From Paraphysomonas bandaiensis (lineage: Eukaryota > Protista > Chrysophyceae), in the NCBI GenBank assembly GCA_965644295.1, contig CBFFRP010000242.1, forward strand, positions 1 to 64,000: DNA of 64,000 nt, given 5' to 3'. Of this stretch, positions 1 through 64,000 are shown piece by piece (the stretch's first letter is position 1; every line of letters begins with the position of its first letter). Under the pieces are notes generated by a model. That model saw only the letters and a program-made list of their open reading frames with translations, made no database searches and was not told the DNA's origin. The position numbers were made by a program, and so were the translations under genes.

Positions 1-610
1 AGTTAATGTTCAATGAAATATATCATGAAGTGAAGTGTAGAGAGTATCTGTTGAAGATACATGATCGTCATTAACTACTCCGTTGTGCATGATAGATATG
101 TTTTAAATTGTTATTCATAATTCTAACTTTACGTTGAGCCCATTGAGAGACCAATCCCTGAGAAGTACATTCACCGAATTCGTGAAACATCGATCACCGC
201 TGACGTTACAGATTTGTACAATGCATAGATGCAAATGTTTCGTTGAATGCTGAACTACTTGAAATTGGATTGTATCTGCATAATGCAGTTTCGTGCTATT
301 ATCCTTATTCTTAAGTTGATAGCCACCTAAACTTTTTGAATTATTCTATTACTCGTTTTTTGTCCATCTATGTCTTGGTGTATATATTGATGACGTAAGA
401 TGCATGCTGTTCGTAGGAAGGTAGTTTAACAAAATATAACCCTAAAATATGTGTTACTAGGGAGCCTTTCGAGCCTGTGATACAATTTTTTTCATGAAAC
501 CTCCTGCAACTCCTCTGATACTTCATAATAATAGTAACAGTGGAGACTTGGAAACTATTTATATGTTCATAGTAACCCAGATGAAACCAGTATATTTGTA
601 TCCTATGAAA

Positions 611-724
611 CAGGGCCTGGTAACCGTTAATGGCCCATTAATGGTAGTCCAGTTCCCGGCAGTTATAATGGCATTAATTAAAAATGTCCCGTCAATTATA
701 ATGGCCGTTAATGGCCATTAATAC
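611..724. repeat. Quasi-palindromic TAATGG-rich segment, possibly one end of a hAT-like MITE
   Basis: Starts CAGGGC like the hAT TIR at 20496. Contains the hairpin CCGTTAATGG/CCATTAATGG and repeated TAATGGC motifs. No partner end was found. Confidence 0.3.
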
Positions 725-895
725 CTACAAGCTTAAAGTAGATAATACTGCCCATAATAAATAGTATATAGTGCTCTCTTAATTACTAATTTTTAATTAA
801 ATAGCAGACTACGAATTCTAACTACTTCTCGCCCTCTACTGGCACATCAGGATCTTCTTGCAGGGCTTCATGGAGGGTATTAGCATCTCACAACA

Positions 896-1738
896 TGTAA
901 TTGGCTCGTAGGAATAGCAACGATTCTAGACGATGTAGATTCATGTTTCTACTTTCAGGTGTGATTATCAACTATGCACTACTAAAGAGCCTCTCAGCAA
1001 CATTAGATTGTGCTTCAATATGAATCAAGCAGCTGTAGTTGGACTCATAGTTACCAAGTCGACCTCTCTTGGTGACCACAAAATCACACATCACACCGCA
1101 TGCATACTAAACGGAAAAACAGCGTATAAAACTGAAATAAAACAAGAATATACTCCTCGGGTGAATATGAGCAAATCTTAAGATATCTCTATACATATCC
1201 TTCTGTGACTTGTAATCTTTCTGATGAGAAAGACCGTGTTTACAACGTTTATGAATTTAAAGTGCTTCCCAACCCGAGAATACACTGTCCAGAACACCAA
1301 ACCGGTGAAACTGACTCCTAACACAAGCAAACCGCGAGTATAGAATGAATTAAAGTGAATCACCACGCTATTCAAAGTCACTATAAATCATCTACAATCC
1401 TCTACTGTATTCCATGTATCATACTTGCAGTTATACGGGACGTATATTCCTTCAAGGATACTCAACACCTTACTCCCGAGTACAGCCGTATAAATCCACG
1501 TATAGCAGTGCGTAATCTTAAATCCTGGTGCTCTGGGTAGTATAGTTAGAATTTTGGTTGAATTTAGTAGTCATTACAGGTATGCGTGACAGACTCGTAA
1601 CTAGACCCTTGTGTTTCCCACGTAATTAAATATCTTGTACTGTTTGCTGTCCTCCTTCTGTTGTTGACTCTCTTCTTGTTGCTGAATGCTTTATTTCGCT
1701 GCCACAATTTGCTACAATATATACCCCCCAGGGTTACA
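896..1738. mobile_element. Possible solo-LTR-like insertion
   Basis: Bounded by TGTAA...TTACA and non-coding. The copia RNase H homology starts immediately after 1738. No target-site duplication is visible. Confidence 0.25.
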
Positions 1739-2575
1739 CGGGGGGTGACTGGAGAAGTAGGGTTGAAAATTGACAGCCACACACCATTATTCCTGGATTG
1801 TCAAAGTGCTCAGGATATATTTGAATTGAGATTAACAATCAACAATTCAACAATCGAAACATATGGAGATTAAGTGTCATTTGATTAGAGAGCATGTGGA
1901 TCACGAAAAGTTTAGTACAGAGAATTTAATTCATGTGAGCAGTCGACAACAGATGGCTGATATATATACCAAGGCTTCGTGTGGTCCAAGAAATATTGAT
2001 CTGAGGGAGCGAAATCTTGGGGGAAAAATAATCGCAGAGGTACCCAAGGTAAAGAGAGCTCGTCGTAACTACACCCAATTGAGTGGGAGTGTTGAGTTCT
2101 GCAATATGATGTGATATATATTTTGCAATTGAAGTAAGTTAATTGTGTGCAATAGGTGAAGTCAACTCGTAGGTGTAACGATGATTATGGTTACAAAGGA
2201 ATTAAATTCAGCTACTGATGAATGACTATATAAGATATAGGACTGACTGATGAACAGATGATGCTGAGAACGAATGTTCACCAGATGTTACATGAACATA
2301 TAGTGAAGTGTTTCGATTAATAATCATAATTTCTTAATTGATAGTGCATTGTGTTCTACAAAACAAGGTTAAGGTTTACGTGTAGAGCAAAGTTAACTTC
2401 AGTGAAATGTCCAATTCTAAAATCGTGCACCTATATTTATACTGCAGTGGGTTCTCATTAGACCTACAGCCGAGAAGAAGTACAAATAGAACTCAAAATT
2501 CATGTTATTTATTTCTCTGTGTTCGATTTACTTTAGATTTACTTCAAGTAATAACTGAAATTGAAATTACTTCAA
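1739..2575 (+). mobile_element. Ty1/copia retrotransposon 3' remnant (RNase H, PPT, 3' LTR)
   Basis: Frameshifted RNase H motifs TPLFLDCQSA and EIKCHLIREHV...LIHVSSRQQMADIYTKA. These are followed by the purine tract GAGTGGGAG and the LTR start TGTTGAG at ~2090. Confidence 0.8.
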
Positions 2576-2600
2576 CCCAGCTAATAGATAGTTTTCATAA

Positions 2601-3344
2601 TCATTCAACCTTTCCTTCCCTCCTCCGTTCAGGATTTACCGTCGCTCCGTCACTGGAATGGATTTCATCCTGACCTGTTTGTCTGTTTGAAGGAGAACCG
2701 TCCGTGCCTTTGCTCAATAGAGATGGGTCTGCAAGAAACTTGTAGACTTGTTCTGTCAGAGTGCCAATGCAAGGAAAATCGAAACCGTTGGCGAGGACAA
2801 GAACAACATTCCACCTTCTCTTACGATTCTCAAGAGAACAGAATTCCAAGAAAGTCACTTTTTTACCTAGAATAACATGGGCAATGTCGACCAAATGTTT
2901 CACAGTCACTCGCGAAATGTCATCTTTTTCAATTGCAAACCAAAGCAGCTGACCCAGAAACTGCTTTATCCTTGCGGTTTGATCTACCATTTTATTAGAG
3001 TCGATCAAATTATCAATATCAGTCAGCTTCTCGGCATTGGAAAAGGCTGTTTTGATTTCGTCATCCAGTTCATTCTCGTCACTGGATGATGCTGTCTCGT
3101 CACTGGATGATGCTGTCTCGTCATCCAAGCTTTTCTTTGCAATAACAGGAACGATCCTTACTTCGATCATGTTCGAATTGAATCCCAAACACCACAAATG
3201 TCTAGTCGAGCCAAAAGACTTCTCGTACAAATTCGCATCCGTAAGTTTGATCCTCTCTTCCCGCCTATTTTTCATGTATTTCTGATATTCAGTGAAGGCT
3301 TTTGCCACTCCAGAAGCGTCAAGCGAAAAGGACACAACCGACAT
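2601..3344 (-). CDS. Orphan intronless ORF, 247 aa, unknown function
   Basis: Uninterrupted ORF with an internal 24-nt duplication (DETASSSD x2). No recognised domain. Confidence 0.5.
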   Translation of the reverse strand: MSVVSFSLDASGVAKAFTEYQKYMKNRREERIKLTDANLYEKSFGSTRHLWCLGFNSNMIEVRIVPVIAKKSLDDETASSSDETASSSDENELDDEIKTAFSNAEKLTDIDNLIDSNKMVDQTARIKQFLGQLLWFAIEKDDISRVTVKHLVDIAHVILGKKVTFLEFCSLENRKRRWNVVLVLANGFDFPCIGTLTEQVYKFLADPSLLSKGTDGSPSNRQTGQDEIHSSDGATVNPERRREGKVE

Positions 3345-3559
3345 GTTTGATTAAACGGATGCTTGTTTGTTTGGTGTGAATTAGTTGTAAAATATGGCTG
3401 TCTGTAATTATAGTCTGCTGCATACGTCGTTAGCATATCTTTCAAATGGATATCAGCCAGAATCTTATCGTATCTTGTGCAGTATTGAGTGGTGGCGTAT
3501 CTTTCTAATCACAGAGTATCTTCTTACCATATCTTGAGCAGTCAGAAGGCCAATTGCAT

Positions 3560-3940
3560 ATTGTATCGGCAGTCAGTATCATAGTTTTCGGAAATATATT
3601 GAAACAAAACTATTCTATCATATTAATGCAATGAAACTACGTCTGGAATACAGATAATTGTTGTCTCAATACTGGTTGACTACCTAAATTGCACAAACAC
3701 ATAAATGCATAAAAAATAGGCTGCATAAACTCATGAATTTATGCAGATTTATGTTTTTTTAGGAGACCCCTCCGGACCCCTCGTACAAACTATCCTATAT
3801 GCATAAACATATGCAGAAACTGGGTCTGAATAGATTTCTATAATCCCAGATTTTTTATGCATTTATGTATTTATGCAATTTAGGTAGTCACCCACTAGAG
3901 GCATCTTAGAACAAAAAGGATGCCGATACGCCTGTAGCTG
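3560..3940. repeat. Dispersed DNA-transposon-like repeat (GTATCGGCA...TGCCGATAC family), copy 1
   Basis: Reverse-complement similarity to 30982-31100 and 62704-62865. Interrupted by the MITE at 3672-3895. Confidence 0.75.
3672..3895. mobile_element. MITE with ~45-bp imperfect TIRs and TA flanks (Tc1/mariner-like)
   Basis: TGG(T/G)TGACTACCTAAATTGCA...ATAAATGCATAAAAAA is inverted at both ends, with TA on each side. The uninterrupted site is seen in the repeat copy at 62745-62762. Confidence 0.8.
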
Positions 3941-4196
3941 TAGTGTGGCAGCAGGTTGACACAACATTATTTCTAGATCTCCAAAAACCGGAAGAAAATA
4001 CCACTTCCTTTCACATAAATGTTGGGTTTTTTACAGCAGTATACTGGTATACCAGAGAGTATATTCAGCATACCGTGTTGTTGTAGGTGTACCGGTATAC
4101 CGTATACTTCGTACATGGGTACATCCTTCTAATTCTCTTGCATTCATCATTATTCGCTCGTATATATAGATCTGTACATCAATCCATATATGAACA

Positions 4197-4415
4197 ATGA
4201 CTCGAAACACAGGAGCATTCGTGTACACTGGGGCAGGGAAAAAACAATCAGAAGATGCTGATCCATGTGTCAAAGCATGTCGGAAGATAGCATGTCAGAT
4301 TCAGTATTGTATGGCTAAAAACAATCACATGCAGAGTAAATGTGAGGCCTTAGCAAAGTCATGGGATGAATGCTGCGAACAGGTTCGACGTAGTGAATCT
4401 AAACGAGGAGAATAG
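4197..4415 (+). CDS. CMC4: CX9C-motif mitochondrial intermembrane-space protein, Cmc4/MTCP1NB-like
   Basis: 72 aa. DPC...ACQIQYCMAKNNHMQSKC...WDECC matches the Cmc4/p8MTCP1 cysteine pattern. Confidence 0.75.
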   Translation: MTRNTGAFVYTGAGKKQSEDADPCVKACRKIACQIQYCMAKNNHMQSKCEALAKSWDECCEQVRRSESKRGE

Positions 4416-4814
4416 TCGGACTAGATTGACTATGAAATACATGAATATTGTTGTAGCATGGTACAGTTAGTATATTTTCTTGGTTGGACAGCCGAAATGT
4501 TGATTCGTGTTAGGTTAGGATGACAATCGCTGCATTTATTTGATTGCTATGGGATTTGAATATGATGAAAGCTATCTGTGCAAGATTATGGTGCATGATT
4601 GCACTGATTGGTATTGCTCATGTTGTATCATTTTTGAATTCAACTTGGACTTTGATTGTGTACTATGTGACGTTATTAGCGGTAAAAGGTGTGGCAAAGG
4701 AGGCAACGATGATGCAGTGTATATATTTTGTTGGGTTATGTTGTTTGGTTGTATGTACTACGTATCAGGAAAAGGTCAAAGTGTGGAGTGTATGGTGAGT
4801 TGTAGCTTGGGATC

Positions 4815-4953
4815 TATTATTCAGCCTTGTCAAATTGGTTGAAAAACCTAGTCACACCAAAATTGACAGGGTTATCACTAAAACTGATTAGGCTTATACA
4901 CCGATTTCGGTGTGACTAGGTTGTTTACACCAATTTGACAAGGTTGAGCAATA
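4815..4953. mobile_element. Short fold-back MITE
   Basis: ~50-bp imperfect inverted arms: CCTTGTCAAATTGG..AACCTAGTCACACC / GGTGTGACTAGGTT..CCAATTTGACAAGG. Confidence 0.7.
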
Positions 4954-5237
4954 TTTCCCCGTTGTAACTTCCATGTACATGGAAACTTAATACATAATCA
5001 TCATTCATTATTGAAATATGTAACATATTACAATACCACAATTTCACTAGTTCACACACTCGCAATATGGACTATGGACCATATTTCATCATCGGAATCA
5101 GCACAATAATGCAACATTTGACCCACCACTACATTCATTACATATATAATATATACACATGTATAATGTACATTTCATGGGAAATAAAGTAACACAATGT
5201 TAAATTTAGCTACACCTTATATATTTGGGCACCATTT

Positions 5238-8150
5238 CTACGAAAGATCAAATCCTTCAGTCTCCATAATTGCAAAGACAAGTTTTTCTTTCATCACATC
5301 AACACTGGAGTAAATGGGAATCACAAGTTGATTGAAACATGTATGTGCTCTGGGAAGAGAGTCCTCTACCATGTCTATCCCTTGAGTTAAATTGAAAGGT
5401 GGGTCATAGCCGTCTAGAGGAACCGATGAAGTTCCTGTTACGAATTTCAAAAACGATCGCTGTAAGCTGTCCTCAAACTCTCTCACGACCTGCCAGAGCA
5501 TGATCACTTGGGGGTGACTGTCATTGAAGTCTTTCTCTCCCTTGGAAGATGTTAGTATATTATTGGAGTGAATATTGATTTGTAACCTGAAATATGGTGT
5601 AAGCTCGAATCTCTTCCACATCAATAGATGGTTTGCCGTTAAGCATCAAATCTAGATCAGCTGAAGATATCTCATTGCTACAGATGACAGCTAGGGGAAC
5701 TAATTCCCAAAATCCCTATGAAAAACATTACGCAATATACGACCTACGCTCTGATAAGGATAAATCACCTCTAAAAACGGTGTGAGCAGCGCAGATACGC
5801 TGAACACAGTCTTCCACTGCGTCATCAACCTAATATATTCGGATTTATTCTCCTGTGTGACAGGAATTGTATCTCCATTCTTGCACAGAATAACATCATT
5901 ACCATCAGGTCCGACAACAGTGAACGTGCTCTCAATAATATCTGTAATGTCGTTACATCTCATCCACTCTAGCGACTTATGAAGTTGTGAATCGAGATCC
6001 TTCACATCCCTGGAATCAAATATTGCTTCAGAAAAATTCTTATCTTTTATTCCATAAGTCATTAGTGTTAATAGTACCCCACTCAAGGGTGCGTGGACCA
6101 TGTGTTGATCGTGCAGTGCTTTTCCAAGCATGCGGCCCATAAAGTGAGCAAATGATGGTCCATCTACCCGTCTTAGGCTCTCCACTGAACGTACTGACAC
6201 TTGATCCTGAGGTTCTGGCTTATCTTCTTTCGAATTCGCAGACGAACTTAATGGAGCATGTATCCTCGGTGTAATTTCACTAAAGTATAATTTCCCACTC
6301 TCTGTTGTTCGCAACCATCCTCTGTATTTTCCTCCTGCATACCGCAGCATTTGACGAGAAATAAGCAAATAAAATTCCTTCGAAAGTCCCCCTGCATCAA
6401 TGCCTTCTTCCCCTTTAAAGGTTACACGCAACCGTTTGCGAATCTCCCCTCCCAAGCCCCCTGTTCTGAAGGTGCGCATGATATGATATGTTTCCGCCAA
6501 CATGCAATCTCTATCCACCTCAAGATGAAAAACAGAGGAAGCAGAAGTAGGAGGGGGGGCAAGGCTGCCTAACGAGGAGGAATCCCCCTGACAATTTTCC
6601 TCATGTCCTAATGATAGAGCGGTCTCCTGCCGATGCTTCCGTAAGTCTCTCATGAAGCGAAAGCGCTTCAGACGGAAATTAGTGGTCCGTTCAACTGCAC
6701 GCTCTCTGTCATCTCTAATAACTTCTGACTCTCCTACCGGCTGACCTGTAATACCCATTTGGTCACTGCTTGCTGTTCCAGATAAACTTCGTGCGAGGGT
6801 GATGGCCACAGGCTCCTGTAGTTGACGGGAGCCTGTCAGAACATTGAAGTAAAACATCTGACGAGTTTGATGATCATAGTATGTACGCCAGGCTGCAGGG
6901 CAGCGCTGAGCATTCGCATAAGCCGTTTCCGAGTCACTATCCCCTTCTCCAGAAACTGTATCACCAATGCCAGCTGCATTCTCTCTCCAGTCACCAGTCC
7001 TCGGAGCAACATATAGTCGGGACGGAGTCTGAATAGAGTACACTTCACAGTAGGCTGACTCCCCGACACAGTTCACGGCTTTGAGGCGAAAGTTATAGGC
7101 AAATTGAGGATGAAGATTGAATACGACATGATATAGCATCAGTCCAGAAAAGAGAACTGCGAACGATGGCTCTCCGACGGCCCTTCCCTCCAGAATATAT
7201 CGTTCTATGGGCGCCCCGTTGCAATCAGGAGGGTTCCAGTAGAGGTGTGTTGCATGTGGAAGAATGGCACTGCTCGATGGTGGACGGGGAGTGGAGGGCA
7301 CGCCAGGTAATGTGGAGTAAACAATTGATGGAGCAGAAAATTCTGACCATCCCTTATGATTTCGATACCTTAAACGAAATTCGAAGCTTCGTCCAGGTTT
7401 CAATGGCTCAAATAGGTGCGATCTAAAGCAAGTGGTGTCCCATGTTTTAGATACAAGTGCCTGCCAGGGATAGGGATCGGTGGGATTTCCAGCAACACAG
7501 GCCGCCCGATATCGTCGGTACTGTACCTCGACATATTGGGCTATGCCGGGAGGATCAGGAAGTTCCCAGTAAAGGTCTAGTGACTCCTGTGTACGTCCCT
7601 GTAACTGAGGAGGCAGAGGGGTGGCTTGCACTGCTGCGTTGAGTTCGGTTGCCTTTGCAATGCTGTCGATTGTTATGTCATATGTAACAGAAGAGCGTTC
7701 GAATACTATCACCACCCTGCCCTTCGAGGTAATCATCACAGTAGTCGGAACTGATTTAATCATTTTCTATTATAAACTCCAGCGGTGAGCTACTGAAATC
7801 TACAATAACAACTTTACTCACCCATTCCTGCTCAACTTCATGTAGTGCCCCTCCCCGCTGCATAGCAGCTTCATCATCCGCTCGTACCCATACAGGTGAT
7901 AAGGGATCCAGTGATTGTCTAGTAGTTACAACAGGTACTATAATACATCATAAGTGAAGATCATATGTAAGTTTCATATACCTCCATAATAGAAATGCTC
8001 AGCAGCATATTGTACACCTTTCTTAAGGATTAATTCACCTTCTTCAATTTCTTTTTTCTCATCAATTGTCCATAAATTAAGTGAATTCTTTCTTTTTTGT
8101 TCTTTAATTGATTGATTTGAAGAATTTAATAATGAGGATGTTGCACCCAT
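5238..8150 (-). CDS. HECT E3 ubiquitin ligase with 2 FN3 domains, a WW domain and an N-myristoylation motif (multi-exon)
   Basis: Start MGATSS at 8150, joined by GT-AG introns. FN3: LKPGRSFEFRLRYRNHKGWSEFS and LHPQFAYNFRLKAVNCVGES. WW: WRTYYDHQTRQMFYFNVLTG. HECT: FKGEEGIDAGGLSKEF, FLKFVTG, LPRAHTCFN. Confidence 0.9.
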
Positions 8151-8937
8151 GTAATTAAATAGGAAACTATGGAGTATATGAATGATATATATATATATAC
8201 ATGTTAACTCTTAATAGCATTCATTCTAAATGATTTCTTCTTGTTATCCTCCTTCCAACTTGTTTGTTTTCATACAAGAGAAGTCGAGGTGGGATTATCA
8301 TACACAAGATATATCTATTACCTTACTTGCTTTGTATAGTAATATGATATATATGGTAGTTATAGTATATAAACACCATGTATATTATGAGTGATATGGA
8401 TATGTATGTAAATATATAGACACTGAAGTGTTAAAAGAAGAAGAAGTATGAGAGTGATAGCCAATAGATAAACAGTACTTCAAAAAAATTGAAGTATGTT
8501 GGAGACGTTACTATGAAGTATGTGTATCTATAGTTGATACATAGAGCAGCCAGGAACATACTGCGCCCACACTCACATTTTGTACCTAAACTGTATGAGA
8601 TTAAACTGAAAAGCCTGAATTCCCATAATCCTATAAAAAAAAATATAGGATTTCCAGAACAAGGGGGGGATTATATGTGGACATTTCTTTAGAAAACCCA
8701 TATAGGGGTGATATCGTGATATACATATCCTTATATTCCCCATGGCATGCTATCTATACGATACATGCGTGTGTTGTTATGTATGTATATTATCTTAAGT
8801 GTTATTAAAAGATATATACATTCAACAATTATAATAAACAATCATTATAAGGAATAGATTGTATTAAGAAGTATTCTATACTATTTTATTATAATAGAAT
8901 TACTTAAAACAACTTGTGTTTGTTATATATCATAGAC

Positions 8938-11855
8938 ATGGAAACCATTAAGTTCATACCACCACAATGTATGGTAGACTTATCTTTTTGGGAAATGCTT
9001 TATGAATTAAAACTTAATAAGTTTCGTATTGCAACAGATGAACAAGAGATTGTTTCATTTATTCCCAGTAATAAGAAAGATATTGTCCTTACTAAACATT
9101 CATTTAAGAGTGAAGCGGAGACTGGGTATCTAATCATGGATTATTATCTATTCTTTTTTATATTAATGATATTACTTTTGTAGAAGTGATGTTGTCTACT
9201 CCACTGGAATACTGAAGAATGTCAACACTGCAAATGTAGGATATCTAGTATAATTGTGTGACTGTTTCGATGAAATGCGAATTCAGGAATTTATCGCAAT
9301 CAAGAAGCCAGAATTTCTTAACAACATGGCCAATAGTCTCTGGCGAAGTATTGTTGGAGGTGAAGTTCTTTCCAATATTTCTTCCTTGCAAAGTTTCGTT
9401 TTATTGACATATGCTGACCTCAAACAATATAAGTTTACCTACTGGTGTGTGCTGTTGACAATAACTGCTTGTGTGTAATAGTGTTGTGGTTAGGTTCGGC
9501 TTTCCCACATTTGTACCGGAAAAACCCTTCGTGCATTATACTCCACCTATTCAAGTATGTACTACGTTTACTGAAAGCGACATTGAAGTTGCCAATTTAA
9601 GCAGGTAGTGGGCGTGTCTGTAGTGTCGTGAGAATGCAGAACACTTTATTAATATACCTATGTGTACAGTGGTGAACGCATGTCTCGCCAAGAATTCGTG
9701 TTTGCCATGGTGCGGGGAAGTGATGGGGCATATATGCAGCATAGTCTTGGGGAAGCCTGGGAGAAACGCGCTACACCTGATGTTATCTTTGTTTACTCAG
9801 GGCCTGGCACTGGAACGGTGCCTACAGAAGGCATATCAGAATGCTCATCTCCATGTCCTTGGGGACTGCGAAATGTTTTAGCCATGCTGGCGGTGGGGGG
9901 CGCGGGGTGTGAAGCCATAGGTGGTCGAGTTGTACAAATTGTTGTTCTACAATATGCAGGCAAAATGTCTGGCACGGACCCACTTTTGAGCATTCTCCTT
10001 CCTGAAGGGTGCTTTGGAGACGTGTCCTCCGGTAGGAATTCAAAAGTTATGTGCAGACCACTTATAATGTATATCCAGTGACAACCCCACTCCCTCGCGT
10101 TGTTGGGTGGCAGCCGAATGACAGGTAAGCAGTTAATTCAACGATTTGTGTGTCGGAGCTCATGTTCTACAAGGGGAAAGCCAGGACCGAGGGTGACTGA
10201 TACAAGTTCAGTACACGACACGAAAAAAATTATGTCACAGGCGGTGGATTTGAATGTTAGGCTTATGAAGTGGCGCATGTGGCCTGATCTTGACACGGAA
10301 TTACTCTCATCTACACGATGCTTACTGCTGGGTATGTATTTTGTTATATTAGTAATATTTTGATAGGCAATGTCCATGTATAGGTGCTGGGACGCTTGGA
10401 TGTGCAGTGGCCAGAACGCTGATGGGTAGGTGATATATAAATACATAGTGTTCATCGTAATCTCATAAGTGGGCGAAGGTTGGGGAGTTCGAGATTTGAC
10501 CTTTGTTGACAATGGCGTAGTATCCTACTCTAATCCCGCTAGACAGGTGAGTCTTTCGTATACACATATTCGTCTGTGTGTGGGCCTTTTTAGCACTTTT
10601 TATAATACATATTGTAATGGTTAGAGCTTGTTTGAGTATGAAGACTGTGTTGCCCGTGCCAACAAGAGTGTTGCCGCAGCTCAACGACTACAGAAAATTT
10701 TTCCCGGCATGCGTTGCCATGGGGAAGTCCTTACTATTCCAATGCCGGGTCATGCTATAGGCAAAACAGAAAAGGAAACATTTTATGCAGCAACAGAGCG
10801 TTTGAATACATTAGTCAAAGAACATGACGTTGTATTTGCACTGACGGATAGCAGGGAGGCTAGGTGTGTCATGCATTTCTATTTAGACAGACCTGATGTT
10901 TCGTCTGTAGGTGGCTTCCCACTGTGATGTGCGCTGCTCACAATAAGGTAGGCTCTTTTACGGTCTCCAATGACATTGCATTTATATATATACGTTTTTT
11001 CGAACACACTATAGCTGCTTATTAATTCCGCTCTTGGGTTTGATTCCTATCTCATAATGAGGCATGGACATGGGTGTCTACATGACCCACAGGATGTACC
11101 CTCCCGGTAGGCTGCACACTTATTACATTATTGCATTTTTTGAAATTGCTCGTTTGATTGATTGTCTGGTGCTTTGCTTTTGTCCGAACACAGTCTGGGG
11201 TGCTATTTCTGTATGGATGTCGCAGCTCCAGGAAATAGTCAACGAGACCGCACAATCGACCAGCAGTGCACCGTAACTCGTCCAGGACTTGGTGAGTTAA
11301 ATAATATATGATTTTTGCCTTACAACCGGTAAACTATTTCCTCTGTACCTCAGCACAAATTGCCTCTGGATTTGCAGTCGAGATGATGGTGGTGAGTGGA
11401 TTTTAGTGCTTTTGTTGCACTATTATTTACATGTTACAGGCTCTTCTTCATTCTAAAGGGAGACAACGAAGTCCTGCACCTGGAAATGGAACAATTGATG
11501 AGGCAGAGGACAGTCTTGTTCCGCATCAAATCCGTGGGTTTGTTCGTTCCTTTGGCCACGTTACTCCTACGGTAGGCAATATGTAGTCACTTCTTCTGTA
11601 ACCACACCTTATCAATGTCTTGTCTATGACTAGTGCCATGCATTTCCGCATTGTACTGCGTGCTCTCCGGAGATAGTGCGAGCTTACATCGAGTCTGCCA
11701 ATTCTGATGAATTGAAAGTAAAGTATCGCTTTGTGGAGAGTGTATGCAATGACCCAAACGTGCTCGAGCAACTAAGTGGGGTGGCTGATCTTACAGCCGG
11801 ACTTGATGATATCGATCTATTAGATGACAATGATGATTCTGCTGACGATTGGTGA
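8938..11855 (+). CDS. ATG7: Autophagy E1-like enzyme ATG7 (multi-exon)
   Basis: [13 protein letters not shown]; [12 protein letters not shown]; CLLLGAGTLGC (spliced); IPMPGH; DSREARW; LGCYFC..D; [12 protein letters not shown] with the catalytic Cys; VPHQIRG; CTACS. Confidence 0.95.
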
Positions 11856-11897
11856 GGTGATAAGCTAGAGTATGATGCTTGCGTAAATTTTAACTTA

Positions 11898-14000
11898 TGT
11901 AAAATATTAGTGAGATATCCTAATGCAGACTTAAACTTAAATAATAATGCAAAACCTAACTATCACACACACTACGGAATAGTTAGAAGTATAACTGACG
12001 ATAACGATCATTATGATGACGATCAAGTATCTTCAACAGATTCAGCCATTAATTCAGTTCATGATATATTTCATTGGACATTATATTTCACATATACTAT
12101 CTTCTATCTAATATTAAGATGAATCCTAATTCCTAATACTTTTCCTCAATAAGATCAGATATCAGATTTAGTCTACTAGTTAAACCCAAGTCCAACATGA
12201 AGTTAGTACGACATTTGTACCAATTTAAACATGCTTGTTTCAAACCATAGATTCGTTTGAGTAACTTGAGTACCATCCGGAATGTTCATACCGGGTGGAG
12301 GATGCATGCAGATGTCTTTCTCGAGGTCAGCATTTATGTAGGCAGTTGTAAAGTCAATTTGGTGGAGTTTCAGTCTCATGATGGTCGCTAATGCCATGAT
12401 CGTTCGTAGTGATGTCGCCTTGGCTACGGGGCTATGTATCGTTACCATCGGGAGTCAAGGGGATCGTGTGCGTCACCTTGTGGCCAACCGCAGTGCTAAT
12501 ATAATGCACAAAGTTGCTTCTGGTAAAAAGAGTATCCTCCGAAGCAAGAGAATGGCCAGAAAACGGGTTATCGTAAATGTACATAAATTTAGTGATGGTG
12601 TATGCTCAACACGTATTAAATCATATGGCATGCGATAAACAATGCATTAGTAAATTACATACAAACAATATTGACATTGGTTTGCACGCTATTAGTAATC
12701 AGCAGCCATTGAGATGGACCCACCTACCTCGATGAAAAGATAGCAAAGACTCGCCCTTCGATACAACTCAATGGGAATCAAATGCCGAAACCGGCACCAC
12801 CTAGTCAAGGGGATCGTGTGTGTCAGCGTGTGGCTAAACGCTGTTTCAAGCCTGCTGATTCAACGGGAGATGGGGGAAATCAGAGTACATCTGAAGGGCC
12901 AAGTAAGGTCCGTGCTACCGCAAACTATTCGAAGCAAGAGAACAGCCAGAAAAAGGGTAATTGTAAATGTGCATAAATTTGGTGATGGGGTATACACATG
13001 TGATGTAAATGCTCAACATGTCCTAAATCATATGGCGCATGGCAAACAATGTATAACCAAAATACATACAAACATTATTGATATTGTTATGGATGCTATT
13101 AGTAATTGCAATGACGTTGATGAGTTAACCGAAACACCAACGAGTGTACAAGATGCTGTTTTAGGTAAACATAAACAGCAGTGGATTGATGCGATAAACA
13201 AAGAAATATCCACTCTCCAGAAGAAAGGATGCTGGAGATATGCTTCGTTACCACCGGGAGCACGAGCAATCAAAGGAAATCTCATCTTTACAATCAAAAG
13301 GAATCAGAACAACATATAGTTCAAGGCTCGACTGGTCGCTCAGGGACTTACCCAAATCTCAGGTATCGGTGACAACGAAACATACAGCCCCGTAGCCAAG
13401 GCGACATCACTACGAACAATCATAGCCAAGGAAGACATCTATATGCATCCTCCTCCTGGTATGAACATTCCCGGAGGCAAGATACTGGAGAGTAGATATC
13501 TCTCTGTTTATTGCGTTGATCCACTGCTGTTGATGTTTACCTCAGATAGCTTCTTGTACACTCTTTGATATATCCGTTAGTTCATCAATATCATCACTAC
13601 TAATAGCGTGTATAACAATATCATTACTATACATTGTTTGCCATGCGCCATATGCTTTACATGTATATAAACTATCATCAAATTTGCGTATATTTACCAT
13701 TACTTTTTTTCTGGCCGTTCTCTTGCTTCGGAGAATGTACTTTTTACCAGCTGACAGTGTGTGCTTTGCTTGGCCCATCAGATGAAGTCTGACCTCCTGT
13801 ATTACCCGATAGATCAGTAGACTGCTGTGCGGTTGGCCTTACGCTGACGCACAAGATCCCTTTGATTGTGTGGTGCCGATTTCGGCACTGAATCCACTTT
13901 GAGTTGTGTCGAAAAGGGTGAGTCTTTGCTCTCTTTGCATCGAGGTTGGTGAGTCCGCCTCGATGGCTGCTATCATGATGATGTCTTGAGTTCACGCTAT
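11898..14000. mobile_element. Cluster of rearranged Ty1/copia fragments in both orientations, with a probable LTR at ~11898-12197
   Basis: Minus-strand RT SPVAKATSLRTIMALA..LHQIDFTTAYINADL...YGLKQA (12203-12448). Plus-strand WIDAINKEISTLQKKGCW...FKARLVAQG...ETYSPVAK with stops (13130-13480). A further minus-strand copy at 13495-13990. TGTTGG LTR start on the minus strand at 12197. Confidence 0.85.
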
Positions 14001-14258
14001 TCCTCCTGGTAGTGGCGGCGGACGCTGGATATCCATTAACTTAATTAATGAGATCTTTAAAGAGAATGAGACCTTTTGGACTCCCATACGTAGACCCAAA
14101 CAACGGACTTATCGTATGTAACGCCGCTGATATTGAACGTTATACCGAGGGGTCTACATATATGCGAAAGTCTCCACTGCTATAGCTCTAAAAACAATAG
14201 CTATGTCCCTCTTCATATCCCTATGCACATATCCAGATGTATACAGAGTACATGATGC

Positions 14259-14980
14259 ATGTATGTATGTATGTATGTATGTATGTATGTATGTATGTAT
14301 GTATGTATGTATGTATGTATGTATGTATGTATGTATGTATGTATGTATGTATGTATGTATGTATGTATGTATGTATGTATGTATGTATGTATGTATGTAT
14401 GTATGTATGTATGTATGTATGTATGTATGTATGTATGTATGTATGTATGTATGTATGTATGTATGTATGTATGTATGTATGTATGTATGTATGTATGTAT
14501 GTATGTATGTATGTATGTATGTATGTATGTATGTATGTATGTATGTATGTATGTATGTATGTATGTATGTATGTATGTATGTATGTATGTATGTATGTAT
14601 GTATGTATGTATGTATGTATGTATGTATGTGTATGTATGTATGTATGTACGTATGTATGTATGTATGTATGTATGTATGTATGTATGTATGTATGTATGT
14701 ATGTATGTATGTATGTATGTATGTATGTATGTATGTATGTATGTATGTATGTATGTATGTACGTATGTATGTATGTATGTATGTATGTATGTATGTATGT
14801 ATGTATGTATGTATGTATGTATGTATGTACGTATGTATGTATGTATGTATGTATGTATGTATGTATGTATGTATGTATGTATGTATGTATGTATGTATGT
14901 ATGTATGTATGTATGTATGTATGTATGTATGTACGTATGTATGTATGTATGTATGTATGTACGTATGTATGTATGTATGT
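14259..14980. repeat. (TATG)n microsatellite, ~720 bp
   Basis: Directly visible, with occasional TACG/TGTG variant units. Confidence 0.98.
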
Positions 14981-15132
14981 GTGGGGGAATGATATTATAA
15001 GAATATATATGATCATGTCGCATCCATCGGGTGATACAATGGACCCCACTCTCACACACTCTATATCCTATATAACACCCCCTTAAGTAACCCTTTAGCA
15101 CTCATGTTTCTTCCCCTCTAATACTTTATACA

Positions 15133-18100
15133 ATGCAGTATTCTCTATTAACTAAGAATCCTGATATAATGGATACTCGATTGAGTTTATCTGTCACTAA
15201 TCTCAAATATAAACCTTCTTTATATTCTTTACCTTCATGGGGATCCTCATTTCAGAATATTCTTCCTGTTTCATACTTACAGGGGCTGGTATGTATATAT
15301 ATATAGTATTGTGATGTGTTCTATATATATAGACGTGTGTTTATATACATATATATTAAAATGTGTATTTCAGAATCAACACACATGTTTGAAGAAAGTT
15401 TCGTTTTGTTGTTTGCCCAGTCAGTTGACTCTCATCTTGTCAACAAGTAGAGAGGAGAGAAGGTGACCATGAAACATGAATATATCTTCGTAGTATAACA
15501 CGTTATTAGAACCATTGCGGAGCTGCTAGCTGGCAGATGTATGCATGGAGAGTTCGAGGGACATATTAGTTTAATGGGAGAAGGTGCTAGTCGTGGTATC
15601 AGTGCGACGACAGCGTTTATTCCTCACCATGCCACAAAGTTGTACACCCCGGGATTAACATACATAGAGATGCTCACTTACGCAGCTCGACTAAGAATAG
15701 GTCGAAATAAGGGGCGCAAAGGATTCACAGATAGCGACGGGGATGGTGCTGTGAAGCGACGAGTCGAACGGGTTTTGGACTTGATGGGTCTGTCATGGTG
15801 TCGAGATAGGGTGATCACGGAGCGTCCTGCTTCAAGGGGTGTCCGAGGAGGGGAATTGCGGCGACTGGCCATTGCCACTGGAATCATTGATTTGCCTCCT
15901 GTGATTATACTGGATGACCCTTTCGAGGGACTTGATCCTGCTGTTTCCCTACATTTGATGAGGCAACTTGTCCATCTGTCGGAGCAAGGGCACACCGTCA
16001 TTTGCACATCCCCAAAGCCCCCGGTAACTGTGTACTCCCTCGCTCACAACGTGGTGTTTATCGCTGACGGTTACTCTATCTTTGCCGGAGCACGGGACAG
16101 TGTGGAACACTTTTTCTGTTCTCCTATGATGGAATATACATTGAATAAAAATAGTACTGTGGTTGACTTTTTGTTCGACATCGCAGATGGAACAGAACGC
16201 CCTGAAGGTCAACGGCGCCCAATGCAGCCCGACGTAATTCAAGGGTTGTTCGAGAGTTCACCCTACTGGAGGGGTGGAGTGGATACGTCCTGTGCCTATC
16301 AACCCCCATCTATTTCAATTTTACCGGATACATATGTACCGTACTACGGTTACCTTTCTCAGTCTCGGGATAGCTCGACAAGCGATGGTATCGGTGAAAT
16401 ATTAAGGAAAACGAACATTGTAATAGAGCGGGCTTTTTATGTCAAATTTCGAGAGCGCGAGGTACTTTTACGATCACTCAAAACCTCAGTGATATTTGGT
16501 CTCATATTGGGATACTTTCTGTGGGGATTAGGGGCCGATTTTGACTATACCATGAACATGCTGCTCATTGCATATGTAGAGGTAATGACCGTGACCTCCC
16601 ACTTGTGGATCATCGTATCGGCTGCTTTCTCCCAGCAGATTATCAATGTACATATCCTGTGCCAAAAAATTCAAATGTACAGGCATGAGAACGCTGTTAG
16701 TTGCTGTCCGCCAATTGCCTTTTGGTTTGCAACGTTGATATCCGAAGTGCCGTTTGCGCTATTCTTTGCTCTTCTACAGTCGAATATTGTCTATTTTATG
16801 GGAGAATTAGGGGTTGGATATGGTAACTATTTCTTTTTTATGTCAGTGATTGCTTTGACAGCGATAGTTGGGCTCACAACTGCTGTGATGTTTGCAACTA
16901 TAATCCAGAGAGAGTTAGTAGTAAGGGATTTGTTCATTTTTTGCTCATTCATGATGACTGTGTCGTCGGGGTATTTGTTCCACTACGATTCAATGGAAGG
17001 AAGCATCAATAAGGTGTGTTTCTATTATATATACGTGCATAACACAGCGGTTGACTATTCCTGTAAAGATATCTCTAATCAACTTTATGCGATGGGCGTT
17101 TGAAGCGCTAATGGTATGGAAGTACGATAAATACGGTGACGGGGATGAGTATTTGGAAATATATTCCTTTCAAAACTTTGAGAGGAATAGTGTCTTCCAG
17201 ATAATGGCTATTTTTATATTTGTTGATGTATTTTTATTTTTCATTGGCCTTCATCATCGACCGAATACACTTCATCGCCGTGTGAAAAAGCGTTCTGTTC
17301 TTGTGTCTGATCAGGAGAGAGCTAGCAGTATCAGTGTAGAGGGAGACAGTACGTCGAGTACTCACTTCTCTCGAAATACTGACCCTGTGGAGCCAAAGAT
17401 ATTTCTGAAGCAGTCTTCTATATCAAGTGCTTCGTCGTATAAGACCTCTCAGCCATCGACTAATATGGATGGAAAAGGGGACACTAAAGGACCAACCCTC
17501 TCTTTTAGAGACCTGTCTTTCTCCGTTCCGGACAAGCGAAGCCCGATGGGGTGTCGAAGTATACTTCACCCTATGAGTGGGAGGTTTGATTGGGGTAGAT
17601 TGAGTGTAATCATGGGCTCTGCTGGGGATGGAAAGTCTTCTTTATTGTACATACTTGCTGGAGAAATGCGGGATTCGTCGTCAACACATATCAAGGGGTC
17701 TGTGATGTACGACAATTCCCCCATTAGCCACACCATCCCGGCCTGGCAGAGAGGTGGATTTGTGGAAGCTGGAGATGTTCATTTTCGTGATTTGAGTGTA
17801 AGTGAGGTGGTTACATTTGCAATGCAACTCCGGAGCTCGGGACGAATGGCGAAAAAAGCCATCGCGGAAAATGTCGACCGAGCATTGGAGCTGGTACAAC
17901 TACAAGAGTGAGTGATTGCCTATTAGTGCCTATTTTAGTTTTAACATATATTCTTTACGCATGGAAATAGTTTTGTCGGAGTGAAGACGAAAGAACTGTC
18001 CCGGGGGGTACTCAGACGTTTGTCTATAGCTGAGGAGATCGTTCATGGCCCCTCACTTGTTCTTATCGATGAACCTATTACTAATCTTGACCAAAGGGAA

Positions 18101-19980
18101 ACTTCTATCATTGTCACAGGTGTTCTTCGCGAGCTGGTCAACCAGGATCGGACTGTGGTAGTGACGATGCATCAGGTACAAGCTGTCATGCTCATTATTG
18201 ATGCAGCGTTCTATGTCGTTGGCTCTATTCATAAAGCGTATGTGCTAGTCATACGTTATAGCGCAGATAGCATCTAGAGTTATTTACAGAACTCTGTTTT
18301 TATATGTCTTTTTAACGCATTTATCAGCCATCAGCTGCTGTCTTTGAGGTTGTGGATACGTTGTTACTTCTATCTCGAGGACGTATGATATATATGGGCC
18401 GTGCTGATATGGCGGCTTCGTACTTTATGAACTCGAGGATCTTGGGACTTTCCATGCAAGGATATACCAACCCCGCTGATTTTTTGTGTGACCTCTCCGG
18501 ATGCCTTCTGAAAAACGACAAGGTAATCCAACACGTTCCAATAGGTTAACTCGAGTTGTGCGTAGTATAATCAATGCCATGAATAATATATAAAAATTGA
18601 GTAGTTATTGATGTGTATAGGGAGTGTTTGTAGATACCCTCACCCTTGCCTCGCACTACGAGCAGAGCCACAGAGACCCTGTGTATTCCAATGCTTTGTC
18701 TCCAATTGTTAGTCTCAACAATACTATGGAGGAAGAGTCTGAGTCGTCTGAGAGCTGTGGCTCAGCCAGTGTAGGTCATGTAAAGCGACTGAGCACCGGA
18801 AGTGAAGGGAGTGCGTCCTCTGCATCGTCTAAATTGCCCGTGTCATGTGACGTTATGCCCGAAGATGAATCAATGTTCAGAAAAGTTCGGACTTCCATGT
18901 CTGATGCTTATGTGGTAGTGTCTGAATGGATTGTAGGTGTCAGAAATGCAGACCCATCACGGCAAATTCATTGTGGAAGAGTAATATTACAACGGTCCTG
19001 GAAAGTCCTATACAAGCGTGACAAACTGGTGATTGGTACAACCCTAACCTCTGTGTTTTTTGCATGCGTTTTCGGGTTCATGCTGGGTCCCTCTACTAAT
19101 GAAGCGGATGCGGTTGCATGTATGTTTGGAATCGGAAGCATGTGTATATTGCTATCGAATCTACAGTTTGTATTCTTCATGTTCAACAACCACAAGGTTT
19201 GTGCTTCTGGTATGAGCGTCTTACGTAATATGGTTCAATAGGTGTTTCTACGTGAACACTCGAGAGGTCTCTATTCAAATCTACTACACTGGCTGGTCAG
19301 TGACACCCCAGTCATGGTGCTGCGAACTGTACAATCATGTCTATACGGTGTTATCATTCACAATTGGCTCCATCTCAAGGGTGGAGGTGTGTGGATGAAA
19401 ATTTTGCCATACTCTGTTACTAATTTGATTATGTACAGCCGCGGCGGGGTTCTATTATCTCAATAACTGGATAATGTCCATTGTAAGTACGCAGTTAGTA
19501 GAGACTATTGTGTACATCCTGCCGGATGTCAGGTCCGCATATCGAATTGTCCCTGCGGTAGGATTTTTACTGTTTTACTTCTCAGGAATTATGGTTAAGC
19601 CCTCAGGTTGGTTTGTGTACTTTACCAATATGCTTTTGTAAATTGTTCTCTTTACAGTATTGCCAGAGTGGTTGCAACCATGGCTGCCTAGCGTATCAAT
19701 TATTCGCTGGCTGACTCAAGCTCTTCTAATTAACGAGTACCAGTACAACCGTGAAGCGTTTCCTGAAATGGGTCCCTATGATTACTCAACTTATGACTTC
19801 ACTTTGAGTCTATATGGATGGGGAGGAAAAACTAAGTGGGATTGCTTTTACGTACTTCTTATTAATCTTGCTATATATCGAATTGTTTACCTGATGGTAT
19901 CTGTGTATCATACAACATTTCAAAAGGGTAGAAGATCTAATAGACAGGAGTATAATGTTGTAGCTGCAGGAGATGCGTAG
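15133..19980 (+). CDS. Full-size ABCG/PDR-type transporter (NBD-TMD)x2, multi-exon
   Basis: NBD1: VRGGELRRL, IILDDPFEGLD, then TMD1. NBD2: GSAGDGKSS, LSRGVLRRL, LIDEPITNLD, TMHQP, NPADF. TMD2: VFLREHSRGLYS and SIIRWLTQALLINE. Confidence 0.9.
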
Positions 19981-20495
19981 ATTTTATATAGAGTTTAGAA
20001 CGTCATTCACATGTTTAGAATAGTGGTGACTGTGCTCAGGTTGCTGTTTTCTGCATGATTTATATACAGCATGTTTTGAAGCTGAAATTCAACTTATATA
20101 TTTTTATTTTAAAAACACTGCGTTTTTCCATAGCAATTCGCTCTCATTTGCTGGCATGTAGGTTTTTCTCGCGGAAGAAATGTTGAAAATCTGGCAGGAA
20201 ATGATCGTAATTAAAAAATATTTTTTCTTCAATATTTGCCATTTAATTTTGCCATTGCAAGACTGACACCGTTTCACAATGAATCGACGAAAAAATAGCT
20301 TGAGAGTGCAATGTATTACAGCATTCGGTAAGTCCAATCAACGTAATTACTAGTTGGAACATTGTTGGTCAACTAGTAACTAGTAGACACGTTATAATAA
20401 TGAATAATGTAACAAAATAAATGTGCTCTTATCATCATATCTCAGAACACAGAATCTTTATAGTTACTACAAGGGTTCTCTGACTCATTATGTGG

Positions 20496-21469
20496 CAGGG
20501 CTGCGTATCAATTAATTGCAATAGTTGAAATTGAAACAGCAAGTAATAATTGACTACAACCTGTGTCAATTAATTGTCAATTATTGAAATTGCAATTATT
20601 AAAAATGGGACATCGATTCATAATCGCAATTATAATTGACTCCAGCTCCTGTAGGAAAAGGGGCTCCACATTTTCCGTGATTGACAACTACTTGCTTCTA
20701 CCTAATAATATGCGATCATTCTAGTGTATAGTTCCGACGTGTTAAGTCTAAGGCCAAGTAAAAAGGAGCATGCCAAGCTCGTGCAATACGGGAGGAATAG
20801 GAATTGTTTCAACTAGTGTCCTTACAATATTACAGAAGTAAGGTCAACACCAGCTTGACCTCCACGACGTTTGTACATTGTTTGACGAATAATAACTCAA
20901 CATAAGGCACCCGATTGTTGAGCGTCATCTGGGCAACAGTGCTGCTATTATTCATAACGTTGCTTTCAAAAATGCAGTCGTGAAGATTCAATGTGGCAAC
21001 GAAGCCGTAACTCGGACGGCAAAGGATCAAACCAAAATATTTTTGCTCGATGAGGAAGAAGAAGATTATGATGGTGTGAGTCTAGTTCCGAATGACGACG
21101 CAGCGCAACGTTTGATTGATGATAGCAGGCAGCGGAAGCGAGTAAGACTTAACCAGCAAACACGTTACCGCAGCATGAAACACTTGTATGCCACAACCAA
21201 TAAGGTTGAAAGGTTGTTCAGTAAAGCTACGATTGTTATGACGGGCTTGCACAAAAGCTTGAGTCTTAAACATTTTAGAGCTACTTATGTTTTTACGCAT
21301 GAATCGTCGCCTCTGGAATGAAATGACAGTTAAGGTAGTTATATTGGCAGCTAGTGTATTTTAGTACAAAATAATTGTAATTATTGTAATAATTGAAATT
21401 GACACAGCGATTAATAATTACAATTATAATTGACTACAACCTGCGTCAATTAATTGATACGCAGCCCTG
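20496..21469 (+). mobile_element. Non-autonomous hAT element, 974 bp
   Basis: 23-bp TIR CAGGGCTGCGTATCAATTAATTG at both ends. 8-bp TSD TTATGTGG/TTATCTGG. Internal remnant of the hAT dimerisation domain, ATTNKVERLFSKA. Confidence 0.9.
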
Positions 21470-22295
21470 TTATCTGGGGAATGCATGTTATAGTGTTCGT
21501 GGCGTAAAGAAATAATGTTTCAAACTTCCCGCCATATAGTTATCGCGGTTAAAGCAAGAGTCACTCAAACTGGCCATTTAACTTTGCATGCGCATAAATA
21601 TTAATGTTATCAATTTTCTAAATGATAATTTTCTATTATGCCAAATCGTGAAGAAATCTTGAAAACATTGCATTAGTGTCCTTCTCTTTTGATTTGATGT
21701 GGTAGAGAAGAGGATATAATATGTGTTTTGAAGAAAGTATAATACATTTGGCGACTACAAGTGCAAACTTAAAATGTAGTACAATAAAACATACCCAATA
21801 TCAATAGAAAGATAGAACAAAATCAAGCACAAAGTAGAGACAATATATCAACTATGTACGTGAATCACACCATTATCTATCTGATAGTAGCACTGATACT
21901 ATGGTCTTTGTTTACCCTCTGTATCACCACAGAGGCCATCCATATCGGTGAGATATTTCTCTAAAACTGATGTCACCATAAGAATTACTTCAACTTATTT
22001 ACTTCTGATTGTGTTGGGTAAAGTATCTTAAGCTATATCTAATATGAGCATACTTATGATGAGTCGGATATATCTGCACTCCATCCGATATATACATGCA
22101 GGTGTCGTAAGATATGTATATACAGTATATACTGAGGGTCCCGATACTATGACTGCTATGAAAGATTGAGCTAACTACGAAGTAAACAATGACCAAAGCC
22201 ATATCTAGATATTGAAATCTAATGATAATGCAGTATAGACACATTGGAAACCCATGTCCTCATAACGAAAAAGGGACGCACGACTGGACACATGC

Positions 22296-23351
22296 ATGTA
22301 TGTATGTATGTATGTATGTATGTATGTATGTATGTATGTATGTATTATGTATGTATGTATGTATGTATGTATGTATGTATGTATGTATGTATGTATGTAT
22401 GTATGTATGTATGTATGTATGTATGTATGTATGTATGTATGTATGTATGTATGTATGTATGTATGTATGAATGTTTGTATGTATGTATGTATGTATGTAT
22501 GTATGTATGTATTTATGTATGTATGTATGTATGTGTTCATGTATGTATGTATGTATGTATGTATGTATGTATGTATGTATGTATGTATGTATGTATGTAT
22601 GTATGTATGTATGTATGTATGTATGTATGTATGTATGTATGTATGTATGTATGTATGTATGTATGTATGTATGTATGTATGTATGTATGTATGTATGTAT
22701 GTATGTATGTATGTTTGTACGTATGTATGTATGTATGTATGTATGTATGTATGTATGTATGTATGTATGTATGTATGTATGTATGTATGTATGTATGTAT
22801 GTATGTATGTATGTATGTATGTATGTATGTATGTATGTATGTATGTATGTATGTATGTATGTATGTATGTATGTATGTATGTATGTATGTATGTATGTAT
22901 GTATGTATGTATGTATGTATGTATGTATGTATGTATGTATGTATGTATGTATGTATGTATGTATGTATGTATGTATGTATGTATGTATGTATGTATGTAT
23001 GTATGTATGTATGTATGTATGTATGTATGTATGTATGTATGTATGTATGTATGTATGTATGTATGTATGTATGTATGTATGTATGTATGTATGTATGTAT
23101 GTGTTCATGTACGTATGTATGTATGTATGTATGTATGTATGTATGTATGTATGTATGTATGTATGTATGTATGTATGTATGTATGTATGTATGTATGTAT
23201 GTATGTATGTTTGTACGTATGTATGTATGTATGTATGTATGTATGTATGTATGTATGTATGTATGTATGTATGTATGTATGTATGTATGTATGTATGTAT
23301 GTATGTATGTATGTATGTACAGTTGTATGTATGTATGTATGTATGTATGTA
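22296..23351. repeat. (TATG)n microsatellite, ~1.05 kb
   Basis: Directly visible, with recurrent variants GTGTTCATGT and GTTTGTACGT. Confidence 0.98.
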
Positions 23352-23610
23352 CTCTGTACTGTATATGGGTACTCTGTATTCTTATCGTATGCAAAGGTCT
23401 CCATCATCAGCAGTCCTCTGACCCCCACCATTCAATTTTCCATTGAATTGATTGGATGGAATGGTTGGATTGAGATCAACGGCCATTCATTAGAAATTAG
23501 TTACAGCTATGAACGCATATATATAATCCATTGCATTTCTATATCGGTGAATAGCTATACCATTCATCATTATTTATCTAAATATTCTTATATCTCAATA
23601 GTTTTGATAG

Positions 23611-26600
23611 ATGGGAAAAGGTCAACGTCAACGACGAGAACAAGCAGCTAATGCAACAGCTCAATTGTTGTATACTGATAAAAGAGCTGCCCCCTCATTT
23701 GGTCAGCCCATACCCACACCTTCCAATACCAATAGACCTATAGGCTCTATTACAAAAACTGGATCACGTGGAGATAAGCCGAATGGAACTGATAAACCAG
23801 AGGACACAATAGATTTTAATGCCGTCAAAGAATTTTTAAGTTTCAACCCAGAGAATCGAGTTCGATGTTTGGAGGAGTACCTGCGACTCCCATCCTCCCT
23901 CTCTCTGGAATCGATTCAACTCTCAGAGAAGAATGAAAGTAGTGATACATGTAGTGTTCCTATCAAGTTCAATGCATTGGAGCTAGCAAACATAGTTCAG
24001 CAGCGCGGAATTTCAACGATGGAGGGTTCTTTAATTGTAACCACAGTAGTTGCCTGTCTCAACAATAGTTCTAGTGAGACTGGCGACTCCTCTGGGCCAA
24101 TGAATACAGAATTTGCTCTTCGTGTACTATGTTCATTGCAAAATAGCATTGGTCGTGTCATTGAGCCAGCAACTGTGGATGTATTGAGCTCATTGCTTTC
24201 CCTTCATAGCAATAAAGTGGCACGAGTAAGGGAACTTGCTCAACGAGCTGTTGGATGGCTGTCAGAGTCTCTCTCTGCCCCACTTTTACATGTCATTTTC
24301 CCTACGCTAATGTCGTTCCTGGAGCTGACTGTGGACTGGCGTTCCAAGGTCGGTGCCCTAGATCTTCTGCATAGTATTGCACAAAAGCCTCACGCCCAAA
24401 GCCATATATCCCCTGTTCTACCAGTATTTATTCCCGAGGTGAGCCAAAGTGGATTGACTGTGAAGTAATATAACGTTATATATTTAGGTTAGTGAGTGCA
24501 TGAAGGACTCTAAGAAACAGGTTCAATCATCTGCTACTAATGCAATGAGTGCTGCTTGCGCACACATCATTAACGACGATATTTCCCACCTTGTTCCACA
24601 GCTTGTGAGTGTTATCAACCACCCAGAGCAGTCCGCTGCTACTCTCGATAAGCTTATGGAAACCACTTTTGTTGCTACTGTCGACGCTCCCACCCTCTCC
24701 CTTATTACTCCTGTATTGGGGAAGGCACTCAGAGATCGATCGTCAGGCATGAAGCGCAAGGCGGCTAAGGTTATCGAGAATATGTGTAAGCTTGTGCAAA
24801 ACCCGTACGACGTACAACCATTCGAGCCCCTTTTACTGCCAGCTCTTGACAAGGTTTATTACAGCTCATGAGTTGTGTTTAATGGGCTCACTGTGATATA
24901 GGTGATAGATGAAGTAGCTGACCCAGAAGTTAGAGAGGTCTCTACTGCTGCCCGGGGAGTATTGGTTAAGGCAATGGGTAAGGGGGAACAGGCCCCTCCT
25001 CCAGATATAGCAGCATTCGCATCTCGATTAACCGAGTCGATTCAAACTCTACTAGTGAATCAGCTTTCCTGTGCTGGAAATTTAAGCACAACGAATTTGA
25101 CTTGTCGACACATAGCGGGTCTTCTTTCAGGAGTAATCTTATACGGCTCCACAGGGTATACTGCGACACAAATCGCCGCGGAGGGCGAGTCTTCTGATGC
25201 TTGGAGGCAAGCTGTCGGATGCACATCTCGTGAAGTATGGCATGATTGTGTCATCCCTTTTGCTGGTCCACTTGTTTCATCTGAAGAATCTGATATCAGC
25301 ACCCATGATATGTCTGCTGCGTTGAGATTGTCAGCACTGAATGGTTATCCCGACGCCCAGAATGATGCAGGCTCTGATGACGCGCACAATTTATGCAATA
25401 TAGAGTTCAGTCTAGCATTTGGTGGAAAGATTTTATTGCACAACGCAAGACTCAGTCTTGGTCGTGGGCACAGATATGGAATAATGGGTAAGAACGGTGT
25501 GGGTAAAACGACACTAATGACCAACATTGGGTCTGGCAATATCGAGGGTCTTCCGGAAGATCTTCGTACTGTATATGTGCAGCACGATGACCCACAGGCT
25601 AACAGTACTGAAGTTCCTGTTTTAGAAGAGGTTATGGCTACGCCTTCTATTGTGGAGGTTGGCGTTACTGAGCAGGAAGCTCGGGATGCTCTCATGGCCA
25701 TTGGATTCACGGAAGCAATGCTTCAGACTTCGAGAGCCGTGCTCAGCGGAGGTTGGAAGATGAAATTCCTCATTGTGCGTGCTATGCTTTCAAAGGCAGA
25801 TATTTTGTTGCTTGATGAGGTAAGTTTTATTTTGTGGTTAGACTGCACATGTTCATATTCCATTTGTGTAGCCAACGAATCATCTCGATGCCGCCTCCGT
25901 TCAATGGCTAGCGAATTATCTCCAGTCTCAAAAGGAAGTGACTTGTCTTATTGTGTCGCACGACCCTCAATTTTTGGACCAAGTTATCACAGACGTTATC
26001 CATTATGAACAGAAGCAACTTGTGTACTATCCAGGGTCTCTGAAGGACTTTGTTGCGATTCACCCACAGGCGAAGTACTACTATGAACTCGACGGATCCG
26101 ATCTAGAGTTTAAGCTTCCTTCCCCAGAACAACTGGACGGCGTCCGATCCAACACCCGCACAGTGCTCAAGATGGATGATGTCACGTATACTTACCCAGG
26201 CGCTTCCGCCCCAACTCTGAAGGACTGTTCAGTGAAGCTCACCCTGGGAAGTCGGGTCGGTGTACTCGGCGTGAACGGGGCTGGTAAGAGTACTCTCATA
26301 AAACTTCTAGTTCAGGAAATCGAACCAGACCTACGAGGTACGTGTCTAATTACTTTAACGGGTTGTCGTTCTAACACTTTTCTTCGCAGAAGATGGGTCG
26401 AAATGTGGGGAGGTGTGGAAACATCATAATCTAAGACTTGCGTACGTGGCCCAGCATTCGTTCCATCATATTGAACAGCACCTGGAAGTTTCACCCGTGG
26501 ATTACATCAAGTGGAGATTTGCTGATGGAGTAGACAAAGAAGATCTTACGAAGACCAACATGCGCATATCGGAGGAAGAGGCTGCTGAAATGCAAAAAGA

Positions 26601-27496
26601 GAAGAAAATGGGAGATGTATTGGAAGTGCTTGGGCGTCGTAAAAACGGGCGTACTATGGAGTACGAATGCACCTTTGTCGGTCAGACATCCAAAGATGAG
26701 AATAAGTACTTTACTTTGGAGCAAATGCTGGATATGGGTCTATCAAAACAGGTTACGCAGTGCGACAATCGAATTGCGGCTGTTGTAGCTGGGCTAGATC
26801 TTCGTCCCCTTATCACTAGAGAAATACAGTCTCACTTAGACGACTTTAATTTGAATGCTGAATTCGGAACTCATGGTAAAATAAAACTTCTTTCTGGTGG
26901 CCAAAAGGTCAAGCTAGTTCTTGCCGCAGCCATGTGGAACCGCCCACACATATTAGTTCTGGATGTGAGTAAATATTATATGTTTCCTTTCGATTTTACT
27001 TATGATCTTTAAACAGGAGCCGACAAATTATCTTGATAGAGAAGCATTGGCGGCTCTCACCAAAGCTATAAAGGTCTTTACTGGAGGGGTAGTTATTATA
27101 TCTCACAACAGCGAGTTTGTCAATGCCTTATGTACTGAGATCTGGGAGGTGAAGGATGGTACTTGTAATGTTAAAGGAGGGGCATCTGACGACGATGCCA
27201 GCGATGGTAAGGCATCTAAAAAGGGTAGTTCAGTGGCGTCAAGACGGTTTAAGAGTAACGCCATGTCTGATGGTCCCACAACTGAGAAAAGGGAAAATAG
27301 CGGAAACACGAACTCAACGAAAACCGTTATGAAAAAGCAGCTTAGAAATCCGAAGACATTAGAATACCTCACTAAAGTAGAAATTCGAAAATTGACGAAA
27401 TGTGCTCTTGCAGCAGGCGTCCCTCTTGAAGAATATGTGTCAAAGATTACAAAGAATTCGCCGGAATGGAAATGGTTATCAAATTCTATCCGATAA
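23611..27496 (+). CDS. eEF3: Translation elongation factor 3 (ABCF-type, HEAT + 2 ABC domains), multi-exon
   Basis: HEAT region WRSKVGAL, TTFVATVDAPTLSLITPVL, ADPEVREV. ABC1: LCNIEFSLAFGGKILLHN, GKNGVGKTT, LSGGWKMK, LLLDEPTNHLD. ABC2: GVNGAGKST, AYVAQHSFHHIEQHL, chromodomain insert, LSGGQKVKLVLAAAMW. Confidence 0.93.
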
Positions 27497-27903
27497 ACCT
27501 TTAACTATAGATGACCGCATATGAAAGTATACGACTTTTGTTGTCCGCTGTTTTTACTGACGTGCTTTTTCTTTCATATTGTAATGATAAGACTTCAATG
27601 GAACCATGTGCTTAATAAATTGAATTTTGAATTATTTGATGATCTACATAATTTGTTCTAATATTCAGTGCTAAGGTGGCAGGAGGTTTCTTTATAAGGC
27701 ATAGGTCTACGAAATTTATACCGTGGTACAGTATCAACGCGCTTGTGTCGTAATGGTATTCTGTATTCTAAAATTGAAGATACAAGCTTTGTTCACTTAT
27801 ATTGAAGATACAAGCTTGTATGAGTAAGCTTCCCTCAACAAAGTCGGAGTAGTGTATGCCTTATTATTAGCACTAGGTGTGTAAGAATCGAACATCTTAC
27901 TAT

Positions 27904-28249
27904 CCCTCAACAAAGTCGGACGCACTTTTTCATAGTGTTCTGGAGGATAAGTGGAGATATTTCTCCAAGAAACTAACGTGAGCCGCGTACATATCCAGCA
28001 GATATTGTTCTGCTCACTCATAGTCAAATGCTTGTGTGGTACAAGGGGCACTAATATAAGTATCACTTGTGTAGTCATCCTTGGGCTTTGACGAATAAAC
28101 AGGTATCCGACTCAAGGGCATCCGAGGCACTGTGTTTCCTTTGAGTGATAGAGCGAAAGTGGCTGCGCCTCGGTGCTTGCGGTGACGCTAAGCAGCTTTC
28201 GTAGCGCACAATAGTAGGATATCAGAGTTAGAGTTGCTAATAAACAGAC
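27904..28249 (+). ncRNA. Putative structured mobile RNA element, copy A (internally deleted)
   Basis: Homologous to 48571-49069 and 35081-35526, with conserved hairpins and no ORF. The homology is certain; RNA function is inferred. Confidence 0.5.
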
Positions 28250-29093
28250 ATTCTCTACTTAACGCTTATTTATTAAGCACATGGTTCCATTGAAGTTTTA
28301 TCATTATTTCTAACACTAAGACATTCACTACTATGAGCAAACGTGAAAAAAAATCGCCAATGTTCTGTAAAATATAGGCTAATACGTCAGTGAATTAGTA
28401 AAAGTACACTACGAGTGCTGGTATTTCATCGTTGACAAAGCATACTACATATTCTTCACCCCACAATAAGTCAGTTTTGATTTGTGTATTTTGACACAAA
28501 GCAGAAGGTAGACGGAGCATTGTCTCTGTTGGAACATGTTTCCTGGTTGTTTTCTGTTTTCTGACAGCATTGTCCTTATATGAAGATATATTAACAATAT
28601 TTATAATATTTTCTACTTGTAATGCAATAAATACTGCTAATAACAACTATACTTGCGACATTTTCATTAACCTCTCAGATACGAATTACAATAAAATAAT
28701 AACTCAATACTTAGATATGAAACCTGGTGAAATCGCTATACCAGGTTTAGGTATTACCTTCACTTTAGAGGGAGTTTTATGATTCGCTTAAAGTTGTACA
28801 ATTAAAGCCTGTGGCTTAAGTGTTTTCACCGCTACGATGGACACCTCCACTACTGCATACACCTTTAGAAAATAATTTCCACTACGAGATCGAGTTCTGC
28901 CATATTTGTTTACACGTTGCGACATGAAAACTAGGCTACACTTTTCCAACAAAATTGCAACATGAATACAGCTTCGCTTCAATGACGTGTAACTTTAAAC
29001 TTGTGAATTACATTTCCATGCAATAAGAATATTATATTATAAGCAAAAAATAGCTAATCTTGTCGCTATACTACACCATCATGCGAATTTATC

Positions 29094-30671
29094 CTAGGAA
29101 GTGGTGGCGTTTTTCGACCCCTTTCTTCTACCTCTACCACCTTTTCTCGATGACTTCGACAGAGTGGATTGTGCATACTCCTGTGGGGTACATCCGGCAC
29201 TATCCCTGCGATTTTTATTTCCCCCAGCAGCTATCATGAGTTCTATAATATCTTCCCTCCCTGACCAGTATGCGATATGTACCGCTGTTGAACCATGATT
29301 GTTACTGTGATTAGGACAGCACATGCGGAAGTGTAAAAGTAGTGCACAGCAGGAATAGCTTCGGGCAAGGGCCGCAGCATGAAGGGGAGTAAAGCCTTTA
29401 TCATCCACACATAGGGTATCCAGATATGTACTCGGTTTAAGAACACACTCATTGTGAGTACAATTAGAGTGGTCAAGAGTGGATTCCGCTACATCATTTT
29501 TCGGACCATGGGCGTTTGATAAAGCATTAAGCAGCTCCTGAAGAATTACGTAATTACCGGTAAGCGCGGCCATATAAACAGGAGTTTCGTATTGTTGGTT
29601 ACGGATAAAGCAGCTGGAAATGCAGGACACAGATAGAAGGGCCCTGACACATTCCAGGGCTGCATCAGCAGCATCAGCGTAGTTGTTGTCAGTTGAACCT
29701 CTCTTAACATATTCAGTAGCACTGGCTGGTCCGCGCACTCCATCTACTGCTCGGTGTAACGCTGTACACCCCTTCACGTCCTTCAAGTCCACCCGCGAAT
29801 TGTGTTTTATGAGCCACCACACCCTATCGGATTTACCATACAAGCAGGCCAAGTGGATAGGAGTTCGGTTTTGAGTATTACTACAAGCAAGCAAAGCACG
29901 CATCATCACTCGTCCGATTTTTCCAACGCATAAGCAGGCATCTAAATGATCTAAAGAGTCTGAGGCCAAATCCATCATCATGGCACCAGGGAATAGAGTC
30001 AAAAGGAACGCCACATCAGGTTTCGACACAAACGTATGTTCCACAACTAGATCTTCCCGTGTAATAGGCACCAAATCAATATCTCTATCAATGTCATGTC
30101 CTATAGCACTACTCATAACTCCTTTACACCCACCCAATCCCAAAAGCTGTATAGAAGAAGGGAAATTAGACCATAATGCAGCAAGTACACCCTCACTGAA
30201 CACTGAATTCGTAAGTATTAATACTCTAAGTGAATTAGATAATTCAAGGGACACTTTATTAGTAAATGATATATCACATATTGCTACTTTATAACAATAT
30301 GGTAATATATTAGTAACATCTTGTCCCATAGAGAAGCATTTTGATAGACTCACAATCATATCTCTATTACACATTGATGTAATAAAGTTAACTGGACAAT
30401 TACATGATGCAATCTCAATAGAAGATATTCGTTTAAATTGTAAGAACCATTTTTTAATATTATTCCAATTATATTGACGATGATTGTTTATAGATATGTA
30501 TGTTTCACTCCATGTACATATACGTTGGGCTGCTTTACATACTTGATTCCATATAAGAATATCAAGAGGAGTTGATAGATAAGAGACAATGTATGTCCAT
30601 ATATCAAATGAAAGAGAATATTGACTCTTTATATCCATATTATGTTTGCAATTATTGTGATATGAATTCAT
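29094..30671 (-). CDS. F-box-like / LRR-like / ankyrin-repeat protein, 525 aa, intronless
   Basis: F-box-like N-terminus LSFDIWTYIVSYL..VCK. Ankyrin repeats RTPIHLACLYG, CTALHRA, ETPVYMAALTG, FTPLHAAA, STAVHIAYWSG. Confidence 0.85.
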   Translation of the reverse strand: MNSYHNNCKHNMDIKSQYSLSFDIWTYIVSYLSTPLDILIWNQVCKAAQRICTWSETYISINNHRQYNWNNIKKWFLQFKRISSIEIASCNCPVNFITSMCNRDMIVSLSKCFSMGQDVTNILPYCYKVAICDISFTNKVSLELSNSLRVLILTNSVFSEGVLAALWSNFPSSIQLLGLGGCKGVMSSAIGHDIDRDIDLVPITREDLVVEHTFVSKPDVAFLLTLFPGAMMMDLASDSLDHLDACLCVGKIGRVMMRALLACSNTQNRTPIHLACLYGKSDRVWWLIKHNSRVDLKDVKGCTALHRAVDGVRGPASATEYVKRGSTDNNYADAADAALECVRALLSVSCISSCFIRNQQYETPVYMAALTGNYVILQELLNALSNAHGPKNDVAESTLDHSNCTHNECVLKPSTYLDTLCVDDKGFTPLHAAALARSYSCCALLLHFRMCCPNHSNNHGSTAVHIAYWSGREDIIELMIAAGGNKNRRDSAGCTPQEYAQSTLSKSSRKGGRGRRKGSKNATTS

Positions 30672-30981
30672 AGACTCAGTTGGTTAAGTATGAATATACA
30701 TGTACATGTACAGTGTATTAGTATCAGTATTTTTCTATAGAGAAATTACGTATATATATATATGAGTATATTAGTTGAGAATATGCGTATAGATTACAAG
30801 AAATTTCTTGGATAATATACATATAAGGTGAGTGGTTGTATAGGAGTATGATGTACTATTGGTATGAGTATTTGAGGGATTGAGGGGTTTCCTATGAACT
30901 ACAGTGATATTGTAATATTTTGGTGTCGAAAAAGCGAAAATATCGGGTTTCTTACACCAACTGGACCTCCTCGTCTATATT

Positions 30982-31100
30982 GCCTCAAATATTGAGACAA
31001 TAACTATCTGTATTCTAGCCGTAATTATATTGCAGTAATATAGAGAAATTTTGCTTCAATTTATTTCCGAAAAATAAGATGCTGACTGCCGATACAATGA
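30982..31100. repeat. Dispersed repeat, copy 2 of the GTATCGGCA family
   Basis: GCCTCAAATATTGAGACAA...GATGCTGACTGCCGATAC is shared with 62748-62862 and, inverted, with 3563-3670. Confidence 0.75.
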
Positions 31101-32099
31101 TCTTGTAGATACGATACGAGGAATCCTATAGTTAACACTGATATCTGTATCATCTAATAGAGTAGAGTGTGTTTTCTCTATAAGAATAACATCACAGTAT
31201 TATATCAACTGCAATAGAATTGTACCTTAGATATACATAGTAATTACATTGTCTGATTATATTGTATATATGCTGAGGGTTATGTAAGTGGTACTCCACA
31301 ACAGTGAAAGACTGATTACTTATAACCACAATGCTTTTAATAGGCTGTAGAGATCTTGTCCTTATACACACACTTACGTTTATTCATAAATTGGAAGAGC
31401 ACATGTGTATATATGCGAACAGAATAGTGTATTCCTGAGGACATGGACTGTGGTATCAATAGGTGTGAACAACACCGTAGGCGTAAGGATAGAAGCTCAG
31501 GTAAAACACTATCATTGGATTTTATTTAATAGTACTAATAATTATATTTAACAAACCTATTGCTATACGCCATATTCATATAGCGATATAGAGTAAATAG
31601 CAATTAGTTGGAACAGAAGTTATCATATCACGTACATAGGCGGTACTTGTAGATTAACAACACATCTTTTTATTAGAACTATTCTTCTGGACATTATAAG
31701 AAAGCAATTTTGACTTTTCATAACAACATAAAGTTGAACAATACAGTTAGCTTTACCATCTGAAAGTATGGCTAAACACTAAACGTCTGAAGCCGTCACT
31801 CTGAAGTCTACACTTTCAACAACCACACTTTACTCGCCTAAAGCAGTTATCATACAATGATAACCTCCTAAATATCTGGTTGTAAGTGCATATTCTACAT
31901 GTTCTCTTTACTACAACAGTGCATTCTGCAAAAATATTGTGTGTGTTATACAACTACCCGTGGCACCAAGCAACCATGCAATGCAAAATACGAAGAGCAG
32001 TAAAGCTAATAATAAGATGATTCTAACAAAACTTTGACTGTAGATATTTTTCACGTTTTTAGAATAAGAGAAAATAGTATTGTAAAAAAACAAGCTTGC

Positions 32100-32640
32100 G
32101 GAGGTAGCGACAAAGTTGAAAGAGTAAAGAGTATTACATGATAGATGATACTATTGAGGGACTTCTTCGGGGCAAAGTATCCACTATCTGCTTTACAGAA
32201 AACAGTTCCATTGTTAATGATCCGAATTTTGAGAATGAAATTGCAAAACTCCAAGCAGGCGAAGAATTTGAGTTGACAAAATCTGAGAAAGATGCTGTTA
32301 GAATATATCTCCTTTCAGGCAGTGATTATTGCAACAATACAGAGGATTATGAGACTGAAGTTGTTTAGTATGCCGAAAAACTGAAGAAACGGAAATTTGA
32401 AATATCTAAGTACAGGTGCGATGCATGAGTCAAGTAGTATGTACTTCCAATACATGTGAACGCAGCAAAACTGATTATATCAGTGTTGCGCAAACGTATG
32501 CATCCTACTACACTTAATATGATGTTGTTTCTGAAAGCAAACCGACGGTTGTGGCCGGATGCAAGTATACTTCAATTTTCAATTAATATTGGATGAATAT
32601 GGTGATGATGATGTCACCGATGGATCAGAGGATGAGTATG
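32100..32640 (+). mobile_element. Degenerate hAT transposase C-terminal fragment
   Basis: Broken frames give SNTCER..AKLIISVLRKRMHPTTLNMMLFLKANRRLW (hAT dimerisation domain), preceded by SIVNDPNFENEIAKLQ. No TIR was found. Confidence 0.65.
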
Positions 32641-33270
32641 AGGAAACTTTTAATTAGTTAAGAGTTAAGAGTAGTGGGATTGATTATCAAGTGACTTTAG
32701 ACTTTATAATGACAAGTACTAAAAACGGAAACTACGGATGTGTTTACTTACTATTGATGGAACGCTATCTAACAATAGTATTGCAATTTGCAATATATAT
32801 TTCCCTATCCCTGGATGATAGTAATATAGTAATGCAGAGTGCAGAGGATGTTGAGGAAGAAATCAGTGACATAGATGTAAACTATGAAGTCAGTTTCGGG
32901 TTTAGGATATATCCCAAATTCTGCATTTCCTATATTTATCATGGACGATTGTTCTGCACAGTCGAGATTATCATTTCCAAGATGATAGTATTATTCAAAT
33001 CTGGTGCTATTTTGAGAGCTATACAGCACTTACAGAAGCATGTATGCATATATCAATTAAGCTTGATTGAGGTTGGTGGTGATGCTGTATTCTATATCTA
33101 TATACGACAGGACAATACTATGACCGCAGGTTCGGTGTGTACACTAAAACGAAACTTGTAGTCTGCTATAATGTATCAATTCACCACCTCCATGCTTACG
33201 CCCACAAAAAGATTCAACTAAAGAGAGAATGAATTGTTACAGTTCACGACAACAGCGATCACTATTCCGT

Positions 33271-33741
33271 CTAATAGTCACTTCCACCTCCTCCGAACAT
33301 GTCCATTCCACCCTCAAGGGCATCGACCTCCTCCTCAACGGGCTTGGCGGCAGGGGCAGCCTCGGCAGCATCGCCGGCATCTATATCTATGGGTTAAAAC
33401 AGTAAGAGCGAATATTTCAGTAGCATACCAGCGGCAGCAGCAGCGGCGGCGACAGGGGCGGGGGCAGCACCACCACCACGGGCAAAGATGATCTTCCCGC
33501 AGTCATTGGCCAAGGTAGCGGCAAACATACTGGGCCAGTAAGGCTGAACAGTGTTGTTTGTAGCAGCGATGAGGGTGCTGATCTGATCAGCAGTGATGTC
33601 AGCCTGAAATATAAGTAGCAATACATTCCATTAGCCATAAACAGAACTCCATATCAATTAGATAATTACCCCTCCATCGAAGAGAGCCATAGTGGCCAAA
33701 CTGGTAACAAATTCGTCCTTTTCTTCACCCACAAATGCCAT
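33271..33741 (-). CDS. RPLP1: 60S acidic ribosomal protein P1 (3 exons)
   Basis: MAFVGEEKDEFVTSLATMALFDGG / ADITADQISTLIAATNNTVQPYWPSMFA..., an Ala-rich hinge, and the C-terminus EEEVDALEGGMDMFGGGGSDY*. Confidence 0.9.
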
Positions 33742-35080
33742 TTTGGAATCTAATTAAGGCTGTGCCGGAAACCAATATATACTTATATATGTAAGTGTTA
33801 AGTGTATCACAACACCATTTAGCCCCACTCATAACTAAAAAAAAGGCAAGTCAGCCACACATCATCCATTCCAATGACTTTACGATCTTAAAAAGACAAA
33901 CTGAAAAAAAGAAATGAAGAGTGTAGGTGAACGGGTTACGAATAGTAGAATGAACGGATTACATATTTTTTCAGTTCACACAATCTCATTGGACTGTTAC
34001 AGTATATCTATCTACAGCAGCAGTACATACATGCATGCATCCATCCATCCATACACACATGAGCCTATAGAGAATTAACACTGTGCTATTGATGCAATCC
34101 TTTCTACTTATAAGCCAGCTGTATGCTATTAAATTGCATACACTGTGTACTATACAATTATTTGGGTAATCCAGTAAATGGGTATAGCACATCCCACACT
34201 GTATTTATATCTATGTGCATGTAGCATATAGCAGTCTTAAACAGGGCAGTCCATCGCAATGCAAGCAGAAAGTATTCCAGTAGAAGTACTTAAGAAACCA
34301 TTGAATCCGTCATGTAAATAGACATCTGAGAGTAAAGGGATTCTTATTGATGTCATGTGAGAAGGGGTTACGAATGACTTGCACACAGACTCAGGATTGA
34401 TAATATAAATCTCCGGCCAAAATTGAATTGTGCTGAACGACACATTCCTCATTACACAAGTATTGGATTACGGCAGTAATCAATTAAAGTTCTTCTCCGT
34501 CTGTTACGTCATCAATTATTGTATGGCACTTATTATATACACTTCTTTAATAGTTCATTTTGTTGAATCGTGATTCAAAATCCAGTGAATCGTCTATTTG
34601 TACTCAACACATGAAACTCATTTTACTTGATTTTTTCCAGCAAGTGAGCATATTTTTCTTTTCTGCGCTCGGTGGATGGACAAATCCAGCGAATTTGGGC
34701 AAATCCAACACTTTTGCCTGTGTAAGCCTGTGTATAGCTATATAGCTGTGAAACTGAAACATTGACATTATTGAAGATACTGAAATTACTATAATAATTT
34801 ATCAACTATCTAGTCAAACTATGGATTTCTTTTAGCAGATAATTTCTAATATGTTACCCTTAAATGGCATTCATGTACTCAGAGTTTGATAGTGCCAATC
34901 TAGTTCTACTGCCATTGCCTTATTTAGCATTTTATTCCATTATATTATTTAATCTTTTCTTCAATACAGTTACATGACAGCAAGTAAAATTAAGAAGTGA
35001 ATGTGTTATTGCTAGCAATAAGCGTGTAAAGCGAAAACTAATTTAGTATTGCGATTTTACTAACTAGTGCTTAACTGTGG

Positions 35081-35526
35081 TATCCTACTATTTGGCGTCA
35101 CCTCACAAGCACCAAGATGCAACCACTTTTGCTCTCTGTCCTTAAGGTGAACAGCCCCGATTCATGACTTCAGTAGGCATCCCAATACCCCGGATGCCTG
35201 ATTTTTTGTCAAGGCCCAAAGACGTTTACACAAGCATTTGGCTATGAGTGGGCAGAACGTTATGTAGCTCACGTTAGTTTCTCGGAGAAATTTATGACTA
35301 GAGGCACTTAAAACGTTCGTATGTCGCTATATAAGTGCTATATTAAACGTCTTTTTATTTAGCAGTAGGCGTTAGAAACCTGCACCAATATAGTGGTTAG
35401 TTGAATGCTTGTCATGCTAGCTAGACCTCTACCCATAACTAATCCGTACAAATTCCATTATCCTATTATTTAACGCTACAGAAGCTGCTTGTGCGTCGCC
35501 GCAAGCACCAAGGTGCAACCACTTCC
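35081..35526 (-). ncRNA. Putative structured mobile RNA element, partial copies B1 (35081-35290) and B2 (35339-35526)
   Basis: Reverse-complement homology to ~48625-48950 and ~48883-49069. B2 is flanked by the 17-bp direct repeat CTATATAAGTGCTATAT. Confidence 0.5.
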
Positions 35527-36033
35527 TATATAAGTGCTATATAAAAAGTATAATAGTAGTTTTCTATATAATATAGTAACTTCAGAGATACGAACTAAAA
35601 ATCACCAATGGGAGATAGTAACAGAGCCCACAACAGAATGGGTGGATCAAGGAGCGCTATCATCTGATAATGTTTAGAGTTTAGACCGGAAAGTGTCGAC
35701 GTAGTCATGGGGTTTTATACTTATGACTAATTAGCATACCATTACTTATAACATATGTGTGGTCTGTGACTTTTATTGTTGTAAATCTGAGTAATATGTT
35801 GGAAAGTAGTCAATATGTAATAAAAAATATTATTCACATTGAATTATATTTGTAGTTCCTTATTGTACATGGTAATACCCTTTTCCGACCATTATCAAAA
35901 ATTACCAGGTTTTGGCATTACCCCGACTTGTACTCAAGGTAGGCCACACAGAAAGCTGTTATCTGAAACTTTTAAAAAAGCCATCATACACTTACAACTT
36001 CAAACTTATCTAACTCAATTTCAATCATGCTTT

Positions 36034-39000
36034 CTAAAAAAACGATTTTTCGAAAAAAGATGTGACCTGCGATGAAAATGTATCCATAGTTGATGATGCA
36101 ACTACTGCTGGTGCGAATTTCAATATAGCTTCGTTAACTATCTGCTGCTCTTCAGGAGGATAATTCAAGATGGTACATATCACACGTCCTAGGTGCTGTA
36201 CCTCCACCGCCTCTTTGGCCTTAACAAACCCCATAAAGGCATTTCGGAGGTACATGATACGCTGTTCCCGCACTTCGTCTCCTCCTGATAAGCTATTGTG
36301 TATACCTTCCCTATTTTTTACGCGAGATATCTGTAGGAAGAAGAAAATACACATATTACATATTCGCAACGGAAAAAAAAAATCTACCTCGCACTTGAGG
36401 GCTTTGATATCATCTGATAAACGCACCGCTAGACGCTTGAACTTCTCCAACTCCTTGGCAGAAGACGGCGTGCTGCGGGATGCGTCCCGGGAAATATCAA
36501 TCTCACGCTGGGCTTGGTTACGAGCAATGTCCAGCAACGTCTGAATCTTTTGCAGAACAAGTAAAATATAATTCCTAAACATGTCACTTATAGTGCTTAT
36601 ACCTCATCATCATCATCACAGTTGTTCTCTGTCTCTGAGTAACCCTCCGGGCCAGTACTGGTATCGCTGGAAGGTTGTAACTCCACCTTCTCTTCCTTCA
36701 TGACACCTGAAGGTGATTCCTCCACGTCCTCTGGGGGATTCAATGGTGTCAATGTCGTGCTCGTGGAATCCTTATGTCGCGGTGTGACAGCTTTCTGAGG
36801 AGTCGCTGAAGACACTTTTCTGCTTCTTCCAACGGGAGACGTATTGTGATGATGTTTCTGATCGTAGTGAAGTTTTTCTCGCAGCTGTCTTATTTCCTCG
36901 TCTTTGGCACTGCACAATTGCCGAGCGAGATCCCCTCTCTTTTTAATCTCTTGCATGAGTTGCTGTTCTCGTACTCGAAGACTCTCCACAGTATCATTTA
37001 AATCCTCAATTTTTTCTAGGAGTGGGCCAGATGACACATCCTCCTGCTAAAATGTAACACCAATAAACTTAGGTATGGCTTCGCAGTAAAACTTACCGCT
37101 GTATCCTTGGTTTGTAGAGATTTCAGTAGCTCCTTCTCTGCAGCTCTTATTGATGAGAGCTCAATAACACATTCATCTATGCGTTGGCGAAGACTTTGAG
37201 TGAGCATTTTCTCTTTCTTAATCTCATCCTGAAGCACTTTAATAGCTTCCATTCGGTGCATCTCATGCTTCCTTACTGTGTCTTCAGCCTCCCGGATATG
37301 GGCTTCCTGGAGCTATGGTGTGTATGTATTATCACAAGTCGATTGAAACGTACGAAGATGCCAGACTACCTTGATTTTCTCGGTCAGTTGGAGTATCTTT
37401 TCATCAGATGCTTTTTGATCTGATGCCGTCTTCTTGAGTGAAACTCGAGCTCGGTCACGATACAGTTCAAACGTCTTCTGACTATTGGTCAACTCATTCT
37501 CAAGTTCAACGATTCTATTTCCTAGATGGGTCCTCTCTCTACGATGACATTACACAAAAATACGATGCAATCCGCAGCATACCTATCGAATTGACTTTCC
37601 AAAAGCTCTTGTACCGTCGGGGGCATATCCACATCTTCGACATCTGTGACAGAAACATGAGTGTATAAGCTACATACAACAGTCGTCCCAACCAATAGAG
37701 AAGCCACTCTCGCTATCGACATTACGGCTTTCCACCCACTGCAGTACATCGTGCTCAGGTTTCCACTCCAAACGATTTCCACCAGCCTCAGCCGTAGAAG
37801 AGCAGTAACTACATCATGTGATCAGTGACGTTAGATAATAAATATAGTAGCTACGCACCTAACCAAACACCATATTTGGTCGCCGTCATCAACTCGCATT
37901 AGCACTTCAAATGAGCTAGGCACGGCCATTCTCATTGCAGATTCACTCTCATGTTGTGCTAGCTGCACGTTAACGGCATCTAATGTGGCTGCTTTGTCCA
38001 ACAACTCGTCCTTTATGTTCGCAATGGATTTCTTGCAATCCGCCAGCTGACCATCAAGCAAGGCTACATGGTCCTCGTAGCTAGCAATCTGAGTATCACG
38101 GCCTTCAAGGGACTGCTTCAGATCGTCGATCGTTGCAGACAGAGTGGTGTTCAACTCCTTCAGTTGATTCATCTCAGTAGATGCATTGGCACTAACGGAC
38201 AGAGCAGCACTGAGATCTTTCTTCATCATCGTCAGAGCACCATTCAGGCGTTCACATTCCGCACTCTTCGCATCCACAACTACTTCTAGTCGGCACACTT
38301 TCGACTCAGATTCGGTGCACTTTTCTCGTGCGAGATTAGCGTCCTCTATTAATTTGAGTTTCTCAGTGTTGAGCTCATGTAAGATCTCATCATGCTTGGC
38401 AAGTTTCGCAGTAAGTTCATCAACAAGAGATTTGTTACTTGCGCATTCATTTCTGGAGGCATCTAGTTCTTCCGAAAGTGTACGAACGCGCAAAATCAAC
38501 TCTTCTGATTTGGCGGAATCGGCATTGGTATCTTCTGCCATAGCGCTTTTGATTGCGGTCTCGTTTTTCAGCTCATGAATCTTGTCGTTAAGGACGCTTA
38601 TCTCCGAGCGAAGTGACTCTATTGTGGCTTCTTTCTCACGAACAGCTTCATTAGTCTCCTTGACTCTGCGAATCGCCTTACTTCGGTCAGCTTTAGCTTT
38701 TTCGATTGAGGCCTCAACGTCTGCTTTCATTTTGATTTTTTCCTCTTCAAACGAGGTTAACTGTGCTGTTAACCGGCAATCACTCTCATCTCTGGCAGCC
38801 TCGGCGGCTGCAAGTTGCAATTGAAGAGCCGCACATTGTGCTTCCATCTCCTCTACACGTTTACCAAGGGCCTCATTTTCCGAAACTTTAGAATCAATAA
38901 CACCTTTCAGCTCACGCAATTTAGCAATCAATTTTCCCTTCTGTACAGCTAGAGTATTCTCCAAATTCGATTTAGATGATTCCGTCTCACTCAGCTGGAC

Positions 39001-42000
39001 CTTTAATGATTCACATTCTGAGGATCTTGCATCCATCTCAGCCTTCAACTCCTTCACTCGTGATATAACCTTCTCAGTCTTGGCATGAGCCTCATCTCGC
39101 TCCTTCTTGGACGCAGCAGCCTCACCATCCAGCTTCTCTATATCACGACGAAGCTCCGCTATTAGTGAATCCTTCTCAGATATTGCTGCGCCTCCATTAG
39201 CAGCATTAGCCTCAAGTTCAGATACTCGGCTTCGTAACACATCAGCTTCTGCTGTCAACTCAGCTAGAGTATTCTCCAAATTCGATTTAGATGATTCCGT
39301 CTCACTCAGCTGGACCTTTAATGATTCACATTCTGAGGATCTTGCATCCATCTCAGCCTTCAACTCCTTCACTCGTGATATAACCTTCTCAGTCTTGGCA
39401 TGAGCCTCATCTCGCTCCTTCTTGGACGCAGCAGCCTCACCATCCAGCTTCTCTATATCACGACGAAGCTCCGCTATTAGTGAATCCTTCTCAGATATTG
39501 CTGCGCCTCCATTAGCAGCATTAGCCTCAAGTTCAGATACTCGGCTTCGTAACACATCAGCTTCTGCTGTCAACTCAGCTAGAGTATTCTCCAAATTCGA
39601 TTTAGATGATTCCGTCTCACTCAGCTGGACCTTTAATGATTCACATTCTGAGGATCTTGCATCCATCTCAGCCTTCAACTCCTTCACTCGTGATATAACC
39701 TTCTCAGTCTTGGCATGAGCCTCATCTCGCTCCTTCTTGGACGCAGCAGCCTCACCATCCAGCTTCTCTATATCACGACGAAGCTCCGCTATTAGTGAAT
39801 CCTTCTCAGATATTGCTGCGCCTCCATTAGCAGCATTAGCCTCAAGTTCAGATACTCGGCTTCGTAACACATCAGCTTCTGCTGTCAACTCAGCTAGAGT
39901 ATTCTCCAAATTCGATTTAGATGATTCCGTCTCACTCAGCTGGACCTTTAATGATTCACATTCTGAGGATCTTGCATCCATCTCAGCCTTCAACTCCTTC
40001 ACTCGTGATATAACCTTCTCAGTCTTGGCATGAGCCTCATCTCGCTCCTTCTTGGACGCAGCAGCCTCACCATCCAGCTTCTCTATATCACGACGAAGCT
40101 CCGCTATTAGTGAATCCTTCTCAGATATTGCTGCGCCTCCATTAGCAGCATTAGCCTCAAGTTCAGATACTCGGCTTCGTAACACATCAGCTTCTGCTGT
40201 CAACTCAGCTAGAGTATTCTCCAAATTCGATTTAGATGATTCCGTCTCACTCAGCTGGACCTTTAATGATTCACATTCTGAGGATCTTGCATCCATCTCA
40301 GCCTTCAACTCCTTCACTCGTGATATAACCTTCTCAGTCTTGGCATGAGCCTCATCTCGCTCCTTCTTGGACGCAGCAGCCTCACCATCCAGCTTCTCTA
40401 TATCACGACGAAGCTCCGCTATTAGTGAATCCTTCTCAGATATTGCTGCGCCTCCATTAGCAGCATTAGCCTCAAGTTCAGATACTCGGCTTCGTAACAC
40501 ATCAGCTTCTGCTGTCAACTCAGCTAGAGTATTCTCCAAATTCGATTTAGATGATTCCGTCTCACTCAGCTGGACCTTTAATGATTCACATTCTGAGGAT
40601 CTTGCATCCATCTCAGCCTTCAACTCCTTCACTCGTGATATAACCTTCTCAGTCTTGGCATGAGCCTCATCTCGCTCCTTCTTGGACGCAGCAGCCTCAC
40701 CATCCAGCTTCTCTATATCACGACGAAGCTCCGCTATTAGTGAATCCTTCTCAGATATTGCTGCGCCTCCATTAGCAGCATTAGCCTCAAGTTCAGATAC
40801 TCGGCTTCGTAACACATCAGCTTCTGCTGTCAACTCAGCTAGAGTATTCTCCAAATTCGATTTAGATGATTCCGTCTCACTCAGCTGGACCTTTAATGAT
40901 TCACATTCTGAGGATCTTGCATCCATCTCAGCCTTCAACTCCTTCACTCGTGATATAACCTTCTCAGTCTTGGCATGAGCCTCATCTCGCTCCTTCTTGG
41001 ACGCAGCAGCCTCACCATCCAGCTTCTCTATATCACGACGAAGCTCCGCTATTAGTGAATCCTTCTCAGATATTGCTGCGCCTCCATTAGCAGCATTAGC
41101 CTCAAGTTCAGATACTCGGCTTCGTAACACATCAGCTTCTGCTGTCAACTCAGCTAGAGTATTCTCCAAATTCGATTTAGATGATTCCGTCTCACTCAGC
41201 TGGACCTTTAATGATTCACATTCTGAGGATCTTGCATCCATCTCAGCCTTCAACTCCTTCACTCGTGATATAACCTTCTCAGTCTTGGCATGAGCCTCAT
41301 CTCGCTCCTTCTTGGACGCAGCAGCCTCACCATCCAGCTTCTCTATATCACGACGAAGCTCCGCTATTAGTGAATCCTTCTCAGATATTGCTGCGCCTCC
41401 ATTAGCAGCATTAGCCTCAAGTTCAGATACTCGGCTTCGTAACACATCAGCTTCTGCTGTCAACTCAGCTAGAGTATTCTCCAAATTCGATTTAGATGAT
41501 TCCGTCTCACTCAGCTGGACCTTTAATGATTCACATTCTGAGGATCTTGCATCCATCTCAGCCTTCAACTCCTTCACTCGTGATATAACCTTCTCAGTCT
41601 TGGCATGAGCCTCATCTCGCTCCTTCTTGGACGCAGCAGCCTCACCATCCAGCTTCTCTATATCACGACGAAGCTCCGCTATTAGTGAATCCTTCTCAGA
41701 TATTGCTGCGCCTCCATTAGCAGCATTAGCCTCAAGTTCAGATACTCGGCTTCGTAACACATCAGCTTCTGCTGTCAACTCAGCTAGAGTATTCTCCAAA
41801 TTCGATTTAGATGATTCCGTCTCACTCAGCTGGACCTTTAATGATTCACATTCTGAGGATCTTGCATCCATCTCAGCCTTCAACTCCTTCACTCGTGATA
41901 TAACCTTCTCAGTCTTGGCATGAGCCTCATCTCGCTCCTTCTTGGACGCAGCAGCCTCACCATCCAGCTTCTCTATATCACGACGAAGCTCCGCTATTAG

Positions 42001-44026
42001 TGAATCCTTCTCAGATATTGCTGCGTCTCCATTAGCAGCATTAGCCTCAAGTTCAGATACTCGGCTTCGTAACACATCAGCTTCTGCTGTCAACTCAGCT
42101 AGAGTATTCTCCAAATTCGATTTAGATGATTCCGTCTCACTCAGCTGGACCTTCAATGATTCACATTCTGAGGATTTTGCATCTATTTTGTTGTGAAGTT
42201 CGTGCAATTTGGATTCTAGATGGTGAGTATTGCTGTTATTTTGCATCTCGATTAACTGTTCCGATAAGTGATCTATTTGCCTCTGTTTTTCTTGAATCTC
42301 CACGCACCGTTCATCAAGTTCCATATGTAGTCTGTCAAGACGTGATACCAAAGTTTGTTCCGGATTGGTTGCAGAAATAGGGGTTGCTCCGAGTTCATCC
42401 TGAATCTCACGCAGGCGTTTTTGGAGATTGTTGTATATTATCGTTATTTCATCTTCACAATCCGGCTCTTGCACACCATCATTACCACCCATCACTGGAG
42501 ATTGGCCGTCATCGGCAGCGACATCTCGCAACACACCTGCTACATGATGTGTCCTTGTCGCTAGTTCATCTCTCACACGCTCTTTTTCAGTCTCAAGTCG
42601 CCGAATATCAGCTGCGATTTCATCACACTCACTTCGGCTGTAAGACTCATCAGACGCCTTGGAGGAAAGTTCTGCCTTCTTCTGCTTAATTTCATTGCGC
42701 AAAGAAGCTAATCGCACCCGCACATCATCGCACTCATCCAGAGCGGCAGTTGCACTGATATGAGATTCAGCGCGGCTGCGAATTGGAGTGGACGGGGTGG
42801 CTGCCCTGCTGCCAGACTGCAATAATTCCAACTGCTTCTGTAAACGCTCGTTCGCTGCCATTAATGTTGATATCCTATCACATTCATCTAATTCTCGTGA
42901 GTTGTCAACAGGTGTCGGACTAGATCGAGAGCGCAAGTATTCAATCTCATTAGCTGCACTCATTGCCTCCTGTGTGACCACCTCCAAGTCATTTTGTAGC
43001 GCAGTTTTCGCCAGTTCTAACTCTTCAATTCGTGCTGACTTGCTCGCTACCTCTGTTTCTAGAGATGTAATGCGAGTTTGTAGTTCTCTCATCTGTGCAA
43101 CTGTTGGGAGTTTAGCCACTTTGGCTTTCACTCCATCCATGAGCGTGTTCAGCCTTTTTACAGCAACGGCTCTGTCATTCACTGCAGCAGACAGCTCGAC
43201 TTTCAGCCTGTCGATCACCATCTCCTTCTTTTCAATCTCCTGCTTCAAAGATCCAACCGAATTGCTGTCTGCCTCGGCTATTTTCGCCTTCATTTCACCC
43301 ACAAGAGCTCGCAGCCTTGATTTAGTTGCATCTCGTTCTTTACACGCTGTGGCGACTTCTCCTTTGAGTTTAGTTATCTCCGCCTCGGAGGTCTGCAGGG
43401 GTTGGAGGTGCTTAAGTCTTTCCGCGGTCAATGCCTCCCGCAGTCTATCAGATTCCTTGGATAGTCTGGATATTTCCGTCTGTGCAATGGTTACTTGTGA
43501 ACGGACCTGCAGCAGTTCCGTCTTGCATATCGCTAGCTCGTCATTACCTTCTCCAGTAGCTTCACCATCTCCTCCTGAAAATATTATCAAATCTATGAGA
43601 AATAAGAAAATGTAAACAACCTTTCGTGATCATCAACATCAGTTCCTTTTGAAGGCGTTCGTTTTCTTCTTTGGATAATTGGAGCTCATATTCCTTCTGC
43701 ATTAAGTTGTCCTCAAGTAATCTGTTTGCATCTTGTAGATTCTTGTACATATCAGAAAGCTCAATATTGTCGTCTCCTTTACTCTGTTGATCTACAAGTT
43801 GTTGTTGCAAATCTTTTATTGTATTCACAAGATTATTCATATTCTTTTCAATTTCATTTTTTTCTGATATTGTTTGAAGACAAACATCTTCAGCTGTTTT
43901 ATGTTTTTCTTGAAGATCACGACATTTTATTAATACTTTCTTTAAGAAAATAATTAATTCATTACGATCCATATCATTAATACTTTTCTTTTTTGTTGTA
44001 ACATCATCATTTGGTGTATCTGCCAT
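36034..44026 (-). CDS. Giant coiled-coil GRIP-domain golgin (multi-exon)
   Basis: Start MADTPNDD at 44026, >1900 aa of heptad-rich sequence, and the C-terminal GRIP-like motif YLRNAFMGFVKAKE...LGRVICTILNYPPEEQ. Confidence 0.85.
38947..42177 (-). repeat. Coding tandem repeat, 315 bp (105 aa) x ~10.25
   Basis: Units recur every 315 nt. The only differences I could see are at 42026 (Gly>Asp) and 42154 (silent). Confidence 0.97.
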
Positions 44027-44659
44027 CACTGACTTAATGAATAGAACTTTAATCAATTAAAGATGAAATATGAAGAGTTTAATACATGAAATTGTTTAGA
44101 TATAGAGATGTGTTCATATTACATCCTCTAGATATATCTATTCCTCTAGTTTATATATAGATATATGTATGATATGATGATGTCTTGTATGGTATATTAG
44201 CATCTAGATTACTGGGCTTTAGTATACTGGAGTTGTGTACCTTGTATAGGAGAAAAGTGGGCTGTATTATTGATTACACGACCATTATCTGCCAATCATA
44301 ATTCGATAATATGAAATAGTAGTATATCATTGGATATAATATGATTATTTGAAAAACTTTGATAAGACTATTTTTCTAATTTTTTTGCAAAATATGAGGA
44401 AAAAAAGGCTCAAAATTCAATCCTTTTATGACACACTTACAATGTACTTGTGTAATACACGAGTTTCTGTCGATCAGTACGAATGGAATGATATTATACC
44501 CATCTTAATGTATGTCGAATATGTGTATAAGTACACTCTCCTACAGTACATTCAAATAACAAGATAATTAACAGTTAGATCCTATACATACACTATCCCT
44601 CTTAACCATATGATATATTACAACTAATCAAGCAATAGATCGCTATATAATTAACAAAG

Positions 44660-47600
44660 ATGAGTCTTCTAAGTACCTGGGGTAACAAAGATACATCAAA
44701 GGTTACAGATGATGAAATATCAGCTGCTAAATTAGGACTGATGTCAGCTACTGAACAAGCTAGTGTATTATTTGATGCATTACGAAGTATATCATTAAAC
44801 TGATCATATATTCACTTATATATACTACTATTATACAGATAATGATATTCCAACTATTCGTAATGTTCTTCAAGTTAATCGTTCATTACTTAATCAAAAA
44901 ATGTTTGGCTTTGAGGGTCATGATATATACGGCATTATTCCTAATGTATTACTAATATATACATCATATATTTTATCTTTAACTGGATATATGTTTAGTC
45001 TAAGAATAAGCGCTGTTACTCCTATACTGGAATCGAAAAGGTTTGTAACTAATTAAATTAAGGATATTGTAATTCTTTGTAGGATGGCTATTTCTACCCT
45101 CTCCATGTGGCGTCTGAGATGGGACATAAGTCCCTTATTATACTACTCGTCCAGGTGACTACCGTTATTCCATTATCAGTTGGATATTGTTAGTAATATG
45201 ATTTTAGGCGGGTGCCGACCAATCGGTGACAGACTACAGGTTTATTGTATTGCTGTGAACCAGACATGTGCTTTTACTTACATCAACCTTCGCCATAGAG
45301 GAGAAACAGCGGAGCAGAAAGCTAATGGGGAAGGTCTTCATGCTTTTTATGAACTCAGGGGTCTGAGGTAGCCCACGTGCTGAAACATGAAGTGTCTATA
45401 ACAATGACGATCGCAGGTTTCAGGCTGAGGAAAAGTATGAAGGGCAGCTGGACCGCTCCGGTATAAACATCATATACTCCGAATTACATGGCCAGTACAC
45501 TAATAGCTGTTCGCAGGGCAACGCAGTCGGAACGGTTCACTTTACTACAAGCCCGAAGGATATCACGAAACGGCGAAGCTCTTGTACAGAGGTGGTTGGA
45601 AAGACAATCAGTACCACGGTGGGTGATGCTAAATTTTGTCATTTGCATATATTGTTTTAGTTAATCATGAGATAAGCAATGTACTTACCGAATGTGCCGC
45701 TTCAGGACATGGGACACTGTACTGGGTTGGGTCATCTAATCTGAAGTATTTCGGGCGGTTTAAGAACGGACAGTTTCATGGGTCGTAAGTGGCACTGGAT
45801 TCGCTATTGTCTGTATTTAATCAGTCTTCAGTGGATCTTTGTTCGATCAAGATGGCGAAAAGGTGCTACTTCATACTCGTCTTATTTTTACACTTACAAT
45901 GTAACAGATATACACTGGTTTTTTCCGTGAGGGACTAAAGGATGGCCGCGGCGAAGAATATTCAAAAGGAAAGTTAATTTACAAAGGTGAATTTTCAGCT
46001 GGCGCAAGGCACGGGTTCGGGGTTGCCTTCCTTTCAGAGGGTCACAGATTTATGGGTATGTATACGCTCTGCGTATATAATGGATGTGTTATGTGTTGTA
46101 TAGGACGGTTCGATAAGGGTGTCATGGCTGGAGTCGGTGTTTACTTTCATCCTAACGGAAATCGATTTGAAGGAACTTTTTTCAATAACAAACCCGATGG
46201 ACATGGGACGTTTTATGAGGTAACATATGCTTGCAATGTTCGAAAGAGTTAATGCATTATGCTAGATTGACCCTGAGACTGGAGATGAGGTGAGTGCCAC
46301 GAGCGCGCAGTGGACGATGGGTAGAAAGGTGGGAATTTTATTTCAATGTGGCGGTAATGTTGACAACCTTCAGACCAAGGAAGTTGAGCAAAAGTTTGAG
46401 GCTAAGATAACTGATATTCCTGTTGCTGGAAAGGGCCGTGCTACTCCTTCGGGACCGGGAAAAGTGAGATTGTGCCGTACTTTTGTTGTGGTGTGTTGAT
46501 AACTTTCTCTTGAGCAGGTGGCCGATGTGCGGGATAGATCCGCATCTGCTGATAATGGTACCGAAACTGTATTGAATGCACTCGTTTGACTTTTTGCAGC
46601 TGAAGAAGGAGAGGTTTTGTCTGGAGACTGGAAGCAAATGCTAGGGAAGTATTTAAGGTACCAGTAGATAATATGACTAGTTGTAAGCTAACGACATGAG
46701 GAGATTGAATGCGAAGGACGCAAAGAACTTTGATATTGCTGAGGTAGACATAGGATTTTTATTTTGTTGTTCCTAATGTAATTTTAGGAACTCCACATCG
46801 TTGAATCCGAGGTACGATTCCCTATCATCGAGTCATTTGGTGATCTATACACAGGACGCAGACGGTGAGGATGAAGTGGAGGACGAGTACAATGACGTTG
46901 ATGACGTTAACGGGTTCGTTCAAGGTGAATTATCTTTACTGTGCCTTATGATGCTGAAGGTTCCATTTCGTTGAGAATCCAGCTCTATTTGTGGCTTATT
47001 CATATGTGTGTGCCGGTACGTAAGTATACGACGTGTCTACGCTATGTTATTCCATAATTGCAGCTGCCAAAACATTTGAGGAAAGAAAACTTACCAGGTT
47101 GACGGAATTGCGTTCAGTGACTTACCATTTAATTCGTATGATACAGAGATTTTAGAAACCTTCCTGATTTTGAGCAGGTACGCATGACAAATAATGTAAG
47201 AAAAGTTTACCTAATAATGTTTATATAGATATATCATCTTGTCATTGATGCCGTTGATACTTATAACGAGCGTTGGGAGAAAGAGTGCAAAGATCAGGAG
47301 GCAGCGAGATTAGATCGGGAGAGACAAGCTGCATTGGAACAAGATACTTCGAAAGATGGTAAGAAAGAGTCGTATAAGAGTTCGAAAGAAAAGGTAGTAA
47401 TGTCAAAGTGTATTTGGGAATGCATGGCTTACGCTGGCCTCATTATAGAAAGATGGAGGCAAATCAAGTACCGGAGCCCCCACACCGCCACCTCAATCTC
47501 CTGCAACTGGAAGGGATCAGCTATTGGCTGCTCTCAGAAGCGGCGGAAAAAAGAATGAGAAAAAGAGCACTACATCGATTGGGGAGGAGACGCAGTCGAA

Positions 47601-48150
47601 ACGTCTTGTGTTTATGTCAGAGGTACTCTCTTTTGGGATGCATTTACTGTGTTGATGATTGTGGTGCGTAGGCGGAGAAGAAGGAGGAGATGCTTTTGAA
47701 GCAGCGTGCTGAGTTAAGAGCAAAGCAGGTATTTTGTGTAATTGCTTTCACTGCTTATAAATGAAATATATCTAGTCGGCAGTGTTGCTGGATCCTGAGG
47801 TTGAGGCGAAACTAGGAAATGATATTCTGGAAGCATTGGAAGAAGACATCGCCCGCGAGCTTGAGCTTGAGTTGGAAGTGGATGTAGAGGACACAGAGAC
47901 GATGACTGGCGACGAAGGAGCCAATATCGACCCCATGAGTGCCCCCCGTTTAAGCAAAGAGTCGTCGCTCTGGAGCCGTGTCGCGTCGACAGTTGGTGAT
48001 GATATAGATGAGCAAAGACGTGACGACGAAGCAATATTCGGAAATCGACGTCGTAGAAGAACAACGACGAAAGGAAACATAGTGGTTGTTAATGAATTTG
48101 CCTCGGAATTGTTGTATATCATGCGAACTGCAACTGAAATGTTGGGCTAA
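44660..48150 (+). CDS. Ankyrin + MORN-repeat protein with an acidic/coiled-coil C-terminus (many short exons)
   Basis: Start MSLLSTWGNKD. Ankyrin YPLHVASEMGHKSLIILLVQ/AGAD. MORN repeats YRGGWKDNQYHG, YFGRFKNGQFHG, YKGEFSAGARHGFG, FEGTFFNNKPDGHG. The exon structure is approximate. Confidence 0.8.
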
Positions 48151-48570
48151 AACTGCCGTGAATCTAAAAACAGTCATGTGTATAATGTATTCATATTCAG
48201 TGTTTTAATTGTAGTCTTCTTTGGATTACGTGTTAGCGTTTAGTCATTGTCAATTTAAACTTTAAACTATCTATGTACTGTAGTAATTTGTATTTAGTTC
48301 TGCATGGTCTGATTTAGAATTCATATCTTGTGTTGAAAGTGTTTAGTCTTGGTCGTTTGATTGCGATAAGATGGGTTGTCGTTATTATTATTACCTCAAT
48401 ATATAATAAACTCTGCTGATCATGTCGATTTGAATTAATATATACTATGGAAACTTTTCCACTATGTATATTCCACCCCATAGGAAGTCCAATTTTCTGC
48501 TTGAAGTATTTACTTAATTATTAAGTCAATTGATATTTTCATTGAATTTGTTGAGTTCTGCTATATGAGA

Positions 48571-49069
48571 CCCTCAACAAAGTCGGACTCGCACCTTTTC
48601 GGGGGATAAGTACCGGAGAGGTTCTCTCTGGGAAACTAACGTGAGCCGCAAACATAGTCAGCAGATATTCTTCTGCCCACTCATAGCCAAGTGCTTGTGT
48701 GGTACAAGGGACACCAATAAGTGTCACTTGTGTAGACGTCTTTGGCCCTGACGAATAAACAGGCATCCGGGAATGGGCCCACCTCAAGGGCACCGGGACA
48801 GGGTCCACCTGAAGGGTAACCGGGGTATTGGGCTGTCTGCTGAAGTCAAGCATCCGGTATGTTCACCTTAAGGACTCAGAGCGGAAGTGATCGCACCTTG
48901 GTGCTTGCGGCGACACACAACCAGCTTTCGTAGCGTTAAATAGTAGGATAAAAAAGTGTGTACTGATTAGTTACAGGTAGCGGTCTAACTAGTTTGTCTA
49001 GCATTCATCTAGCTACTAAGTTGGTGCGCGTTTTTAACGCCTATTGCTAATAATAAGACTTTTAATATA
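48571..49069 (+). ncRNA. Putative structured mobile RNA element, copy C (longest, ~500 nt)
   Basis: GC-rich island in AT-rich intergenic DNA, with multiple hairpins conserved in copies A and B. Confidence 0.55.
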
Positions 49070-49892
49070 TATGAGAGCAATTGAAAGCTGTAGTTATAAG
49101 GTATTTGGCTATGAGTGGGCAGAAGAATATCTGCTGACTATGTTTGCGGCTCACGTGTTTATCGTACTGTGAGAATGAATGACGATAAGTATATAGTGGT
49201 AAAACGGAATATAGTGACGATGCAAGTTGTAGTGACGAAGTAAGATCGTCGTTCGAGAAATGAGTGGTAGTACAGACAACATGAAATTGATGAATGATAA
49301 GAGATGTTGAATTATAATTTATATTTCTCATCATTGAGTATAAGTTACCTTCTGTTGTTAAGTTAATACTTCTCATATATTGTCAAACTTTGACAGAATT
49401 ATCTCGTTGTATTCACGTGTTAAGAGATATGCGTGAATCAATTAATCTTAATACACACAGACAAAAATTAAAACAAAAGAGCAGTTGCGTATACAATATA
49501 CAATGCCTTGCTTCTTGCTTCAGATAGAATTTCATGTCATCATATATGTCCAGTTATAGTATGTTATATGGAGAGGTCATTGCTCAAATAAATATTCAAG
49601 TAGTAAAATATTTCGTTTGAGATACATATTATATATAATATACCAAACATATACTATCTAAAACGGATTATTTATCATACACTGCGATGTACGCGAATTC
49701 AATGCGGTATTTACGTCTAAATTCAATTGGTACGAGCTCTCACACTTAAGCAGAACATATGATCCAGATATTAGGCAATATACATATAGACGTATACAGT
49801 ATTCAAAAGTAATTCTCATTTAGAATTATTTCCTAGGAAAAATCAGAAACACTTCGACACATATTACACGCGCAAGCTAAAATACATAGAGA

Positions 49893-51813
49893 CTAGTAGT
49901 TATCTATCGCATTGGTGGAAGAAAAAGTGCTGTCTTCATCGCCACCGAAGTCAGATATCGTTACGTCTATTTTGCTGATTGTCCTACCTAGCTCCAATTC
50001 TCTTCTCTCATCACTAACGCTTTCATTCCCAAGTTGGGCTATAGCACTCCTCGAACTCGCCGTCTTCTCAGGCTCCCTTATCCATGGGTCGAAAAGTGTT
50101 ATTAATATCGGGCTTGTCCTATATACAGCAGATTAACGAAATAATTCTACTAACATTTTCGTAAAACGATTACATTGTCATCAGTCCAATAATGAGCCAC
50201 ATCATTTTTGGTCTCTGTTTCCCATTCTCCGGTAGATAGGTGGACAAAAGGTATCCACTCATTAGTCCCACAGGTATTTTAGCAGCGAACAAAGGTGCTG
50301 AGGCGAGGGCAGAAAATGATGCCTCGCGACCCTATTCATAATAAAGGAACAATATCAAAAGTAGCAACCAATTCGAATTCACACGCACCTCTGGGGCAAC
50401 TGTCATCACGTAGTCATATAAACGGGGGCTCCAGATGGCCTCGCCAAGACTGAGGGTCACGTTCATACACACCACAGCCCAAATTGATGTCGATCCTGCA
50501 AGAAAAAAAGGCGAACCAGCGGTTAAATACCCTCCCCATTTGATCATGTTGAAGTGATTGTACGTGTTTGTCAGCGCTGCTACAAGTGGAGTCAGAAATA
50601 TGATCATGAAGGGGTTGATCGAATATAGCGTTCCTTTGGGAACATTGTCGCCAAAACACCGCACCAAATAAGTAGGCTGTGTAGCGTCCAAGTGCCGGAA
50701 TATAGCATGCAAATTCACCAGCAGCAAGGTGAGTGCAGCAAACCTCCAAAAAGTTGGAGAGGTAAGCAGTTCACGAGCAGTCACCCATGGATTCTGTTGA
50801 ACAGGCTTGTATTCCGAAACTGAGGAACTTGGAGCAGCAGGGGTAGGGTTATCTTCACTAAAATCTACTACTTCATTAGCAGCAAGTGAAGCGCCCGGAT
50901 TAACTGGGTTCTCCACCTCGTCCGGTGAGCCAATTCCCGGTTGTTCTGACTTGTCTCCTCTCCTATCCACTGACTCCTCTTCCTCCTCAAATTTAACCTC
51001 TCTCAAGTACATAGCAGCAATGACCAGCGAAATAAGGTTGCTCACGGTACAAGTAAGTATCACCAGTCTATATCCAGTCCACCGCACCCCACCGAACTGT
51101 ACCCCTTCCTTCAATCCTATGTTCAGGGCATCTACGATTGGGCCAGACACAAGTGCTGCCATGTTCATAACACTGTAATACAGACCAAAGGCAAACCCTC
51201 GAAACTTCGTGCTCGTGTATCTGTAGATAACAAATAAATTAACCACATTCTTATATATATTAACTAAATACCTTTTGATTGCTATAGTTAACATCGGAAT
51301 TCCAAGACTCGTCCCAATAGGGTATAAGGCAAAGAGCACAACGTAAACAAGGGTTTTGGACGAAGCAGTTGCCACCAAAGTCGATGCCACAGTAGATATT
51401 GTAAAGCCTGCTACTAAGGAGTTTCTCACACCCATATTATCGTTCACCCAAGATATCAGCAACCCCCAGAGGGTAATGGCAGCACCCCACATCCCATATA
51501 CCATCCCTGCTTCAATATCACTTACATGAAACTCATCATGTAAATAAATAACTAAAATTTGACTAAGTGCAAAATAACTATATGATTCTAAGAATTTTAA
51601 ATAGAATATAAAGTAAATATCTTTTGGAAATTGTTGTATGGCTCTCTTACAACTGTCTATATCCTCATGAAGCTTATCAATAGACTGACGTATAAACAAA
51701 CGTAATGATAATTTATGAAATGTATTCTTTTCATTATCATCATCAGTATGAACTACACGATGATATCTTTCAGCTTTTTTTGTATTTATAATTGATTTAA
51801 TTTGTGATGTCAT
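49893..51813 (-). CDS. Major facilitator superfamily transporter (POT/peptide-transporter-like)
   Basis: About 12 hydrophobic segments; LKFLESYSYF, FAFGLYYSVMN, YSINPFMIIFLTP, SLGEAIWSPR. Stop codon at 49893. Confidence 0.85.
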
Positions 51814-53054
51814 GATTTGTATATATATGTATATATAACTCTATGAAAAGATTGTGTTAGTAGTGAGAATACCACACTTTGATAGAGTTCAATGATTCAG
51901 TTCATGATAGTTGGAGCAGAATGCCCTGATTGGGCAACTTCTCACAACTAGAATTATCACAACTAGAACTGTGAACACTCACTTTGCTGTGCGATACACC
52001 GTATAGTGTATAGAACCATGTATCAGAGGACTATAGAAATACATATAGTGGTGACAAAATCATGGTATTTTCACTTTTCTCCTATAAAAATCGACAAATA
52101 TCCAAAATGAAAGAGGAAAAAGGTGACTTTACGGAACTAAGTAATACGGCATCTGTATTCTTAAAAGTACAGGATGATGATTGGCTAATTCCTCGTTTTT
52201 ATAGGGAGGAGTTTGGTTTGGTTTGAGTGTAAGTCTACAGGGATTCTATAGGGATATACTAGAAAACAGATATCACATGCAATATGACGAAATCTTATAA
52301 GATCTTCAATAGAATATTGTTTCAGATTTAATTATATGCTTCTAGTTTGCTTGTAAAATATGTACTAGACTCTGTGAATAATTCTACGTCAGTCTTTCTG
52401 CCACTTCGCTTTGGAGCTAACACGTAATAAGAGTGCGTTTTACTATAAGTGCTTGAAGGTACTCGACAAATGTTAATTCCAAGTAATACTATATCTCTAT
52501 ATGTGTGTTTTATTATCATTGTAACGGCTTTACCTGGCGAAATGTCCATAGTAGAGTCGCCGAAGTGTGAATGCGTATTGGATATATATATATTTGAGTC
52601 AATATGTTTGCTTACACTTATGTATGTCATGAATGTGTTCTTTGTTCTTTTCATTTCACACATGGCATATATTGTTATAACACCTATAATGGACACCCAG
52701 TTTCAGTATGATAGCTATATATATGAGTACTGTACGTTGTACAGTCCTGAAGGACAATACTGTGGTGTCCAATGTGTATGGTATGCAAGTGTTGTATAAG
52801 AACGCTTTCGAGTTCAAGTTGTAGTGTATGTACTCTGTTGTAGTGCAAGTTATTACTACTATAGAAAGCCTATTGTAATTACAGATAATGTCATACCAAA
52901 TATTTCATTCTGAAAGTATGATTTGTAGTGCTCTACAAGCTTGACCGATACTTTGCTGTATAATAAAATCATATCATGTTTTATTTAGTGATATTTGTAT
53001 AAGATATGACTGGATTCCGCAATAATATAATCAGACAATTTTGGAGACAAGAAA

Positions 53055-54176
53055 TTACTGCTTAATAGACTTTCTCGACTTCGCTCGACTGCTGCCTACA
53101 GATTTTAGTGGGTTACGTCTGGAGTTCCCAGGCACATCTGTGGTCACTCCTACTTGTGACTTCTTTTTACTGCTCATCTTTGTGTGCCCTTTGTCTGACT
53201 CAGCTTTCGTAGACTTTTTACGGGCCGGTATTGATTGACTAGTATCATTTTCTTCCGGCTCTGAGGCAATCTGGTTACTTCGCTTTGTGGACTTTTCGAG
53301 AGCTTTACGTTCCTCCCTCTGTTTTTCCACTAGTTGTTCCCGGGTTAGATTTTGTACGCTTCCAGCACTGCTTCTGCGTCTCTCTCGGTTGGTCGTAGAG
53401 TTATCGGATTGCTCTTTCTTTGCCTTCCTCGCTTCGTACCGCTCTCTCTTTCGTGTGATACTTTCGTACAGATCGCCAATGTATTGAGCTCTTAATTGCT
53501 CCGGGTGTTTTACTCGAGTGTCTTCCATCTTATCCCAGAAAAACGTGCCAAATAAAATTTCGCGAAGATTTTGCTGAAGTGTCAGAAGTGGGGCGTATGC
53601 TGTAGGGCGTTTAGCACAAAATGCTTTAAAGGATTTCAGGCTCAAATTCGAAGAGAAACTCTGTAATGCATCCACATGTTTCCTTACTATTTCAGACTTT
53701 TCATACCGATCTTGATGAATAGTCTCCATGAGATCTCTGACTTCGGATGAGTCCAAGTTATCCGTTTTGTCTGAATCAAACATGAAGAATGCGTACGCCG
53801 GTAAATTCAGTTTGTCCATAGAAAGATAATTCCTGCAGGCAGAAGTCAGCATCTAACAAGCATATATCATGTAATCCAACCATAGAGAGCATACAAACTC
53901 CAAAAAATTTAGACTGCCACTCCCATCCGTATCAAATAGAAGGAACATGCGTGTATTCAGAGGAGTATGACCGATTCGTAAATAACCAAAGAATTCATCG
54001 GTTCCTATCTCTCCCGAGCCATCAACATCAATCATTCGAAACACCCTTCTGAAATGCTCCACATCGTTCTCACTTAGAAATATCCCTGTGTATATTCTCT
54101 TGGAGAATACATCTGTACCGAGTTCTCCATGCTCGACAGGTTCATAGAGACTGATTGTAGAACAGCAACTACCCAT
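53055..54176 (-). CDS. Myristoylated EF-hand Ca2+-binding protein (calcineurin B/NCS-like) with a basic tail, 2 exons
   Basis: MGSCCS start. EF loops DVDGSGEIGTDE, DTDGSGSLNFLE, DSDKTDNLDSSE. Confidence 0.85.
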
Positions 54177-54704
54177 TGGTCAATACATCCCTCAGTGAAC
54201 CAATGTGCAGTTAATCAATGATAAGAGTGCATTATTAGGCTTTGATATCTATATTGCCTACCATGTCACATATACCATTGCATGAGATGCTCTCTATGGT
54301 ATCTGCAAGCAAGGAAATCGTACCTGAGTGATTGACCAATGGGTATAAATCATTATCATATGAGAGATTATGATTGGATACATGTATGTATATATGTGTA
54401 TATGTGTTTGTACTGCTGCACCACTGTATATATATACATGCATATGCATATAGGGTATATGTGTACAGAAGTACAGTACTACTACTATGTATACGACGAC
54501 GACGTATGTATGTACAGAGACACGAGGCATAGAGTACCACTAAAAATATTCATCTCCACATATACATACACAGCAGCATCATTCAGTCGTCCAATTAACT
54601 AACAAACACACTACTAAGTCCATAATATCCCTCATATTACCACTATATAATTCACTTTACAATACATCATCACATTATCATTATTTTCTATACAATAAAT
54701 CATA

Positions 54705-55126
54705 ATGCTACTACATCTTTTCAAGCGTTCTCATACTATACACAGTATATGTAAAGCAAATTATTATCACCGAACATTATTTGAAGTTGGACAAAAAATT
54801 CCAATCAATTACATGAATGGTAATCATTTTATCATTATTTAAAATAGAACTGTAATGAATATGAATGTAGATCAAGTGGATCCTGTCATTAAAGAGGACT
54901 CGGAGTATCCTGAATGGTTACCGAGTCTTGCGCGTCCGGTATGTTGATATATATATAGATAATTTTGTCATTATTGTATATTTAGCTTAAATCTAAGAAA
55001 GAACTACTTGAGGAGGCTGAAAAGGTAGGCATGAATGCAATGGATTCTCGCGACTTGAAACTCCTGAAGCGCCGATTGACCAAGGAAACCATCCTCGAAA
55101 ATAATATTTCTGGCGGAAAGGTGTAG
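54705..55126 (+). CDS. MRPL54: Mitochondrial ribosomal protein mL54 (3 exons; absent from the ORF track)
   Basis: Spliced product: MLLHLFKRSH...IPINYMN/DQVDPVIKEDSEYPEWLPSLARP/LKSKKELL...LLKRRLTKETILENN. DP..K.DSEYPEWL is the mL54 signature. Confidence 0.8.
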
Positions 55127-56165
55127 TGGGTCAGACAGTATTAGTTTTAGTGCATCCATGGCATTGAAATTTATGTAATTGCCGTGTGATGGTATGTAAA
55201 ATAATTTATACTCCAACAGCCTTATTGTTTTCCTTGTATTTCCTATGATGAGAAGCTACATTGATACTGATTCGCATATCGAAACGAAGTTTGCTTCATT
55301 GTAGTCTGTAGTCTTTGCTTTCCTGCTTTCAATAGTACTATCCTATATCACGAAGTAGTAGATAAATATGATGCTCCGCTGCCGTGGTGTCTGAGTAGCT
55401 GAGAAGTGCTAGTGAAACCTTCCTTGAGTGAGGAATGGCTACATCAGAATGGCAGAATAAGCCTTTTAGTATGATTACTAGGTACATAACGACAGCAATA
55501 TGAATATTCCCAAAAATTATGCGTGTACTCTTTATTATATATTATACAGTTCTTGAATGTGTTATTTGTTACTATATTAGCTTCTAATAAAAACATCTAA
55601 ACAGAGCGAACATATCATGGGAAGATGGCAAAGACAATGCAGCAGTTATTCCTATATATAATTGTTTAATAGGCTTTATCATGTCCTTAAATTGGAGTAT
55701 GCAAGTTATCACGGTTTTGACCACCTGCAGAAAGTATAATGCAGCCAAATAGTGAAACAGTGAGTATAAAAGACAATAAGTTGCAACCAATCTGTGATTC
55801 TGAAGGATCATGCAGTTGAGAGTGCTGGCCCTTCGAATGAAAAAATGGGGTCAAGATTGAAATGTATTAATATATACAGTTATATAGTTTTGACGCAGCA
55901 TCATATCTCCACGTTGCATGGAACAATGAACATATAACTTTGCTTGACTAGTAATCATACTACGCCTTACATCACGATAAATTGTACTGAACCGTCCATC
56001 TCTACTCGTTCTGGATAACTTAAACAAAGAATATATATATCAAATCATATAGGTACTAACATTGTACAGCTAACTGTTGCGATGACGAAACATAGCCAAC
56101 AACGTGTAAAATCATACAGTTCTTGTTCACCCAACCAATCGCACTGAGATGAAGTCACTAGTGTG

Positions 56166-58400
56166 TTACGCACTATCGCAGGTGTGCGTGTTTGCTCTGA
56201 GTGTCGTGTGGTGTAGAACTGTATCATAGAAAGTTTTAAACTGTTCGAAATTAATACGCCCGGTTTTTCCAGTGTCCATGGCTTCAAATAGCGCCTCAAT
56301 ATCAGGAATGCTGGTATCACGCTCTGAATTGTCTGTAACACCATATGACGCGGCATCTACGGTGCATGTCTGGAGTAAACACGCTACAACTAATTTCAGC
56401 TCCTCAAGGTCAATATACCCCGTCTCATTAATATCTACATAACATAGTGTTACATACACACATGAGATAAAAATTCCCTTACCAAATATCTGGAAGTACA
56501 ATCGTGCATTGGAGTCCTCTAGAGGATCGCTATTGATGGGCTTGAAAGCCAGCATTGTGAGTAAGAATTCCTTTATGTTTACAGTACCAGAGCTCCCAAT
56601 GTCGAAAATGCTGAACACAGCAGGGTTTGCTAGCTCAGGTAAACCGCACTGCAGCAGGATCTCCACGAAACCCGCGTAATTAATCTCACCCTCCGCAGTG
56701 TCCGTTTCATTAGTCATGCCACCGCGCTCACTCTTACTCCTCTCTCTCAGTCCAGGGTGCTTGAGCTCATGCCCATGAATGGTATGTCTCCCTTCCACCT
56801 CTTGCGACCATATACGCGAGAACTTAAGCGGCAAAGTGCCGTGCCGTCTCGCATTGATCACATTGTTTTCATCCTCTGAAATAGCGGAGCTATTGACATC
56901 ACCATGATGAGATTCTGCCGAATTGTTGCTAGTGCAAGCCATCAAATCGGGGGGGAAATTCATGTCCCCCCTACGAGATCCTCTCAGGGGACTACTCGGG
57001 CCACTGGTAATTCGATTCATATCTCCTCTTCTTGTTTCCTTAGAAGGACTTCCAGGTGAATGGCAACCGACAGGAGATGAACAACGAAACGACGATTTCG
57101 ACTGACTGGACATGACAGAACGGCCAGACAACTGTGATCGAGATACTGATTTCACTATCATGCGCTTGAGGTTTTGAAGCTTTGAATTAAATGACTCATC
57201 AACATCTTCATCTCCTTCAAAACCACTTTCTGCACGTTCACGCAAAAAAGGTAACACTTTATGGAGATTCTCCCGTCGATCTTTGTTGTCAGATGTGATC
57301 TTATGATCTAGAAAAAAAGTTCGCAGCTTTTGTCGCAGAGCCAACTGCTTGATTCTTGCTACATATTCCTCACCAAGATCATTATCAGGCGCCTGATCTA
57401 CCAACCACGGGTGCTCTAATATTTCAGGTACTGTTGCTCGTTCTGACGGATCCTTTGTGAGCAGGTGGCGCACAAGGTCTTTGGCGGAATCAGATATGTT
57501 ATCCCAACCGATGCCTGTCATATCGAAATACGAGCCGTGGGTAATCTGGTGCATGGCATTGGGATCATACGGTGCCAAACCGCTAAGCATGCTATATAAT
57601 GTACAACCAGCCTGCCAGATATCAGTTTTTTCACTGTATACGGATGATATGATGGACTCAGGAGCGAAACATCCGTTAGTTCCCTTTAGGGTGTAACACA
57701 GATGTTCATCCGAGCCTTCTGGCAGGTGGATCATTAGGCCAAAGTCAATTAGCCTTACTGGCGAATCTTCTTCATCCCCTACAAGCATTATATTTTCAAG
57801 TTTAATATCCCGATGAATGCAACGACGCCGGTGAAGGCACTCGAGAGCCCGAACTACTCGTTTGAACATTTTTGCAAGGTCCCTTTCGGATACAGCTTTC
57901 CTCTTATATATTCTGTCAGACAACTCTCCACCCTCAACCAATTCCATTACAATCACTGGATGTGGGGCTTTAAAGTTTTTCCCGGAAATAAGTCCTTCAG
58001 CAGTGTCCATAAATATCCCGTTGAGTTGCACGATACCCTCAGTACCCGTTAATAAACTCATCACCTCAATTTCATTAACAATATCCTGCTCATTAGGAGG
58101 CAACATTGTATACCCAAAAAATTTCAATGCTACTCGAGCTCCAGTGGATTTACACATCCCTGAATACACTTTCCCCATCCCACCCTCTTGTAAATAGCTG
58201 TTGATCACATAGTTATCAGCATGCAAAAACTCCACTGTACCATTCAGTTGATCGTACATTGAAGACATCTCAACTGATTGTTCTTCCACAGAAGATGGTT
58301 CGGTATTTCCCAGTACATCATTACCATCCTCTCCTGGTTTCTTGAAATCATATATAATCTCACTTAAAGGGTCTTTCTGCTTCGAACCACTGCAGCCCAT
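56166..58400 (-). CDS. Calcium-dependent protein kinase-like (CAMK kinase + EF hands)
   Basis: MGCSGS start; ALK, HRDIKLEN, DFG, APE. EF loops DIGSSGTVNIKE, DINETGYIDLEE (after removing the 48-nt intron 56435-56482) and DTGKTGRINFEQ. Confidence 0.9.
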   Translation of the reverse strand: MGCSGSKQKDPLSEIIYDFKKPGEDGNDVLGNTEPSSVEEQSVEMSSMYDQLNGTVEFLHADNYVINSYLQEGGMGKVYSGMCKSTGARVALKFFGYTMLPPNEQDIVNEIEVMSLLTGTEGIVQLNGIFMDTAEGLISGKNFKAPHPVIVMELVEGGELSDRIYKRKAVSERDLAKMFKRVVRALECLHRRRCIHRDIKLENIMLVGDEEDSPVRLIDFGLMIHLPEGSDEHLCYTLKGTNGCFAPESIISSVYSEKTDIWQAGCTLYSMLSGLAPYDPNAMHQITHGSYFDMTGIGWDNISDSAKDLVRHLLTKDPSERATVPEILEHPWLVDQAPDNDLGEEYVARIKQLALRQKLRTFFLDHKITSDNKDRRENLHKVLPFLRERAESGFEGDEDVDESFNSKLQNLKRMIVKSVSRSQLSGRSVMSSQSKSSFRCSSPVGCHSPGSPSKETRRGDMNRITSGPSSPLRGSRRGDMNFPPDLMACTSNNSAESHHGDVNSSAISEDENNVINARRHGTLPLKFSRIWSQEVEGRHTIHGHELKHPGLRERSKSERGGMTNETDTAEGEINYAGFVEILLQCGLPELANPAVFSIFDIGSSGTVNIKEFLLTMLAFKPINSDPLEDSNARLYFQIFGKGIFISCVYVTLCYVDINETGYIDLEELKLVVACLLQTCTVDAASYGVTDNSERDTSIPDIEALFEAMDTGKTGRINFEQFKTFYDTVLHHTTLRANTHTCDSA

Positions 58401-59307
58401 TGTGTAACGCTATCTATGATACATCATGAGGTAAAACTCATCTATTTTCTTTGTCATTATATACATTGTAGCTAATAATAATGAAACTGTTGACTATTTA
58501 GCGAGTTCTATTCGTTATATATATGCATATATATATATATATACAACTGAGGTGGGGATGGTGTATGATATAAATAATACTGTTGTATCGTACACCAGTT
58601 GTATGGAGTACGTGTCTATGGTGTGTCAAAAGAAATGGAGGGAATTTCGTGGAGAATCTCGAATCTCTACACCGATTTTTGGAAGTCTATAATATGAAAA
58701 TGCATGTCGTGAAATATTTCAGTAATTTTTCATGTCCATTTGATGAATTTTCGGTATCATTAGCAGCACTTTGGGATTTTTATTTGTACATCTAGAACTC
58801 CATCCTTATCATCAGCAGTGCACATCCTACAATGTATTTGATTCCATACTACAGTTCTATCAGTTTCGAATTCTTCTTTTGCCATCAGGAGCAGCACTAA
58901 ATGATCACACCAATAACACCTCAAGAACTCATCCTCATCATCAGCAGATCATTAGTTCCCATTTTTTCTCATATTCCCTTGTTTTTTTTTCTCCGTTGCG
59001 AACGAATACTAGCCTCAAACACCCCCCCCATAGAGACAAACACATCAAGACCGTATCAGGTCCTGCTTATATAGTGTATAGTGTATAGTGCTACTGTGTT
59101 GTGAGGATTGAATTGGGAGGATCCGATTGCGAGAACACTTGATTAGTATATATAACAACTCTGTATTGTGTCCATACTAACAGTGTTGTATAGATAGTAT
59201 ATAACGTGAGTTAAACACAGTGTCACGGGACATATTCATCGTAATATAAAGCATTAAGTGACCCTATTATGATATAGTTTCCAAGCCGGCCATTTCTGTA
59301 TATAAAT

Positions 59308-60268
59308 ATGACCGACTCTGCAACTTCCCCCCGAATTAACGATATAACTAAGCATAGCTTCCTAGGTACCCTTTAATTCTTTCAACATACACTTCTATGT
59401 GACTCATCTTAATTGAATCAGACACTCTTGCTGAAATAGCGTGTCGAACAGGACCCCTTCTCCCTACCAACTCCGAAAATGGCACTGAATCTTTGATTAA
59501 ACCTCACGAATTTCAAACTCGGGTAATTTTATGCTTTAAATATTTCTTAATGTGGCCCTCATTCTATTGTTTAGCGCCCACGAGCCAACTCTGAGCCATG
59601 GATACGAAATAGTCTATCGGGCATAAACGCTTTGACAGTGGGCTCTTTGCCACTCGTCAAAAAGGAAAGTCCAACATCTATCACGTTGCCACAAATGCTA
59701 GAGAAGTATGCGTCCATATATAACAAGAATGGGCGTATCGGTATATACACGAGAGAGGTACTGTTACATAGCCTGATATATTTATAAACGTTTATGTAAT
59801 CGCGGCATGCAATAGGAGAGAAATACTATCATTAGTCGATTTCACCAGAAGAGAAAACGCCGTGTGTGGAAAAAGAAGATTCGCTATCACTGTCGCAAGA
59901 ATCTGGCGGATAGTCGTGTTCGAGTGAAAGGAAGGTTTGTGAAGAGTACTAAGCCAGAGGAGAAAGAGACGCAGGAGGCAGCTGCGAGACATAATATGAA
60001 TGTTCTGCTGATGGCTACCCTCAAATCGGAGGATTTGGGAAGCGGTGAAAATGGGGATCAAGATGCGACGGAGGAGACAACATCAGGAGGCACTGCTGAT
60101 GGTGATGCGGATGCAGACGTTTCCACCGATCAGACGAAACATACTGAGGACGAAGATGGAGATGGGGAAGATGGGGAAGAAGACGCCGACGAGTATGACG
60201 AATCGGTAATGTTTTCCTTTCAAGCGCAGTCACGTAAGCGAATGCGACGGCATAGTATTGCCTACTAA
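59308..60268 (+). CDS. CCT-domain protein (4 exons)
   Basis: YNKNGRIGIYTRE/ERNTIISRFHQKRKRRVWKKKIRYHCRKNLADSRVRVKGRFVK is a CCT motif. It is followed by an acidic tail. Confidence 0.88.
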
Positions 60269-61364
60269 CCTTGCACATATGACGCTTGGTATCTATTTTC
60301 TACGCATTGTGGCGTGAACATATCCAGGCTTTGAGTCAGTGTCCTGCTGCTCTTAATTCAGTTACTCAGTCGTTGTGTTCCTGTGTTGAAATTGATTTGA
60401 TGATATCATCCACTTTAGGTCTATAGTTTTTGTCCTGTGCAGTATACTCAACATTCTTTTGAACATTTCAAGTAGATTAGTAGCAGAGCTGATCCATAAT
60501 AGTAAGTCGTTGTTTCTATGTCGACTCTCTATCATACAAATCTCATATATCATTCTTTGGTCACTGCGTGTTGTAATGTATGCATTATTGACATAATATT
60601 ATAAATATCGTGAAAAATGAGAGATCTTCTGACTTCTGAGTCATTAAAGTGGTGGGATAGAAGGTAATAGTAGATTTTTTAGTTGAATGTCGTTGTTATA
60701 CGTATCTCCCATGGAGAATCTTTCCTAGTCCTGATACGATCGGTGCTCACACTTGTACATGCATGGACATTGTAGTTTTTGGTGGTTGAGTATCGAGTAT
60801 GACTCGTCATGTGGTTGTTGAATTAAAGGTTATCACAATCAAAAGTTGTATTATAAAGTGTTTGAGTAATTAAAAACATTATAATATTGGTAAATGAGAC
60901 GATATAAATTTATGTTGGAATAACTGAAATAATTACACTGTAAAAGATCGTGACTATCGAAGATCTGATAATATTTGGTGGTAGTGTGGTAATAGTGATG
61001 ATATAGATTTTGCAAAAGGCAACAAATGAAAAGAGATATTGATCACAAGTTTTGTTAATTGATTACTGTCATGTAAGCACAATCACCCTAAAAGTCGATT
61101 TCGAGTAAGCGATTAGCCCAATAACTAAAGTTGTTGTTTACAACATAGTATGCTGCACTACTTTCATAGTCACAGATCAATACCATAATACATAATACAA
61201 TTCATTCTTTTCTAGTGTTGGTAACGGTCATGAAAGATTTAAAATGTTGATTGTGTTTGTCATTATAGGTGTCATTTTCCTTCATGTTCTATTGGTGGTA
61301 GGAACAATTCGCAGTAACATCTGAAGGTTGAGTGGTTATTATCACATACTGTCTACTAGGTTTG

Positions 61365-61710
61365 CTCCATTCCGAGAGCATACTCTAGTGCACTGCCAGT
61401 GTTGACTAGGCTAAGCAACGTATAGATTGTTAATAAAATCTCACCGTATTCTTCGTGTGTCGGCACGAAGCAAACTCTAGCTAGATCTACACTATACTTG
61501 CATATCCTATATGGGATTACGAGAAACCCCGTGCACTCAAGGGGAGGAAGGGGGGCGGCCAATGTCACACTATACCTATACTGAGTCATGTATGGTCATG
61601 AGAAGCTCTGCGTAATCTTTGATAGGCAATCGGAAGGCGAACACGGCCTTCTTAGAATCTGCGCGAATTACATATTTAACTCATACATAGCAATGAGAAA
61701 ACTTCCTCGG
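61365..61710 (-). pseudogene. Degraded coding module, copy 1 (paralogue at 63085-63415)
   Basis: Broken frames YVIRADSKKAVFAF..DYAELL and GFLVIPYRICKYSVDLA align with copy 2. Confidence 0.5.
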
Positions 61711-61872
61711 AATGGGGAAAGGTTGTATAGTGAACTCTTAATATACTCCAAGTATTACACTTGAAATTTTTCTTTATTACTTTGCTTTTTTCAAGTACAC
61801 TGCGATACAGGCAGCAAACCATTGACCTGCCCTGAACAAAACGTTGACTAATCGCAACGCTAGTTGCACCAC

Positions 61873-62574
61873 TCAACAAATAATGCAAGATGATTCATTA
61901 CCAGTCACTTCACACAATGCATCTGGAGCTAGCTCTTCTCGTGCATACTGTTCAACTCCATTCACAATATGATCGCTTACTTTTCCCGCAACGTCGGTAG
62001 AGAATTGCTCAACAAAATGCAACCAAGAATCCGTACCAGGGCAATTTTGGCGGTTGTGTCCTTTGAATCTGCACACTCCACAGCGGTTCTTCAAGTTGGT
62101 AGCCCTTTTGATAGCTTGCAATTGTGACCCGCTAGTACGGCCAGCATATCTGGTGAAATACTCCATGGTGACTGCAATCGATATCAATCTTTCTTTCAAG
62201 TATTTTTTGATAGAATCTCCCATAATTGCATTAAGTGCCAATAAAATGACTTTGTTCCACAGCCAGTCGAGGAATTTTTGACCGGCATGGACAACAACTC
62301 CTCCGATCCCTATCAGATAAAGTAAGACATAATTACCGAAGTCATTTAATTTCCAACCTGAAGCTGAATATGCTGCGGCTAGACTTCCAGTCCTGATGAG
62401 ATTTTTTAATGTTTTGTAGATATTATTGACGTTACTTATAGCCTTCATCATACTGTTGTATGTATTCATAATTAGCTTGTAGTTAGTGGACACCTGACAT
62501 GTCGACACAGTATACGCCACCCTTGAAATTGTTTCATGTTTCTCTTCATCATGTTTATTGTCATATCTTGACAT
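61873..62574 (-). CDS. Orphan 233-aa protein with a hydrophobic segment and a CCHC zinc knuckle
   Basis: Intronless ORF. CGVCRFKGHNRQNC fits CX2CX4HX4C. YVLLYLIGIGGVVV is hydrophobic. Confidence 0.55.
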   Translation of the reverse strand: MSRYDNKHDEEKHETISRVAYTVSTCQVSTNYKLIMNTYNSMMKAISNVNNIYKTLKNLIRTGSLAAAYSASGWKLNDFGNYVLLYLIGIGGVVVHAGQKFLDWLWNKVILLALNAIMGDSIKKYLKERLISIAVTMEYFTRYAGRTSGSQLQAIKRATNLKNRCGVCRFKGHNRQNCPGTDSWLHFVEQFSTDVAGKVSDHIVNGVEQYAREELAPDALCEVTGNESSCIIC

Positions 62575-62703
62575 TTTTGTTTGATAAAATATGGGCTTTA
62601 ATGTGCAGTGGATGTGAGGATCAGTGTATGATATCTATCATATGTAGTATCTCTATCATGTCATCTGGAAAAAAGGACAATCTTGTCTCCATGATAGGAA
62701 TTC

Positions 62704-62865
62704 CTACAGCGGTATCGGCATCCTTTGTGTATTTTTGTTCAGAGATGCCTCAAATATTGAGACAACAATTATCTGTATTCCAGACGTAGTTCTACTTCAG
62801 TAATGTATACGATATTTTGCTTCAATTTATTCACGAAAATATATGATGCTGACTGCCGATACGAG
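62704..62865. repeat. Dispersed repeat, copy 3 of the GTATCGGCA family
   Basis: Internal inverted motifs GTATCGGCA (~62712) and TGCCGATAC (~62854). Homologous to 3560-3940 and 30982-31100. Confidence 0.75.
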
Positions 62866-63084
62866 TATCCAGAACTTAGACTGTACAGGACATTTCCACT
62901 CAAGATAGACCATGTGTTCCTATAAAAAGCAGAGATTTTAATGTCAGTGGAATGTGTAAAATCAAAATATATAGTATTTCCATCCTTAAAATACAACTTT
63001 TCTTATAAAAAGAAGGGATTTTAATCTTCACTGGAGTGCATATATGATTAAGTCATACCCACATCCTTGTTAACACCAAGCCGT

Positions 63085-63415
63085 GCGCAATCATTCTGGA
63101 GGCATGTCTCAGGAGTGTGGTACTGGTACTGGTACTGATTAAACTAAGCAATGCATAGATCTATATTAAAATCCCGGCGTATTCTTTATGTGTGGCGCCG
63201 AGCAAGCCTCAGCTAGATTTACACTATACTTGAGTGGACCATACATGATTACAAAGAAACTACACGCTTCGACAATGCAATGCTAGCCTGCACTCTGTCA
63301 TGCGTTGACAAGAGAAGTTTCACGTAATCTGTGTCGGGGGACGTGAAGGCAAACACGGCCTGCTTAGAATCTGCGCGAAGTTCATACATAACTCATACAG
63401 CAATGAGAAAACCTC
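63085..63415 (-). pseudogene. Degraded coding module, copy 2
   Basis: YELRADSKQAVFAF..DYVKLL and FFVIMYGPLKYSVNLA. Direct-repeat homology to 61365-61710. Confidence 0.5.
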
Positions 63416-64000
63416 GTAATCTTTGTAAAGGTGAACATGGGTGGGATATTAGGGTGGTAGTCAAGGAATCTTTGCGCAATCTATATGGTATATGGTCAGT
63501 CAAGGTAGTGAACGGGTGGGTAGATGACTGCGTAGAAATCTTGGCGTTATATGTGGCATGCCCACGAGCCTACACGATGGCCACAGCGTGGGAATGGGGC
63601 ACTGTCTACATAGGAAATTTTAGATGAAAGGCTATTGAAGCGATGCAAACCGAAAAAAGGGCAGAAGGCACTCTTATCCCAGTGCATTTCTCAAGCTGAC
63701 AAATTTGTAGTAGATAGCCAACAAGTTACCAACTGACTGAATGAATAGTATGAATATTGTGTAATAATAAGCCTCGGTTACTTGACTTGATTTTTCTGAA
63801 CAAGTGATGACATGACAAAAATCGACATATACTACTATATGATATTTAGGTTTATTTCGACTCGACAACATATTGTATTTTGTCTGTACGTGCTATTACT
63901 TCTCGGCGAGTTACAACTCTGTTTTTCGTGTACACAATATTCGTAAATTACAATAACATTAACAAGGTTAACAGGTAGGTTTTTATATATATCAAGAAAT

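Follow-up and report, generated by a model that had tools for sequence, protein, structure and literature searches.

An abundant family of short non-coding elements in Paraphysomonas, very probably SINE-like retroposons, with a folded and exchangeable 3′ module

The 64-kb stretch of DNA analysed here (the window) comes from the nucleus of a marine eukaryote, and its long, intron-poor open reading frames (ORFs) include members of the HECT, ABC-transporter, ankyrin, MFS, and kinase/EF-hand families. The host is Paraphysomonas, a chrysophyte and a heterotrophic marine flagellate. The kinase/EF-hand ORF on the minus strand (positions 56166-58400) agrees at 727 of 728 residues with an MMETSP1103 transcript labelled taxid 36769, Paraphysomonas, when a 48-nt in-frame intron is allowed. 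This intron leaves the ORF open, and the plain ORF translation is therefore off by 16 residues relative to the real kinase protein. Public runs containing window DNA include marine metatranscriptomes.

The window also holds several kinds of repeats that are separate from the family described below. Between positions 38946 and 42186 lie 10 to 11 tandem units of 315 bp, which are 100% identical except for the last one (97%) and sit within a minus-strand ORF of 1919 aa (37831-43590). The array reflects either very recent homogenisation of a coding repeat or a collapse or expansion of the assembly. Positions 14102-15100 and about 22244-23650 are taken up by long arrays of 8-nt periodicity and strong G and T skew; they are microsatellite-like blocks that contain many overlapping ORFs in every frame and lie between pieces of ABC-transporter genes. 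Other dispersed or inverted repeats (3560-3900, 30981-31098, 62746-62841, 12279-13767, and 61462-61687/63194-63399) are unrelated to the family.

The family is represented in the window by four copies and two fragments, or about one copy per 10 to 15 kb, and its homologous segments share approximately 80 to 87% pairwise identity in BLASTN and repeat finder comparisons. An earlier note on this DNA had placed such segments at 27904-28249 (+, segment A), at 35081-35290 and 35339-35526 (−, segment B), and at 48571-49069 (+, segment C), and both programs recovered them at these positions. The locations stand and the extents had to be redrawn: segment C ends at 49067, where its 9-bp target-site duplication fixes the 3′ boundary, segment A starts at 27832, and segment "B" consists of two insertions. 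The features of the family in the window are as follows.

27832..28258, plus strand: copy A, of a subfamily with an alternative ("type II") 3′ region
27849..27903, minus strand: nested 55-nt tail fragment inside copy A, inverted and heavily 5′-truncated
34996..35293, minus strand: copy B2, without a head, with internal deletions and a type II 3′ region
35344..35525, minus strand: copy B1, a tail-only copy of 182 nt that holds the 3′ module only
48562..48570: left target-site duplication of copy C, TATATGAGA, identical to the 9-mer at 49068-49076
48571..49067, plus strand: copy C, a full-length element of 497 nt whose 5′ end is common to nine other copies
48571..48650, plus strand: head of copy C, with the fixed 5′ terminus (about 90 nt in intact copies)
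48881..49067, plus strand: 187-nt 3′ module, more abundant than any other part of the family, ending in ..GCTAATAATAAGACTTT(T/C)AATA
49068..49076: right target-site duplication of copy C, TATATGAGA, a perfect 9 bp
49105..49156, minus strand: inverted family fragment of 52 nt, equal to nt 69-120 of copy C at 100% identity

Copies A and C start alike, at CCCTCAACAAAGTCGGAC, and the copies share no ORF, as had been reported; their short ORFs are spurious. One of these, a minus-strand ORF running across the element, was used as a protein query and led to nine short marine-metagenome or transcriptome contigs (L122-L130), and a spurious sense-strand ORF of the tail, compared with protein representatives, led to two more short contigs (L131 and L132). 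Together these contigs add 11 copies to the window set. All 10 heads found in the window and in L122-L130 start at CCCTCAACAAAGTCGG, and the DNA upstream is unrelated in each. The 3′ end of copy C is likewise common to copy B1 and to three of the additional copies (L130a, L131, and L132): all five stop at ..AAGAC(N)TT(T/C)AATA(T), again with unrelated DNA beyond. No copy carries a poly(A) tail, and the repeat finder detected no terminal inverted repeats joining the element ends. A 14-mer from the head proved too short as a query against metagenomes, returning chance matches only (0 of 120 loci with the element), and an 18-mer query against viral contigs gave a single chance match.

Three insertions in the window are flanked by perfect duplications, of 9, 17, and 17 bp. 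The 9-bp duplication around copy C falls exactly at the ends that the other family members define. Copy B1 lies between the 17-bp repeats ATATAGCACTTATATAG at 35526-35542 and 35327-35343, and the nested 55-nt fragment lies between the 17-bp repeats CCCTCAACAAAGTCGGA at 27832-27848 and 27904-27920. The latter insertion splits copy A at nt 17/18, so that copy A reads as its first 17 nt, the 55-nt insert, and the same 17 nt again; the insert matches the family tail at 24 of 28 positions, a score reached by none of 2,000 shuffled sequences. Two of the three duplication-flanked insertions (B1 with 182 nt and the nested fragment with 55 nt) are truncated at the 5′ side and have intact 3′ ends. A possible duplication belonging to copy A itself is imperfect (TAAGCTT / TAACGCTT).

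Copy C, the full-length member of the window set, is atypical in two respects, for it is without 10 nt (GTGGTGTTCT) that are present in other heads, and it has an extra 27-nt tandem unit in the length-variable "long arm" region, where the depth profile falls to about one quarter of the neighbouring depth. It is an older copy of the family. The 52-nt inverted fragment lies 37 nt past the right duplication of copy C, at the margin of another family of non-coding repeats. This second family (49161-49505) directly adjoins copy C, has no meaningful ORF, and reaches a summed depth of about 400 to 760 times the single-copy level in the DNA runs.

The abundance of the family was estimated by mapping the contigs of four runs on positions 46500-51500 at 80% likeness. 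In one DNA run (X1), 24,275 contig pieces fell on the element, and the summed depth in successive bins from 5′ to 3′ was 96k, 243k, and 344k, compared with 26 in the single-copy flanks. The summed contig depth of the family thus stands at about 10^3 to 10^4 times the single-copy level, a measure that is not a copy number. This depth indicates thousands of copies and a gradient rising from 5′ to 3′, and the density in the window is consistent with it. Among the interspersed repeats of the Paraphysomonas genome, this family is probably the dominant one. Family sequence also occurs in contigs of two RNA libraries, X10 and the poly(A)-selected X14; as assembled contigs, these are uninformative on transcription start, strand, and level, and no RNA contig from the two libraries covers the immediate flanks of copy C.

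A full element of about 500 nt is composed of a head of about 90 nt, a body, and the 187-nt 3′ module. The head contains a P3-like hairpin (half deleted in copy C), an 8-bp hairpin formed by CCGGAGAG and CUCUCUGG, and the block GAAACUAACGUGAGCCGC, and it is a candidate for a self-cleaving (HDV-like) or a promoter region. The body consists of two palindromic hairpins and a length-variable region of 27-nt tandem units.

Several copies place a boundary at the start of the 3′ module. Copy B1 begins 1 nt inside it, with only the first G missing, a deletion in L122 ends at it, and in L131 and L132 the 187-nt module (48881-49067 in copy C) stands behind different upstream non-coding sequence. The type II 3′ region of copies A and B2 differs from the module but merges with it over approximately the last 35 nt (..ACGCCTATTGCTAATAATAAGAC..). 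Such an exchangeable 3′ module looks like the tails that SINE families borrow from LINEs, an analogy with those systems; neither the window nor the fetched loci yielded an autonomous LINE that carries this tail. In each DNA run about 68 contigs match the family as far as position 48878 and then read AAAATCCTGAAGTCAGCAGAT..., as do a few RNA contigs; the junction also occurs in L130 (3074-3105), and copies with it form a subfamily whose 3′ part is of a third kind. Positions 1-180 of the contig L131 comprise telomere-type (CCCTAAA)n repeats at the contig start and, after them, about 160 nt of another non-coding element, one that bears the 187-nt module; the arrangement may represent a tail-sharing family inserted beside a telomere.

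Pfam scans of all neighbouring ORFs showed host gene families only, and no reverse transcriptase (RT), transposase, or TnpB gene was found beside the copies. The only RT detected is on the contig L130, which contains, at positions 1-3192, a 1063-aa ORF with RVT_1 and RT_RNaseH_2 domains, the pol of a Ty3/gypsy-type retrotransposon (PF17919). The family copies on this contig are antisense to the ORF and cut off its frame after the RNase H domain. This RT/RNase H was considered as a partner of the family and rejected, being of the Ty3/gypsy type, antisense to the copies, and interrupted by them.

The earlier note had proposed that the segments are a candidate mobile structured RNA, in which stems survive sequence divergence and selection acts on a fold specific to one strand. 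The short stems that it listed do exist in the sequence. Their survival, however, is not confirmed statistically: the whole-element fold is no better than that of shuffled sequences (z = −1.08 on the plus strand and −0.91 on the minus strand), and the minimum-energy pairs of copy C that are changed in A or B are retained no more often than shifted controls. Most of the cited stems never vary and therefore carry no information. RNAalifold predicted nothing on the full 14-row alignment because most of the rows are partial, and segments were folded instead with a column-shuffle control, giving the following consensus folds.

Head: z = −1.30 on the plus strand, not significant; z = +0.95 on the minus strand
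Body (two palindromic hairpins): z = −2.63 on the plus strand; z = −5.08 on the minus strand
Variable middle: not significant on either strand
3′ module: −41.1 kcal/mol, z = −3.44 (1/300) on the plus strand; −27.8 kcal/mol, z = −2.29 on the minus strand

The 187-nt 3′ module is thus the only part for which selection on a folded, strand-specific RNA finds support. Its plus strand forms a long, G.U-rich consensus hairpin in which 96% of the cells are paired and compensatory changes occur at five pairs; among the cells that differ from the commonest pair, 19 are still paired and 11 are broken. Strand specificity does not hold for the body, where most of the cited stems lie and where the minus strand has the stronger signal. 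The argument from substitutions that give G.U pairs on one strand was drawn from too few copies and does not survive a larger set: in nine candidate helices across 14 copies, 16 derived cells are G.U and 21 are A.C. Decay of the copies therefore shows no strand bias, as is to be expected of dead retroposons. Three hairpins do look constrained in the source elements, namely, the one in the tail, the 8-bp one of the head, and one of 11 bp in the body. The head hairpin occurs in two well-paired forms, with one C-G to U-A change in L127, and the body hairpin is perfect in L128 and L129.

No Rfam model reached its gathering score anywhere in the 64 kb, nothing relevant matched copy C or L122-L126 at E values up to 10, and no tRNA genes were found. 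An origin as a SINE transcribed by RNA polymerase III (Pol III) was considered and discarded on several grounds, as there is no Rfam, tRNA, 5S, or 7SL match at E values up to 10 and no B box, and every head has a TTTT run at nt 26-29. Since its head does not descend from a Pol III gene, the element falls outside the SINEs in the strict sense.

Taken together, the segments are very likely a highly abundant, non-coding, non-autonomous non-LTR retroposon of Paraphysomonas, which is SINE-like, or SIDE-like if it is an internally deleted LINE. It is short and non-coding, it has many dispersed copies, its duplications are variable in length and sit at the exact ends, and its truncation is polar, from the 5′ side. 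The suggestion of the earlier note that the family is mobile through RNA is supported by the 9-, 17-, and 17-bp duplications, the 5′ truncation with intact 3′ ends, the fixed 5′ end, the abundance, and the 5′-to-3′ depth gradient. The segments are no new class of structured RNA; they represent the RNA of a SINE-like retroposon. The outcome that the earlier note set against its own proposal, a transposon whose stems are incidental, applies by half, since the family is a retroposon of which some structure looks functional.

We infer a mechanism of the following kind for this retroposon. The plus strand would be transcribed, probably by RNA polymerase II (Pol II) or within host transcripts, because the head has a TTTT run and neither an A box nor a B box. 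An RT/endonuclease from an autonomous LINE would then bind the folded 3′ module, and the RNA would be copied at a nicked target by target-primed reverse transcription, a process that would leave duplications of variable length and frequent 5′ truncation. The fixed 5′ end would stem from an internal promoter or from HDV-like self-cleavage.

The second of these origins leads to a more specific reading, in which the head of the retroposon is an active self-cleaving ribozyme of the HDV-like type, as in L1Tc/NARTc, R2, and R2 SIDEs. It would release the RNA of the element from host co-transcripts by cutting exactly at position +1. This reading refines the retroposon explanation and does not replace it, and it would account for the fixed 5′ end; we regard it as possible but rather doubtful. 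The nested double-pseudoknot order P1-P2-P3-P3′-P1′-P4-P2′ can be drawn on the consensus head from +1, with these elements.

P1: nt 1-6 with 40-45
P2: nt 18-22 with 81-85
P3: nt 23-25 with 33-35, with an L3 of 7 nt, UUUUCGU
P4: nt 53-60 with 64-71, the 8-bp hairpin
J4/2: GAAACUAAC, which includes the candidate catalytic C

A relaxed descriptor of this order fits 0.36% of shuffled heads and 1.5% of random starts in the window, rates that flatter the fit, as the limits of the descriptor were relaxed after the sequence had been viewed. P3 shows compensatory change in copy A, where U-A stands in place of C-G, and P4 has the two well-paired forms and the C-G to U-A change in L127 described above. 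The TTTT run and the missing Pol III boxes are compatible with co-transcription, and L1TcRz likewise cleaves at +1 and has a P1.1 of one pair (PMC3185411). Against these points stands the canonical HDV-like rule that P1′ lies immediately 3′ of P3′ (PMC3774820): with this adjacency the head offers no solution, and a spacer of 2 to 4 nt is required. No G-C pair is available for P1.1 either, as A and U follow P1′ and would give a weak A-U pair only. In P1 and P2 there is no compensatory change, and several of the changes are disruptive. The head's consensus fold falls short of significance (z = −1.30), single heads give z values from 0.0 to +1.2, and the Rfam ribozyme models do not match the intact heads at E values up to 10. 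A ribozyme-headed SINE or SIDE, in which a non-canonical HDV-like fold (with the 2- to 4-nt spacer and an A-U P1.1) frees the RNA at +1 and the folded, poly(A)-less, exchangeable 3′ module recruits a LINE RT, is accordingly put forward with considerable reserve. If true, it would extend the "ribozyme plus tail" design of L1Tc and R2 to chrysophytes and to a free-living stramenopile, and it would widen the accepted HDV-like architecture; a self-cleaving head would be a rare protist case outside the trypanosomatids and a useful natural HDV-like variant.

Other readings dispense with retroposition. In one of them each copy is a gene of a structured non-coding RNA family that has a function and is maintained by selection at every locus, as the conservation of several local hairpins and the significant fold of the 3′ module, which favours the plus strand, might suggest. 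The copies, however, decay like pseudogenes, with internal deletions or truncations in B1, B2, L122, and L126, and copy C is without half of a head hairpin. The count of derived A.C cells (21) is no lower than that of derived G.U cells (16). Thousands of copies with a gradient of 5′ truncation and terminal duplications, their insertion into one another and into a gypsy-type pol, and the lack of RNA contigs over the flanks of copy C also speak against selection at each locus, and we consider such a gene family very unlikely.

It is similarly improbable, and slightly more so, that the copies are DNA-mediated elements (MITEs or fragments of Helitrons) or solo LTRs. Short, dispersed, non-coding sequences with internal palindromes are what such elements could leave, yet the family has no terminal inverted repeats, its ends are not TG..CA, and truncation is polar with the 3′ ends intact. 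Its duplications of 9 to 17 bp are also unlike the fixed length left by DNA transposons or the 4 to 6 bp of LTR elements. A guide (omega) RNA of Fanzor or TnpB, to which the non-coding and possibly structured nature of the element lends itself and nothing further does, has next to no probability, as the copies bear signatures of retroposition and no TnpB, Fanzor, or RuvC-type ORF lies near them (the neighbours are ABC-transporter, ankyrin, GRIP-domain, MFS, and kinase ORFs), and, there being no nuclease gene, it is therefore refuted for this window.

The SINE-like retroposon thus favoured is an element of an ordinary kind, with an unusual head that is not of the Pol III type and a tail that is folded, exchangeable, and poly(A)-less. 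We found no paper on the transposable elements of this group of organisms, and the family is apparently undescribed in this host. Its description is of practical use for repeat masking and for the annotation of intergenic and UTR sequence, and it affects the interpretation of marine metatranscriptomes, as the family appears in poly(A) libraries. It also adds another SINE-like element without a head from a Pol III gene, and one whose 3′ modules are exchanged between families.

Classical SINEs have heads derived from tRNA, 7SL, 5S, or snRNA genes and are transcribed from Pol III promoters. The Paraphysomonas family differs from these in its head, which has no Pol III promoter and carries the TTTT run. 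In the "stringent-type" SINE/LINE pairs, such as eel UnaSINE1/UnaL2 and the SINEs mobilised by CR1, L2, or RTE, the two partners share a structured 3′ tail without poly(A). The present family resembles stringent-type SINEs (reviewed in PMC3747384 and PMC7245038) in having a 3′ module with a conserved stem-loop that is shared by different non-coding families, as well as in its missing poly(A), variable duplications, and common 5′ truncation. A second parallel is offered by the R2 SIDEs, which are internally deleted, non-autonomous R2 elements (PMC3414825 and PMC3774820) and likewise combine a 5′ candidate ribozyme with a 3′ RNA structure and no coding sequence between them; the R2 LINE protein needs the 3′ structure. 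R2 and its SIDEs are specific to a site in the 28S rDNA, whereas the Paraphysomonas copies are dispersed and intergenic, with unrelated targets. The third comparison is with NARTc, RIME, and SIDER of trypanosomatids, the non-autonomous partners of the L1Tc and ingi LINEs (PMC3185411, PMC4035085, and PMC3383444). Unlike L1Tc and NARTc, the Paraphysomonas family has no similarity to Pr77, a structured tail in place of their poly(A), a stramenopile host, and a candidate ribozyme fold that, as modelled, would be non-canonical. Like NARTc, RIME, and SIDER, it is short, non-coding, and very abundant, it has a fixed 5′ end (CCC..) and a head that does not come from a Pol III gene and is a candidate for promoter activity and/or for HDV-like ribozyme cleavage at +1, and, like them, it would be mobilised in trans by a LINE.
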